From assembly GCA_963745235.1 (NCBI GenBank), contig CAVUXE010000099.1:128001-192000 (forward strand): DNA of 64,000 bases. Reading direction: 5' to 3'. This document shows, piece by piece, positions 1-64,000 of this stretch (position 1 is the first letter of the stretch; every line of letters starts with the position of its first letter). Under the pieces are notes generated by a model. That model worked only from the letters and a program-made list of their open reading frames with translations. It was not told the DNA's origin and made no database searches. This DNA is from an uncultured Spirochaetota bacterium. GTDB lineage: Bacteria; Spirochaetota; Spirochaetia; SZUA-6; Fen-1364. The position numbers and the translations under genes were made by a program.

Positions 1-195
1 CGCTTTTGCGAGCGGGAGAGGAATGATACCCTTTCCATCCACTGGATTGCCGAGGTTGACGACCAGTTGAGAAACCCGGTAGGTCAAAGCGAGAGTCCCG
101 GACCCGTCCTGATGGATGGTGAGGCGGCTGCCCACCCCGACGCATGAGCTGAGCAGCACAGCTGCAACGATGCACAGAAAACCGGCCTTCTTCAT
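1..195 (-). CDS. Lipoprotein, N-terminal part (runs off window edge)
   Basis: Not in ORF track. Manual translation MKKAGFLCIVAAVLLSSCVGVGSRLTIHQDGSGTLALTYRVSQ... gives a signal peptide with lipobox LLSS-C, open to position 1. Confidence 0.75.
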   Translation of the reverse strand, partial: MKKAGFLCIVAAVLLSSCVGVGSRLTIHQDGSGTLALTYRVSQLVVNLGNPVDGKGIIPLPLAKA

Positions 196-311
196 TTGGG
201 AATCCTTTGTGGGACTATAGTTGATTCTGGGGCGAATATCCAGTGCGGGTTGAACGGACGGGCAGCGGTCTGGCGGACAGGGGGCGGTTGGACGGACAGG
301 GAGCGCAGCAG

Positions 312-709
312 CTACGACTTGACGCTCTTTCGGTTGTACCAGTTCTTGGCCTTCCGCTTGGAAAGCTGTTCTTCCCGATGAGACCAGTAGTACTGGAGAG
401 TCCTGGAGTTCTCGCACGAATGGCAGATTGCCTTCCCCGGCGGAACTCTCCCTGCGGCAGCCATTTCCCGCATCTCTCGCACTTCCGTTCGTTCGAGTGA
501 GGGTCTCGAGAGTCATGCAGGAAATAGAAGCTGGATCGTATCTTCATCAAGTTGCGATGGGAAACCTGTCCTGTGGTAAGCCAGTGATGGATGGTGGACT
601 GGGTCCTCTGGAACATCCGGGCGAGGTCCGACTTTGTCATGCCCCAGGTAGACATGAGCCATTCGAGCATTTCTCGCACGGAAGGGTCTTCCGGCAGTTC
701 GCCTGGCAT
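312..709 (-). CDS. XRE-like HTH protein with C-terminal CxxC..CxxC zinc finger (1 frameshift near 435)
   Basis: MTKSDLARMFQRTQSTIHHW is HTH-like, followed by CERCGKW; after a shift at a G-run it continues KAICHSCENSRTLQYYWSHREEQLSKRKAKNWYNRKSVKS*; SD AGGAG upstream of ATG 709. Confidence 0.65.
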
Positions 710-784
710 TCTCTCACCTCTCCTGACACTATATCGGTAACGTACAGCCATTTCCTAAAGTGGCAGGCTTCCCCTGCCGATGGT

Positions 785-2341
785 CTATTCCCACTCGATT
801 GTCGCGGGCGGTTTGCTGGAAATGTCGTAGACGACGCGCCCGATGTCGGGGACCCTGTTCGTGATGATGGAGGAGATCTCCAGAAGGTCCTGCATGGGGA
901 GTGGGTACACGTCTGCCGTGATGGCGTCCAGCGAAGCGACAGCCCGGAGCGCAAGCACGTGGCCGTACCTGCGCATGTCTCCGGAGACTCCAACGGACCG
1001 CACGGGAAGCAGGACACAGAATGCCTGCCAGATCTTGTCGTAGAATCCCCGGCTTCGAAGCTCAGAAATGAACAAGGCGTCTGCTTTTCGAAGCAGCTCG
1101 CACTTTTCCGGGGTGACCTCACCGATGATTCTCACCGCGAGCCCCGGGCCGGGAAACGGATGGCGCTTCACGACAGCGGGGGGCAGGCCAAGGGCAGTCC
1201 CGAGCTCACGGACTTCGTCCTTGTACAACGAGGAAAGGGGCTCAATGATCAGCCCCTCTGCCCTCTTTGCCTCCACCAGCGGGGAGTGCACATTGTGGTG
1301 AGACTTGATCACCTTGGCTTTGTTTCCCACGCCCTTGCCTGATTCCACGAGGTCCGTGTACAACGTGCCCTGGGCAAGGAACGACCGGCTGATCCCCAGC
1401 GAATCGATCTCGGTTTCCTGGACGTTCATGAAGAGGTCTCCGATGACGCGCCGCTTCTCCTCGGGGTCCGTCACCCCCGAAAGACGAGAAAAGAACCTTT
1501 GTGAGGCATCGATCATGTGGAGATGCCGGGCTCCCAGGCCGGCGAGAGTCCGGGCCACCTCTTCCGACTCTCCCTCACGCATGAGACCGGTGTCGACGTA
1601 CATGAGGTGGACGCGCTCCGGGTCGAGGCTTCGCAGGAGAAGCCCTGCAACGACGCAGGAATCCACCCCTCCCGAAATGAGGAGCACCACGTCCCTTTCC
1701 CCGACTTTCTGTTTCAGCAGCTCCTTTTCCCGGCGCAGGTACGATTCGATGCTCCACTCGGGCCGCGCGCGGCAGATGTCCAGCGCAAATGCCGCAAGAA
1801 TGTCCTGTCCGTGCTCGCAGTGGCTTGCCTCCGGATGAAACTGCACGCCCCACATCCGCCGCTCCTCGTTCACAAAAGCAGCGGCAAGGCCATTCTCCGA
1901 GCGCCCGATCACGCGAAATCCGGTTGGAGCTTCGGTGACCGAGTCTCCGTGGCTCATCCACGACTCAAAAGAGCCTCCGGGGATCCGAGAAAAAAGGTCG
2001 GTCTTCTCTTCCAGGATTATCCTCGCTCTGCCGTACTCCCGGGTCCCCAGTGACGCGACCTCTCCGCCGTGATCCGCGCTCATGCTCTGGAATCCGTAGC
2101 AGATCCCGAGCAGGGGAAGGCCTTTTTCGTAGATTCGTTTGTCCGCCCGCGGAGCCCCGGGTTCGTAGACCGAGTAAGGAGATCCCGAGAGGATGATCCC
2201 CTTCACGCGGGTAAGATCAATTCCGTCCGTGCGCGAGTCTCCGGGAACGATCTCGCTGTAGACGCCGAGCTGCCTGATCCTGCGTCCGATGAGCTGTGTG
2301 CTCTGGCTCCCAAAGTCGAGAATCAGGATCGTGTCCATCAA
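785..2341 (-). CDS. guaA: GMP synthase (glutamine-hydrolysing)
   Basis: LDFGSQ, GICYG, QFHPE, SGGVDS, IKSHHNV, HPFPGPGLA, KPPATIEWE motifs. Confidence 0.98.
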   Translation of the reverse strand: MMDTILILDFGSQSTQLIGRRIRQLGVYSEIVPGDSRTDGIDLTRVKGIILSGSPYSVYEPGAPRADKRIYEKGLPLLGICYGFQSMSADHGGEVASLGTREYGRARIILEEKTDLFSRIPGGSFESWMSHGDSVTEAPTGFRVIGRSENGLAAAFVNEERRMWGVQFHPEASHCEHGQDILAAFALDICRARPEWSIESYLRREKELLKQKVGERDVVLLISGGVDSCVVAGLLLRSLDPERVHLMYVDTGLMREGESEEVARTLAGLGARHLHMIDASQRFFSRLSGVTDPEEKRRVIGDLFMNVQETEIDSLGISRSFLAQGTLYTDLVESGKGVGNKAKVIKSHHNVHSPLVEAKRAEGLIIEPLSSLYKDEVRELGTALGLPPAVVKRHPFPGPGLAVRIIGEVTPEKCELLRKADALFISELRSRGFYDKIWQAFCVLLPVRSVGVSGDMRRYGHVLALRAVASLDAITADVYPLPMQDLLEISSIITNRVPDIGRVVYDISSKPPATIEWE

Positions 2342-3777
2342 CCCGCAAGCTCCTTTCTCATCCGCGCGCAGACACCTGCATACTTTTCCGCCAGCGCCCG
2401 CGCCTGCTCCGCCGCCATTCCCTTGTAGTTTGCCGGGTCACTGAAGAATGCATCCGCATCCTGGCCCCGGACCTGGGAAAGCTGGCGAGTCAGAGTGTCC
2501 CACACTGCCCTGTCCTGGCGAAGCCCCTGCCTGAGGCGCTCTCCAGACTGCTCGCTCCTGACAGTCGCCCTTCGCACGGCTTCATGCGCATCCGGGTGCC
2601 CGCCGAGGGCCATCAGAATATAAACGGGCTCCGAGAAGATGCCGTCACCTGCCCGGGCAAGGTTCTCAGCCATGCGGGCGCGATCCACTCCCAGGGACCG
2701 GACCACCGCCCCCATTCGGGCGGCAGCGGAAGCCAGGCCGGCCAGGTACTCCGCGATGAAGCGAGACGAGGCGGAATTGGTGAGGTCCCGCTGGTGCTCC
2801 GAGATCTGGTCCATGAAGAACGTGACGACGCGAGGGCAGAACTCCTTCCAGAGGCTCTTCACGTGCTCCGAGTTCCATGGGTTGCGCTTCTGCGGCATGG
2901 TCGAAGAGCCGACCTGGGTCGCGGTGAACTCCTCCCTGACCTCCCCGATCTCTGACCTCTGCAGGTGGCGCAGGTCGTCTGCGAGGTTGGCCATGATTCC
3001 AAACGCGGTATTCAGCTCCAGAAGGAGCTCCAGGAGGTATTCCGGTTCAACCAGCTGCGTGGAGTGTTCTGATGCCTGCAGCCCGAGGAGCTCCAGGAAA
3101 TCCTTCTCCAGGGACCTCGGGTCTCCCACCACCAGGGAGGTGGCATTGTATGCGCCGACCGCTCCCGCGAGCTTGCCCCGCAGGTCTGCTCCCTTTTTCT
3201 CGATCCTCTCGATGCTCTTGCCCAGACGCGACACGTACTCCGCCATTGCAAACCCGAACGTGATAGGCACGGCGTGCTGGCCGTGTGTTCGACCGACCTG
3301 GGGGGTATCCGCCTCATCCCGCGCCAGGCGGACAAGGCCCTCTTCCAGGTCGAGCAGGAGCGGGAGAATGATCCCCCGAACGGCCTCGCGGTAGCGAAGT
3401 GCGGAGGCCGTATCAAGGATGTCGGCGGAGGTCGCTCCCAGGTGCACGTACGGCTGCACCTCGGGCGGAAGATGACGCTTCATGACATTCACGAGGGCGC
3501 GGATATTGTGATGAGTCTTCTCTTCCTCCTGGTAGACTTCTCCGGGCGAAATGGCCTCAACCGCTACGTCCAGTTGGCGGCCGCCCTCCTCCGTCCAGGT
3601 GCGGCCCTTCAGGCGTGACAGCAGCGTCTTCAGGAGCGCGAGCTCCACGCGAAGACACGAGCGGACAGATGCCTCCTCGCTCAGAGATGCAGAGAGTCGT
3701 TTGAAGAGATCAGGATCTGAAAGAGAATATCTGTGGTCCAGCGGTGACAGGTTCTCGAAAATGTTCCGAGGTTCCAT
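2338..3777 (-). CDS. purB: Adenylosuccinate lyase
   Basis: SPLDHRY, HLGATS, GRTHGQHA, GSSTMPQKRNP signature; 4-bp overlap with guaA. Confidence 0.95.
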   Translation of the reverse strand: MEPRNIFENLSPLDHRYSLSDPDLFKRLSASLSEEASVRSCLRVELALLKTLLSRLKGRTWTEEGGRQLDVAVEAISPGEVYQEEEKTHHNIRALVNVMKRHLPPEVQPYVHLGATSADILDTASALRYREAVRGIILPLLLDLEEGLVRLARDEADTPQVGRTHGQHAVPITFGFAMAEYVSRLGKSIERIEKKGADLRGKLAGAVGAYNATSLVVGDPRSLEKDFLELLGLQASEHSTQLVEPEYLLELLLELNTAFGIMANLADDLRHLQRSEIGEVREEFTATQVGSSTMPQKRNPWNSEHVKSLWKEFCPRVVTFFMDQISEHQRDLTNSASSRFIAEYLAGLASAAARMGAVVRSLGVDRARMAENLARAGDGIFSEPVYILMALGGHPDAHEAVRRATVRSEQSGERLRQGLRQDRAVWDTLTRQLSQVRGQDADAFFSDPANYKGMAAEQARALAEKYAGVCARMRKELAG

Positions 3778-3782
3778 GGGCC

Positions 3783-3812
3783 ATAGTGATACGATCAGGT
3801 GGGCTTTGTCAA
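3783..3812 (-). promoter_or_regulatory. Sigma70-like promoter for purB-guaA
   Basis: TTGACA-18nt-CACTAT, 5 nt before ATG, no SD. Confidence 0.55.
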
Positions 3813-3816
3813 AGGC

Positions 3817-3852
3817 GGTTACGCGGGATCCTGTGGGTTACGCGGGATCCTG
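3817..3852. repeat. 17-bp direct repeat duplicating the end of the MCP gene
   Basis: GGTTACGCGGGATCCTG at 3817-3833 and 3836-3852. Confidence 0.85.
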
Positions 3853-5248
3853 GGCCCCGCGGTAGAGCTTCTCCACTTCATGGACTTTGTCGTCGACGAG
3901 GGACTCCAGCTTGAGCATCTCCCTACGCAGGTCACCGACGATCCGTGACACCGACTCCGCCATCTCCCGGTTGTCGTCCACGACGGAGCCGATGTTCTCC
4001 ATCGCCTCCGTGACCTCCCTGTTGGCGTCACGCTGCTCCTTGACAGACGCGGACAGGTGGTGGATGAAGCCGGCGTACACGCCAAGATCGCGGGCGATGG
4101 TGTCGAATATCTTCCCCGCCTCCCGGGATGACTCCCCTCCGGTCTGGATGACGCTCTCGATCTGCTTCACCCACTTGCTGACCTCGGTCGCCGTCCGCAT
4201 GGATTTCTCCGCGAGCTGGCGGATCTCATCAGCCACCACGGAGAAGCCGCTTTGCTCGTCACCGGCGCGGGAGGCCTCGATGGCGGCGTTGAGGGCCAGC
4301 AGGTTCGTCTGGTCGGCGATGTCGTTGATGCGGGCAAGAGCGGCGACCATCCTGTCCACCACGTCGTGGATCCCGAGGATCTCCGCGATGATCTTCTGCA
4401 TGATCGTGTTGCCGCTCTCGGAGAATTGCGCCGTGTTGCCGATGGACGTTGCGGATTTTTCCGTGGCCGTTGAGATGCTCTCCATGGCACCCTGCAGATG
4501 CTCGGCCGCGCTGGTGACCTTGTCGATGCCGGCGGCCTGGTTGCGCGCGCCGGAGGAGACCGTGGTGGATACCTCACCGAGCTTGTTGACGAGCTGGTGG
4601 AGGTTGAAAATGGAGGCAGCTACGATGTCCATGGTCATCTTCAGCCTCCGGCTCGCGCGCAGAAGATCTTCCGTGACCAGGTTGTCCTTGAGGGCGTTCG
4701 TGCTCTGAGTTGCAAAAACCCCTGAGAAGGCTGCGATGAGGACGTTCAGGACGGGCACCAGAAGCAGCGCCCTGACCCCGGAGTCCGGCTGCAGGATGAA
4801 GGATCCCAGGGAGACGACTCCGGGGGCGAGAACGGCGGCGCTTCCCGCCCAGATGACGTCCCGCGTGGAAAGGCGCAGGGCGGAAAGCAGGCCAACCGCG
4901 GCGCAGTAGCCCTCAAGGACGATGAGCATGGGCAGCGCCGAAACGAATCCGAACGACCGCACAACGGACAGTCCGTTCACCATGACAGCCAGCACAGTCC
5001 AGGACAAGGGACGGGATGAACAAGGGTGAGGGATCCATCTTCTGAGCGATCCGCACGCCGGCAACAAGAGAGAAAATCCCCAGGCCGAAGAAGACGGATG
5101 CGGCAACGATGGAAGGGATGGACTGCCCCGTGGCCAGGCAGAGCACGAGGACAATTCCGCTCGCGCCAAGGCGGACTCCGATGCCGAGCTTGTCCGCAAG
5201 CACCACCTGGGTGCTTCTTATCTGCGCGAGGTTCTGCACTGCCCGCAT
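3838..5248 (-). CDS. Methyl-accepting chemotaxis protein with multi-TM N-terminus (frameshift near 4995)
   Basis: [39 protein letters not shown] hairpin; N-terminal hydrophobic helices split over two frames. Confidence 0.88.
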
Positions 5249-5324
5249 GGACAATTTGTATTGCAAAGCCAACCCTTTGTAAAGCAATCCGGGGACGTGC
5301 TATACTTCGGGAAGGGTTCCAGCC

Positions 5325-7237
5325 GTGCCGGACAGGAAAAACTACGAGCAGCTTTTCGAGGAAGCGGTCGAGGCGGGGCGGAATCGCGACTATGCGAAGT
5401 CCGTGGAGATCCTTCTTCGGATTGTAGGAAGCACGGACAGGTTCCCTCAAGCGCTGCTCTACCTGGGCCGCAGCTATCATGCCCTGGGAGAGCATGCCCG
5501 CGCGGTCCAGTCCCTGAACTTCTACGTGCAGCAAAGGCCGTCGTCATCCGCGGGGCACTTCTTTCTCGGACGCGCATACATCGGCCTGGAAGCTTTCCCG
5601 TCCGCCATCCGGCACCTTCGCCGCGCCACTGAGCTGAATCCGAAGTTTGCCGCTGCTTTTGGCCTCCTGGGATTCGCGTGGCTGAAAGCCCGCAGGTCCG
5701 AGAAGGCAATCTGGTGCTTCGCGAAGGCGCTGGAGCTTGATCCGAACAATACCCGCCTCCAGGTGGGCTACCTGAACACGGCTCTCGTCCTTGCCATACG
5801 CCTGTTCTACCGGGGTCAGCTTCTGGATTCCGCGAGGCTCTTCAGCGAAGTCCTCGAGCAGCGGCAATCCAGCATCCTCCCCCACCTGTACCTGGCATCG
5901 ATCTACAAGGAGCTGGGAAAAAACAACGCTTCCCTGTACCACATAGACGCGGCCTCGCAGATGTCTCCCGAGGACCCTTTCCTTCATCTCCAGAAGGCGC
6001 TGGTCCTGCTCTCGCAGGACCAGAAAAAGGAGGCCGCGGAGGAGTTGCGCATTGGAACGCAGCTCCTGAAGAGCGCGGTCAGCCCGGAAGGCAACACGAA
6101 GGATGTCCTTCGATTCATCACGGTCAACCTGTTTCGTGAAAAGCGCTACCGGGAGACGATCCTCTACGGAACGCGGCTGCTCAAGGACGACTACGGGGAC
6201 CCTCACCTGCACATGCTCGTCGGTGAGTCCTACCGCAACCTGGGGGACCTGACCAAGGCGAAGAACCACTTTTTGCGCGCCTTGGAGAAGGACAAGGGCT
6301 CTCTCGAGATTCGTTACGGCCTGTTCGCCGTGCTGTGGGACCGCGGCGAGTTCCTGGAGCTCTTGAAGGAAACGGGGCACCTTCTCCAGAAGGATCCCGC
6401 GGATGAGACTGCCCGGTATTTCCACAGCCTCGCCCTCGCCCGCAGCGACGCCGCCCTGGAGCAGGTGCTCGGGGAGCTGCAGCAGCAGGTGCGGGCGCGT
6501 GGGCCGGAGCTCGCCCTCATGGCGGAGCTTGCCGCCGCGTACGTGCGGGCCGGGCTTCCCGAGCTTGCGGAGGGCTGGTACAAGCGCGTCCTTCGGATCT
6601 CCGAGGACGACATGGACGCGCTGCAGGCGCTGGCGGAGATCTACGAGGACATGGGCAAGGCGGAGCTGCAGCGCGACGCCCTCCTCCGCTACCTCATCCT
6701 GGATCCCGACGACAGGCGGCGCGCCGTCAGCTCGTGCGGCTCCTGCTGCGCATGCAGTCCTTCGCGGACGCGGCAGAGCACATTGCGAAGCTCCTTCCCC
6801 TCGAGCCGCGGAATGCAAGGCTGAAATCCACGCTGGCCCTCTGCTACCGGAGGTCCGGGAGGTATGCCGAAGCGCTTGTCATCCTCCGTGACCTGCTCAG
6901 CACGGACCACGACTCCGAAGACCTCATCAAGGCGGCAGTATACTGCCTGGACAAGATCGGGGCGCGGAAGGTCGGCATCAAGGCAATGGAGAGCTTCATG
7001 AAGGAGAACGGCGAGAGCCTTTCCCTCCTGCTCATGCTTGGCGTTCTCCACTACCAGGAGAACACCCTGGAGAAGTCCGCGGAGCTGTTCCGACGAGCTG
7101 TCTCGGTCTCCCCGAAGAGCTGGCGGGCAAACCGCAACCTGGGAATGGTGTATCGCCGGATGGGCAACACGGAGTACGCGGATAAGTTTCTTGCCAAGGC
7201 GGCTTCCCTTCGAAAGGCCGAGGCGGCGGCGCAGTAG
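5325..7237 (+). CDS. TPR-repeat protein (frameshift near 6720)
   Basis: Repeated A..YLG..Y...G...A TPR pattern; ORFs 5325-6824 and 6734-7237 join; TTGTAA/TGcTATACT promoter upstream. Confidence 0.85.
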
Positions 7238-7241
7238 CGCG

Positions 7242-7269
7242 TTGCAAGGCGCCGAAAAGCGTATATACT
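7242..7269 (+). promoter_or_regulatory. Sigma70-like promoter
   Basis: TTGCAA-16nt-TATACT upstream of SD GGAGG and ATG 7302. Confidence 0.55.
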
Positions 7270-7301
7270 AGCCATGGAGAACGTTGCGAAGGGAGGATGA
7301 G

Positions 7302-7862
7302 ATGGCCGAGCAGAAGGCCGTGGACCTTTTCAAGGCGTACGCGGAGGGCAAGCTGCCGAGCGACGGAGGGTACATCGTTTCTTCCTTTCTCGATGAGCAC
7401 TCGGCGTATTCCCGCTACGAGGTTATCGCTTACAACGGGGTGAAAAGCATCGTCCTCACGAATGAGGGACTGACCTTTCAGACGGACGGGAACAAGATCT
7501 TCGTCCTTGCCGAGCCGCCGAACTACGCGCAGAAGCACCTCGAACCGTTCCGCAGGACGGCGAAGGATCAGATCCCGCACCGTTTTTCCGAGCTGGACAT
7601 CCTCACGACGAAGAACCAGACCAAGGTCATGGTGAGCAAGAGCCCCCATCATGACGTACGGCTCCTTCACCATCATCAAGCCCGACGGGAGAGAACGTCG
7701 CATTCCTCTTCTACAACCTGCCGGACGTCCTTGAAACCATCGGGAAGTTCTTCTCCACGGCCCTGAACAAGGAGGCCACGGTGGCGAAGGTTGACGCGGA
7801 AAAGGCAGGGGCGCTCGTGGTCGAGGGGCTCAGACAAGTTCACGATCTGGGGAAAGAAATAG
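7302..7862 (+). CDS. Hypothetical protein, about 185 aa (several frameshifts after 7645)
   Basis: Strong SD and biased codons; MAEQKAVDLFKAYAEG... continues in shifted frames MTYGSFTIIKP, AFLFYNLPDVLETIGKFFS, ...FTIWGKK*. Confidence 0.75.
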
Positions 7863-7966
7863 AGCAACCGGCGGGCCGTTCGGGAGCCTTTGCGGACGGG
7901 CATGAAAAACGGCCGAGCGTCAGCCCCGGCCTGTTCTATTTCGGCTCGGCATCGCCTCTGGGCCGC

Positions 7967-10611
7967 CTACTTCCCGTTTCTCTCGATATTCAGCTGCGCG
8001 ATTGCCAGCTTGGAGAGGGGCACCTGGTAGGGCGAGCAGGAAACGTAGTCCAGTCCGGCCTCCATGCAGAACCTGATGTTCTCCGGGATGGCCCCATGCT
8101 CTCCGCAGAGCCCGACCTCCAGGTCCGGCCGCGTCATCTTGCCGCGCTTGACCGCCGTCGCAATCAGCTCCTTCACCTGCGGATTGAGGAGCTGGAAAGG
8201 GTTGCCTTCCAGAAGGTCGAACTGCGTGTAGTCAGGCATGAAGGAGTTGAAGTCGTCCCGCGAGAGTCCGATGGTCGTCTGGGTCAGGTCGTTCGTCCCG
8301 AAGGAGAAGAACTGCGCGTAATGCGCAAGATCTCCCGCCCCAAGAGCCGCGGCGGGCAACTCCACCATGGTGCCGATCTTGTAGGGAACGGTCCGTGCCT
8401 TGAAGCTTTCCCGCACTTCCCGCTCCACGTCCACGAGGCCGCGGATGTGCTTGCCCTCGATCTTCTTGCCGTAGATGATGAGCTTCAGCTCGCTCTCGTT
8501 CATGATGATGGGAATCATGATCTCAGGATCGACCTTGACTCCTTCCTTGCGGAGAGTGTAGACGGCCTCGAAGATCGCGCGCACCTGCATCTCGTAGATC
8601 TCCGGATATGACACCGCGATACGGCAACCCCGGTGCCCCAGCATCGGGTTGAACTCGTGCAGCGCCTCGCTTCGCGCGCGGACTTCCTTCTCCGAAACCC
8701 GATTGGCCCCGGTTTTCCCGGCGTTGAGGTAGTGCATGAACTTGTCGAGCTCCTGATCGTTGTGAGGCAGGAACTCGTGCAACGGGGCATCGAGCAGCCG
8801 GATGATGACCGGGTAGTCCTCCATGATCTTGAACAGCTTGTAAAAGTCCGTTTTCTGCATGGGCAGGAGCTTTGCCAGGGCCTTCCTGCGGTCCTCCACC
8901 GAGTCGGAAAGGACCATCTCTCGGAACACGTTGATCCGCTTCTCCTCGAAGAACATGTGCTCCGTGCGCACCAGCCCGATTCCATGCGCTCCGAACTTTC
9001 GGGCAAGCGCCGCGTCCCGGGGCTTGTCGGAGTTGGCCCGGACGGTGAAGTGGCCAACGAACTTGTCCACGAGCTTCAGGAAGTCAAGCATGCCCGGATT
9101 CCTCGGGGTCCGGCTCGATCAGCTCCGCCTTCCCCAGGTAGAGGGACGGCGCGCCGTAGAAGGGAACGTTGAGAGTGATGTAGTCCCCCTCCTTGATGGT
9201 ATGGCTGCCGATGGTCGCGCTGGTGTCCCTTGATCTTCATTTCCGGCTTCACCAGGGAAACCTTTCCGTACTGCCGGGCGACAACCGAGGCGTGCGCGGA
9301 GTATCCGCCCTCAGAGGAGAGCACTCCCGTGGCCACCTCAATGGCTTTCACGTCCTCCGCAAATGACGCCGGGAGACACAGGATCATCTTGGTGTCCGTG
9401 CCCTTCTGCTGCGCAAGCTTGTGCGCATCCAGGAGCCTTTCCGTGTTGAAGTAGATTCTTCCGATGGCGGCGCCCGGCGCCCCGTGATTCCGCCCGTGAG
9501 GGCGGTCAGCCCCTTCACCGAGGTGTAGTCGATGATGGGGTGGAGGATCTCGTTGAGCTGCCCCGGCTTGATCTTCTTCACGACGTACGCATCATCCACG
9601 ATCTTCCGCCCGTGCAGGTCCAGGAGGAGCCGAATGTCCGCCTGCGTGGACTTTGCCATCACGGATCTCTGGTCGATCAGCCACAGGCGCTTGTTTTCCA
9701 CGGTGAACCGTATGGAACGGGTCTCCTTGAAGTGGTCTTCCACCTTGCGGGCGATCTTCTCCAGCTCATCATGGTAGTTCTTGGCAACCTTGGAGATGTC
9801 CGCTCCGCTGGCGCCAATGGCGTTGAACTTGTTCTGGAAGTATTCCCCCTGGATCTCCTTGTTCCCGGTGACGATGTTGCGCGTAAAGAACTGGCCGTAG
9901 AATGCGTCCTTGCCGTAGTTGCCGTACACCATGGGCTGGATGATCAGCGCGGTGTCCTGCTGGTTCTGATCGTTGATGGCCAGGAGGTGGCTGATCCTCT
10001 TCAGGGCGATCTCCAGCTGGTCGAACGGGTCCTTGAAGAAACCCGGCGGGAAGCATGGCTTTGTAGCGCTCGAGGAACTCCTTGCGCTTTTTGGCGTCCA
10101 TGTCCGAGTCCAGACCCTTGCCGAGGTCCTTGATGGCCTGCTTGATTGTCTTGACGTCTTTCTCTTTCTCCTCCAGCTCGGCGATGGCCAGCTCGATCTC
10201 CAGGTTCCCCATGGTCAGGAACTGCTGCTCGTGCCAGCCGAAGTTCTCCCCCACGTAGCGAACGAACCCGGGAAGCGTCTTGTCGGTCAGGCCGAAATTG
10301 TGCAGCGTGGGATACTGGGCAATCACGAGGTTGGGGCTGATGACGATCTTCACCAGCATCGGGTTGTCGGCGTCTCCGAACGTCTTTCCCGTGAGCTTCG
10401 CCAGCTTGTCGAACCAGGGCCGCAGCGCGGCCCAGATATCGAAATCCTCCAGGTGCATGGCCACATCCGCATCGATGAGGAAACCGGGGAGGATGGGCAG
10501 GTCCAGGTCAGCCAGCTCCATGGCCAGCCGTCCGCGGATCCCGATACGATCCAGGATCTGCGGCTTCAGGTTTGCTTCCCCTTTTGCAAAGAAGTGGATG
10601 TTCTTCTTCAT
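7967..10611 (-). CDS. ppdK: Pyruvate phosphate dikinase-like PEP-utilising protein with degenerate ATP-grasp domain (several frameshifts)
   Basis: GIGLVRTEHMFF, IRLLDAPLHEFLP, NPMLGHRGCR, GTNDLTQ, LCGEHG; His domain GGYSAHASVVAR; pieces 9769-10611, 9384-9932, 9076-9387, 7967-9091. Confidence 0.9.
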
Positions 10612-10631
10612 GCTTCAACCTTCCCTTGTGG

Positions 10632-11714
10632 CTAGAACAGGTTCAGGACAGCGCCGACCTGTCCCTTGAGGAATGCTTCGAACATGTGGCTGGCGCCCTG
10701 CTTGAGGTAGCGCTGGAGCTTGGCCACGTCCTTGATGTCGTCCCCCGCAATGGCGATCATGATTGCGCTTCCGTGCTTGACCTTCCCCCATTTGAAAAGC
10801 GTGTTGATGTCGTGGATGCGCTCACCCTCGTAGAAGACGTAGACGTCCAGGCCCGGGTACTTGGTCGTGTAACTCTGGATGATCTTCTTCCACGCCTCGA
10901 CGTTTCCGTTATGGAAAAGCTCGTTCGTCACGGGGATGGAGTACATGGGTGTCATCCGTTTGGGAGCCGTGGTAGCGGCCGCAACGACGGGCCTGGCAGC
11001 CACCGGCGCCGCGGCGGCGGCGGTCTGTTGCGCAACGTAGGACTGGAGCGCCGGCGGCATGACGGGGGACGCTGCCGCGGCGGCGGCGGCCGCAAGGTCC
11101 ACCTTCGGTCTGCGCCCGCGCGGCTTCGGACCCCGAGTCGGTGCGGGGGCGGGAAGCATGGGAACCACTTTCTTCAGGGTGAAACTGCCCTTGGTGAATG
11201 CTGAAGGCGTCTTGATCTTCGACCCCTGGAGAATGGACAGGAGCAGGTTGATGCCTTCCTGATATTTCGGGTCACTGTCTGTATCCTGGAAAGCGCCGGC
11301 GAATATCGTTATCAGCTCATTTTTCTTGAGGCCACGGACGCTTTCCCAATGGGCGCGGTTTTTTGGATTGATGGTCATGACGCCCAGCTCTGGATGAAAA
11401 TAGGTCACCACGAGGTCCAGGGCCCGCCATTTTCCGACCTCCGCGGCAAGATAGTCAAAGTTTTCGAAGTTCTCCGTGAGATTGTAGGACCTGCATACGT
11501 AGCCGTACTTGTCCGCCAGGATGGCGCTTACGGCCGGCAGCACCTGGTCGGGCTCGATGGATTTCTCCACGAGGCACGCGCTGATGATCTCCGCCAGGTT
11601 TGTTTTTCTCTCGAAATCCGCAATGACCCGCATGATGAACTTGAAATGGGACAGTGAGCGGTTGAAGCCGGCCCTTGTGCTCAGCTCGTCAAACGCATGG
11701 AGTTGTTCTGCCAT
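10632..11714 (-). CDS. Hypothetical protein: unknown N-domain, Ala/Pro linker, C-terminal HPr-like domain
   Basis: Intact 360-aa ORF with SD-like GAAGGG; C-terminus YSIPVTNELFHNGN...GKVKHGSAIMIAIAGDD follows the HPr pattern (domain call is inference). Confidence 0.85.
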   Translation of the reverse strand: MAEQLHAFDELSTRAGFNRSLSHFKFIMRVIADFERKTNLAEIISACLVEKSIEPDQVLPAVSAILADKYGYVCRSYNLTENFENFDYLAAEVGKWRALDLVVTYFHPELGVMTINPKNRAHWESVRGLKKNELITIFAGAFQDTDSDPKYQEGINLLLSILQGSKIKTPSAFTKGSFTLKKVVPMLPAPAPTRGPKPRGRRPKVDLAAAAAAAASPVMPPALQSYVAQQTAAAAAPVAARPVVAAATTAPKRMTPMYSIPVTNELFHNGNVEAWKKIIQSYTTKYPGLDVYVFYEGERIHDINTLFKWGKVKHGSAIMIAIAGDDIKDVAKLQRYLKQGASHMFEAFLKGQVGAVLNLF

Positions 11715-11730
11715 TTGATTTTCCCTTCGC

Positions 11731-11752
11731 TGTCACGGCGGTCCCCGTGACA
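11731..11752. promoter_or_regulatory. Stem-loop just upstream of the RBS of the HPr-like gene
   Basis: TGTCACGG-6nt-CCGTGACA perfect 8-bp inverted repeat. Confidence 0.5.
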
Positions 11753-11763
11753 CGCACCGCCGT

Positions 11764-11798
11764 AAATGAAAATGGTGACCCCCGGAGGGGTCACCATT
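11764..11798 (-). terminator. Rho-independent terminator/attenuator after cfpA
   Basis: Perfect 12-bp stem AATGGTGACCCC-4nt-GGGGTCACCATT followed by TTCATTT on the minus strand. Confidence 0.75.
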
Positions 11799-11813
11799 CA
11801 ATTCCCCGTTTGC

Positions 11814-13832
11814 TCAGATCTCTCTCAGACCGACGTCCCCGCCCCTGCGCGGACGGCCCCTCCTGCCCGGCTTGCGGCCGCGCCGCGGAGCGACGTCCAC
11901 GACTCCCTGGGATGCCGTCTTGGCATCAGGTCCTGGAACGTTCAGCATATCAAGGTAGTCAGTCTTTTTGCCTTCACCTGCCGCTGCGGCAGTCTCCTCC
12001 GGCTGCGCCGCGAAGGACTGCGCAATGTCAGCGCGCACCGTGGAGCGCCTGCGGGAGAACGACGCGAATGCGGCGTCCTGGAACCCCTTGGATACGCCGT
12101 AGAGGAACTCGTTGAGCACGTTGGCCATGCCGTCCAGCGTCGCCTTCTTCCTCTTGATGGACGTGATGTTCACGTCGAGGAGCAGGCCCGGCTGGATGTG
12201 GTACGGGTTGATCATGTACTCGAACTTGAGGAAGTTGCCTTCCAGGAAAGCAAGCCGCTCCTCCAGGACTCTTCGCTGGATGGGATAACGGAAGCCGTAG
12301 AGCTTCTGCAGCTTGTCCTTCATCAGGATGAGGCGCTTCTTTACCTCGTCCTTCTCCGCGATGTAAGTCCTGTTCATCCGTTCGACGTCGGTATCACCGG
12401 CCCGCACGAACGTTACTTCGCTCCAGCTCTTCTCGATGTCCTCGTAGAGGGGATCCCCCGTCTTTGCCTTGATCCGCCTCTTGATCTTCCCGCGCATCTT
12501 CTTGGCAAGGTCGTTGAAGTCTACAACGCCCTTCAGGAACTTGGAGTCCTCATACACCATTTCGAGGATGTCCCATGCATGCTGCATTTCCACCTCGAAG
12601 CTCTTGGCCTGCACGTCGTACGACTTGCGCTCTTCCAGGAGCTGCGCCTGGTCGTAGTATTTCAGGCGGATTGCGTAGCGCTCATCAGGCAGGTGAGCTT
12701 CATCCGTGTCCTCATACTCGCGAAGGACCAGCTCGCGCGCGTTCTTGAGGTTTTCAACGTGCTGGTAGCCCATCTTGGAGGTGTCCAGGATGGAGGTGAT
12801 GGAGTTGATGGCAGTGTTGAACCCGCGGTTCCTGATGTTCTCCAGGTCGACGATTCGCTTCAGGTTCTCACGGATATTCACCGCGTCATACTCTTCCGGG
12901 TCGATCTCCGCGCGCAGGCCCTCGATCTTGTCCATGAGGCTCTTGGCAAAGTATGAGTACCTCTTGGACTTGGGGTCGTCCTTGTCGTCCGAGGTGAACT
13001 TCTCAACCCTCTTCATCTTCTCGAAGAGGATCTCTCCGTCGTTCAGCTCTTCCCGGCCCTCATCGATGACCTGATCCTTGAGCTTCTCGATCTCCTTGTC
13101 GATGAGGTCCATGATGTTCTTGGAGATGAGGTCCTTGATCAGGAACTCCACCGTGACCTGGTAGTGGAAGATGGGGCTGATGAGCTCCGAGTCCAGGATG
13201 TTGACCGAGAGCTTCACGTCCGTGACGGTCTTGGGCTTGTAGGCGCTGTCCTTGAAGGAGCACTTCACGATGGAGTACGCGTTCTCACCGCTGATGAACG
13301 CGCCGACATCCGTCTTCTGGCGCAGCAGGGAGTTGGTGAGGTTCTCCAGGTCGTTGACGCCGCGCTGGATGTGGCCCTGCAGGTGTCCGTACATGTTGAC
13401 GATGGATTTCTCGATCTCACCCGTGTTGAACTTGTCGATGCCGCCGATCTGGTCCAGCATGGCCGCGATCTCCTTCGGGGTGTAGCGGGCGAGGGACTTC
13501 ATCTCTTCCTTGTCGATGAAGTTCCTCACCTTCTTCACCATCTCGTCTTCCGAGGTGACCATGAAGCGGTTGAACATGTTCTGATAGTTCTGGTTGAAGT
13601 AGTTGTAGAGCTTCTCCTTGAAGCCACCCATGACGTCGAGCTTCTCGGTGACTTCCTTGGGCAGCTTGGAGGTGATATGATTCATCACCTTGTCGACTTC
13701 TTCGCTCATGAGCAGGTCGACTTCCGCCTGCTGATCCCGGAACTCCTGCGCGAGCGAGTTCCTGGAACCGACGGCGCTCGGCTTTTCCGGATGGAACACA
13801 TTCGGGCTTTTCGGAAGGTCAATAGCAGCCAT
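11814..13832 (-). CDS. cfpA: Cytoplasmic filament protein A
   Basis: N-terminus [25 protein letters not shown] matches treponemal CfpA as I recall it; 672 aa, charged and helical; strongly biased codons; SD AAGGAG. Confidence 0.93.
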
Positions 13833-13864
13833 AGCTGTCTCCTTTTCTCAGTTTAGTCGCGGCT

Positions 13865-13957
13865 AGTAGACCATAAAAGAACCACTCTGGCAAGCACTTT
13901 TTTCCAGTGCCACCAATTTCTCTCTTCCATTTTATAGAATTATAGTGCATCCTACAA
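13865..13957 (-). promoter_or_regulatory. Two tandem sigma70-like promoters for cfpA
   Basis: TTGTAG-17nt-TAAAAT (13957-13929) and TTGCCA-17nt-TCTACT (13893-13865) in an AT-rich divergent spacer. Confidence 0.6.
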
Positions 13958-13985
13958 GCGATTTCAGGCAGGAACAGGAGGCAGC

Positions 13986-15529
13986 ATGAGTATTCGCAGA
14001 AGCCTTCCCGCGGCTTTGGTGGTGTGCCTCATTCTGGCGTCCCCTCTGCTTGCCGACACGCGGACGCAGAACATCGACATCATGATCGCCCTCGACAAGT
14101 CACTTTCCATGGAACATAAGATCGCCGCTGTCAAGGATTGGGTCAACTCATATCTGATCGACCAGGTGGTCATCCCGGGAGACTTCCTCGTCATCGTGGC
14201 GTTCTACGGGAAGGCGGACGTCATCGTGTCACAGGTCATCAAGGATGACGCCGACAGAGCGGCAGTGAAGAAGATCATTTCCGGGATTAGAGGGAATGGA
14301 AGGTTCACAGATATTGGCAACGCCCTGGATGTTTTGAAAGCGCAGATCGCGGAGAAGGAGAAGCGACGGTAGAGACAAGTACGTCCTCCTCCTGACGGAC
14401 GGGATCCAGGAAGCGCCGCCAACGAGCAAGTACTACTCCACGGACGGAAAGTTCAACCACGAGTTCCTCGCCAACACGAAGACCATCCAGGAGAAAGGCT
14501 GGAAGGTCATGATACTGGGGATCGGAACAGAGACCGCCGCAAAGGACCTGGCGACAACGGTCTCCGGTTCCTACACCGAGATCACCGGCAAGGTGAGCCG
14601 GGGGGCCCTCACCCAGTCCGCCGGCGGCCTGTTCGGCGCCGTGGCGCTCAAGGGCGGGGTCCAGGTGGCGCCCGTGGGCCCTGACGGGAGCAGCTCCCTT
14701 GCCTTCACGTTGAAGCCCTCGCTGCAGGGAGACACAAGCATCACGATCAACAGGATAGATGCCCGAATCGGGAACGCCCCTCCGTCCCCTGTGCTCTCCA
14801 CGCCCATGACCATTGCGGTCAAGAAAGGCGCTGATCAGGCGGCCAAGGTGGCGGTAAGGTTCCCTGCGGGCCTGCCCGGCAGGCTCCACCAAGGGCACGC
14901 TTTCATTTTCCTTCCCTCCCGGCCAGGGCTTCAGCCCTTCGGATGTCGAAGTGTCCATCCCTGTGAAAGGTTGGGCTGAAAACAACGAGATCCCGCTTGG
15001 CGCCGCCCTGGTCCTGGTAATCATCGTGATCGTCGCCCTGGTCCTTCTGCTCCGCAGGGTGTCAACGGGAGGAGCACTGTCCTTCGTCGTTCTGGTGGAC
15101 GACTCTCCTCTCAGCGAGGCTCCGGTGAGCCTGGCCTCGGGGCGCGAGCTTTTCCTGAATGAGCTGGAAGGATCTTTCAGTCTCGTCCCCAGGCGGAATG
15201 CCCGTTCACTCGCCCGATTCTTCGTCAAGGACAAGAAGCTCGGCATGGGCGTCCTGAAAACGGACAGGTTCCCGAAGCTGGCCGACGTGCCCGGGGACAT
15301 CCGGGGGGAATCATTTGTCCTGAAGGCGGAGGACGGAAGAAAGCTTGACCTGGAGATACAGGGCAAGTCCGCTGCCGGGGCAGCGCGGACAGGCGATATC
15401 CCCGCCCGGGAAGGCCGGTCCGCGGAGACTGCCTCCAAGCCAGCGCCCGAGCCCGCAGAACGCCCGGCGGCGAAACGAACCCCCCGGGCAACGGCGCCCG
15501 CGGCCAGGCCCAGGAAGAGGGCGAAGTAG
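13986..15529 (+). CDS. Secreted vWA-domain membrane protein (frameshifts near 14370 and 14880-14950)
   Basis: Signal peptide; MIDAS DKSLS, TDIG, LLTDG; TM GAALVLVIIVIVALVLLL; basic tail. Confidence 0.8.
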
Positions 15530-15536
15530 TCTGGCT

Positions 15537-16762
15537 GTGACCTCGGTCTACCTTTTCGACACGGGATCTTTCCAACCCCTGCCCGGGGATCGCGGAAGAT
15601 TTTCGATATTCCCTGCTCCCTTTCTGGGGGAACTACTGCCTTGTCGACTTCATGGTTGCCAATTTCTGGCGCGGGAATGGGAACGACGCGCGCGGAAACG
15701 GCGCGGGGCGCGACTCTGTTCCTCGGGAAACCGAGCTCACCATCGTGCTGGAGGAGTCACCCCGCACGGTCCCGATCGCTTTCTCCTCAAGGTGGAAGAA
15801 GCCCGTCGGGCGGGTCGTTGGGATGGAGGATCCGGTTTCAGAATTGATCCCCCTTCTCTCCGCGTCGCCGTCGGAGAACGTCATCATCGGCTCCCTCTCC
15901 TGTGTCTGCGTCCTTGATACCGCGGCACTCCTCGCGCTGGCGGCCGGTTCGTCGGGAAGGATCATCAAGGTCTCCGTGGCCCGGACGCCAATCGAGATGT
16001 ACGCGATGGGGAAGGAAACCATCGTTTCACTTCTGAAATCGGTGCTGCAGCGGCGGACAGACAGGAAGCCCCTTCGTGAAAGTCTCTTTGCGGGAGCGCT
16101 CCTGGCGTCCATGGATCTTATCGAAGAGGTGCCAGGAGAGATCCTCTTTCAGAACGACCTGATGGAGTACTACCACAGGAACCTCTGGGTCATCGGGAAT
16201 GCGGCGAGCAAGGGGTACCTGAAGATCGTGCACCCGGTTACCCGAGCTTTCCGAAAAAGGGGCGGAATCCCATATTGCAGAGAAAGGACTTGCCCGCAAC
16301 TCCTGGCTCGCTTCCGGTGTCGAGGTGGAAGGCGAGGTGGAAGACTCCATCCTGTTTCCAAACGTCCACATCAGGAAAAACGCCCGCGTCTCCCGGTCCA
16401 TCGTCATGAACGGGAACCGGGTGGGCGCGGGGGGAGACCTGCAGAACGCGCTGGTGCTGCCCTTCTCCGCGGAGCTTTCCCGAACCACGGCCAACATCGG
16501 TGACAACTGCTCCATAGGGTCCAAGTCATCGACGGCACGGAACGTGGACTTTCCGGATCAGATCCGTGACGGCTTGACGGTCATCGGAATGAACTCCGAG
16601 ATCCCTGCCGGGCTTCGCCTGGAGGCGGGCGTCTGCATCGGGCCGGGAGTGACGACCTCGATGCTGCGCAAGATGAAGCTCGTCAAGAAGGGCACGAGCG
16701 TGTTCAAGCCCCGGGCCCCTGAGGCGGAGCCGAGAGAAGAGGCGGAGAAAGGGCGCCGGTGA
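15537..16762 (+). CDS. GlgC/GlgD-like nucleotidyltransferase-family protein with left-handed beta-helix (frameshifts near 15625 and 16240)
   Basis: PFWGNYCLVDFMVAN resembles GlgC PFGGxYRxIDF; VEGEVEDSILFPNVHIRKNARVSRSIVM hexapeptide region. Confidence 0.65.
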
Positions 16763-17739
16763 ACGAGCTCAAGGCAGCGGCAGATTTCCTCAAGCGAACT
16801 GAAAAGCTCATCATCACAGCCCATGAGACGCCGGATGGGGATGCCCTGGGCAGCGAGTGCGCCACCCGCAGGGCCCTGCTCAGCCTGGGAAAAGAGGCCA
16901 TCATTCTCAACTCCGATCCGACCCCCCGCAAGTTCGCGTTCCTGGATCCCGAGAACGCCATCATCGTTCTGCAGACCGAGGACCAGCTTCCTGATGAGGT
17001 TGAGACGTACGCCCTCCTCATGCTCGACACAAACGACATTCACAATATCGGGTCGGTCTCTTCCCTTGTTCTTCCCCGCGTCAGGGAGTACTTCATCATC
17101 GATCACCACGAGAATGAAGAAGACGTGCTGACCGGCAACCTCATCCTGAAGAGCGCCTCCTCGACGTGCGAAATCGTTTATCAACTCCTTCGCGAGATCC
17201 GCGTGGATATCGACGAGGCAATGGCGGAAGCGCTCTACACGGGCATCATCTACGACACGGGATGCTTCATCTATCCGAAAACGACCGAAATCACTTTTGC
17301 GATCGCGCGCGACCTTGTCCAGAAGGGCGTGCAGCCGAATGCCGTCTACGCTCACGTCTACGAAAGCAACTCCATCTCAGCCCTCCTGCTGCAATCGCGG
17401 GTTCTTTCCACCCTGGAGCTGGCAGAAGGAAACCACGTGGCGATCTTGACAATGAACAAGGAAATGCTCAGAGATTCCGGGTCGAATTACGAGGAAGCGG
17501 ACGGGCTCGTCAACATCCCGCTGAAAAGCGAGGACGTGCGGGTTTCTGTCTTCTTCAGGGAAAACATGGAAGGATTGTTTCGCTGCTCGCTGCGGTCAAA
17601 AGGCGGCATCAATGTGGCGGAGATCGCCCAGATGTTCGGCGGAGGCGGCCATAGAACCGCCGCCGGCTTCAAGTGTCGCATCTCACTGGAAAAAACCAAG
17701 CGGGCAGTGCTGGAAAGACTGAGGGTCCATTTCACATGA
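16759..17739 (+). CDS. nrnA: DHH/DHHA1 oligoribonuclease / PAP phosphatase
   Basis: HETPDGDALGS, IIDHH, YTGIIYDTGCF, SLRS, GGGGHRTAAG. Confidence 0.9.
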   Translation: MNELKAAADFLKRTEKLIITAHETPDGDALGSECATRRALLSLGKEAIILNSDPTPRKFAFLDPENAIIVLQTEDQLPDEVETYALLMLDTNDIHNIGSVSSLVLPRVREYFIIDHHENEEDVLTGNLILKSASSTCEIVYQLLREIRVDIDEAMAEALYTGIIYDTGCFIYPKTTEITFAIARDLVQKGVQPNAVYAHVYESNSISALLLQSRVLSTLELAEGNHVAILTMNKEMLRDSGSNYEEADGLVNIPLKSEDVRVSVFFRENMEGLFRCSLRSKGGINVAEIAQMFGGGGHRTAAGFKCRISLEKTKRAVLERLRVHFT

Positions 17740-19257
17740 ACAAGCTACTGCCTCTCGGGCTCCTGGCCGCCTGCGCGCTGCTCCTGGCGGGCTGTCAGCG
17801 CTCCGGCAACGGCAGGGTCGTCATTGTTCCGAAGGTGCCCGCGGATGCGGCGCGCGGCACCGCGCAGGCGGCTCCCTCGGGCATGCTGCTGGCCCCTGTC
17901 ATGCCTCAGCCGCGAATTACCATCGACCCTCGGGACACCGTCCTCCAGGTGATCAACGCCGCCTTGCGCAAAGGCACCCAGGAGGAGCAGCAGGTCATTG
18001 CCGTGAAACGGATGGATGAGGTCGACTCCCCCGTGCGGCTGCTCGTGGTCGACGTGGACCCTGAACGGGGCACGTACTATTTCCAGAGCTGGGAGTCTCC
18101 CACGAACGCTACCGACAACAGGATCTTCAGCCTGGCGGTGAAGGACCTTATCGGAGACCACGACGTGCAGATCGAGGCGAGCGGCATGAACAAGGACGGC
18201 AAGCTCACTCTGGACATCTTCCGCCGCGGCCAGGATCCCCACGGGACCGAGCTGGTCTATGTGCCCGTCTGCCAGATTGTCGCCGACGACATACACGTGG
18301 AAGAGTCGGACCGGCCTGACACCTACACGATGGACCAGAAAAACGGTGACAGCTTCCCGATCGACACGTTCGTTCGTGACCCGGATTCCGCAGGACGTCA
18401 TGGACCTCCTCAAGATCTCCTATCAATGGGTGCCAAAAGAGGGCCGGTACGTGCCAGGCTCTCCTGAGAAGGTCCCGGGAGAAAAAACTGCCCAGGCGCA
18501 GCTCAGCAAGCTCTTCAGCGACTTGACGCCCAGCCCGTTCGAGGACTTCCTCGCAGGATCGTGGATAGAGACGCCGGCTGACGGCGCTCGAACGGGTCCG
18601 AAGCTCACTCCCGCAGAGATCTCTTTCGACCCCAGATCCAGGGAGATCGTGCTTTCAAGCGGTGATACCGCGGAGGTCTATTCCTGGCAGGTCACTGCGC
18701 GGACCTTGTACAACAGCGCCCGTCTGGTCGGAAACAACGAGACGGTCCCTCAGATCAGCCGCACCTTTGAGATAACCGCCCTGTCGACGGTCACCCTCTC
18801 GATAACGGTGGTCGGGGATGACTCGGCGGACAGGGCCACGGTCAGCACCTACTCCCGGGTCTCCGATCAGGCTCAGACCGCGCCGGGCCGGATCCAGGGC
18901 GCCCCGGCCGCTCACGAGCTCCCGACGCTGGCGGGGCAATATTCAGACTCGAAGGGCATTTCCGTCGACTTCCAGTATCCGCGGATGCTCTGGAAGGAAT
19001 CCGGACGGCAGAGGGCGGCGGAGTACGTGCTCTTTCGCCTGGCGGGCAGATTCATCCTGAGCGTTCGCTTCCTCGGAGACAACGACGCCCCAGAAGAGGA
19101 TCGATCATGGGTGGCAGATTTCAGTGAAAGCAGGAATCCTGCGCGGATTTTGCGCACCCTCACTCTCGCTCCCGCCCAGTTGACGGTGCGAGGCTACGAC
19201 GATGCGGTGGGGGACACGATCTCACTCGAGCAGGAGATTACTCTTCGGCCTCGATAG
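17736..19257 (+). CDS. Lipoprotein, pallilysin-related adhesin-like (frameshift near 18390)
   Basis: MNKLL...LLLAG-C lipobox; EEQQVIAVK, DLIGDH..IEASGMN..LTLDIFR resemble spirochaete pallilysin-related proteins; ATGA overlap with nrnA. Confidence 0.65.
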
Positions 19258-19261
19258 GATC

Positions 19262-20572
19262 TCACTGGTCATTCAGAAGGAAACCGCTGAAGCCCGCCTC
19301 GTGAAGCTTGTCCAGAAGAGCGCGTGCTTCGTCAACGGCGAGTCCGGTGCCCGCAAAAACTCTGTAAAGCGATTTGCCCTGGGAGCCGGGGGCGCTTCCC
19401 TGGGTGCCGGAGGCGCTTCCCTGGGTGCCGGAGGCGCTTCCCTGAGCGCCGGGCGCACTTCCCTCCAGTGCGTCGATGCGCAGTGTCGGTGAGAACCCCT
19501 TTTTCGTGAGCTCAGAGATGAGATCATCCGCGTTCTCCTTCATCTGGAAGGAGCCTGCCTGCACCGACAAGGTCTTTTGACTTGTCGGCGGCGCTGTGCT
19601 GGTCGCTGAATCGAGAGCAGCTTGCGAACCGGGCGCCCCGGCGGAGGAAGGCTCGACCGCGGGAGTGGTGGCAACGGCCGGGGGAGTCGTGGCGGCGGCA
19701 GTCGCCGCAGCAGGCGTCGGCGCCGCGGGTGGGACCGTGGACACGCCTGCAGGTGCAGGCGAAGAGGATGGAGGCTCGGGGGATGGAGATCCGCCTAAAA
19801 ACCTTCCCGGCAGCGCCATGAGAGACACATTTGCAGAATCCCGGGCTGTCGTGGAGCCTTCGGCCGCAACGATGGCATACTCCGGGGATTGCGGGAACTT
19901 TGCCTGCAGGCGCCGTGTCGCAAGAAGACGCGCAGCGGGATCGCCGGAGCGCACGGCAATCTGGTAGCTCATCCAGAGGGCCCTCAGGACCACAGACTGA
20001 TCCGTGGCCGAATCCGCAATCCGAGCGAGCTCCGCATTTGCCGGCCCGGAGTCTCCTTTCTGAAAGGAAACGCATGCCCTGAGAAAATCCACTCTCTCGG
20101 TCTCTGAGTCCTTCATCGAAGCAAGGCTGGATTGCAGCGCATCTACATCATTCATTTCCAGCGACAGGAGAAACGCGGACTCCAGGGCTGACGCAGGCGC
20201 CCCCTTGGCAAATGCAGCGAGATAGGCGTCCCTCGCCTCCTCTGTCTTTCCCGCCGCCTCGAACAACCGTGCCAGCCGGGCCATCGTTTCAGGAAGCGCG
20301 CCTCCCGCCCTGGCGCTCTGCAGGAACCTCTTTCCCACTTCGAGGAGCGAGGAAAGATTCTGCTCTTCGGCGAGGTACCGAAACATGACAACAGGCGCTT
20401 GCGCGGAGCCCGGGTTGGAATCCAGCCACGATGCGAGCATGTGGGCCGCCCCCTGGCGGTCCCCGGCCATCTCCTCGAGCCGCGCCTCCTGGAGGGCGGA
20501 GTCGAGCGCTGACGCGCTTGCTGGAATGGCGCACGATGCCAGAAGAATAGTGAGGAGTCGAGTCAGCCGCAT
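19262..20572 (-). CDS. Periplasmic TPR + SPOR-domain protein
   Basis: Signal peptide MRLTRLLTILLAS..; SPOR VQAGSFQMKENA...LYRVFAG...EARALLDKLHEAGFSGF; Pro/Ala/Thr linker. Confidence 0.85.
   Translation of the reverse strand: MRLTRLLTILLASCAIPASASALDSALQEARLEEMAGDRQGAAHMLASWLDSNPGSAQAPVVMFRYLAEEQNLSSLLEVGKRFLQSARAGGALPETMARLARLFEAAGKTEEARDAYLAAFAKGAPASALESAFLLSLEMNDVDALQSSLASMKDSETERVDFLRACVSFQKGDSGPANAELARIADSATDQSVVLRALWMSYQIAVRSGDPAARLLATRRLQAKFPQSPEYAIVAAEGSTTARDSANVSLMALPGRFLGGSPSPEPPSSSPAPAGVSTVPPAAPTPAAATAAATTPPAVATTPAVEPSSAGAPGSQAALDSATSTAPPTSQKTLSVQAGSFQMKENADDLISELTKKGFSPTLRIDALEGSAPGAQGSASGTQGSASGTQGSAPGSQGKSLYRVFAGTGLAVDEARALLDKLHEAGFSGFLLNDQ
19377..19464. repeat. 21-bp tandem repeat x4, in frame, inside the SPOR domain
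   Basis: Units CCCTGGGAGCCGGGGGCGCTT, CCCTGGGTGCCGGAGGCGCTT x2, CCCTGAGCGCCGGGCGCACTT. Confidence 0.95.
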
Positions 20573-20610
20573 CACTCTGACTTGAATATCGGTCGGCGGG
20601 CCCCGCCTGA

Positions 20611-20973
20611 TCAGCTTCGCTTCCTGAGGTTTCCGAAGAAGCGGATAAGGGAGTAGATCCCTGTTCCAATCAGGACGATCCCCGTGGCCCTGATCACAAA
20701 GTCCGCGGCCCGCACGAACCACGAAAGAACCGGGATGTGGCCCAGGAGACCTGTGGCAAGGGCAACCCCCCCGACCACGGCGGTGACAACTCCCAGAGTC
20801 CTGTCTGATTTGGAGCCGCTGAGAGCAAGACCCGCAATCAAAAGGACGGCTCCCGCTATTGTCGCGAACCATGTGCCGCCGGCCAGGATCAGGAGCGCCA
20901 CGCCGCCGCCAGCCGCCATGACTCCATAAACGCCCTGCTTCGCCAATTGGTTCCGGGGAACTATATCACTCAC
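20611..20973 (-). CDS. Small Gly-rich membrane protein
   Basis: SD GGAGG then GTG; 3-4 hydrophobic helices. Confidence 0.75.
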   Translation of the reverse strand: MSDIVPRNQLAKQGVYGVMAAGGGVALLILAGGTWFATIAGAVLLIAGLALSGSKSDRTLGVVTAVVGGVALATGLLGHIPVLSWFVRAADFVIRATGIVLIGTGIYSLIRFFGNLRKRS

Positions 20974-21076
20974 TGCGTGCCTCCATGATCGCTCCCAATG
21001 TACCAGCGACTGACGTCCCCTGTCCACCTCGCCGCGGCCGGGGTCGGCCGGGGCGACGGGCCTGCTGCGGCGCGAG

Positions 21077-21106
21077 TTGACATGGCGCGCGGAAAATCCC
21101 CAGAAT
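21077..21106 (+). promoter_or_regulatory. Sigma70-like promoter
   Basis: TTGACA-18nt-CAGAAT, 6 nt before ATG 21113. Confidence 0.55.
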
Positions 21107-21112
21107 AGGGCG

Positions 21113-21967
21113 ATGCATCCCCTTGCCAAGCGAATATCGCTGCTCGTGTCCGTGTTCTCGCTGGTCCTGGGCCTCTTCCTGCTTGGCTACAACCTGCGCG
21201 TCATTTCGGATACAGCAAAATCGATCGCCTTGAGCCTCTGGCCCGTCCTGATGGTCCTTGCCGGGATCATGCTGGTCATTGATTCGGTGAAGAAGCGCAG
21301 GTTCACCCGCGTTTCAAGCACGACCACGCGGAAGTTCCCCATCCACATCGAGAAGGCATCGCGGGAGCTTTCCTGCCGGGTCCAGTTTTCCTACGGCAGG
21401 CTGGTGCTCGGGCCCGCACCGGGAGAACCGCTGCTTGTCACGGAGCACGCGGGTCCTGCCATCCCTCCCCAGATCTCGCAGGAGACCGTAGGGGGGCTGG
21501 CGGAAATATCCATCGCAATGAGCCAGCCGCTTTTTCCCCCGCATTTTCAACAGAAGAATGCGTGGCGGCTGGAGCTGTCCAGGTCGCTGCCCATCACGTT
21601 GTCGCTTCAGCTCCATGCCGCAGATCTGCACATGGACCTGCGCCAACTGGACGTGGAGTCACTGGACCTCTCAACGGACTCCGGGACGCAGGAGATCCTG
21701 TTCGGTGCGCCCCGCAAGAAGCTGACGGGACAGGTCTACTGCGCCAGCGGGGACCTTTCCCTGATACTCTGCCCCGGCGTCTTCACGTGGGTGCACCTGC
21801 TCAACCCGTTCTGCCGTGTCGAGTACCCGCAGGGGGACTTCGAAAAGAGAGAAGACGGTTCCCTTGTGACCCCGTCCGTGGCGGACAGCCAGGGCAGCGT
21901 GGAGCTGACCGTGGATGGTCCCATCCGGAGGCTCGCCCTCGACATCCAGGACGGGCAGGAAACTTGA
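21113..21967 (+). CDS. Membrane protein, LiaF/LiaI-like TM pair plus beta-rich domain
   Basis: VLGLFLLGYNL..LWPVLMVLAGI TM motif; beta-rich domain with DLRQLDV..LDL. Confidence 0.6.
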   Translation: MHPLAKRISLLVSVFSLVLGLFLLGYNLRVISDTAKSIALSLWPVLMVLAGIMLVIDSVKKRRFTRVSSTTTRKFPIHIEKASRELSCRVQFSYGRLVLGPAPGEPLLVTEHAGPAIPPQISQETVGGLAEISIAMSQPLFPPHFQQKNAWRLELSRSLPITLSLQLHAADLHMDLRQLDVESLDLSTDSGTQEILFGAPRKKLTGQVYCASGDLSLILCPGVFTWVHLLNPFCRVEYPQGDFEKREDGSLVTPSVADSQGSVELTVDGPIRRLALDIQDGQET

Positions 21968-22014
21968 ACAAGACACCTTCGCGTGCTACCCTTCTGCCTA
22001 CACGGGAGAGTTCA

Positions 22015-22605
22015 GTGAAAAGATGTTTCATCATGACCTGCCTGTCCATGGCCCTGGTTCTTTGTGCGCTCTCACCGGTTTTCGCCGCCGACACCAGCGC
22101 GCCGTCCCAGTACTCCCTGGGGGACCAGACTCTCTCCCTCAACCTCGGAGGTTTCATTCCGCTCTTTCTTGTTGGCGGCAGTCCCCAGGTCGGAAACGCG
22201 AACCTCTCCCTTGGCGGCATGGGGTCGATCGACTGGGCCGCGTACCTCTCCGCGCATTGGAGAATCGGCGCTTCCCTTGGCGGAACCTTCACCTTTGATC
22301 CAAACTTCACCGCTCTCCTGATGGTGCCTATCATCGCGAAGGTTTCGTACCTCATCGATTTCTACCCCTGGGAGGTTCCTCTGACCTTCGGGGCCGGCAT
22401 GAACATCGTCAAGTACAGTGCGGACTCCACAATCGACCTGCTCTTGAAACCGGGCACCGGACTCTTCTGGACGTACAACTCATCCTGGTCTTTCGGATTC
22501 AACCTGAACTACTGGTGGGACATGCAATTCACAAACGCTTCCAACATGGGCTTCGTGGCCGGCAATTTCCTGGAGTTATCCTTCAGTGCGCTCTACCATT
22601 ACTAG
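22015..22605 (+). CDS. TP0733-family (OmpW/OprG-like) outer-membrane beta-barrel
   Basis: Signal peptide; GDQTLSLNLG, alternating aromatic strands, GNFLELSFSALYHY C-terminal aromatic signal. Confidence 0.75.
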   Translation: MKRCFIMTCLSMALVLCALSPVFAADTSAPSQYSLGDQTLSLNLGGFIPLFLVGGSPQVGNANLSLGGMGSIDWAAYLSAHWRIGASLGGTFTFDPNFTALLMVPIIAKVSYLIDFYPWEVPLTFGAGMNIVKYSADSTIDLLLKPGTGLFWTYNSSWSFGFNLNYWWDMQFTNASNMGFVAGNFLELSFSALYHY

Positions 22606-22627
22606 AAGACTGATCGAGGTGATTCGA

Positions 22628-23797
22628 ATGAAGGCTCTTTCACGCCTCCTGATCGCGGCGATAGGTGCGGCGGCATTTGCCTCCTGTACGCAGAACGGCA
22701 GCCTCATCTACTTGAATATCCAGAAAGTGACGAAGACCAACACGAGCTCAAGCATTCCCTTGGACATCACGGTGTCGGAAATCGTTGGCATAGGAGCTGG
22801 AGGCACCGCACCGTATTACGTCGCGGCCGGCAAGATCTACAACGGCACTGTACCCAGCCCCGGGTCAACGAACTGGAACGCCATCGGCGTGCCCCAAGCT
22901 AACGGCAAGGATATGTTGTGCAACGCGCTTACCTGGGACGGCACAAACCTCTGGGGCGGTTTCTTTTCCTCGGATGGCTCGACGTTCGGGTTGTACTCAA
23001 TGATTCCCAGCGTGGGCACATGGACTCAGGTAACTTCGGGACCAACGGTTGGAAAGCAGATTACGTATCTGAATGCCATCGGGAGCATCCTGTTTGTCGT
23101 TGCCGCCACCGATTCCAGTGGCACTTTTACCTATGAGCTCGACGCGTGGAATGGCACATGGGCTGCCAAATCTTCTGAGCGGCCTTTCCAGGCCGATAAC
23201 AGGTGTTGCCGCAACCACAACCCCCACGTACTACGCGACTTCAGGCAATACCCTGTATGCTTCGACCGGGCCCTATCCTGCCCTTGCTTTCTCCCCTGTC
23301 GCCGCGTTGTCAAGCGGGATCAAACGATCTTTTCCAGGGCATTTTCATCGACCCGCTCTACAACGGCGGCAGCGCAACCCTTCTTGTCATCCCTGAGCTC
23401 AAACCAGCAGACCCAGACCAACGGTATCGGCAGCGTCTGGTTCTCTATCAACGGGGGCGCGGCATGGTCAAACGCCACGACAAACGCCAGCACGAGCTAC
23501 AACGTCGGGTTCCTTTGCGTTGCCGGCCCAGTGGACTCCGGCCACACCATGTACCTTCTGGGCACGGATTCCGGCCTCGGTGGGGCATTCGGCTTCTTCT
23601 CTTTCCAGCCCAGCAGCAATAGTCTCAACAGGTTCGGCGGCATCTCCTACAGTCTCTATGCCTCCGCAGTGAGAAGGATCCTTGTCGACTCGACGAACCA
23701 GTTTGTCCTCATGGGCACCATCAACAACGGTCTCTGGGTGACAAGCGGCGTGGATTCATCCGGCGGTTTCGGCAGCAACTCCTGGACCCAGGAATAA
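22628..23797 (+). CDS. Surface lipoprotein, beta-propeller-like (three compensating frameshifts 23160-23400)
   Basis: Lipobox FAS-C; Ser/Thr/Gly-rich strands, S.NGGAAW and GT.NNGLW; the middle reads sensibly only in alternate frames. Confidence 0.7.
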   Translation: MKALSRLLIAAIGAAAFASCTQNGSLIYLNIQKVTKTNTSSSIPLDITVSEIVGIGAGGTAPYYVAAGKIYNGTVPSPGSTNWNAIGVPQANGKDMLCNALTWDGTNLWGGFFSSDGSTFGLYSMIPSVGTWTQVTSGPTVGKQITYLNAIGSILFVVAATDSSGTFTYELDAWNGTWAAKSSERPFQADNRCCRNHNPHVLRDFRQYPVCFDRALSCPCFLPCRRVVKRDQTIFSRAFSSTRSTTAAAQPFLSSLSSNQQTQTNGIGSVWFSINGGAAWSNATTNASTSYNVGFLCVAGPVDSGHTMYLLGTDSGLGGAFGFFSFQPSSNSLNRFGGISYSLYASAVRRILVDSTNQFVLMGTINNGLWVTSGVDSSGGFGSNSWTQE

Positions 23798-23802
23798 AAC
23801 AG

Positions 23803-23827
23803 AAAGGCCGCTTGCAGCGGCCTTTTT
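23803..23827. terminator. Probably bidirectional Rho-independent terminator
   Basis: AAAGGCCGCT-TGC-AGCGGCCTTTTT between convergent genes. Confidence 0.85.
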
Positions 23828-23828
23828 C

Positions 23829-24422
23829 CTAGAAGACCCCGGTCAGCTCGGGATCTTCATTGTAGTAGTGCGCCTTTTTTTCTTCCTCGGTGAGACCGAC
23901 CAGCTCGTGGCTCATGTAGTGGATCCAGAAATCGTCAGCGGGCGTGGCAAGCTCGTGGAACCTGCACCAGTAGTCGGGCTGGACCGGAAGCTGCTTCGTC
24001 ACATACTTGCGGATCTTGTAGTCGTGGACCGCCACGCGCACGTCTTCCCGGGGGATCCCCTGCTCCATGATGATTTCCACGAGGTGATTCACCGTCCGTC
24101 CTGAATCGAAAATGTCGTCCACCAGCAGGACCTTGTCCCCGTTGCGCAGGTAGGCGGGATTGTATGTCCACCCGTCCACGCGCACCTTGTCCTGCGCGCC
24201 GATGTCCCGGTAGGACCGCGCCACCACGGCCGCGTAGTACGCGGGGCGCTTGTCCTTGCGCTTGATCTTGAAATACTCGCTGATGACGTTTCCCATGTAG
24301 GCCCCGCCGCGCAGGGAGACGTAGATCACGTCGGGGACGAATCCTTCGCGGTTGATGTGGTCCGCAAGCTTGATGGCATTATTGCGCACGGTCTGGTAGG
24401 GGAGAAATTCCTTATGCAACAT
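23829..24422 (-). CDS. Type I phosphoribosyltransferase
   Basis: PRPP-binding VLLVDDIFDSGRT; SLRGG. Confidence 0.85.
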   Translation of the reverse strand: MLHKEFLPYQTVRNNAIKLADHINREGFVPDVIYVSLRGGAYMGNVISEYFKIKRKDKRPAYYAAVVARSYRDIGAQDKVRVDGWTYNPAYLRNGDKVLLVDDIFDSGRTVNHLVEIIMEQGIPREDVRVAVHDYKIRKYVTKQLPVQPDYWCRFHELATPADDFWIHYMSHELVGLTEEEKKAHYYNEDPELTGVF

Positions 24423-24431
24423 CGACGCAGT

Positions 24432-25181
24432 CTAATCGAAACGGGTCAGAATTTCCATTCGGTCCTTGAGGACCACCACGGTGTGCTCGAAATGAGCCGA
24501 GTCGGATCCGTCCGCGGTGATGACGGTCCAGCCGTCCTCCAGGAGCTCCACATCGCCCGAGCCCGCGTTGATCATGGGCTCGATGGCAAGGACCATTCCT
24601 TCCTTCAGGCGCGGATTCGGTCCCCCGCCCACGTAGTTCGGCACCTGCGGGTCCTCGTGCGGCGCGAAGCCCACCCCGTGGCCGCAATAGTCCCGTACCA
24701 CCCCGCACGAGCTTCCCACGGCATGGTCGTAGACGGCGCGGGAGATGTCGCTGATCCTGTTTCCGGCGACTGCCTCCTCCACGGCGAGCTCCAGGCACTC
24801 CCGTGTCACGCGAAGGAGCGTTTCCCTTCTTCGGGAAACGGCGCCGACAGGCAGGGAGACCGCGGCATCAGAGAAGTAGCCGTTGAGGTTGACTCCCAGG
24901 TCAAGGCTGACAATGTCGCCGGCGCGCAGCCGCCGAGGGCCGGGGATTCCGTGGATGACCTCATTGTTGATGGAGACGCACAAGGATGCAGGGTAGTTCA
25001 TGTACCCGAGGAACCATGGCTTGCCGCCGTGACCCTCGATGTACGATTTCGCAAAGGAATCAAGCTCCCGGGTCGCCACGCCTTCGGTGACAAGCTGTTT
25101 CAGCTCCTGGAGGGTGCGCGAAAGCAGTCTGCCCGACTCCCGGATGCCCGCAATTTCTTTCTCGTTCTTGAGACGGATCAT
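24432..25181 (-). CDS. map: Methionine aminopeptidase type I
   Basis: CVSINNEVIHGIP, GHGVG, AIEPM, SAHFEHT. Confidence 0.97.
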   Translation of the reverse strand: MIRLKNEKEIAGIRESGRLLSRTLQELKQLVTEGVATRELDSFAKSYIEGHGGKPWFLGYMNYPASLCVSINNEVIHGIPGPRRLRAGDIVSLDLGVNLNGYFSDAAVSLPVGAVSRRRETLLRVTRECLELAVEEAVAGNRISDISRAVYDHAVGSSCGVVRDYCGHGVGFAPHEDPQVPNYVGGGPNPRLKEGMVLAIEPMINAGSGDVELLEDGWTVITADGSDSAHFEHTVVVLKDRMEILTRFD

Positions 25182-25188
25182 TCCAGGG

Positions 25189-25647
25189 CTATTTGCCCGC
25201 CTCCTCCTTGTCCTTTGCTTTTTCTTTCTTCTTTTCCTTCAGGAGGGAAGAAAAGGCCTCTTCCGTCTCCGCGCCGAAAGACTCTTCAATGATCTTGCGC
25301 GCCTCGTCGGACAATCCGGAGGTGATTGTGACCCTTCCCTCCGTAACGACCCCCGGCTCCATGGTGAGCTTCGGTGTGGAGATGTTGCCGAGCACTTTCC
25401 CGGTGTGGAGCAGGCTGACCTCTTCAGAGGCGGTGATGTTGCCGATCAGGGTCCCCGCAACCGTCACCCGCCGGGCAACGATGTCGGTCTTCACCTTCCC
25501 CGTTGGACCCACGACGAGCTGGTCATCAGTCCGGATGTCGCCCTGGAACTTTCCTTCTATCAGAATGGAGCCGTTCACGTAAAAGCGACCGTTGAAGACG
25601 GATCCCTCTCCAATGATGCAGTTGCTGTTCTCATTCTTATTCGGCAT
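25189..25647 (-). CDS. Bactofilin (polymer-forming cytoskeletal protein)
   Basis: IIGEGSVFNG..IEGKFQGDI..VVGPTGKVK..VAGTLIGNI..GKVLGNI beta-helix; SD AAGGAG. Confidence 0.9.
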   Translation of the reverse strand: MPNKNENSNCIIGEGSVFNGRFYVNGSILIEGKFQGDIRTDDQLVVGPTGKVKTDIVARRVTVAGTLIGNITASEEVSLLHTGKVLGNISTPKLTMEPGVVTEGRVTITSGLSDEARKIIEESFGAETEEAFSSLLKEKKKEKAKDKEEAGK

Positions 25648-25718
25648 GCGGTCTCCTTGCCCACCTGGTTTCGCCTGCGCCTGATCCGACCGGGCGCCTC
25701 CGGGCCGTGCAAAAGATA

Positions 25719-27390
25719 TCATTGATCCCGCTGGGCTTCAAGTTTCCGCAGCTCCAATCCGGGCTCCAGCAGGTGCGGATCCAGCACGCGGGCGCGAAGA
25801 AAGGCATCGCGAGCGCCCGGGATGTCCCCCGTTGCAAGCAGGCATCTTCCCTTCAGCGTCTGGATTCGCGCCTGCACCTGGCGCCCTGCCGAGGCGCTTG
25901 CGGCGAGGGACACCCCGGCGGAAGACCCTGCTTCCGTCTCAGCGTTGCCGAGCTGCGCGAGGGCTTCCCGCGGATGCCCCGCGCGCAGCAGCAGGACAGC
26001 GAGGTCGTACCGGTACTTTCCGCCGCCGTCCTGGTTCGCAGCCTGGCTCAAGAGCCCCGCCGCCCGGTCCTCTTTCCCCTGCACGGCCTCCACAAGCCCG
26101 TGGATCGCAAGCCCGTCCGCGTCCTGCCCTCCCTGCGCAATTTCGTGCTGGTGGATGGCGATGCCGGCGCTTTCCCAATCGTGGGAGGTGACCAGCGCTG
26201 AAATCAAGGTCATGTACACTTTCTGGTCCGAGGGCAGACGGTCGAACAGCTTCCAAAGCGCTGCGCGGTACGCCTGCGGGGACAATCCGGGCGCCGCGAG
26301 AGCAAGCCGCAGAAGTGCGGCCTCTGCGTCGTCAGGCCTTTCCGCAACCAGCGCGTCCAGGAGTGAAAGCGCCGCGGCAGGGTTCCCCTGGCCTGCCTCC
26401 AGGCGCGCCGTGGCCAGCACGAGCTCGCGGGAACCGGGAAAAACAGCCCTCCCCTGCGCAAGAATGTCTCTGGCCAGAGACGGAGTTCCTTGCGTTTCGG
26501 CCAGGAGCGCGAGGTCTGCATATGGTGTCCAGGAAATCCTGGGATCCAACCTGATTGCCGCGTGGAGGGCATCCCCGTAGTCACTGCTCCTCCCCATGGC
26601 ATGGTAGCAGTCTGCCTGCAGCAGAGCGATATCCGCCCTCGGACCGCGGCGCGACTGGAGCCTGGTAAGCCTGGCGACCGCGGTCTGGAAATCCCCGGCA
26701 TCATAGGCAATCAGTGAGGCCGGCTCGTCGAACGCGCTGTCCTGCAGTGCGGTGGCGGCGATCTCCCGCGCGCTCGCGAGGTCACCGTTCGACAGTGACA
26801 GGAGCGCTGCGTCCAGACCGAGGCGCTTGTCGTCCACGCTCCGCGCCGCCTGCACGAAGTCCGACGCCTGCCGCGAGGTTTCCAGTTTGACGAGGTCCCT
26901 GGTGAGACTGTCCGAACCGAGCCAGCTGCCCCCTTTCCTGAGAAGTATCTCGCCGCGCACCAGCTCTCCGTTCCCCGCGGGCAGCCCCTTGCCGGGCAAC
27001 GGCCTCTGCGTCGGAGAGCCGCCCCGTCCGAAGCCATGAGTAGGCGGCCACGAGGCGAATAGCGGGGCTCGAGGAGAGGGAAATCTGGGCGCGGTCGCAC
27101 ATCACGGCCAGAAGGCCGAAGTCCCCTCCTTCCCGGCACAGCGCGTAGGCCCGTTTGAAGATGCGAAGCGCATCCCTTTCTCCGCGGGGGAAAGGCCGTA
27201 TTGCCAGCAGCTCCGCTCGCGCGGTGGAAAGGTATCCTCCCGAAAGTGCGGCATCTATGACTGCGAGCCGTGATGTGATATCCGGAGGCGGAAAAACGAT
27301 CGGAAGAACAAGGAAGTACCCACCCGCGATGATGACGCAGGAGCAAGCGATGATTGCTGCAACCAGGACCAAGGTCCGCCGCAGGCGCAT
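25719..27390 (-). CDS. Membrane-anchored TPR protein (frameshift near 26995)
   Basis: N-terminal TM plus Ala/Leu-rich TPR helices across ORFs 26782-27390 and 25719-26999. Confidence 0.7.
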
Positions 27391-27396
27391 GGGTTC

Positions 27397-27819
27397 CTAC
27401 TCTCCCAGGTACTTCTTGCGCACCCCGTCGAGCACACCGTTGACAAATCTGTAGGAATCAGAAGTCCCGAAGGTCTTCGATATGTCCACCGCTTCATCGA
27501 TGGTCACGGTTGCGGGGATATCCTTCTGATGGAGGAGGCAATAGACGCTCATCCGTAATATTGCCAGATCCACCTTGTTCAGCCGGGTAAAATCCCAGTT
27601 TTCGAGCTGGCCGCTTATCACCGTGTCGATCTGAGCAAGGTTCTCGATTGCGCCGTGGATCAGCAGGTGCGCAAAGGTGACTGTTTCACTGCCGAGCTTC
27701 TGGGTCTTTTCCCCGTCCAGCCAGGAGAAATCAAGAAGATCCTCCACGGCGGCGCCGGAAAGGTCGTAGCGGTACAGCGACTGGAAGGCAATGATCCTTC
27801 CCTTCCTTCTGGCACCCAT
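27397..27819 (-). CDS. nusB: Transcription antitermination factor NusB
   Basis: RRKGR..AFQSLY, VDLAILR, IDEAVDISK.FG, FVNGVLD. Confidence 0.96.
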   Translation of the reverse strand: MGARRKGRIIAFQSLYRYDLSGAAVEDLLDFSWLDGEKTQKLGSETVTFAHLLIHGAIENLAQIDTVISGQLENWDFTRLNKVDLAILRMSVYCLLHQKDIPATVTIDEAVDISKTFGTSDSYRFVNGVLDGVRKKYLGE

Positions 27820-27846
27820 GGCTCCCCGGTGTGGCCGCGCTCCCCT

Positions 27847-28902
27847 TTACCAGGACAGGTTGTCGTCGAACACCCGAACCTCTGCCTGCTTCTTCAGGTC
27901 GGCAACGATGGCGGTCAAGGCCGTCCCGAGCGCCTCGTTCTGGCGCTGGATGGTCAGATTGCCCCGGATGTATTCCCGAAGGGTGACCTGGAACTGCGGC
28001 GGGACCTTGTCATCCAGGGTGAGAAGCCGGGCATCCATGCGGTTGACCACCTGGACGATGTGGAAGCCGATGTTCGAGGGGATCACGTCGCTGGTTTGCC
28101 CCTTCGTCAGCTTGAATATCTCGTCAATGAAGTCCTTGCCGAAGAACTGCAGCCGCTGGGGATCCGAGCGAACGAACGTCCCGATATCCCCGCCCTTGTA
28201 CTTCGAGACAGTATCCTCCGAGTATTTCATGACGAGGTCTCCGAAGGAGGCTCCCCCCTTGAGCTCCTTGAGGATGTCATCCGCGCGTTTGCGCGCCCTG
28301 TCCTTGTCCTCTTTGGAAACAAGCGCCCGGGTGTCCACGAAGATGTGTCGTATCGTGACCATGTCATCCACGAAGAAGCTCTTCTTGTTCGAATCGTAAA
28401 AATCCTGGATGTCCGCGTCCTTGACGGGCTTGATTGATTCCAGGAGACCCTTGTTTTTGGCCCGCACGTAGTCGAACATCAGCAGCTGATCCTTGATCTG
28501 CTTCTGGAACTCGTCCCATGACATGCCGTTGTTGCGCACGTAGGCCTGCAGCTCCTGGTCCGTGAAGGGCCTCCCGAGGTTGGCGGCCGTCCCCAGGCTC
28601 TTCTGGTACTCCTGGACTCGGGCGGTGATCTCCGCGTCCGAGACGGCGATCTTGTCCCGGTCAGCCGCCTGCTCTATCAGGGCCGTTCCAATCAGCTGAT
28701 CCAGGACCTGCTTGCGCTCGTCCTTTGTCAGTGAGCGGCGGTACTGAGTCTCCAGCGGGCCGACAATTCTCTGCAGCTGGCTGACGGTGACGGACTGCGT
28801 CCGCGTGAGCCGGACGGTCGCGGCCGGCCTGTCCAGGACCTGCGCCCAGGCCCCCGACGCAACAAGGACAGCCAGCGCAGCCAACAGAATGGATCTTCTC
28901 AT
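27847..28902 (-). CDS. SurA-like parvulin peptidyl-prolyl isomerase
   Basis: Signal peptide, SurA N-domain, RHIFV..YSED..GGDIG..GFHIVQV rotamase. Confidence 0.88.
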   Translation of the reverse strand: MRRSILLAALAVLVASGAWAQVLDRPAATVRLTRTQSVTVSQLQRIVGPLETQYRRSLTKDERKQVLDQLIGTALIEQAADRDKIAVSDAEITARVQEYQKSLGTAANLGRPFTDQELQAYVRNNGMSWDEFQKQIKDQLLMFDYVRAKNKGLLESIKPVKDADIQDFYDSNKKSFFVDDMVTIRHIFVDTRALVSKEDKDRARKRADDILKELKGGASFGDLVMKYSEDTVSKYKGGDIGTFVRSDPQRLQFFGKDFIDEIFKLTKGQTSDVIPSNIGFHIVQVVNRMDARLLTLDDKVPPQFQVTLREYIRGNLTIQRQNEALGTALTAIVADLKKQAEVRVFDDNLSW

Positions 28903-28969
28903 GATGGATTATGCTCCTCTGTGTGTGCAGTCGGGCGAGCCGAGAGCGAAGGTCAGTAAACTCAAGTGA

Positions 28970-29779
28970 TCAGGGATTGTCAAGGCACACCGGACGGCCG
29001 ATGCGTTCCATGAGCTTTTTCACGCCCGAGAGCTTCCGGTCCAATTGTAATCCCTTCCGCAGGCAATGCAAAGCCGTCTCCTGGTTGCCGTTGGCGGCGT
29101 AGACCTCCGCAAGCTTCTTGTAGAAGAAGGCGTTGTCCTTGCGGGAAAAGTTGAAGCGGACCATTTCCTTGAGCCGCGCAATCGAGTCCGCCGGCTCGAG
29201 CTGGGGCAGCATCTTGAAGCAGAGCAGCGCGCGGAGCCTGTCGATGACCTCGTCTACGAAATGGTGGAAGTACGGCTTCTCTCTTTCGTAGCGGCAGAGC
29301 TTGGTGTACAGCTGGTAGGCTTCCACGAATCTTTCCCGGGACTCGAACACCTCTGCCAGGAGAAACGCGCAGTCCATGTAGTCCTCGCGGGAAAGGTACC
29401 TCTCGAGCTCGAAGCTGCCCGCGAGGGTCAGGCTCTGGTAGAGCTCGATTGCGTCATCCGGCATGTTGGCGAGGAGGTCATGAAAGATCAACTTGGACTG
29501 GCTGAAGGGGTCGTCACGCCTTCTTCGAAGGAACTCTCGGTAGTCGAAGCCTCGAACGCGGGCAAGAGACCGCAGCGCACGGTCGTACTCATCTCTTTTT
29601 CCAATGTCGCTCAGGACCTCGTAGGCGGTCAACAGGAGGCGCATGTCCTCCTGCGCCTGCACGCCGTCTTCCTGCCTGAGGTCAGGGTGCATCTCTTTTG
29701 CCCGGCGCCGGAATGATTTCTTGATTTCCTGGGTCGTCGAGTTCTGCGTGATGCCCAGTACTTCGTAGTAATTGATCAT
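28970..29779 (-). CDS. J-domain (DnaJ) protein with helical/TPR C-terminus
   Basis: NYYEVLGI..IKKSFRRRAKEMHPD..AYEVLSD; TTGACA-17nt-TACGAT promoter at 29824-29796. Confidence 0.88.
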   Translation of the reverse strand: MINYYEVLGITQNSTTQEIKKSFRRRAKEMHPDLRQEDGVQAQEDMRLLLTAYEVLSDIGKRDEYDRALRSLARVRGFDYREFLRRRRDDPFSQSKLIFHDLLANMPDDAIELYQSLTLAGSFELERYLSREDYMDCAFLLAEVFESRERFVEAYQLYTKLCRYEREKPYFHHFVDEVIDRLRALLCFKMLPQLEPADSIARLKEMVRFNFSRKDNAFFYKKLAEVYAANGNQETALHCLRKGLQLDRKLSGVKKLMERIGRPVCLDNP

Positions 29780-29914
29780 CGCCAACCCTGATTACATCGT
29801 AGCCGCTCGCCAAGCGAATGTCAAGGCAACGTGGACAAAGTGACCCAGTTGATGGGCGGTGGCGGCCACCTGGCGCCTGTGGCGCTTCATCCAGCGGCAT
29901 GATAGAGTGAGCTC

Positions 29915-30688
29915 ATGTTCGGCTTCCTCGTAAAGAAGGCATTTTTCGACATGTGGGACAACCTGTTCCGCATCCTGATCATGAACCTCGGTTACATCGC
30001 CATCCTGGCCGTATTCTTCCTGCTCGCGCCTCTGTTCATTTCCCTTCCGGCCCTCTTTGTCGGCACGATCATCCTGGGCGTGGCGCTTTTTGCTGTGTAC
30101 ACCGGCGCAGTCAGCAGGATGTGCGCTGAGATAGCTGATTATCGCCAGCCGGGCTTCGCGGATTTTTTCCGTTTCCTGCGGGAGAGCTTTCCGTCCAGCC
30201 TTCTCTTTGCCCTGACTGTCTGCGCGTACGGGCTGATTGTCTCAGTTGCTTTCCGCTTTTACGGGGGAATGAAAAGCATCGCGGGTCCCCTTGCGGTTGC
30301 ATTGCTTTTCTGGGTCACCGTGGCCGGGCTCCTTGCCGCGCAATTCTACTTTCCCATCCAGTCCCGCCTGGACAGGAAATATCGCAAGATTACGAGAAAA
30401 AGCTTCCTTGTTTTTTTCGACAATCCGGGCTTCTCGATCGGCCTGGCAATCTGCGTGCTGATTGTCCTGGTCGCGTCCCTGTTCACCGCGCTCCTGTTGC
30501 CAGGGCTGACGACAGTTCTCCTGTGGTGGAATGTCGCCTTCAAGCTGCGCCTTTACAAGTACGACTGGATTGAGCAGAACCCGGGTGAAAACAGGCGCCG
30601 CGTGCCCTGGGATGCACTGCTCGTCGAGGACCGGGAGCGCGTCGGAAAGAGAACCCTGCGCGGAATGATCTTCCCCTGGCGGGAATAA
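29915..30688 (+). CDS. Multi-pass membrane protein (YesL/DUF624-like)
   Basis: About 5-6 TM helices in an intact ORF. Confidence 0.7.
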   Translation: MFGFLVKKAFFDMWDNLFRILIMNLGYIAILAVFFLLAPLFISLPALFVGTIILGVALFAVYTGAVSRMCAEIADYRQPGFADFFRFLRESFPSSLLFALTVCAYGLIVSVAFRFYGGMKSIAGPLAVALLFWVTVAGLLAAQFYFPIQSRLDRKYRKITRKSFLVFFDNPGFSIGLAICVLIVLVASLFTALLLPGLTTVLLWWNVAFKLRLYKYDWIEQNPGENRRRVPWDALLVEDRERVGKRTLRGMIFPWRE

Positions 30689-30726
30689 TCGAGCCGGGAG
30701 GAAGGACCTCGACACCCCTCCGCGGC

Positions 30727-31141
30727 TCAGCTGATGTGCAGCCGCTTGCCTATCTCTTCGGCCTCTACCGTGGAGCGAAGGACGTCGGAGCTCTTGAGGA
30801 ACATCCCCTCACCTTCCATGCTGCGCATCAGGTTGGTGAGCGACTTGGCTGTTCCAAAAGTGGACCTGCACACGAAGGCATAACTCTTTTTTCCCGAGAC
30901 CACTCCGGAGCCTGCAAGGAAAGCCCGCACCGAATCCGGCACCTTTCCCTGAGAACGAGCCGGAAGGCTCCATCCCGATGACGATGTACTGGTAGATGGT
31001 GAGCTTCACATTGGTGTCCCGCCCGCCGTCGAAGACATCCACCTGGTTCCCCTGCTTCCCGATCCCCCGCGCGAGGCCGTTCGCCAGGTCCCTGATTTTT
31101 TCACGATTCCTGCCAGAGAAGAAGACTACCGCCACTCTCAT
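30727..31141 (-). CDS. Flavodoxin-like protein (frameshift near 30945)
   Basis: MRVAVVFFS..LARGI..VDVFD..YQYIVIG, then PDSVRAFL..GKKSYAFV..EAEEIGKRL. Confidence 0.7.
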
Positions 31142-31895
31142 TGTTCGTTTTCCCTTCCCGTTTTGGTTCACTGAAAAGAGCACGCAGGATCATGCGGGCG
31201 CGGCTCACGCAGAAATACGCGGTGAGCTGGGCCGCCGCGCTGCCGGAGAACCCGGCCGAGGAAAGGCCCTGCTTCTCTTCCGTGTCCGGAGCATCATTCT
31301 CAAGCGCGTTGCCTCCCCCTTCGAGGAGCGCCTTGACCTCGTTCTTTTCCAGGAGGACGCGCGCATAGCGGACCCTGCCCTTCCTGCTCTTTGCCACCGT
31401 CAGCTCGAGGAACCTGTCGTCCCGCGCCCGGAAGACCGGGATCTTCTCATGGACAACCATGTTCCTGATCCAGCGGATCTCGTGGGCCAGGAGGAGAGTC
31501 CTTCCCTCGGTGATGATTCCCTCTGCCCTGGCCAGGTCCAGCATGTCGACCAGCTCCAGCTCCAGGAGATCCGCTTTTGTCTGCAGCCATCTCTTGTCCC
31601 CGCCCCGCGTGAACGGCAGCGGTCCCTTGCGCGCCAGCCACCCCCCGAGCCGATGGATCAGCGCCTGCTCCAGCACCGTGCCTGCAAGAATGCAGGCGCT
31701 TTCCGAGAACCCGAAGTAGTAGGTCTGGTGCATCTGCGCCAGGAGGAACTTCACCCGCCCGCTGCCCGGCCCGTCGCCGACATGGATCCTCTGGTAGTTG
31801 AGATGCTCGCGGCGGACGGCCGCTTCGCACAGCCTCTTTTCCCCGTAGCGCTGCCGGAGCGTCGCAAGATGCTTCTCTGTACACCCCCCGAGCAT
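31101..31895 (-). CDS. HEPN/DUF4145-like protein with RxxxxH motif
   Basis: ESACILAGTVLEQAL, LVDMLDLARAEGII, HEIRWIRNMVVH; TTGACC-18nt-TATAGT 6 nt before ATG 31895. Confidence 0.6.
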   Translation of the reverse strand: MLGGCTEKHLATLRQRYGEKRLCEAAVRREHLNYQRIHVGDGPGSGRVKFLLAQMHQTYYFGFSESACILAGTVLEQALIHRLGGWLARKGPLPFTRGGDKRWLQTKADLLELELVDMLDLARAEGIITEGRTLLLAHEIRWIRNMVVHEKIPVFRARDDRFLELTVAKSRKGRVRYARVLLEKNEVKALLEGGGNALENDAPDTEEKQGLSSAGFSGSAAAQLTAYFCVSRARMILRALFSEPKREGKTNNESGGSLLLWQES

Positions 31896-31923
31896 TCCTG
31901 TACTATAGGTTTTCCTGAAAACC

Positions 31924-33077
31924 ATGGTCAAGACAAGAGTTCTCATCCTGGTCGGATTTCTCGTCATGCTCGCCGGCTGCGGCTTCATGAGCCGCACGGA
32001 ACGGGCAAACCCTGAAGTGCTGCAGATCTCCGCGGGCAAGCTCGGGGAAGGGGTCTCCCTGGTCCAGGCCGGGGAGACGCTGGTGGCAGTGTATTCGGAC
32101 TGGGACACAACCGGTCTGTATGAGGTTGAGATCCCGGAATCAGACCATCTTCCTTCCGTGTCCCCGTCTCCAAGATTGATCGACCGGATCGACATGACGC
32201 CGCCGCTTTCCGCCTCCTTCGGAGAGCACACGGCCATTGCCCGGGGGAACACGGTCACTGTCCTCTACCTGGCGCGGGCCGCTGAGGACAAGATGATCCT
32301 CAAGATCGCATCGCATGACCCCGGGGCGCAGGCATGGATCCTGGACGCCATCGAACCCCCGGGCACACCATTGGCCTTGCTTCCGGCGGAAGGGGATCAC
32401 CTGGACCTGTTCTGGGCCGCCGGTTCTCTTCTTCACATGAGCTACCCCCGAAGCGCGCAACCCGATACGCTTCTGGATCCCTTTGCGCCGGGGGATCGGG
32501 CCGGCGCATTTGCCGCGGTTGCCGGGCGCGGGATCACGGTGTATGACTCGCTCTCGCATGCCCTCCTCGCTTTTCGCTGGAACGGGTACGCCTTTCAGCA
32601 GGCAAAGATAAACGGTGCCGGTCCCATCAACTCATCTCTTCTCCTGGAGGACGGCCGCCTCGCCGTCCTGAGCTGGGACCCGGCGACGCGGCGGCTTGAG
32701 CTTCGGGAGATGCGGCAGGATGAGGCGGCCGTCGCGCCAACCCTCGTGACCATGAGCGAAGGGACCACCGCGGTCTCCCTGCTGCCCCTTGCGTCGAACG
32801 CCGCGCCAGGCGCCGGCGCTGCCGGTGAACGCGGAGACAGGTTGCTTTTCCTCTACGACGACGCGAGACGCCTCGGTGGAGGCAAATCGCTTCACGAGCT
32901 TTCCCTTCTTGCCCCCGCTCCGGCTGGGGGCCGGCCGGGCGGATGTATCGAAGGATCATTCTCCTGTCGGGAACGGAGCCGATCATGGGGTTCTCCGCGG
33001 TGGAGACTGCTGACAGCCTGTATGTTCTCGTGCATCAGGACGGGTTGAAGCTTTTGAAGCTGAGGCTTCCCGGATAG
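31924..33077 (+). CDS. Hypothetical lipoprotein (frameshift near 32935)
   Basis: Lipobox MLAG-C; beta-rich; alternate frame ends ...LKLLKLRLPG*. Confidence 0.7.
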
Positions 33078-33099
33078 GAGACGCCGGAGCGCGGGCCGT

Positions 33100-33582
33100 T
33101 CAGGACTTGTTGTAGATCACGTCGATGGCAGGCTCTTTGACCACAAGGACCGAGCATTTTGCATTTCGCACGATCTCCCTGCGCTGCCTGCTCAGCGCGT
33201 CACGGAAGCCCTTGCTCTCCTCGAAACCGCCAAGAAGGATGATGTCAGCGCCGGCCTCATCAGCGGCCTCGACAACCTCCGTGGAAATGGCGCCGCGGCG
33301 CAGGACTTTCTCCATCTCCACCCCTTTCTTCGCCGCAAGGTCCTGCACGTAGTTCAGGTACCTGTGACCGTTCTCTTCGAGGCTCTTCTCGTAATCCGTG
33401 CTCTCCTCCTCCACGAAGATCTTCGAGAGAAGGAGCTCGCGGAGCGTGGCCGTGTCCACCACGTACACCCCGACCAGGCGCAGGCGATACAACCTCGCCA
33501 TGATGATCCCGTACTTTGCCGCGTTGATGGAGGCTTCCGACCCGCTGACTGCGACGACAATTGTCTGGATCAGTGACTTCAT
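33100..33582 (-). CDS. Universal stress protein
   Basis: IVVAVSGSEAS..AA, ADIILLG, IVRNAKCSVLVVK. Confidence 0.9.
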   Translation of the reverse strand: MKSLIQTIVVAVSGSEASINAAKYGIIMARLYRLRLVGVYVVDTATLRELLLSKIFVEEESTDYEKSLEENGHRYLNYVQDLAAKKGVEMEKVLRRGAISTEVVEAADEAGADIILLGGFEESKGFRDALSRQRREIVRNAKCSVLVVKEPAIDVIYNKS

Positions 33583-34208
33583 ACTCTATCCCCCAGGAGC
33601 CGCGACTTGAGGATCTTCTGCACAAAAAAGACTTCGCGCTCCCGCTCCTCAAGAACATCCTCAATGAACTTCCTGGTCTCCAGGACGTCCGGGATCACGA
33701 TCTTCTCCAGGGCGTTGACGCGCCTCTGGGTCCTTCGCACTTCCTTTGCCAGGCGCCACACCATGGTGCGGATCTCTGCCATCCTCGCGACGAGCTTCAG
33801 GAGCTCGAAGAACTCCACCATCGTCCTGTCGCACGTCGCCTGCGTGTTCATGAAAGAGTACTTCAAAGCCATCCGCGGGGCCTGCACATCGATGGTGGGC
33901 AGCGGAATGCCCATCAGGCGGCTTTGCTTCTCCTTCACGACGTAGTCGAAGGAGATCCCCGAGCTCACCTCGCGGGCGGACTCCCGGCCCAGGCCGACGA
34001 TCATCCTTTTCAGGGCTCCGTATGCCGACTCCACGCGCTTGTCCAGGTCCCGCTCCAGGAGCTTTACCTCCTCCACCATGCGCATCAGCTCCATGATGAG
34101 GATCTCCCTCTTCTGCTCCAGCAGCTCGAAGCCTTCCCGGGCAATTGCCAGCTGTTGCCGGACTGCGAAAAGGTTCGACTTTGTGGGCGGGACGTCGTAG
34201 CGCGCCAT
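33579..34208 (-). CDS. atpD: V/A-type ATP synthase subunit D
   Basis: PTKSNL, G.ELLEQKR, TQRRVNALEKIVIP, LEERERE. Confidence 0.95.
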   Translation of the reverse strand: MARYDVPPTKSNLFAVRQQLAIAREGFELLEQKREILIMELMRMVEEVKLLERDLDKRVESAYGALKRMIVGLGRESAREVSSGISFDYVVKEKQSRLMGIPLPTIDVQAPRMALKYSFMNTQATCDRTMVEFFELLKLVARMAEIRTMVWRLAKEVRRTQRRVNALEKIVIPDVLETRKFIEDVLEEREREVFFVQKILKSRLLGDRV

Positions 34209-35627
34209 CTATGTGCTCCCAGTAGCCGGGGGCGCGGCGACAGCGGGGATCTCGTACTTTGCGAAGTACTTTTCCAGTGTTTCTTCGCGGATCCTGTACA
34301 GCTCTGCCCTGGGCAGTGCGGTCAGGAGCTTCCACCCCAGCTCCAGGGTCTGCTCGATGCTGCGATTCTCCCGTTCACCCTGCGCGAGGAAATCTCTTTC
34401 GAACTTGTCGCCGAAAACAAGGTACCGCTTGTCCAGCTCCGAGAGCTCCTCTTCACCGATGACCGAGGCAAGGGAGCGTATGCTCCTGACCTTTGAATAT
34501 GCCGCGAACAGCTGCGACGAGAGCTCCTTGTGATCCTCCCGCGTCATGCCCTGGCCGATCCCGTCCTTCATGAGACGCGAGAGCGAAGGAAGGCCGGCGA
34601 TGGGCGGGTAGATTCCCTTCTGAAACAGCTCGCGATCAAGGACAATCTGGCCCTCCGTGATGTACCCCGTGAGGTCGGGGACGGGATGGGAGATGTCATC
34701 GCTCGGCATGGTGAGGACGGGGATCTGGGTGATGGAGCCCCGCGATCCCTCGATCCGTCCCGCGCGCTCATACAGGGAGGCCAGGTCCGAGTAGAGGTAC
34801 CCCGGATATCCCTTGCGGGAAGGGATTTCTCCGCGGATGGTGGAGACCTCGCGCAGGGATTCGCAGTAGTTGGTCAGGTCCGTCATCACGACAAGGACGT
34901 GCATGTCGCAGGTGTAGGCGAGGTACTCCGCGGCCGTGAGCGCGCAGCGCGGGGTGATGATGCGTTCTATGGAGGGGTCGTCCGCGAGGGACAGGAACAT
35001 GACGACATTCGAAAGGACGCCGCTGTCTTCGAAGGCGTCGATGAAGAACCGCGCCACGTCGTACTTGACCCCCATGGCCGCGAAAACCATCACGAAGGGC
35101 TCATCCGACGTGAGTATCTTCGCCTGGCGGATGATCTGGGCCGCGAGCCTGTTGTGAGGGAGGCCGCTGCCGGAAAAGATGGGAAGCTTCTGCCCGCGGA
35201 TGAGGGTGTTCATGCCGTCGATGCACGAGATCCCCGTCTGGATGAAATCCTTCGGGTAGGTGCGCGAGTCAGGATTGATGGGCACCCCGTTGACATCCAG
35301 CTTCAGGGAGCTGAACGGTGCCGGGTAGCCGTCCATGGGCTCTCCCAGCCCGTCGAAGATCCTGCCCAGCATGTCGCGGGACACCCTCATTTCCATGGGC
35401 GCGCCGCTGAACTCGACGGAGGAGGTTTCCGTGGAAAGGCCGGTGTTGGATCCGAAGATCTGGACGGCCACGGCGCGCTCCGACAGCTCGATGATCCGTC
35501 CCTTCCTCTCGTTCCTCTCCCGGTCGTAAACAATGACCATTTCTCCCAGGCCCACGTCTTCGGTCCGCTGGAGGATGATGATAGGGCCTTCGACGCGCGT
35601 CAGCCCCCGGTATTCGAGTCCCTTCAT
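34209..35627 (-). CDS. atpB: V/A-type ATP synthase subunit B
   Basis: [47 protein letters not shown]. Confidence 0.97.
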
Positions 35628-37379
35628 CTGCTGTAGCTCCTCTCCAGCTCGTCCATCTCCCTGACCATCAGGGCCTCGATCTCATCCAGGCGCGTAAGCT
35701 CATTGTTTGCGATGCTCGACTTGGCGCGGACGATCTTTTCTTGGCAGGAGAGCTCCCGGACCTTGAGAAGCGGCGCCCCGAGCTGGATGATCGCGAGGGC
35801 GCGATCATGGAAATCCATGATGATCTTCAGTATCCGGACCTGTTTGTCCGGGACGCTGAACATGTCGATCTCATCGAACGCGTTCTGCTGGAGGAACCCG
35901 TTCTTGATCATCTCCGCCACGAGGAGGATGAGCCGCTGGTTGTCCGGCAGCGCGTCCGGACCGATCAGCTTGACGATCTGTGACAGCCTCTGCTCGCGCT
36001 TGAGGAGGTCCAGGGCTTTCTCCCGGACCCCGCTCCAGACGGGGTTGACCTTTTCCCACCAGGGCCGGACTTCCTCCGCGTATTCGCTGTACGAGTCGAT
36101 CCAGGAGATGGCCGGGTAGTGGCGCGCGTTTGCAAGCTCCCTGTCCAGCGCCCAGAAGCACCGGATGAAACGCTTGGTGTGCTGCGTCACGGGCTCGGAA
36201 AAGTCCCCGCCCGGAGGTGAGACGGCGCCGATCACCGAGATGGAGCCCATCCTGCCTCCGAGCGCCTTCACCTTCCCCGCCCGCTCGTAGAACTCGGCGA
36301 GCCGGGTCGGAAGATACGCCGGGAAACCCTCATCAGCAGGCATTTCCTCAAGCCGGCCCGACAGCTCCCTCAGCGCCTCGGCCCACCGGGACGTGGAGTC
36401 CGCCATGATGGCCACATCGTACCCCATGTCCCGGTAGTACTCCGCGAGCGTGACTCCCGTATAAATGGACACCTCGCGCGCCGCCACCGGGCATGTTGGA
36501 GGTATTGGCGATAAGGATGGTCCTCTCCATGAGGGACTTGCCGGTCCTCGGGTCCTGGATCTTGGGGAACTCCGTGAGGACGTCGGTCATCTCGTTGCCG
36601 CGCTCTCCGCAGCCGATGTACACGATGATGTCCGCGTCGCACCACTTGGCCAGCGCGTGCTGGGTCATGGTCTTGCCTGTCCCGAACCCGCCGGGAATGG
36701 CCGCAGTCCCGCCGCGGGAAATCGGGAAAAAGACATCGATAACGCGCTGCCCCGTGATGAGCGGCTCGTCCATTCCCATCTTTTCGATGTACGGCCTCGG
36801 CTTGCGCACGGGCCAGTAGTGGGACATGGTCATTTCCTGCCCGCCTGCGAACTTCACGATGGTCTCCCCGATGGTGTAGTCTCCCTCGGAGGCCGCCCAT
36901 TCGATCTTCGCGGGACGCATTTCCGGAAACACGGTGAGCTTGTGCATGATAGTGGATGATTCCCTCACCTGGCCCACGATGGTCCCTGGTGCCGCGGAAT
37001 CACCCTTCTTGCACGAGGGCTGAAAATGCCATTTCCTGTCCTGTGAGAGAGGGGGCGTCTTGATTCCCGGAGTGATGAATCCGCCGGCGGTCTTCTTGAT
37101 CTCCGCCAGCGGGCGCTGGATTCCGTCGTAGATCTGTCCAAGGAGACCAGGTCCGAGGTGCACGGAGAGCGGCCGCTCGAGCGACCACGCGCTCTCCCCC
37201 ACCCGCATGCCCGTGTTCTCCTCGTAGATCTGGATTGTCGCGGTGTCGCCCTCGAGGCGGATTATCTCCCCGATCAGGCGCTTCTGGCCGATCTCCACCA
37301 CGTCGTAAAGTCCGCTTCCCCCCAGCCCCGTTGCCTTGATGATGGGGCCGTTGATCCTGATTACCTTTCCTTCGATCAT
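35624..37379 (-). CDS. atpA: V/A-type ATP synthase subunit A (frameshift near 36490)
   Basis: [46 protein letters not shown]. Confidence 0.96.
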
Positions 37380-37382
37380 CTT

Positions 37383-38003
37383 CTACACGTCTCTTCCCAG
37401 CAAAGCAGTGGCCATCTCTTCGCGGTATTGCTCCAGGAGCTGCGCGCTGAGCTCCCGCACCGTCCCCCGGAAGCGGATGTGACGGTCCGTCGTCTCCAGC
37501 ACGATGCCGGCATCCGGGCCGCCATCTGCCGCGTCCTTGACCGCTTCCACCTGGATCCCCGGGACGTTCTCTTCCACGATGCGCTTCGCATCCTGCGGCC
37601 GTATTCCCGACGCATGCACGACCACCGTTGTGTCTTTGAACACCGGCGGCATGCGCTGCATCATTCCCCCGACGATGCGCCCGAGGTCCTCAGGAGCAAG
37701 TCGCGCGAAAAACTCCTCCAGTGCGCGGCCGACGGACTCCTGGATGTGAGACAAGCGGGCGCGCATGAAGTCAAGGGGCAGGGATGCGCCAAGCTCCTGC
37801 CGGACGGCCCCGATCTTGCTGTCGCGGTCAGCCTCAACCCTGCGGATATCCGCTTCCGTCCTGCGGCGCCACTCCTCGCGCAGCGCCTCGCATTCGCGGT
37901 CCGCCTCCGCCAACACGCGACTTGCCTTGGTTCGAGCGTCCTCCAGGACTTGCTTTTCCAGCGCTTCGCCCGTCTTCACGACTTCCATCTCAGCTCTCTC
38001 CAT
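37383..38003 (-). CDS. atpE: V/A-type ATP synthase subunit E
   Basis: Coiled-coil N-terminus, AGIVLET motif, operon position. Confidence 0.8.
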   Translation of the reverse strand: MERAEMEVVKTGEALEKQVLEDARTKASRVLAEADRECEALREEWRRRTEADIRRVEADRDSKIGAVRQELGASLPLDFMRARLSHIQESVGRALEEFFARLAPEDLGRIVGGMMQRMPPVFKDTTVVVHASGIRPQDAKRIVEENVPGIQVEAVKDAADGGPDAGIVLETTDRHIRFRGTVRELSAQLLEQYREEMATALLGRDV

Positions 38004-38048
38004 CCCTGCTGCGCCGCTCCGCGCGTGCCGGGCGCACCTCTTCCATCG

Positions 38049-38354
38049 CTACACATGAATCCCTACCGCGTCACGGATGGAATCGATGAGGCTCCGCCGA
38101 TCAGGCACGTGGCCGCCGATCCCCGGGACCTCCACGATCAGCGGATACGACCCGTTCATCTGCCAATCCATCACTTCGCGGGCCAGGAAAGACGACACCT
38201 GTTCCGTCAGGATGAGGACCCGCGCCTTCCCTTCTTCCGTCACGCTCGAAAAGGCTTCCCGGGCTTCCTCTTCCGTGCGGGCCACGCTCCCGGGGACTCC
38301 GACAAACCGGAAGCCGATGACCACCTCTTCATCGCCGATTACGTGGAACTCCAC
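38049..38354 (-). CDS. atpF: V/A-type ATP synthase subunit F
   Basis: VIGDEEVVIGFRFVGV, PLIVEVP, IRDAVGI. Confidence 0.92.
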   Translation of the reverse strand: MEFHVIGDEEVVIGFRFVGVPGSVARTEEEAREAFSSVTEEGKARVLILTEQVSSFLAREVMDWQMNGSYPLIVEVPGIGGHVPDRRSLIDSIRDAVGIHV

Positions 38355-38366
38355 GCCTCGAACCGC

Positions 38367-38675
38367 CTATCCGGCCGAAGAAAGGATCATGAGGGCCACG
38401 ATAAAGCCCCACAGACAAATTCCTTCCGCGAGCCCGACAAAAGGCAGGGCCTTTCCGGAAAGGTCCGGATTCTCGCTCATGGCCGCCATGGCAGCCGCCC
38501 CGATCTGCCCGACCGCGATCCCTCCGCCCAGGGTCGCAAGTCCGACCGCGATGGCCGCGGCCAGGAACTTGAGAATATTGGTCGTGCCCGCGGCGTTTCC
38601 AGCCGCCTGGGCAAAGACCGCCGGGACCGCTGCCACGACAAGGAGCGCCGCCGCAAGAAGAAACCTCTTTTTCAC
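38367..38675 (-). CDS. atpK: V/A-type ATP synthase subunit K (c)
   Basis: Gly/Ala hairpin, AMSENP, VGLAEGI with the ion-carrying Glu. Confidence 0.92.
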   Translation of the reverse strand: MKKRFLLAAALLVVAAVPAVFAQAAGNAAGTTNILKFLAAAIAVGLATLGGGIAVGQIGAAAMAAMSENPDLSGKALPFVGLAEGICLWGFIVALMILSSAG

Positions 38676-40672
38676 CGCACACCTCCCGAAGAGCGCAATG
38701 TAAATGGCTTGAACTCCTCTCCCGATTCCGTGAAGAACTTGGAGAAGAACTCGTAGTACTGGAGCCTGACCACCTGGATGGTCACGATCAGGCCTTCAAG
38801 GACAATGATGATGGAGTTTCCGATCAGGATGACGAGGATTCGGAACACGATCCCTCCAGCCGCGCCGCCGACCATCCCGGCGAGGAGAAACACAATTGCG
38901 CTGAGCACGGTATGCGCCAGCGCGAAGGCTGCAACGCGGAGGAAAGAAACAGAGTTGGAAATGTAGTAGATACTGGATTCGAGGATCTCGACGATCCCCT
39001 CCATGATGAAGCTGAAGAGCCCGTCTTTCAGCACGGGCCGTTTCTTCTCGGCAAGGCGGACAATCGGCTCATGGAAGAACAAGGCGCCCAGCGGCACGGC
39101 CAGCACAAGGATGTCGATTCCGCTGAAGCTCCCCCCAAGGAGGATCCGAACCCCGATGGAGAGCAGGTACCAGAAGAAGATCGCGCCTGCCAGCCCTGTC
39201 TTGGAAAGAAATGCGTCTTCCCACCGCCGCATGCGGATCTTGTTCATGAGGTTGATGATCAGTCCGACGGAATTGATGATTGCGCCCACCCCTATGGTGA
39301 CGCCGAAAAATAGGATTATCTTCTGGAAACCCACGAGTGAGATGATCCGGTCTACCGGTCGACCCGTGATGAGCCCCGTGATGAACCGGGAAGCCGGCAC
39401 AAGGACATCGTCGTTGGCGAAGAAGGAACCGTAGAGGAGGCCCGTTATCATGGACGCCGCTCCGACCACAATGAAAACAGTGCCGAAGTTCTTCTGCCGA
39501 TACGCTTCGAATGATTTCACCTTGCCGCTTTGAATGAGGAGCCCCAGGAGCAGTCCGACGAAGCCTTGCCCCACGTCCCCGAACATGATTGCAAAAAGCA
39601 GCACAAACATCACCGCGACAAAGGGGGTCGGATCCACGGTCCCGTAGAGCGGGACACTGTAGGAGAAAACCATGCGTTCGAAGGAACGCACGACCCGCCC
39701 GTGTCGAACGGATACCGGTACCTTCACTTTTCCGGAGCGCACCTCGGGAAGCTCTTCAGGGTCGTACGACTTGAGCGCCAGCCTTCCCTGGGATATTTTC
39801 TCCAGCTCCGCTGCCACCTCATCGAACTTGCGCCTCGGAATCCACCCGCTCAAGCGCATCACCGACCCGGTGGAGGCAAAGCCCTGCTTGACCGAATCCA
39901 CGGTCACCGCCACGTCCAGGTCGTCAAACAGATCCATGATAAGGCTTCCTCGGGTCTCGCGCACCAGCCGCTTTCGCTCCTCCAGGCGTGAAAGGGCGGC
40001 CTCGGTCAGCAGGAGGTTGCGCTCCATCGCGTTCATGACGTCCGCGGGCACCCCGGTCGCGGAAGCCGGCAGCTCGAGGGGGTGAAAATCCACCTTCGCA
40101 AGCTCGCTGTCCAGCGCCCATTTCCCCTTGCGGTCCGTCACGGCCATGATGTGGCCCTCTTTCTTCAGCCCAACGATGACGGCCCTGTCCGCCAGGGTCT
40201 GCGTGAGCTCCTCCAGCTTTTCCTCCGGAACGACGCCGAGACGGAAAGTGAGGTAGGTGAGGTTCGCAAGCTCAGCAAAAGGAACAGTGAGCTCGGAAAA
40301 AGCTGAAAGCTCTTCCAGGCTCCGCTTCAGGCTGAGCCGCTGCTGCACCAGGCGGCTTTCCTCCGCAACGAGGTCTGCAGTCTCGGAGATGATCTGGTCA
40401 GCCGCTTCACGCAGCACCTCTCGAGGCCTGGCCGGCCTGGACCGCTCCGCCCGCGTCCGGTCGCCCACGTGAAGGTCGAGAAAACGAGCCAGGGCCTCAA
40501 CCCTGACTTTCATCTCGGCTGTCTCGCGCTCCGTGGGCGTCGGCTCGGTCTGTTCATGGCCTTCGATGATGAGCTGAAGGCAGCCGGCCTCCCCGAGGTA
40601 GCGCATGACGGCGTCCACGTCGCGCTTGAGCACCAGCAGCTCGAGCTTCTTCATCCGGTCCATGAAGAGCAT
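38672..40672 (-). CDS. atpI: V/A-type ATP synthase subunit I (a)
   Basis: DPTPF, MFGDVGQG, SFLRVAAFALAH, IQVVRLQYYEFFSKF. Confidence 0.96.
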   Translation of the reverse strand: MLFMDRMKKLELLVLKRDVDAVMRYLGEAGCLQLIIEGHEQTEPTPTERETAEMKVRVEALARFLDLHVGDRTRAERSRPARPREVLREAADQIISETADLVAEESRLVQQRLSLKRSLEELSAFSELTVPFAELANLTYLTFRLGVVPEEKLEELTQTLADRAVIVGLKKEGHIMAVTDRKGKWALDSELAKVDFHPLELPASATGVPADVMNAMERNLLLTEAALSRLEERKRLVRETRGSLIMDLFDDLDVAVTVDSVKQGFASTGSVMRLSGWIPRRKFDEVAAELEKISQGRLALKSYDPEELPEVRSGKVKVPVSVRHGRVVRSFERMVFSYSVPLYGTVDPTPFVAVMFVLLFAIMFGDVGQGFVGLLLGLLIQSGKVKSFEAYRQKNFGTVFIVVGAASMITGLLYGSFFANDDVLVPASRFITGLITGRPVDRIISLVGFQKIILFFGVTIGVGAIINSVGLIINLMNKIRMRRWEDAFLSKTGLAGAIFFWYLLSIGVRILLGGSFSGIDILVLAVPLGALFFHEPIVRLAEKKRPVLKDGLFSFIMEGIVEILESSIYYISNSVSFLRVAAFALAHTVLSAIVFLLAGMVGGAAGGIVFRILVILIGNSIIIVLEGLIVTIQVVRLQYYEFFSKFFTESGEEFKPFTLRSSGGVR

Positions 40673-41667
40673 CAGCCGGCCCCCACCATGGAGAGCACCT
40701 CGTGCTCGGAAACCGAGAGCCGCAGCGCCTCCACGGCGATCTTGAGCATGCCGGTCTCCAACTCCTTGAGCTTGAAGTACGCAACGATCGGAGTCAGGGT
40801 GAAGGGGTCCTCGTGGAAAAGCTGGTGAGCCCGGAGGACAAGGCGCTGGGCCGCCTTCTGCTCGGCTCGAACGGGGTCCGGCGCTCTGAAAGTCTCCCCA
40901 AGCTGGTCACTCACGAGCCACGAGTATTTCCACGTGCGCCAGCCTTCCACGGAATCCGCCGGGATCTCGAATGCCTCCGCTATCGCTTTGCCGTGGGAGT
41001 CCACCATCCTGGGGAGCATGAGGGGTTGAGCGGACTGCGCGTCCAGGCCGAAGAAAAAGCGCAGCCGAAGGGCCCAGACAGCGTTGGCAAGCATCATTTC
41101 CAGGCTGACCAGGCGCACGACACCCGAGCGGTCTCGCGGCGCGAGCTTTCTGGCCAGCCCCAGGAGCCGGGTATAGTAGTCTCGGTCCAGCATGTTCTCG
41201 ATCTCGAAAAGGGGCCTGGACCGAACAAGCGGGAGAACCCACGCGTAGGGGCTGGCTGCGATGACTTTCTGGATGTCTTTCCCCTTGCCGGGACGAAGCA
41301 GAGCGAACCTTCCCAGGTCCCAGATGACCGGTTGTTCCGCCCCTTCACGCGAAAGACTGCGTATCACGGACTTCACGCTCTGGTATTCGTACTTGCGCAG
41401 GATGTGCACCAGGATCTCCGGAGGATTGCCAAGGAGGGTAAGGATACGAGTCATGGACTCTATCCCCGCCTTCGCGATCCTCCCCTCCAGTTCCGCGGAG
41501 AGGGATTCCTCCGGCGTCGCCGCCCGCTCCCCCGGGAACAGAAGATCGAAGATCTCTTCCAGACGCTTCAAGCGAAGCAGGTCCTGGAAGTTGGCTCCAA
41601 TGTATGTCTTCGCGAGGCTACCGTAGATCTTTGCAAGTATGAAGGCGTAGCGGAACGTGCGGATCAT
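40672..41667 (-). CDS. atpC: V/A-type ATP synthase subunit C (d)
   Basis: YAFILAKI, ENMLDRDYY, N.VWALRL, PIVAYFKLKELE. Confidence 0.85.
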   Translation of the reverse strand: MIRTFRYAFILAKIYGSLAKTYIGANFQDLLRLKRLEEIFDLLFPGERAATPEESLSAELEGRIAKAGIESMTRILTLLGNPPEILVHILRKYEYQSVKSVIRSLSREGAEQPVIWDLGRFALLRPGKGKDIQKVIAASPYAWVLPLVRSRPLFEIENMLDRDYYTRLLGLARKLAPRDRSGVVRLVSLEMMLANAVWALRLRFFFGLDAQSAQPLMLPRMVDSHGKAIAEAFEIPADSVEGWRTWKYSWLVSDQLGETFRAPDPVRAEQKAAQRLVLRAHQLFHEDPFTLTPIVAYFKLKELETGMLKIAVEALRLSVSEHEVLSMVGAG

Positions 41668-41969
41668 TTCTCGGGTTTTTCTATCAGCTGCTTTATGAGG
41701 CGGAAGAAGCCTTCACGGTCGACGGGTTGCGCCGAAAGCTTTGCCCGGTACTCTTCGTTCTTCTGGCGCCGTTCCTGCGCAGCGCGCTCCTTTTCCGCGG
41801 CAACCGCGCTCTCCGCCTCCGCGGCCTTCCCCTTCAACGAAGCGGCGTGCTGTTTCTGGGCCTCCGCGCGGACTTCTGTCTTGCGCCGATTGGCCTCCGC
41901 CTCGGCCGAAGAGACCAACTCCGCGGCGGTTCTTTCCGTCTTGAGAAGCTTGTCGAGCATGTCAGACAT
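41664..41969 (-). CDS. V/A-type ATP synthase subunit G/H (stator)
   Basis: Ala/Glu/Lys coiled coil, first gene of the operon. Confidence 0.7.
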   Translation of the reverse strand: MSDMLDKLLKTERTAAELVSSAEAEANRRKTEVRAEAQKQHAASLKGKAAEAESAVAAEKERAAQERRQKNEEYRAKLSAQPVDREGFFRLIKQLIEKPEK

Positions 41970-42110
41970 ACTGTACCCGTCCTTGGGCCAAAACCGCGCT
42001 GCTCCACGGATTGCCATGGGGGCGTGGACGCCCTGATTCCTTGAAGCGGTCCGTCTCTATGAGCTCACCAACGCCGTGCTCGCCGTCGCACGCCCTGTCC
42101 TCGCTCGCCG

Positions 42111-42587
42111 TCACTGGGAGTCGATCAATTCCTCGTATCGGGCAATGATCCGGCTCACCTTCTCCGGGGTTCCCGCGCCAAGCACGTCACGGGAAAAACC
42201 GTCGTTCTCAACGAGGAGAGCGATCTTTTTCAGCACCGCAAGATGCGTTCCGGCGTCCTCCTCTGAGCTCACCAGGAGAAACAGGATCCGCACAGGCTCA
42301 CCGTCCAGGGACTCGTAGTCGATGCCATGGTCCGAGACGCCAAGGACGCCGATCACGCCGCGGGTGAACCTGGTCTTTGCGTGAGGGATGGCTATTCCCT
42401 TCTTGATGCCGGTGGACATCTTCTCCTCACGCCTGCGGATGGCATCCAGGATCTCGTCCCGGTTGTTCGTGCGATACTGCGTCACCAGCAGGTCCACGAG
42501 CTCTTCGAACACCTCGGCCTTGTCCTCCGCTTCCAGGTGGCACTTGATCCGAGGCGCGCTGAAAAGATCATGGAGCAGCACTCCCAC
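42111..42587 (-). CDS. Stand-alone PTS EIIA (Fru/Ntr family)
   Basis: RREEKMSTGIKKGIAIPHA, DGEPVRILFLL, HLAVL; phospho-His intact. Confidence 0.92.
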   Translation of the reverse strand: MGVLLHDLFSAPRIKCHLEAEDKAEVFEELVDLLVTQYRTNNRDEILDAIRRREEKMSTGIKKGIAIPHAKTRFTRGVIGVLGVSDHGIDYESLDGEPVRILFLLVSSEEDAGTHLAVLKKIALLVENDGFSRDVLGAGTPEKVSRIIARYEELIDSQ

Positions 42588-42588
42588 C

Positions 42589-43048
42589 CTAGTTGCTCCC
42601 TTTTGCCGGCTGCGGGGAGGCAGGTGTAGTGGCAGCAGGTGCCTGCGCTCCGGCGGGCGGCGTGGCGCTGTTCGGCGACCCGGGCGTCAACGGGGATCCC
42701 GGCGTCAACGGCGACGCAGCGGGAGCGGCGGGGGTCTGAACCCACCAGCTCTGCTGCTGGCTTGTGCCCTGGAGTGACTCTGCCCGGGCTCTGCCGATGA
42801 CGTTCCCTGCCTCGGGGGTCTTGTTGACCCATGCAATGCCCGAAAATGCAGAAAAGGAACACGGCCGCAAGGATGGCCGTGAAGCGCGTGAGCACGTTTC
42901 CCGACCGGGAGCCGAAGGGAGTCGTGCTCCCGCCGCCGAAGATGCCGCCGATGCCCTCCCCCTGGTCGTCCTGCACGAGCACGACGAGCACCAGGAGAAC
43001 GGCGCTGATAATCAGAATTACCAGAAGGACGACGCTGATCAAACCCAT
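42589..43048 (-). CDS. secG: Preprotein translocase SecG with Pro-rich extension (frameshift near 42840)
   Basis: LVLVVLVQDDQGEGIGGIFGGG..FGSR..NVLTRFT; follows tpiA. Confidence 0.9.
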
Positions 43049-43063
43049 GCCTTGGAACCCCCC

Positions 43064-43819
43064 TTATCGATCGTACCGCACGATGGGAAGGAACGTTTCC
43101 GGCTTCAGGGAAGCCCCGCCCACCAGCGCCCCGTCGATGTTTTCCATCTTCATCAGATCCTTGATATTGTCCGGCTTGACGGACCCGCCGTACTGGATGG
43201 TCATGGCCTGCGCCGCCTTCTGCCCGTATAGACTTGGCCAGCACGCCCCGAATGAACGCGTGCACCGCGTCCGCATCCTGCGGAGTGGCGTTCTGCCCGT
43301 CCCGATGGCCCAGACCGGCTCGTACGCAATTGTGACCCTGGCCAGGTCCTTTTCCGCCACTTCGGCGAGGCCCGCGCGGGTCTGCGTTTCCACGACCTTC
43401 TCCGTGACGCTCTTCTGCCGCTCATCCAGGGTCTCCCCGACGCAGAGGATGACCTCGAATCCTTCCGCGAGGGCCAGCCGAACCTTGCGGTTCACCAGCG
43501 CGTCGGTTTCACCGTAGACGTGCCGTCTCTCCGAATGCCCCAGGATGATGACCGCGACTCCCGCGTCCGGAAGCATCCGTGGGGAGATTTCCCCGGTGTG
43601 CGCGCCTTCCAGCTCGGACGCCGCGTTCTGCGCCCCCAGGAGAATCGGGGAGCCCTCCAGCACGTCCCGAACGGCATGCAGCGCCGTGAACGGCGGGGCG
43701 ATCATGATCTTCCTGTTCTTCTCACCGGAGAGCTCCGTCGCAAGGATGGTTGCAACGGCTATGGCCTCTCCAGCGGTCTTGTACATCTTCCAGTTGCCGG
43801 CGATGAACGGTTGGCGCAT
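43064..43819 (-). CDS. tpiA: Triosephosphate isomerase (frameshifts 43230-43290)
   Basis: AGNWKM, GHSERR, AYEPVWAIGTG, YGGSVKP, LVGGASL. Confidence 0.96.
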   Translation of the reverse strand: MRQPFIAGNWKMYKTAGEAIAVATILATELSGEKNRKIMIAPPFTALHAVRDVLEGSPILLGAQNAASELEGAHTGEISPRMLPDAGVAVIILGHSERRHVYGETDALVNRKVRLALAEGFEVILCVGETLDERQKSVTEKVVETQTRAGLAEVAEKDLARVTIAYEPVWAIGTGRTPLRRMRTRCTRSFGACWPSLYGQKAAQAMTIQYGGSVKPDNIKDLMKMENIDGALVGGASLKPETFLPIVRYDR

Positions 43820-43824
43820 ACGGC

Positions 43825-45006
43825 TCACCTGTCCTTGAGGGCGACGACGCCCGGAAGCTGTTTGCCCTCCAGCAGCTCGAGGGACGCTCCGCCTCCGGTG
43901 GAAACATGCGTGATCCTGTCCGCCAGGTGGAACTGGTTGACGGCCGCAACGGAATCTCCGCCGCCGACAACCGTCGTTCCCTTGCAATCTGCCACGGCTT
44001 TTGCTATCTCCTGGGTTCCCTTGCTGAACTCGGGGAACTCGAAAACCCCCAGGGGCCCGTTCCAGACCACCGTCCTGGCCTTGAGGATCTTCTCACGGAA
44101 AAGGGCAACGGACTTCGGGCCGATGTCCATGGCGATCTTGTCTGCCGGCACGTCTGCGCCGTCAACGATTTCGGCTTTGGCCGTTTCCGCAAACTCGGAA
44201 CCCACCCGGTGGTCAACGGGGAGGAGAACTTCGGCGCCCGCGCTTTTGGCCTTCTCCAGAAACGACGATGCGGTTGCCATGAGGTCCTCTTCCACAAGCG
44301 AGTTTCCGACTGACCGGCCCTGGACCTTGAGGAATGTGTATGACATGCCGCCGCCGATAATCATGGTGCTGACTCTGGGGAGAAGCGACTCAAGCACGGC
44401 GATCTTGGTGGAAACCTTCGCGCCGCCAATGATGGCTACGAAAGGCTTGGCCGGGTTCTCGAATACGCCGCCAAGAAACTTGATTTCCTTTTCCATCAGG
44501 AAGCCGGCCACGCCGGGCAGGATCCGTGCCACTCCTTCCGTGGAGGCGTGCGCCCGGTGAGCGGTCCCGAAAGCGTCGTTGACGTAGACGTCTCCCAACG
44601 CCGCCAGCTGCGCGGCGAAGGCGGGATCGTTCTTTTCCTCTTCCGGGTGGAAACGCACGTTCTCCAGGAGAACGACGTCCCCGGGTTTCATGGCCTTCAC
44701 AACCGCTTCCGCGGCTGGACCCACGCAGTCCGGCGCAAGCGTCACCTTCTTCCCAAGGAGCTCAGAGAGCCTTTGCGCAACCGGAGCGAGGCTGTTTTCC
44801 TTGTCAGGCTTCTTGGGCCTGCCAAGGTGGCTCATGAGCACCAGCGAGGCTCCCTTCTGATCCAGGACGTACGTGAGTGTCGGCAGCGCGGCCGTAATGC
44901 GGGTATCATCCGTGATTCTTCCTTCTTTCAGGGGAACGTTGAAATCAACGCGGACGAGCACCTTCTTGTTCCTTAGATCGATGTCCCGTACAGTTTTCTT
45001 CGCCAT
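43825..45006 (-). CDS. pgk: Phosphoglycerate kinase
   Basis: [41 protein letters not shown]. Confidence 0.98.
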
Positions 45007-45059
45007 GAGTGGTCTCCTTGGGCGTCAGTCCTCACAGGAAAGCGGGATTTGGCGGCGTT

Positions 45060-45088
45060 ACTATAGGAAAAAGGCGTCTGAGTGTCAA
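45060..45088 (-). promoter_or_regulatory. Near-consensus sigma70 promoter for pgk-tpiA-secG
   Basis: TTGACA-17nt-TATAGT. Confidence 0.75.
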
Positions 45089-45104
45089 TGGGAACGGGAG
45101 GCGC

Positions 45105-47081
45105 TTACGTGCCGATGCGCAGAAGTCGCGTGATGATATTTCCGCTTCTCTGAGCGGGCTGCACCTGAGGCCGCGGGGCCGGCTTCGGCGCAAAGACAAC
45201 CTGGTCGCCTGGATTGACATAATCGAAGTAGCCCCTGATCCGGACCGTGCCTTCGGAGACGCCCTCGTCGACTCCGGTCACGAGAAAATCACCGACGACG
45301 TCCTTCCCCTCGAAGGACAGCCCGGGAGTGTCCGGGTTCAGACGCACCATCCCTTTCCTGACGATCACCAGCGCATCCTTGGCCTTCAGACCCTGGAATG
45401 AGCCGAGATCTATCAATCCCTGGTCAAACTTGCGGACAAGGAGGGTGGCCCTCAGGGGGAGAATGCCAGCTACCTGTGACCCGAGCTTCAGGAATGAGTC
45501 TCGAACCCGGTCATTTCCCGTGCGGAAAGCCGCAAAGCTGCCAATCAGGGCGGCCGTGCGTGACAGGTACATGTCCGCTGTTGCAGAAAAGCTCCTCTCC
45601 GCCTCATCCACCTGGAGAACAATGAAATAGTCGCTGGCGCCGGCGCGCGACCGGCGGAAAGCGTCATCGAAGCCTTCCACGAGAGTCGACCCTTCGGGCA
45701 CGGAAATGGAGTCGACACCGCCGATCATGGAGGCGAAGTACCGCGCGACGTCCTCGCTGGCCAGCGTATGCAGGAACCTGTTCCTTGCGGGGATGGTGTA
45801 CACGGGGATGAGGTACCGCTTGCGGTCCAGGTTGTGCTGGTCATACCCCCAGGCGCGCGATATCGAGTCAGACAGCGCGCTGGTCAGGCTCTCGATCTCG
45901 TCCTGAACGAAAGTGTCCTTGGTTCCGAGCTTGGCAAGAACGTTGAGCTCGCTCAGGTACTTGTCGGGGAACCCCTCGATGCGGAATATCCGCGCGTACG
46001 CGACGCGCGCATCACGGGAGGTCGGATCCAGGATAAGAGCCCTGCGATACTCGGCAAGCGCCCTTTCGAGGAAGTTCCTGTCCTCCTGCGCCTGCCCCTG
46101 CTGGAGATGGAAGGCCGCCATGCTCTTGCGCTGGGCGTCATCCATGGGAAGGGCGTCCACCGCGGTGTTCTCCGAGGCAACGCGCGCAATCTCGTCTTCC
46201 GGACGCACCCCCAGCCCCGAGGCAAAGCTGGCCAGGGACTTCGCGGTGTCACCTGCTTTCCTGTAGGCAAGCGCAAGCGAATACCACGCGAGGTTGTCAT
46301 CCCTGTTTCTGGCCACCACGTCCCGCAGGACAGAGGCCGCGTCCGCCGCGCGGTTTGTCTGCAGGTAGATCTCTCCCAGAAGGCTTCTGGCCTGGTCCAT
46401 GTCCGGCGCCAGGGAAAGGGCGATCTGCGCGTGCTTTTCCGCCGTTGAAAAATCCCCAGTGCGGGCATACCAGCGCGCAGCGGCGAGCTGCACGTGAGGA
46501 TCAGCGGAATGACTCTTGAGGGCGAGCTCGTAGTACTTCCCGGCGCTGGCAGGATCCCCCAGCTCATCGGAGAGCTGGGCAAGGGAGAGAATGGCCCGGG
46601 TGCTTTCCGGGGCGAGCTTGAGGCTCTGGGCGTAACCGCTGAGGGCTGTTCGCATCCTTCCGTCCGCAATGTCCGCCTCGGAAAGGCCCATGCGGGCTTC
46701 CACGTTGTTGGGCTGGTCCGCAAGAACAGAATTGAAGAGCGAGCGCGCCGCGGCGGTGTCACCCTGCCCGATCTTTATCCTGCCTTCGAGCACGGCCAGG
46801 TCCGGATTGTTCCTGTCATGCACGAGCGCCATGGCAACGTAGCGATACGCTTCATCGTACTCTCCCATGAGGAGGAAAGACTGCGCCAGACCCTCCATCG
46901 GCTCCGCGTACGACGGGTTGGCGGCCAGGGCTTCCTTGAACTTTTCAACGGCAAGCGGATAGTCCTCTGTCCCCTGGGCGCGCAGTCCGTCCTCGTACGC
47001 CGCGCGTGCGTCCTGGGCGAAAGTCGGGACCCCTCCCGCGACGAGAACGAGGAGGCACACCAGGACAATCTGCCGTTTCAC
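45105..47081 (-). CDS. Exported TPR protein
   Basis: GTG start overlapping the ybeY stop, signal peptide ..PTFA-QD, many TPRs. Confidence 0.85.
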   Translation of the reverse strand: MKRQIVLVCLLVLVAGGVPTFAQDARAAYEDGLRAQGTEDYPLAVEKFKEALAANPSYAEPMEGLAQSFLLMGEYDEAYRYVAMALVHDRNNPDLAVLEGRIKIGQGDTAAARSLFNSVLADQPNNVEARMGLSEADIADGRMRTALSGYAQSLKLAPESTRAILSLAQLSDELGDPASAGKYYELALKSHSADPHVQLAAARWYARTGDFSTAEKHAQIALSLAPDMDQARSLLGEIYLQTNRAADAASVLRDVVARNRDDNLAWYSLALAYRKAGDTAKSLASFASGLGVRPEDEIARVASENTAVDALPMDDAQRKSMAAFHLQQGQAQEDRNFLERALAEYRRALILDPTSRDARVAYARIFRIEGFPDKYLSELNVLAKLGTKDTFVQDEIESLTSALSDSISRAWGYDQHNLDRKRYLIPVYTIPARNRFLHTLASEDVARYFASMIGGVDSISVPEGSTLVEGFDDAFRRSRAGASDYFIVLQVDEAERSFSATADMYLSRTAALIGSFAAFRTGNDRVRDSFLKLGSQVAGILPLRATLLVRKFDQGLIDLGSFQGLKAKDALVIVRKGMVRLNPDTPGLSFEGKDVVGDFLVTGVDEGVSEGTVRIRGYFDYVNPGDQVVFAPKPAPRPQVQPAQRSGNIITRLLRIGT

Positions 47082-47551
47082 GTCTCGATGATCCTCTCTT
47101 TTTTCAGCGCATCCAGCAGGCGTTCCTGGAGGATGAACATTTCTCTGCCCTTCCCGGATCCATGGTCCATTCCGGCACAATGCAGTATCCCGTGAACAAG
47201 GAGGCGTTTCAACTCCTCATCCTCGGTGACATCGAAGCTCCGGGCGTTCCGCCGCAGGGTGTCCATTGATATGGCGATGTCTCCCGCCACCACGCAACCG
47301 GGCTGGAAGCCGGCAGGCGAGGTCTCCCGCGGGAAGGACAGAACGTCTGTGGACTTGTCCTTGCCGCGGTAGCGGCCGTTCAGATGCCTCATCCGCTCAT
47401 CGCCGCAGAGAAGGAGTGAAAGCTCCCATTCAGCCGCTCCGGCCTCCCGTAGGGCAAGCGAACAGAACCGCCGAAGCCTTCCCCGCCAGGGCGGAAACGG
47501 GATGCCCTCAGCCACGACCTCCACGCTGCGGGCCCGCCGGGACGCCTTCAT
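47078..47551 (-). CDS. ybeY: rRNA maturation endoribonuclease YbeY
   Basis: LNGRYRGKDKSTDVLSF, GDIAIS, HGILHCAGMDH. Confidence 0.93.
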   Translation of the reverse strand: MKASRRARSVEVVAEGIPFPPWRGRLRRFCSLALREAGAAEWELSLLLCGDERMRHLNGRYRGKDKSTDVLSFPRETSPAGFQPGCVVAGDIAISMDTLRRNARSFDVTEDEELKRLLVHGILHCAGMDHGSGKGREMFILQERLLDALKKERIIET

Positions 47552-49777
47552 TTCGAAGCGACGCTCCTGGTCTGCACTATCTTCGGATACTCGATGCGGG
47601 TGTGGAAATAGCCCTCAAGGATGTGCACAAAGCTCTTCCTGATGGACTCCAGGTCCCGCAGGGTGAGACTTGAATCCCCGAGCTCTCCGGAGGAGAACTT
47701 TTCCATGATCATGTCCTGGACGAGGCTCTCCAGCCGCGCTTCCGTGGGCCTCTTCAACGTTCGGGAGGCCGCTTCCACGCCGTCCGCAAGCATCAGCACG
47801 GCTGCCTCTCTGGTCTTGGGCCTCACCCCGGGATACGTGTAGTCGTCCCGCGAGATCCGGGGATTTTTCCCCTCCTTGACGGCCCGGTTGTAGAAAAAGG
47901 TGATCAGCCCCCTGCCGTGATGCTGCGCAATGATATCGACGATGGCCTGCGGGAGCTTCAGCTCTCGGGCCTTCTCGATCCCGATGCGCACGTGGCTCTT
48001 GATCACCGCGGCCGAGAGGCTCGGCTTCATTTCGTCATGCCTGTTGTACGCTTTCTGGTTTTCGATGAAATAATCCGCCTGGTCCACCTTCCCGATGTCG
48101 TGGTAATACGCGCTCACGCGCGCCAGCAGGGAGTTCGCGCCTATTGCCTCGCAGGCGGTCTCCGCGAGGTTTGCGACGCTGATGGAGTGGGTGTAGGTTC
48201 CCGGCGCCTGGGAAAGCATCTTCTTGAAAATCGGAGAATTGAGGTCCGACAGCTCCATCAGCTTGAACCGCGTCGGCGCGTTCAGGAGATACTCGAAGAC
48301 GGGAAGAAACGCCAGGGTCAGAATGCTGGACAGGAATCCGTTGGCCGCGCCCCAGACGACAAGAGGGAGGAGCCTGCCGGTTGCATCGTTGGCAAGCACG
48401 CCGAGCACGGTGAGAATGGCGGCTGACAGGATGGAAAGCAGGAGACCCGCCCTGATGAGGTCCAGGCGGCGCTCCGCATCCAGGACCACCGCCGTGGCCG
48501 CGACTCCGCTGAGAAAAGCGAAGAGGAAGCCATGAACGCTCAGTCCTGTGAGCAGGAGCAGCGCGAGGGAAACGACCAGGGAGAAAAACACTCCGGCAGG
48601 TGTGGATACCAGGATGGCAATGAGCATGGACATGGTGGCGGTGGGAATGGCCGCGGAGACCGGCACCCAATCCGGAAGCTCGACGAAGCGGGTGACCAGC
48701 GCGCTCACCACCAGGTGCGCCAGTCCCAGGCCCAGGAGGAGCAGCGCGCTGTTGCGGCGTATTGCGGGGCCTGCTCCCCGCATGCTGAGCAGGTACACGG
48801 CCAGGGACAATGTCGCGAGGAGGAACAGGATGCTCCCGATGATCCCGTTCACATCCAGGGCTTTCGTATACGAGCTGAGCGCCTGGATCCTGAGCGCAAT
48901 TGGCTCCGTGATGACATCTCCGCTCCTGACCAGCACCTGGCCCCGCGCCAGTTTTTCCACCACCGGGTCCACGTTGGCACGGGCCGCGGCCCGTCTCTCG
49001 TGCGTCAGCTCCGCGTCGTAGAAGCAGTTGGCGGCCGCAAATGATCGAAGGAGCGCCAGGATGGCATGCTTTTCATCCGGGTTTCCCGCTTGCTCCCCGG
49101 CGCGAGCTTCCGCAAGGCTTGCGATGTTATCCGGGGTCAGGACCTGGTCCAGCGGAACCTCCTCGGATTGAGCCAGGCCATCCTGCATGCGCCGCAGCTC
49201 AATGGCCCCCGCGGACATTGCCTCCTCACGATACGGCGCCAGGTCCACGACCCCACGCGAAAGGACCACCTCGATCAGGCTGCGGGCGTCGTCCAGCAGC
49301 CGCGAGGAATCGCTGGAGCGCAGAAGCGCAAGGACGTCCCGGCTGATCCAGCCGGCCGGGGAAATCCGCCTGCACATTCTGGTAAATGATCGCCGGGGAA
49401 AGGGCTTCCGCCTGCCAGCGGGAAAAGGATTGCACCAGTCTGTCGTAGGACAGGAGCGCGTCCCGCGTGACTGAGTCATTCAGGACGAAGACGGCGGGGA
49501 CCAGCTTCTCCCGCGCATCCCGCTTGATCTCCGTGGCGCCGGCGTCCACATAGGGGAAGTCGCGCTCCACGACGTAGTCTCTCTGCGCCGGCGTGCCGAC
49601 AGTGACGGCGGAGGAGTTATCGCTCCAGAAGAAGCTTCCCGACTGCGTCGCCGCAAGAACGACACCGACTGCCAGGATGAAGGTCACCACCACGGCGAGG
49701 GCGGTCCACTTCTCCCGGCCCAGGCGGCGGACCAGGTCCCCGGCCCGGGCAGGCGCGAGACGACGATCACTCTTCAT
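47548..49777 (-). CDS. 7TM-HD phosphohydrolase (PgpH-like) (frameshifts near 49350-49480)
   Basis: APGTYTHS..VANLAE, YYHDIGK, YFIENQ, QHHG, YPG.RP, MLAD.VEAASR; phoH-HD-ybeY order. Confidence 0.9.
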
Positions 49778-50735
49778 GTGCAGTTTCGTATGCGTGGACG
49801 ATCTTCCGCACCAGCGGATTTCGTACGACGTCGCGCTCCTCGAAGAACGTGAAGCTGATCTCCCTGATGGTCTTCAGGATTGGTATCACGGTGAGGAGGC
49901 CGGAGTCGGACTTGCGCGGCAGGTCTATCTGGGTGATGTCACCTGTCACCACGGTGCGGGAGTTTTCCCCGATCCTGGTCAGGAACATCTTCATCTGTTC
50001 CCGCGTGGTGTTCTGCGCCTCATCCAGGATGATGAACGCTTCCGACAGGGTCCGTCCCCTCATGTATGCCAGGGGAGCGATCTCAATGACCCCGTTCTCC
50101 TCCATGCGACGGAACGATTCCATGGGAATGAGAGACTCAATGGCGTCATACAGCGGGCGAAGGTAGGGATGAATCTTCTGGGTCAGGTCTCCCGGGCAGG
50201 AAGCCGAGGCTCTCCCCGGCTTCAACCACCGGGCGCGTGATGATCAGCTTGCGGCGCGACTGCCCGAGCACATGCTTGAGCGCCTGTGCCACGGCGAGGT
50301 AGGTCTTTCCTGTTCCCGCGGGGCCAACACCGAAAATCAGCTCGTTCCTGTCGATTGCGTCGAGGTAGACCGCCTGGTTGTACGTCCGCGGGTACACCTT
50401 GCGGTGGCCGTTGGGGATGACCACGAGGTTCCGCTTCAGGAAGTCCGCCTTCTGGGACTCGCCGTTTGCCAGGGAGCTGTGCAGGGACCGGATGAGGTCC
50501 GGGCCGGGAGCTGGCCCAGCCGTACGTGCTCCTCGATGTGCTTGAGGAGGAGCTTGAAGGTCTTTTCTATTGCGTCATCCGACGTGTCGAGGAAAATCTC
50601 GTTGCCGCGGGAAAAAACCGGGACGCCCAGAAGCTCTTCGAGGACCTTGAGGTTGCTGTCGTTGGCTCCGCAGATTTCCGGCAGGATAGTCTCGTCGCTC
50701 ACCACAACGGCCAGCGGCTTGTCCATTGAACTCAC
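49767..50735 (-). CDS. phoH: PhoH-like ATPase (frameshifts near 50200 and 50430-50510)
   Basis: GPAGTGKT, TRPVVEAGESLGFLPG, LAYMRGRTL, DEAQN, GDITQIDL. Confidence 0.93.
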
Positions 50736-50768
50736 TGCCTGTATCGTAGTCGAATTTCTGGCCGCTCG

Positions 50769-53700
50769 TCAATTGAAAACGGTAACGCCCGTTGAGTCCC
50801 CCTGGACGGTGCTCTGCAGGAACGGCACGGCCAGCCACTTGACCTGGAACGTGAATGCGGGGGTCCACTGGATGGAGTTCGTGGTGGAGTTCAATTGCGG
50901 CGTGCCGGTGTACTCGAACGAAATGTCCCAGTCCCTCAGGTGGTGCACGAGCTTCACGGAAATGGAGCGTATCTTGAAGTTCGAGTCGTAGCGGTCCTGG
51001 ACGTTGAAGAAGTTGAACGACTTGAGAAGGTCCGTCAACGGGTTCACGTTGTAGGGCGCAAAGTAAAGAAAGGTCTGGTTATTATACGAGACCGACGAAA
51101 AAGTGATGTCCAGAAACTTGTAGATGGAAAAATTGAGGTTGAACGTGAAGTCCAGCTCGTTGATCATCGGGGTCTGAAGGTTGATGTTGTACGAAGACTG
51201 CACGGAAGCGTCAATCTTGACCCTGTCCTTCCAGAACCACATGGGGTTGCTCCCGGTGTTGAGGCCGAGGTTCAACGTGGTGGGAATCAAAGGGGCGATG
51301 TCGGACGACGCCTGGGAAACGTACGATCCCGTGAGCCACCACAGCTTCCCCTGGAAGGTGGAGGTCTGCACCGCGGAGCTGGCGGCGAAGTACTGGAGGG
51401 CCTCGGAGAGCTCGATGTTTGGTCCGACATCCAGGACGCTGGTCAGCACGAAGGGCTGGGGAGGACCGCTGGTTGGCAACGACCCCTGGGCCTGGACCTT
51501 GCCGGTAATGCTGGGTGTTCCCGCCTGCTCCATGGCGGTGTACAGAGAGCTTTGAGGCAGCACCTGGGCAGTCAGGCCAAGGTTGTTGGTGAACGCGCCC
51601 TCCTGGTACAACAGGGTGGAGAGCAGCGAGTTGTCCGAGACCGCGTCCGGCGAGCTGAAAGGCCCTTGCGAGGTGAGAGTTGGAGTGACCCCCATGTAGC
51701 TCAGCTGGTACAGGCGCAGCCCCAGGCGATAGCCCAGCGTGGAGCCGGAGAGAGACGGGACGGTCAGCAGCGGCCGCACGGTGGTCTGCAAGGCCCCCTG
51801 GAGCGTCAAGCGGTCCTGCAGCAGGTCGCTTTGCAGCAGCCCCTGCCAGGGCTGGCTCAGATCGTTCAGCGCATTCTGATCGGGATTGAATCGCTGCCGA
51901 TACTCACCATCGAAATTGAAGCTCGTCGAGACGTCCGCCAGCCGATCCCAGAGGGACGCGGCAGCCGTGAGCTGACCCGACCCGCCCGTATCGAGGGTCT
52001 GGTACAGAATGCGGTAGTCGATGTTCTGCTGCGTGGTCCAGTTCGTGCTGTCAAACGTGTGCTGGAGAGTGGCGCGCGGCTGCAGCTGGTATGTCAGGTC
52101 AAGAGTGGAGCCCAGACCAGGCGCGCCCGCGTCGGTGTCCGGCCACAGGGAAGGCTCGTGGTACAGTGAACGCACGGGCTTTTTTTCCGGGGTGGTCTCC
52201 GGCTTAGGGGTGAGGGGGGTGCGAAGGCCCTTGCCCGGGATCTTTGACCTCTTGCTCCGCCGGCGGCTGCCCCCCCTGGGTGCCCGCGGCGCTTCCCTGG
52301 GCGCCCGCGGCGCTTGCTTGCGCGCCCGGCTGCCCAGGCGTTCCCGGCTTTGACTGGACTGTACCCGGCAACCCCTGCACCGGGCCTGGGGCAGACCCTT
52401 GCGGTGTCTGGCCCGGAACCTGGGTTGCAGCCGAACCCAATGAAGCGGGAGTTGCCGCTGATCCCGGGGAAGGCGTCGTCTGCGGCTGATTCGTGGTGGC
52501 CGAGGACGAAGCACCCACCCCTGTGCCGGTTCCCAGCTTCAGGATCTCCCCTGACACGGAGAAGGAGACGTTCGGAAACGTGATGCTCGAGGGATAGTAG
52601 AACGTGTGTCCGGGATCCGAGGCCAGGGGATCAACCGACGCGCCGGGCACGTCCTTGCTTTGCCACGTCATGTTCATGTTGAGGGTCGGAAACGATATGG
52701 ACTGGATGAGCGGAGACTTCACGACCTTCGTCAGATCCAGCTTGCTGACATAATCCCAGGACAGGTTCGGCTGCGTCGCAGTGGCAGCGGTCTGGACCGG
52801 GTTCTGCGTTGACTGCAGGACAGCTGAGAAATTGAGGCCCTCACTCCGGTTGTAGAAGTCCGCAATGAATGTCGGGTCGGAGTAGTACGCGAACTTCCAG
52901 CTCATTGAATACATGTCCGAAGAAGTCTGGATGCTTCCGTCCAACCCGAAGCGGAAAGGCAGCACGGTGCCGAGGATGGACGATGTATTCCAATACATGA
53001 GCCCGGTCTGGGAGTAGTAGGGAGTGTAGTACTGCCCCGAGGAGTCTGAGAAAAGGAAGATGCTCCTGCTGAATCCCAGAGCCGCGCGGAAAGTGGCAAG
53101 GGGCGAGAAGTCCCCGCTCAGCCCGGTGAAGACTCCAAGCCGGGAGTATCCGTCAAGGAGGAGCTTCAGCGAGCCTTTGTCGGGAGGGGGGCTTTCGCCG
53201 GGGATCTTCCTCAGAAAAAGACCGCGAATCTCCTCCCGGAAAGCGCTGCCGCCGCCTGCCTCCGTCATCTGCAGGAAGGAGAACGGGTTGTCTTCCGTCT
53301 TCTTCCTTCCAATCAGGTACGTCGTTGTCTGAATGTACACGCCCGTCCTGTTGTCGTAGCCCGGGTTGGGGTGAAAAAAGAGCTCGTCACCAGGCCAGAA
53401 GAACGCGGGAATGTACAGAAGGGGGACTCTCCCCACCATCAAGACCGCGTTGTCCACGGCCCACTCGCTCGGCGCCAGGATCCAGACGTCGCTCGCCCTG
53501 ATCTGCCAGAAGGGGTCCACCGGCTGGCTGGTTGTGAAGCTTCCATCCTGCAGAATGACCGTGTTGTTGGAAAGCCGGGAGATCGTGGTGCCCTCGAAGG
53601 TGTACGTCAGCTTCTGATCCGCCTGCGTCACCTCTTTTGTCGTGCTGCCGTCATAGAAGACGCCTTCCGAGGAGTCCAGGTCGAAGGAGAAGCTGGTGCC

Positions 53701-54338
53701 CGTGTAGTTCTGCTTCTCTTTGTCCTTCGTGATGGTGTACGAGACATCTCCCTGGGCAGACATGGTGTGGCGGGTCTGGTTGTACGTTACACTGTCAGCC
53801 TTGACTTCCTGCACGGAGCCCTGGGTTTCATCACGGATTTCTATGACGACGTCTCCGCGGAGCACCACGTACTTCTCATTCACGTCGGACAAGGTGAAGT
53901 ACTGCGACTCTCGGGCGGATTTCACGGTGACCACCCGTTTCCCGCGGATTGCCTCCAGGGGGAGCTTCACCTTGTAGTGCTCGGCGAGCCGGTTCTGCAG
54001 GTCTTTGCGGGAGCCGGAGTCGTCCAGCCCGAGGTTCCGGCACCACGCCACGAGCTCGTAGTAGCTTGCTGATCCGATGTCTGCGCCGAGTGTGCCCTCT
54101 TCAAGGCTCTCGGCCGTCGGGGGCGGAGAAGGACTGGCGGAGGCCGGCGGCTGGGGCGGCTGCGCGTTGGACGGGGGAACCGGCGAGGAGCGGGTGCCGC
54201 GGCGGAGCCGCTTCCCTGGGCGGCGGAGCCGCTTCCCTGGGCGGCGGAGCCGCTTCCCTGAGCGCCCCCTGCACTCGCCTGGGCGGCCGCGAAGCCGGGA
54301 AGGAGAACCAGGACAAGCGCAAGGGGCGCAATCCTCAT
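50769..54338 (-). CDS. lptD: Spirochaete LptD-like outer-membrane assembly protein (frameshifts near 54150, 54070, 52230)
   Basis: Signal peptide; OstA-like jellyroll ([24 protein letters not shown]); [10 protein letters not shown]; long aromatic beta-strand C-terminus. Confidence 0.7.
52274..52330. repeat. 21-bp tandem repeat, about 2.5 units, in lptD linker
   Basis: CCCTGGGTGCCCGCGGCGCTT, CCCTGGGCGCCCGCGGCGCTT. Confidence 0.85.
54199..54290. repeat. 21-bp tandem repeat, about 4 units, after the lptD signal peptide
   Basis: CCCTGGGCGGCGGAGCCGCTT x2 plus a partial unit, then CCCTGAGCGCCCCCTGCACTC. Confidence 0.92.
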
Positions 54339-57160
54339 TCTTTTTTCAGTGCGCGCTTGAGATACTTTCCCGTCCACGACCCGTCGGTGCGCGCAACCTG
54401 CTCGGGAGTTCCGCAGGCGATGATCTTTCCTCCTTCGTCTCCGCCTTCTGGCCCGAGGTCTATAACGTGGTCCGCGGAGGCAATGACGTCCAGGTTGTGT
54501 TCGATCAGGGCCACCGTGTTGCCGCTGTCTACGAGGACCTGCAGCACCTCCATGAGCTTCTTCACGTCGGCGAAATGAAGTCCCGTCGTGGGCTCATCGA
54601 GAATATAGAATGTCCTGCCCGTGCTCTTTCGCGACAGCTCGAGGGACAGTTTCACCCTTTGCGCTTCCCCGCCGGAAAGAGTCAGGGCGGACTGCCCGAG
54701 GCTGACGTAGCCCAGCCCCACCTGCAGCAGGGTCTTCAGCTTCGGCTCCAGGGAGGGAATGTGCCGGAAAAATGCGTGCGCCTCCTCAACCGTCATCTCC
54801 AGGACCTCGTGGATGTTCTTCCCCTTGTATCGCACATCCAGGGTTTCCCTGTTGTACCTGCGTCCCTTGCAGACGTCGCAGGTCACGTACACATCCGGGA
54901 GGAAGTGCATCTCGATACGGATGGTCCCCGCCCCCTGGCACTTTTCACAGCGACCGCCCCGAACGTTGAAGGAAAAGCGGCCGCTCTTGTAGCCCTTGGC
55001 CTTCGCCTCCGGGAGCTGTGCAAAGAGAGTCCTGATGGGTCCGAAAAGGTCGACGTACGTGGCGGGGTTCGAGCGGGGTGTGCGTCCGATCGGGCTCTGG
55101 TCAATGTTGATGACCTTGTCAATCTCTTCAACACCGTCTATGGAATCGTAGCGTCCTTCCGGGAGCCGGGTTGTGCTCACCCGGTTTGAAAGGATGGGAT
55201 ACAGGAGGTCGGACAGCAGGGTGGACTTGCCGGAACCGGAGACGCCTGTGATCGCAATGAGCTTGCCGAGCGGGAACGACACCGTGATGTTTTTCAGGTT
55301 GTGCTCGCCCGCGCCCCCCAGCACGATCTCCTTCCCGCTGCCCTTCCTGCGCTCCCGGGGCCGGTCCATGGACAGCGTGCCGGCGAGGTACTGCCCGGTG
55401 AGAGAGTGCGGCGCGCGGATGACCTCGCTCACGGTCCCCGCCGCCACCACGTGCCCGCCGTGAACGCCTGCCCCGGGGCCCAGGTCCACGATATAGTCGG
55501 CCGTGCGAAGGGTCTGCTCGTCATGCTCCACGACAATCAGCGTGTTGCCGATGTCCCGCAGGTGCTTCAAGGTGTCAATGAGAAGGGCGTTGTCCCGCTG
55601 GTGCAGCCCGATCGTCGGCTCATCAAGGATGTAGAGAACGCCCACAAGAGACGAGCCGATCTGTGTGGCAAGCCGGATGCGCTGGGCCTCCCCGCCGGAC
55701 AACGTGGAAGCCTTGCGCTCCAGGGTGAGGTAGGAGAGCCCGACGTTTCGCAGGAAGGTGAGCCGGGAGTCGACTTCCTTGAGGATCTGGCGAGCGATCT
55801 TCTGAGCGGTGAGCGGGAGATCGAGCTTTTCGAAGAATGCGAGGGCCCCGGTTACGGACAGGCACGATACCTGGTGGATGTTCATACCCCCGACAGTTAC
55901 GGCAAGGACTTCGGGCTTCAGGCGCGTGCCCCCGCAGGCGGCGCATTCCTTCTGCGACATGAAGCCCTCCATCCACTCCTTGACCTGCTCGGAGGTGGAT
56001 TCGAGGTATCGCCTCTTCAAGTCATTCAGCACTCCGCGAAATCCGGATTCGAACTCCCACTTCCCCCTGCCGTCCCTGCTCTGGTAGCGGAAGCCGATCT
56101 TTTCCCTGGTCCCGTGGAGAATCGCCTGCAGGACGGGCCGGGGGAGGTCCTTCAGGGGAGTGTCGAGTGAGAACTTGAAATGCCGCGCAAGGGATTCGAA
56201 CTGGCTTCGATGCCAGTTCGCTTTCGGGTTGTACGGCGCGACTCCCCCTTCGTTGAAGGAGAGCCGCGGGTCCGGCATGACGAGATCCTGGTCGAACTCC
56301 AGCGTAACCCCCAGGCCCGAGCATTCGGCACATGCGCCGAACGGGTTGTTGAAGGAGAAAAGACGCGGCTGCAGCTCCGGGATGCTGATGCCGCAGCTCG
56401 GGCAGGCGCTCTTCTGGGAATAGAGGATTTCCCTCTCGGTGTCCTTTTCCTTCACCAGCGCAATGACTGTCCCACCGGAGGTTTCAAGCGCGCCCTCAAC
56501 CGACTCTGCAAGCCGCTTGCGCGCCTCCTGCGCGACTGTCAGCCTGTCAACGACAATCTCGATTGAGTGCTTCTTCTTGCGGTCAAGCGGTATGTCGCCG
56601 TCCAGCTGCAGGATCTCACCGTCCACTCGGACGCGCACGTATCCCATGCGTCGGGCGTCATCAAGGAGCTTCTGGTGCTCGCCCTTCTTGGCGCCAACGA
56701 TCGGCGCCAGGAGGACCAGCCGAGTTCCTTCCGGCAGCACAAGAAGGGAGTCGACCACCTGGTCAACGGACTGCTCCTGGATCTCCCGACCGCACTGGGG
56801 GCAGTGCGGGATCCCCACGCGCGCGAACAGCAGCCGGTAGTAGTCATAGATTTCCGTGACGGTTCCGACCGTCGAGCGCGGATTTCGATGGGTGGTTTTC
56901 TGCTCTATGGCAATTGCCGGCGAGAGGCCTTCTATCGAGTCAAGGTCAGGCTTGTCGAGCCTGCCGAGGAACTGGCGCGCATACGAGGAAAGGGATTCCA
57001 CGTAGCGTCTCTGCCCCTCCGCGAAGATCGTGTCGAACGCCAGCGAGGACTTGCCGGACCCGCTGAGGCCCGAGATGACGACCAGCGAATCCCGCGGTAA
57101 GGTCAGGTCGATATTCTTGAGGTTGTGCTCCCGCGCGCCCCGTATCGTGATGGTCTTCAC
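54335..57160 (-). CDS. uvrA: Excinuclease ABC subunit A
   Basis: [40 protein letters not shown], Zn fingers. Confidence 0.98.
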
Positions 57161-57363
57161 TGCCGCGAATCTCCGCTTTCAGCCTCAGCAGTCTCACGCG
57201 CATCGCTTTTTCTCCTCTGGCGCCCCGGAGCCTGCGCCGGCGCGCGGTCGTGGCGTTTCGCGGAAGCAATGAAGAAAATGAGGGGCAGGAGGAGCATGAA
57301 AAAAAGACATGCCGCAATCAACTCCCATTCGCCGAGGGCGCGCATGAGGCTCCCGTTTTCCAT
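57157..57363 (-). CDS. Small single-TM protein
   Basis: Hydrophobic helix; stop overlaps uvrA GTG; TTGCCA-17nt-TAGTAT 6 nt upstream. Confidence 0.6.
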
Positions 57364-57417
57364 CGCGCCATACTAACGCGGCATGGTAGGCGTGGCAAGG
57401 CGGCCCGAATTCCGGGG

Positions 57418-59752
57418 CTATGACTTCAGCGTTACGATGGTCTTCCCGTAGCCGCCTTCCTCCGGCAAAGAGAACCTGAAATCCTCCACGGCCGGCATGC
57501 CGCGAAGGTAATCGTGAATGGCCCTTCGCAGTATCCCCTCTCCTTTGCCGTGAACGATGGCGAACTGATGAAGCCCGTGCGTCAGCGCGCTGTCCATCTG
57601 CTTCTCCACGAGCCGCATGGCTTCCTCCAGCCTCATGCCCCGCACATGCAGCTCCATGACCGGCGGTTCCATCGGCTCGGAGGGAGAGTAGCTCACACTC
57701 AGCGCCGGCGTGGCTGCGGCAGGGGCCGGGCCCACTTCACCGGGGAGAACGGAGAGGCGCAGGGTCTCCGTCTCCACAATCCAGCGCTTGCCCTTGTCCT
57801 TGCGGACCACCCTGCCTCTTCGCCCCGTGCGGCGAATGATGACATCCATCCCTGCGGTGATCTGGAACGATTCGGCGGGAGCAAGCGACTCGCTCTCCTG
57901 GGCGATCCTGTTCTCTTCCTGCTCTATCCTTTTCTGGATGCCTTCAAAGAGCTTTCCGGCGGCTGTGGATTCCCCGGTGCTCGGGACGTTCTCTCGAAGC
58001 TTCTCCCAATCCTTCCTGGACTGGGAAAGGAAATCACGCAGCTCCTTGAGGCCATGCCGGCGGAGCTCCAGCTCCTTCTGCCGGAGAGTGAGCTCTTTCA
58101 GGTCCGTGGTGCGCCTCTTCTCCCGAAGGTCATGCTCCCGGGCCCGCTGCTGTTCTTCTGCAATCGTGAGCTTCTGATGGCGCTCCGCGAGGCTCGACAC
58201 CAGGCGGGAAATGTCCGTTCGCTCGTCATTCAGGTACGCGCGGGCATCCTCCAGGACGCCATCCGGCATCCCGTTGCGGCGGGCAATCTCCAGCGCGTGG
58301 CTTTCCCCCGGCACTCCCATGACGATGCTGAACGTGGGGGCAAAGCTCTCCCGGTCGAAGCCCATGGAAGCGTTCTGGGCGCCCCTGCGCGTCGCGCCGT
58401 AGTTCTTGAGGATGCCGTGGTGGGTGGTCGTTATCACGATGCAGCCGCTGTTGAGGAAAGCGTCAAGGAGAGCCATCGCCAGCGCAACTCCTTCCTCGGG
58501 GTCCGTGCCCGCCCCCAGCTCGTCCAGGAGAACCAGAGACCGCGGGCCGGCCGCGCGGACAATGCCGGCAATGTTCTTGACGTGCGCGGAAAACGTCGAA
58601 AGCGATTGCTCGATGGACTGCTCATCCCCGATGTCGGCGTGGATCCCATCGAAGACGGGCAGCGTGGACCCCTCCCCGGCTGGGATCTCCATGCCGAACT
58701 GGTTCATGAGAGCCAGGATCCCCACCGTCTTCAGGGTGACGGTCTTCCCGCCGGTGTTCGGCCCCGTGACGATCAGGACCCGGGCATCCCCTCCGGCTTC
58801 GACGGAAACGGGAACCACCCTGCTTCCCAGGAGCGGGTGCCGGGCCTCCCTCAGGGAGAGCATGCCGTCTGATGGTTCCGCCCTGTGGCAGGAATGAAGG
58901 ACGGCGTAGCGGGCACGGGCAAGAAAAACGTCAAGAAAGGCAACGTGCTCCATCAGCGTGTGGAGCAGGCCCGCGTTGCGCGAAACCTCGGCGGTCAGCT
59001 CACGGAGGATCCGGCGCACCTCCATCCTGTACAGGTTCTCCTCCTGCACGATGGCGTTGTTCTTTTCGACCACTTCCAGGGGTTCCACGAAAACGGTGGA
59101 GCCGCTTGCCGACATCTCGTGCACGATTCCCTTCACGCGCCCCTTGTATTGCGTCTTGAGGGGAAGCACGACGCGCCCGTCTCTCTGCGTCGGCGTGGTG
59201 GTCTGCCAGTACGAGCGATACGTGGGATCCTCCAGCATGCCGCGCACCGCCCTGTCGGCCTCATCGCGGCTGCGCCGTGATGCGCTCTCGAATCGCCGCC
59301 AGGGCGGGGATCTGCCTTTCGCGCAGAAGCCCTTCGTGGTCCAGCATGTGAAAGATCGCGCGGGAAAGCGCCGAGAGATCCGGGATGGAGGCGGCGATGG
59401 GGGCGAGAACGCCTGCCTCCCCGACCTTGAGGATGTGCCGCCGGAGCTTCAAGCCGGAGAGGATGCAGCGCCCGATTGCGGCCAGCTCTTCCCCCTCGAG
59501 CTGGAGCCCTTCCTTCCCGAGCCGGGGCAGGACCTCCGAGACGTCCGGGAAGTCGAGGCCTGGCGGCTCTGATCCGTTTTCGAGCATCGACCGGAAGGCT
59601 CCGGCGAGCACGAGCCTTTCTGCAACGTCCTTTGCCGATGTCAGAACCTCCTGCCGGCGCAGGAGAGCCGTTCCCATGGGGCTGGCGCACAGGTCAGCCA
59701 CTTCGGCAATGACCCTCGGGAACTCCAGGAGCGCGAGGGCATGTTCATCCAC
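57418..59752 (-). CDS. mutS2: Endonuclease MutS2 (frameshift near 59260)
   Basis: LEFPRV, SASGSTVFVEP, TGPNTGGKT, DIGDEQSIEQSLSTFS, DELGAGTDP, Smr VHGKGEGILR. Confidence 0.95.
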
Positions 59753-60779
59753 GGGTCTGCCTCCCGGAGTCCTGGAGCTCGCGGACAATCCGCAGGTAGC
59801 TCTCGTAGCGATCGCCGTGGATCTCCCCTGTCTCCACCGCGGACAGGACAGCGCAGCCAGGCTCGCCGGCGTGGAGGCAGGGCTGGAACTCGCACCCCCC
59901 CATGAAGGGCAGGAAGTCCCTGAAGTGAAAGCCCACCTCCTCTGGCAGGATTTCAGCGAGCTCCAGCTCCCTGACACCCGGTGTGTCGATGATTCGAAGG
60001 CGGTCGTCGAGAACGAGCAGGGAAGAGTAGTTCGTCGTGTGGTTGCCCCTGTCATGCTTCAGCGACAGGGCACCCACCTTGAGGTTGAGGTCAGGCGACA
60101 ACGCGTTGAGCAGGGATGACTTGCCCACGCCGGACTGACCCACAAATACCGCGGTCTTTCCGCGAAGGACCTCCGCGAGCTCGGGGACCCCCTGGCCCGT
60201 CTTCGCGGAACAGGAATGCACCACGTACCCCATGCGCGCGTAGTGCTCGAGCCTCTCCGTTGTGTCCGGAAGGCTTGGCAGGTCCGCCTTGTTGAGCACA
60301 ACCACCGGCGCGAGCGCGCCGGCCTCCGCGGCAACGATGACCCTGTCGATGAACCGCGGCCGAAACGGAGGAGATGCGGGGCAGGAGACGCAGACTGCAA
60401 GGTCCGCATTTGCCGCCAGGACCTGCGGCGCCCTACCCTTCTTGTTCCAGCGCGTCAGGTTGGTTGTTCTCTCACGGATCTCGGTGATGAGACCTTCTTT
60501 CGGATTCAAGGGATCACGAACGATCTCCACGACGTCGCCGGGGGCTATGGGGTTGTACGCCTCTCGACGCGGGGTCCCGCGCTTCCTCTCCGGCGGCGGG
60601 GCCCCCTCCATTTCCTCCGGGAGCGGCACGGCGCTCAATCTCTCCCGGCGCGTCTTGGCAGACCAGGTGCCGCTCAGGACCTTGCCCTTGATCCTGCACT
60701 GAACCAGCGCGCCCTCCGCGCGGACGCAGTAGATCGTGTTGATGCCGTACAGCACCTCGGCGAGCACCGTCTCAGGCAT
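59745..60779 (-). CDS. rsgA: Ribosome small-subunit-dependent GTPase A
   Basis: NKAD, GQSGVGKSSLLN, RGNHTT, DTPG, C.F..C.H..EPGC. Confidence 0.95.
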   Translation of the reverse strand: MPETVLAEVLYGINTIYCVRAEGALVQCRIKGKVLSGTWSAKTRRERLSAVPLPEEMEGAPPPERKRGTPRREAYNPIAPGDVVEIVRDPLNPKEGLITEIRERTTNLTRWNKKGRAPQVLAANADLAVCVSCPASPPFRPRFIDRVIVAAEAGALAPVVVLNKADLPSLPDTTERLEHYARMGYVVHSCSAKTGQGVPELAEVLRGKTAVFVGQSGVGKSSLLNALSPDLNLKVGALSLKHDRGNHTTNYSSLLVLDDRLRIIDTPGVRELELAEILPEEVGFHFRDFLPFMGGCEFQPCLHAGEPGCAVLSAVETGEIHGDRYESYLRIVRELQDSGRQTRG

Positions 60780-60784
60780 CGAGG

Positions 60785-61656
60785 TCAGATTGCGCCGGCC
60801 AGGCGCAGGCCAAACTGCGCGGCGAAGTATCCGTAGCGCTCCTCGATGGGGGATGTACCCGTGACATACAAGAGGTCGGGTTCCCTGCTGGACTCGCGGG
60901 CCGCTGGACTCCTGACCGCCGCCGCGTGGCCCTTGCGGATCGCCGCCGTTCTCCGCCCCCGCTCAGCGCCAGGAGACGCTGCACCTGGCGTGCCACCCCG
61001 TCGCGGGAATCCACCAGCGCTATCCCCTCGTCATTCAAGAGGTGCCTGAACTCCGGCTCCAGGTGAAGAAAATGCGTGCAGCCCAGCACCAGGGTATCGA
61101 TGCCGGCGCTGCGGAAGCGCTCCACTTCCGTGCGCACCCGGGCCGTCTTTTCCTCCGGCGTGCAGCGCTCCATGGCCTGCTCGACGAACTCTACAAGGCC
61201 GGCCGCGGGGAGGCTCACCACCGTGCAGCTCGCGGCGTGCTCGTGGATCAGGGAACGCAGGTACTCACCCTCCACCGTCCTGCGCGTTGCAAGGACCCCC
61301 ACGCGGCGGCGGCGTGAAAGCGCGGCGGCAGGCTTGACGGCTGGGACGACACCCACGAAAGGCAGGGGGAACTCCCGGCGCAGCACATCCAAAGCGACCA
61401 CGGAGGCCGTGTTGCAGGCAACAACCACGAGCCGCGGGTGCTCGCGCTCCACGATCCGCCGGGTCAGGCCCGCTGACAACGTGAACCACGCGGTCCGCGC
61501 TTTTCTCGCCATAGGGGAAGTTCTCCCGATCCACCGCGTAGACATATCGCTCGCCCGGGAGAAGAGAGCGGGTGCTTGCGAGGTAGGGAAGCCCGCCGAT
61601 GCCGGAGTCCAGGAAAGCGATGGGCGGGCGGCCCGCGGCACGGGTCTCTATCCCAT
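60785..61656 (-). CDS. murI: Glutamate racemase (frameshifts near 61480 and 60880-60960; start uncertain)
   Basis: FLDSGIGGL, FPYGEKS, VVACNTAS, GVVPAVKPAA, LGCTHF. Confidence 0.92.
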
Positions 61657-61981
61657 TGCCGAAGAGCTGGTCGAGCTTCCGCCTGGCTTTTTCTTTCGCA
61701 TCAGCGCCTGCGTCGGCACCGGGTGCCTTCTCCGGGGAGCTGCGGAAAACGAAAAATGTGCAGAAATTGGCCCTGTCCTTCTCGTTGACGGGCTCGTCGA
61801 TGGTCTCGGCGCAGTCCCAGTGCGCGCCGGGGCTGTAGAAGCGGCAGTTCAGGCAGATCTTGAGGTCCCGCTTGCACGACGAGCAGGTCGACGAGCGGTA
61901 CACCTCGCGCGGGTTTTCAACGGGTGTCCCGCAGAAATGACACGCCGGACCACCGGCGCCTTTTGCAGTTCCTTCCGCCAT
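61650..61981 (-). CDS. Small zinc-ribbon protein
   Basis: CHFCG, CSSC, CLNCRFY, C.E..EKDRANFC, ending ..KLDQLFG. Confidence 0.75.
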
Positions 61982-62046
61982 GGGCAGGCCCAGTATATCC
62001 CGCGCTCCCGTTGCCTACAAGAGCAGCCACGTGTACCCTTGCGTCG

Positions 62047-62640
62047 ATGTACGTCCCTCGCCCCTGCGCGGAGAAGGGCTGCGGCAGGCCCGCCCTGGCG
62101 GAGTCCAACAACTGCGTGGTCCATCATCCCGATGCCGTCGCGCACGTGAAGGAGATACTGAAAGCCGCTCGAAGCTCATCGGGCCTGCGTGACCTCGACC
62201 TCGCGGGGATCACGATCCAGGATGAGGACCTGTCGGGCCTGCAGATCTCCGGCTGCCGCCTCACCGCGGCCACCCTCACGCGCGTCAAGCTTGCCGGCGC
62301 GTTCATCCAGCTGTCATTCCTGGACCGCGCGACCCTGCGGGAGTGCGATGTCACACGCGTAAGCATCATCAACGCCGTCTTCGCGGGGTCCCGCGTGGAA
62401 AACTGCCCCTTCGAAGACTCCGAGATCATCCAGGGCAATTTCCTCGGGATTCGCGGCGTCGCGGTTTCCTTCGACCACTCCGACCTGTATGGCTCGCGCT
62501 TCATCGGCTCCTGGCTGGACAAGGTGAGCATGAGGGACTGCAACCTCACGCGCGCGCACTTCGATTCAGCTCACCGCGCAGTGGTTGACTTTCATATGTC
62601 CAACACCAACGAGGCCCTGTTCATCGAGGAAGAGCCATGA
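62047..62640 (+). CDS. Pentapeptide-repeat protein with N-terminal Cys/His cluster
   Basis: C....C.........C..H, then LAGIT/LSGLQ/LTAAT/FDHSD/LTRAH repeats. Confidence 0.85.
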   Translation: MYVPRPCAEKGCGRPALAESNNCVVHHPDAVAHVKEILKAARSSSGLRDLDLAGITIQDEDLSGLQISGCRLTAATLTRVKLAGAFIQLSFLDRATLRECDVTRVSIINAVFAGSRVENCPFEDSEIIQGNFLGIRGVAVSFDHSDLYGSRFIGSWLDKVSMRDCNLTRAHFDSAHRAVVDFHMSNTNEALFIEEEP

Positions 62641-63206
62641 AGTTCTTTTCCCTCTTTTCCGGTGCCGGCATGGCAAACTCGTATCTCGTTGGCCCGGACG
62701 AGGGCGGGGATGCCTTCCTGGTCGACCCCGGTGTGTTCGACGCATCACTGCTGCAGGCCGTGGAGGACAACCGCCTGTTTGTCCGCTGGATCCTGGTCAC
62801 CCACGCGCACAGCGGGCACATGAACGGAATCAGGTCACTTCTGAAGGTCTATGACGCCGCCATCTACGCCAACCAGCCCAGCATCCTGGACGTTCCGGCG
62901 CGGCATGTCGAAGAAGCGCACCAGCTTTCCCTTGGTGACTTCCGGGTTCGCGTCATAGAAACCCCCGGCCATTCCATCGACTCCGTGTCGTATCTCCTGG
63001 GTCACATGCTTTTCACGGGAGATCTTCTCTCAGCGGGATCCATCGGAAAGACGCGTGACGGCTACGCCCGCGGGCTTCTCCTGGCGACGGTGCGAAAGAA
63101 GATCCTGCCCCTCGGGGACGAGGTCCTGGTGTTCCCGGGACACGGCCCGCCCTCGAAGATCGGGATCGAGAAGCTCTACAACCCCTTCCTGGGGGAGAAG
63201 CTCTGA
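62637..63206 (+). CDS. MBL-fold metallo-hydrolase (glyoxalase II-like)
   Basis: THAHSGH, TPGHS, FTGD, PGHG. Confidence 0.88.
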   Translation: MKFFSLFSGAGMANSYLVGPDEGGDAFLVDPGVFDASLLQAVEDNRLFVRWILVTHAHSGHMNGIRSLLKVYDAAIYANQPSILDVPARHVEEAHQLSLGDFRVRVIETPGHSIDSVSYLLGHMLFTGDLLSAGSIGKTRDGYARGLLLATVRKKILPLGDEVLVFPGHGPPSKIGIEKLYNPFLGEKL

Positions 63207-64000
63207 AGCTGATCCATCACCGCCCGCATGCGCGCCGGAAGCGGAGATTCGAAAACGCGCGGGACCTCCTCACCGGGGATGACAATGGTGAGCCTTCGCG
63301 CGTGCAGCATCAGCGTGACATCGGGGAATCCAGGGTCTCGCCGCGCGTACAAAGGGTCGCCCAGGATGGGCGTCCGCAGGTGGCGCATGTGCACGCGCAG
63401 CTGGTGCGTCCGCCCTGTCCGCGGAGCAAGGGCCACCAGGCTGTAGCCTTCAAACATGCGGAGGACCTTCCAGGAAGTGACGGCAACCCGGCCTCCCGTG
63501 CGGACGCAGGTAAACCTCTTGCGATTTCTTGGATCCCGGGCAATGCGGGTCTCCACGGACCCTGACGCCGGCGCGGGCAGTCCCTTCACGATGGCAACGT
63601 ATCTCTTCTTCACCGTCCTGGCCTGGAATTGCCGCGCCAGGAAGTCATGCGAGGCGGCGTTCTTTGCAACGATGATCACCCCGGAAGTGTCCTTGTCCAG
63701 CCTGTGCACGATGCCGGGACGTGGGTCCCCCGGCTCGAACTCCTTCCGCAGCTCGTGCGCGCGCGCCGCGACGTGAAACAGGAGCGCATTCACAAGCGTG
63801 CCTGTCGGGTTGCCGCTGCCCGGATGCGTAACCATGCCCTGCGGCTTGTCCACGACGATCACGTCAGAGTTTTCGAAAATCACCGACAGGGGGATATCCT
63901 CGGGTTCAAGGTCGGGCCCGGGCGCCTCGGCCCATGTCAGGGATATCCTGTCCCCCAATTTCAGCTTCTTTGCCAGCCGGACGGGCGCCCCATTCACGGT
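63176..64000 (-). CDS. rluD: RluA/RluD pseudouridine synthase (5' end outside window)
   Basis: DKPQGMVTHP, GIVHRLDKDTSG, TGRTHQLRVH, GDPLY, LHA. Confidence 0.92.
   Translation of the reverse strand, partial: TVNGAPVRLAKKLKLGDRISLTWAEAPGPDLEPEDIPLSVIFENSDVIVVDKPQGMVTHPGSGNPTGTLVNALLFHVAARAHELRKEFEPGDPRPGIVHRLDKDTSGVIIVAKNAASHDFLARQFQARTVKKRYVAIVKGLPAPASGSVETRIARDPRNRKRFTCVRTGGRVAVTSWKVLRMFEGYSLVALAPRTGRTHQLRVHMRHLRTPILGDPLYARRDPGFPDVTLMLHARRLTIVIPGEEVPRVFESPLPARMRAVMDQLQSFSPRKGL

Follow-up and report, generated by a model that had tools for sequence, protein, structure and literature searches.

A conserved cfpA-linked gene module in spirochaetes and a possible PEP-driven phosphorelay associated with the cytoplasmic filament

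The window analyzed here is a stretch of 64,000 nt from an uncultured Spirochaetota bacterium (GenBank assembly GCA_963745235.1, contig CAVUXE010000099.1, positions 128,001 to 192,000). It contains three consecutive genes on the (−) strand, namely cfpA, a TP0747-family gene (gene 2), and a PPDK paralogue (gene 3), whose features are collected in Table 1. An original prediction made from the sequence had described three co-oriented and closely spaced genes, the first of them cfpA, and both statements hold: the intergenic gaps are 99 bp (cfpA/gene 2) and 20 bp (gene 2/gene 3), and gene 1 matches the CfpA equivalog profile over its full length (NF040882, 1166 bits vs a cut-off of 500, profile positions 1 to 604 of 605). 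Instead of the predicted tandem promoters, we found a single sigma-70-like site upstream of cfpA, and the evidence for it is weak because two such sites occur in the scanned 6.6 kb vs 1.6 expected by chance. As for the proposed similar high-expression codon bias, GC3 is 0.84–0.88 in cfpA and gene 3, among the highest values in the window, and an ordinary 0.78 in gene 2. An EIIA(Ntr)-like gene (42111–42587) lies 30 kb from the module.

Table 1. Coordinates of the module, its signals, and the gene 3 indels in the window
Feature	Position	Strand	Basis or remark
cfpA, cytoplasmic filament protein A, 672 aa, Arg/Gly-rich C-terminal tail	11814..13832	−	NF040882
Gene 2, TP0747-family protein, 360 aa	10632..11714	−	Alignment and structure models; homologues with PF27497 TP_0747_N
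Gene 3, PPDK paralogue, ~880 codons	7967..10611	−	TIGR01828 match; four ORFs in the window
Sigma-70-like promoter site CTGAAA-17-TATAAT, upstream of cfpA	13939..13967	−	10/12 matches; weak
Terminator-like hairpin and T run, 36 bp past the gene 3 stop	7911..7931	−	7 pairs (6 G-C), then GTTTTT
Gene 2 HPr-fold domain 1 (predicted), residues 72–165	11220..11501	−	Predicted model; HPr chains at ranks 1–4
Gene 2 low-complexity basic linker, residues 184–248	10971..11165	−	pLDDT < 50; length and sequence vary among orthologues
Gene 2 HPr-fold domain 2 (predicted), residues 255–343, nearly invariant phylum-wide	10686..10952	−	Model pLDDT 91.2
His268 codon of gene 2, motif NELFHNGNVEAWK, residue preceding C-domain helix 1	10911..10913	−	Alignments and model
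Catalytic His codon of gene 3, motif GGYSAHASVVAR (= His455 of C. symbiosum PPDK)	9292..9294	−	Alignment; His in 37/37 orthologues
Indel 1, window +1 base	10038	.	Base left out in contigs of X1, X3, X4
Indel 2, window −1 base, coding-strand G run	9479	.	C inserted behind 9479 in X1, X3, X4
Indel 3, window +1 base	9227	.	Base absent from X4 (single contig of depth 3)
Indel 4, window +1 base	9093	.	Base left out in X1, X2

Gene 3 had been treated as a single gene; its copy in the window is split into four ORFs (9769–10611, 9384–9932, 9076–9387, and 7967–9091) by four 1-base indels at G runs. Independent contigs from four public runs of three studies, which match the window at about 95–99%, show exactly these four indel differences from it across gene 3, and 19 of 20 relatives carry a single gene 3 ORF of ~880 codons. 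Comparison of the window with a congener revealed 23 frame switches over 47 ORFs, with frameshifts in ~40% of the window's genes, including those for the V-ATPase A subunit and MutS2. Since the independent contigs are free of all four indels and frame switches occur window-wide, the gene 3 indels are assembly errors and do not mark a pseudogene. The contrary view, i.e., that gene 3 is decaying in this genome and the module is non-functional here, can point to four frameshifts within the 2.64 kb of gene 3 vs 19 in the remaining 57.1 kb of compared coding sequence (~0.9 expected). However, the gene 3 pieces contain no in-frame stops or further damage, their real parts are 88–100% identical to G015, all four sites lie at G runs, and comparable shifts affect other genes of the window; together with the intact contigs of the other runs, these observations make decay highly improbable.

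The order cfpA–gene 2–gene 3 was found at all 20 loci from within the same taxonomic order and at 18 of 20 loci from other Spirochaetota families, with cfpA present in 38 of the 40 fetched loci (55–96% identity) and absent from L131 and L138. A further 80 loci, lying partly on the same contigs as the 20 same-order loci, showed this order in 76 cases; the remaining four stop short of where cfpA could appear. Of 401 Spirochaetota genomes in a single sample, 148 contained cfpA, 145 gene 2, and 142 a gene-3-type N-domain (E ≤ 1e-66); our reading of the result tables places cfpA and gene 2 together in 144 genomes and cfpA in 141 of the 142 gene-3-type genomes, counts that overstate the case because the sampled genomes are related and not independent. 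Some genomes of families f30 and f54 have gene 2 and cfpA on separate contigs, and in f54 gene 3 is likewise unlinked. The anticipated conservation of synteny is thus borne out and runs deep, and the co-occurrence of the three families is near-perfect. The T. pallidum order TP0746–TP0748 cited in the prediction is likewise supported: TP0746 is named Ppdk in the available text of PMC10013896, PF27497 is TP_0747_N, and cfpA is TPANIC_0748 (PMC8525777). The matching order in T. denticola is TDE0842–0844, and the three genes are co-repressed there according to Table 5 of PMC3914990. We conclude that the three genes are one conserved module of CfpA-bearing spirochaetes.

Further analysis of gene 3 revealed that it is colinear with PPDK (TIGR01828; C. 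symbiosum 1DIK/1KBL) over three domains, namely ATP-grasp, swivel His, and PEP/pyruvate barrel. Its four pieces cover TIGR01828 positions 2–185, 240–391, 420–471, and 526–865 (~583 bits summed), and the alignment with 1dik spans residues 4–875 (E 7e-152). The swivel His motif GGYSAHASVVAR is present, with H455, R561, and R617 retained in 37/37 gene 3 orthologues, and E745, N768, D769, and C831 are identical in the 1dik alignment and invariant in the gene 3 alignment A3, which completes the PEP/pyruvate-site set and agrees with the original description of a PPDK homologue with intact PEP domain and phospho-His. In contrast to PPDK, gene 3 lacks the residues K22, R92, D321, E323, and Q335, which we take to be the nucleotide/Mg ligands of the PPDK ATP-grasp site. 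Specifically, K22 is replaced by R in all 37 orthologues, R92 by V (36) or I (1), E323 by R (30) or K (7), and Q335 by D (21), E (15), or N (1), and D321 is retained in a single one; the NAQGED loop of PPDK is conservedly replaced as well. All those residues are kept in 5/5 canonical PPDK paralogues from the same or related genomes. PPDK Lys22 is also discussed in PMC4844700, whose available text implicates it in ATP gamma-phosphate binding, citing Ye et al. 2001. The nucleotide site had been called eroded; its residues are indeed changed, but "eroded" is the wrong word, since the replacements are alike in 37/37 orthologues.

Profile scores set gene 3 apart from canonical PPDK as well. Against TIGR01828 (cut-off 843.45), gene-3-type proteins scored 668.1 bits (L029, positions 2–865) and 609.1 bits (L127) vs 1276.9 bits for the canonical L151, and against PPDK_N (cut-off 27) they scored 20.7 and 21.8 bits vs 171.7 bits for a canonical paralogue. 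Gene 3 thus has the three colinear domains of PPDK but falls below the equivalog score. Pfam matches of the gene 3 type were PEP-utilizers_C, PEP-utilizers, and a weak PPDK_N only, and the Enzyme I profile TIGR01417 (cut-off 341.7) matched the barrel only, at 104.4 bits. In a quick tree, 5 canonical and 39 gene-3-type proteins were split by a branch with an SH-aLRT of 100, i.e., gene 3 forms a clade apart from the canonical paralogues found alongside it within single genomes, and, unlike PPDK, its type is near-constantly linked to cfpA and gene 2. Gene 3 is probably the descendant of an old PPDK duplication. Its N-domain may bind another small substrate because it is conserved (mean column identity of 45%, 22 invariant columns). 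The complete genome G387 carries a 586-aa form of gene 3 that starts at about residue 320, has no ATP-grasp domain, consists of the His and PEP domains only, and overlaps the gene 2 stop.

One alternative is that gene 3 is a working dikinase whose ATP-grasp site was remodelled for a different phosphoryl acceptor or donor (some other nucleotide, or PPi/Pi in the absence of Mg), placed beside cfpA merely for co-expression or local supply, with gene 2 as an unrelated filament accessory. All three domains are retained in the 37 orthologues, the N-domain has invariant residues of its own, and TP0746 is treated as a glycolytic PPDK in the available text of PMC10013896. In addition, the cfpA-linked gene 3 is the sole PPDK-like gene of G142, a 1.1-Mb treponemal genome (99% complete) with gene coordinates that match the published ones of TP0746. 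The search of this genome for a pyruvate kinase gave none, which together with the single PPDK-like gene fits a metabolic role. However, G142 also encodes PEP carboxykinase and oxaloacetate decarboxylase beta and therefore has an alternative PEP-to-pyruvate route, and four of five checked genomes carrying gene 3 keep canonical PPDK and pyruvate kinase as well. The Mg/ATP ligands, moreover, are replaced in 37/37 orthologues by residues of opposite charge or none, the scores lie under the curated PPDK cut-offs, and the G387 form dispenses with the N-domain. Nor would a dikinase explain why gene 3 is linked near-perfectly to its two neighbors, and we regard this alternative as rather unlikely.

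Gene 2 is predicted to begin with N-terminal helices, followed by two HPr-fold domains (domains 1 and 2) on either side of a disordered, basic Ala/Pro linker. The original picture of an HPr-shaped C-domain with a His is supported by the model and by the invariant His268; domain 1, at residues 72–165, had been overlooked. For the domain 2 model, HPr chains occupied ranks 1–4 among 48,161 chains (Z 7.6–6.7; best rmsd 2.0 Å, 78/85 aligned), as they did for the domain 1 model (Z 8.2–6.9; best rmsd 2.2 Å, 80/85 aligned), with Z values of 7–8 lying in the range that the tool calls common for best matches and ferredoxin-like folds following at Z 6. Foldseek matched the predicted gene 2 model to HPr at E values of 0.0075–0.1 and TM of 0.5–0.68, and the open-faced beta-alpha-beta-beta-alpha-beta-alpha sandwich is seen in the predicted models of both domains. 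Searches of the local Pfam copy gave no match for gene 2, HPr (PF00381) included; a search of PDB sequences with profile A1 (E ≤ 10) yielded no HPr, profile A2 found no HPr-sized match among 1.84 billion representatives, and hhalign of A2 with the genome's own HPr returned a probability of 0.4%. The likeness of gene 2 to HPr is therefore one of predicted fold only, without sequence homology. The N-part of gene 2 corresponds to PF27497 (TP_0747_N, Pfam 38.1), a precomputed domain in 120/120 listed homologues and in 94–98% of the members of Atlas clusters holding gene 2 homologues.

Within domain 2, 34 of 113 columns are invariant (35 sequences), and the His of motif NELFHNGNVEAWK is conserved in 21/21, 35/35, and 80/80 sequences of three sets. 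In the C-domain model, a helix (22–38) begins one residue past His268, and model positions 8–96 align to HPr 1–85, so that His268 would occupy the place of HPr His15, a putative equivalence drawn from the secondary-structure register and the aligned ranges. By the same register, the places of Arg17 and Ser46, which are features of HPr, hold Gly270 and Asn304, both invariant. The His15-equivalent place of domain 1 (residue 85) is mostly Asp, with no conserved His.

CfpA filaments were recognized decades ago, and we are aware of no regulation or partners for them. A second alternative is that genes 2 and 3 encode structural parts of the filament ribbon, i.e., bridging or anchoring scaffolds derived from enzymes, without phosphotransfer and with PEP/pyruvate binding at most tuning assembly. 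Such a role is consistent with the tight adjacency to and co-occurrence with cfpA, and the conservation of the gene 2 C-domain, which is similar to that of CfpA, would suit a contact surface; Izard et al. in 2004 reportedly described, going by their title, "novel bridging and anchoring components" of treponemal filaments. However, the phospho-His and every PEP-site catalytic residue are invariant in gene 3, whereas dead enzymes usually lose such residues. The unlinked arrangements in f30 and f54 also speak against a structural role, as does the "single protein composition" ascribed to the filaments in the available text of PMC3398590, and we consider scaffolding unlikely. The same text attributes division, nucleoid/chromosome-condensation, and virulence defects to the loss of CfpA filaments in T. 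denticola. In the literature searched, CfpA is described by itself and the two genes downstream of cfpA are nowhere discussed as CfpA partners.

The adjacency of the trio in almost every filament-bearing spirochaete, together with the conserved residues and predicted folds, suggests a PEP-driven signalling pair tied to the filament. Our best reading, to which we assign a probability of about 40%, is that gene 3 and gene 2 form a dedicated PEP-to-His module associated with CfpA; the literature searched holds no description of one. Gene 3 should self-phosphorylate from PEP because both its PEP/pyruvate barrel and its swivelling domain with the phospho-His are retained, and to judge from its residues it would neither make nor use ATP/AMP in the PPDK manner, because its ATP-grasp domain is devoid of Mg-ATP-binding residues. 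Its phosphoryl group would be handed to, or sensed by, a protein partner, for which the constant neighbor, gene 2, is the best candidate, with the invariant C-domain His at the presumed His15 place as the putative acceptor. More speculatively, given the genetic linkage, the PEP/pyruvate state may act on the CfpA filament through gene 2. The entire chain, a private PTS-like relay on the spirochaete cytoskeleton that runs from a PPDK-derived "Enzyme I" to His268 of a tandem-HPr-fold protein and on to CfpA filament control, is put forward as a tentative proposal.

Comparison with the PTS bears on this reading from both sides. Gene 3 shares with Enzyme I the superfamily, the PEP-binding barrel, and the phospho-His domain, the G387 form is EI-like in size and make-up, and the adjoining gene 2 has a predicted HPr fold with a candidate His at the helix-1 N-cap. 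In contrast to Enzyme I, gene 3, like PPDK, lacks the N-terminal HPr-binding helical domain (no Pfam match to PF05524 in the gene 3 type), which counts against a phosphorelay. So do the fold-only likeness of gene 2 to HPr at Z values in the common range and the Gly and Asn at its Arg17 and Ser46 places. Gene 2 is no sequence relative of HPr and differs from it in having 360 aa and two HPr-fold domains; no EII partners lie near the module, and the source genome encodes a separate HPr and, probably, an Enzyme I at other loci, a further point against the relay. Rifampin phosphotransferase (RPH), a relative of PEPS and PPDK, offers a precedent for a swivel-His enzyme that phosphorylates a new target, as proposed for gene 3. 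The available text of PMC4844700 describes its swivel His domain as re-used for an acceptor other than pyruvate, reports an HPr-like subdomain within the acceptor-binding part, and notes that RPH members are "often misannotated as PEPS and PPDK." In RPH the ATP-grasp domain still works and the PEP barrel is gone, whereas gene 3 shows the reverse pattern.

The module names two constant candidate partners of CfpA and a concrete candidate chemistry, PEP to His to His. It also calls a standard annotation into question, as the cfpA-linked "PPDK" scores under the curated cut-offs for PPDK and is without the ATP/Mg ligands in all genomes examined. TP0746 is held to convert PEP, AMP, and PPi to pyruvate and ATP (available text of PMC10013896); if our reading is correct, the cfpA-adjacent "PPDK" of G142 would not be a dikinase, and models that let it derive ATP from PEP, AMP, and PPi would need revision. 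Together with rifampin phosphotransferase, gene 3 would then bring to two the cases in which swivel-His machinery was turned to a new acceptor. Finally, the state of the filament would track the PEP/pyruvate ratio, as would division and nucleoid organization through it, and the status of central carbon would be coupled to a bacterial cytoskeleton, which is rare.

The gene at the head of the module is cfpA, an identification by sequence that we consider certain, and it is followed by genes 2 and 3 (see table). All three lie on the (-) strand with gaps of 99 bp and 20 bp, in keeping with the original prediction of three co-oriented, closely spaced genes. The prediction had also placed them behind tandem promoters, which we found unsupported, since promoter-like sites are no more common in the scanned region than expected by chance (2 observed versus 1.6 expected). 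The similar codon bias claimed for the three genes holds for cfpA and gene 3, whose GC3 (0.84-0.88) is the highest among the genes of the window, but not for gene 2, whose GC3 (0.78) is ordinary. Elsewhere in the window, we noted a bactofilin gene, a V-type ATPase operon and an ORF with a pallilysin beta-barrel domain, the last in a spirochaete of free-living type.

Features of the cfpA module, its surroundings and compared loci (window coordinates unless a genome is named)
Feature	Position	Strand	Details
cfpA (gene 1)	11814-13832	-	672 aa; NF040882 1166 bits, cut-off 500
Gene 2	10632-11714	-	360 aa; 99-bp gap after cfpA
Gene 3, PPDK-like	7967-10611	-	20-bp gap after gene 2
ORFs of gene 3	9769-10611, 9384-9932, 9076-9387, 7967-9091		four ORFs
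Sigma-70-like site	13967-13939	-	upstream of cfpA
Terminator-like hairpin	7931-7911	-	36 bp beyond gene 3
Pallilysin beta-barrel domain ORF	18259-19257	+	PF18663, E 2e-9
Bactofilin gene	25189-25722	-	PF04519; 11 kb from cfpA
V-type ATPase operon	33579-41667	-	subunits D, B, A, I, C
PTS EIIA(Ntr)-type gene	42111-42587	-	beside SecG, TIM and PGK
SecG	42482-43048		
TIM	43064-43987		
PGK	43825-45006		
Canonical PPDK, own genome	G000:C58, ~117-121 kb	-	Lys/Ala/Pro-rich C-terminal tail
Short gene 3 (locus L131)	G387:C1:2406100-2413200, at 1494-3254	-	586 aa, no ATP-grasp domain
PEP-utilizers_C match	G142:C1:626252-627178	+	in a 711-aa open frame

The three-gene module is conserved. The order cfpA-gene 2-gene 3 was found at all 20 loci from eight families of the window's order, at 18 of 20 loci in other families of the phylum, and, by a pattern scan of genome contigs, at 76 of 80 further loci (some on the same contigs as the 20 loci of the window's order), the remaining four reaching a contig end before cfpA. 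The two exceptions among the loci from other families are a locus of genome G387 (L131), where gene 2 and a short gene 3 lie together with cfpA elsewhere, and one of genome G116 (L138), where gene 2 stands alone. In G387, the cfpA match lies at a distance of 160 kb, within a frame of 2159 aa that contains one stop. In some genomes of families f30 and f54, gene 2 and cfpA occupy separate contigs, and in f54 gene 3 is likewise unlinked. The small f54 genomes (G116, G126 and others; 1.3-1.9 Mb; loci L138, L155 and L156) carry all three genes on different contigs, and among gene-3 copies theirs have diverged most (E323 to M, R337 to D).

Co-occurrence was assessed in one sample of 401 Spirochaetota genomes searched three times, which revealed cfpA in 148, gene 2 in 145 and a gene-3-type N-domain in 142 (threshold E <= 1e-66; canonical PPDKs reach E >= 1e-63 with the same profile). 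A comparison of the tables by hand placed cfpA and gene 2 together in 144 genomes. Four genomes have cfpA without gene 2 (G378, G301, G318 and G440), one has gene 2 without cfpA (G088), and seven, most of them fragmented, have cfpA without a gene-3-type match (G378, G387, G118, G145, G318, G425 and G440). All three genes are absent from whole families, e.g., f27 (0/75 for cfpA and gene 2) and f12 (0/8). Because related, non-independent genomes are included, these counts are to be read as tight linkage and not as a statistic.

Both the synteny on which the original prediction depended and the Treponema gene order that it had invoked were thus borne out, the latter by published reports. Specifically, in Treponema denticola TDE0842 is cfpA, TDE0843 a conserved hypothetical gene and TDE0844 a 'pyruvate phosphate dikinase, putative', and the same co-culture conditions repressed all three together (PMC3914990, Table 5); TPANIC_0748 is cfpA (PMC8525777), and TP0746 is named Ppdk (885 aa) and treated as a glycolytic PPDK (PMC10013896). 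The N-terminal part of gene 2 corresponds to TP_0747_N in Pfam 38.1. In the literature searched, we found no paper on TP0747-type locus tags, and cfpA and the dikinase were mentioned together only as list entries, with no functional link discussed. The main text of a T. pallidum two-hybrid study (PMC2386257) names none of cfpA, TP0746 and TP0748; its supplementary interaction tables may contain pairs of relevance here. No description of genes 2 and 3 as CfpA partners or as a phosphorelay was found in the searchable literature, a scope that excludes older cfpA papers, tomography papers and supplementary tables.

In the window, gene 3 is split into four ORFs (see table), the real parts of which are colinear with positions 2-185, 240-391, 420-471 and 526-865 of TIGR01828, with all breaks falling at G runs. 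Of 20 relatives from the same order, 19 have gene 3 as a single ORF of 877-887 codons, and in the twentieth (L037) it is likewise broken. Comparison with the ORFs of a congener (G015) revealed 23 frame switches in 47 ORFs, four of them in gene 3 and 19 in the remaining 57.1 kb. The window's own genome (G000) is 85.7% complete in 104 contigs. We also compared positions 7900-10700 with independent contigs from four public soil and peat runs in three studies, for which the contig-covered parts are informative; relative to the window, these carry exactly four 1-base indels, at 10038, 9479, 9227 (backed by one contig at a depth of 3) and 9093, and the four breaks of gene 3 fall at these positions. 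We conclude that gene 3 is intact in nature and that its breaks in the window are an assembly error, because the contigs lack the four indels, nearly all relatives have a single ORF and frame errors occur throughout the window; on these same observations we reject the reading of gene 3 as a pseudogene. Further analyses of gene 3 therefore used intact orthologues. Other frame-broken genes in the window include those for the V-ATPase A subunit, a 7TM-HD receptor, MutS2 and a VWA protein, and 1-base frame errors fall, for example, at 35624-37379, 47548-49813, 57418-59752 and 13986-15526.

The intact orthologue L029, 96% identical to the last piece of the window's gene 3, aligns over residues 4-875 with Clostridium symbiosum PPDK (1dik; E 7e-152). 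Its PEP/pyruvate site is unchanged (R561, R617, E745, N768, D769 and C831), and the motif GGYSAHASVVAR holds the catalytic His. Since none of the catalytic residues at the PEP site varies, a structural, non-catalytic role for genes 2 and 3 is less likely. The ATP-grasp domain presents a different picture. The residues that we take to be nucleotide ligands from mutagenesis work on the C. symbiosum enzyme, whose numbering is used here, were examined in 37 cfpA-type orthologues and, for comparison, in the canonical PPDK of the window's own genome (contig C58). K22 is R in all 37; R92 is V in 36 and I in one; E323 is R in 30 and K in seven; Q335 is D in 21, E in 15 and N in one; D321 is kept in one; and the Gln of the NAQGED loop is F in 36 and Y in one, while H455, R561 and R617 are kept in 37/37. 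All five canonical paralogues (own genome, G082, G363, G132 and G350) keep every listed residue, and two unlinked copies in f54 belong to the gene-3 type. The assignment of Lys22 as a PPDK ligand is backed by a published report (PMC4844700).

By curated thresholds, the gene-3 family is not a PPDK: L029 and a second gene-3-type protein, L127, score 668 and 609 bits with TIGR01828 (cut-off 843; canonical L151, 1277) and 20.7 and 21.8 bits with Pfam PPDK_N (cut-off 27; L151, 171.7). In a quick maximum-likelihood tree, five canonical proteins are separated from 39 gene-3-type proteins by a branch with SH-aLRT 100, and families within the gene-3 clade group as in the taxonomy, which fits an old PPDK duplication followed by vertical descent. 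The N-domain also has 22 invariant columns of its own. Since the changes are uniform and these columns are invariant, the nucleotide domain is, on this comparison, re-purposed rather than decaying. The alignments show that gene 3 keeps the PEP-to-His half-site and has its nucleotide half-site replaced; the original prediction of a PPDK homologue with an intact PEP domain and phospho-His therefore stands, and the eroded nucleotide site that it described is instead replaced in a conserved way in 37/37 orthologues.

In G387, a complete genome on one contig, gene 3 begins at the equivalent of residue ~320, with its start overlapping the gene 2 stop, and comprises the His and PEP domains only. A dikinase needs its nucleotide domain in order to work, and this short gene 3 may be viewed as a natural experiment that points in the same direction as the re-purposed domain. 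The main rival explanation is that gene 3 is a dikinase with altered substrates. Enzyme I, canonical PPDK, the gene-3 type and pyruvate kinase are all present in four of five complete genomes checked. In G142 (1.1 Mb, one contig, 99% complete), the PPDK-like complement is the gene-3 type only, plus one other PEP-utilizer frame, and pyruvate kinase had no match; altered substrates would explain why this genome keeps only the gene-3-type copy. G142 carries PEP carboxykinase and oxaloacetate decarboxylase beta, and therefore another PEP-to-pyruvate route is available to it. Its gene-3-type gene, at 810.7-813.4 kb, agrees with the printed positions of TP0746 variants (PMC10013896), which suggests that G142 is a member of the T. 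pallidum group. The sole other PEP-utilizers_C match in this genome presumably marks an Enzyme I homologue.

The window's own genome encodes, besides the canonical PPDK, a probable Enzyme I (contig C35, split) and an HPr in which the usual motifs around His15 and Ser46 are present (contig C9). Together with the EIIA(Ntr)-type gene of the window, these two indicate that the organism has a regulatory-type PTS besides the module. Its canonical PPDK ends in a long histone-H1-like tail with AKKAPAKK-type repeats; CfpA has an Arg/Gly-rich end and gene 2 a basic linker, and such tails seem common in this organism.

None of the Pfam and NCBIfam models in our local libraries matched gene 2. In an alignment of 21 orthologues, the N-half is moderately conserved and is followed by a basic Ala/Pro linker that varies; the C-terminal ~107 residues are nearly invariant and include the motifs NELFHNGNVEAWK and LFKWGKVKHG. 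All sequences keep His268 (21/21, 35/35 and 80/80), and the other two His of this domain vary. AlphaFold models of the whole protein (pLDDT 74, residues 184-248 disordered) and of the C-domain alone (pLDDT 91.2) both contain beta-alpha-beta-beta-alpha-beta-alpha units. In an all-against-all structural comparison with 48,161 chains, HPr chains took ranks 1-4 for both domains, with best Z 8.2 for residues 72-165 (rmsd 2.2 A, 80/85 aligned) and 7.6 for the C-domain (rmsd 2.0 A, 78/85 aligned, HPr 1..85 matching model 8..96). Behind them, at Z ~6, came the phosphoglucosamine mutase C-domain, the aIF2-alpha C-domain and designed ferredoxins, and Foldseek returned mostly HPr (E 0.0075-0.1) with MoaE on top at 0.0058. 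The HPr-fold call is good, and is not proof of kinship, since Z values of 7-8 are common for best matches with this tool.

His268 (model residue 21) directly precedes helix 22-38, and with HPr helix limits that we assume, it is predicted to occupy the position of HPr His15, before helix 1. In the same register, the invariant Asn304 takes the place of Ser46 and Gly270 that of Arg17; at the His15 place, the N-domain has mostly Asp and no conserved His. Gene 2 is thus predicted to contain a pair of HPr folds, the second carrying an invariant His at what would be the HPr active site, which upholds the HPr-shaped C-domain of the original prediction and adds a domain (72-165) that it had overlooked. 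We found no sequence link to HPr: a gene 2 profile retrieved no HPr among PDB sequences, hhalign of the C-domain with the genome's own HPr gave a probability of 0.4%, and the C-domain profile had 132 matches and no HPr among 1.84 billion representatives. Almost all of these matches are TP0747-type proteins of 300-370 aa. A few stand-alone proteins of 108-129 aa, homologous to the C-domain alone, were also seen (P0216, 108 aa; P0221, P0223, P0227 and P0229), with the FHNGN His motif kept in P0216 and not in P0223. P0232, P0248, P0249 and P0252, which are repeat proteins and a methyltransferase, were rejected as low-complexity matches only.

The original observation is largely right, with corrections. 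Enzyme I with HPr is the closest working analogy for genes 3 and 2; gene 3 falls outside Enzyme I in sequence and domain make-up and gene 2 falls outside HPr in sequence. A complex prediction for gene 3 (880 aa) and the gene 2 C-domain (113 aa), run without controls, scored 0.03 and 0.01 against a mark of 0.32 and speaks neither for nor against binding. Rifampin phosphotransferase shows that the swivel His of the PPDK superfamily can be turned to new acceptors, and superfamily members are often misannotated as PEPS or PPDK (PMC4844700). We regard the phosphorelay interpretation as a well-founded, testable and unproven hypothesis, under which gene 3 would autophosphorylate from PEP and, once charged, would be unable to discharge to AMP/PPi; the phosphoryl group would pass to gene 2 or be read by it, and this would in turn act on CfpA.
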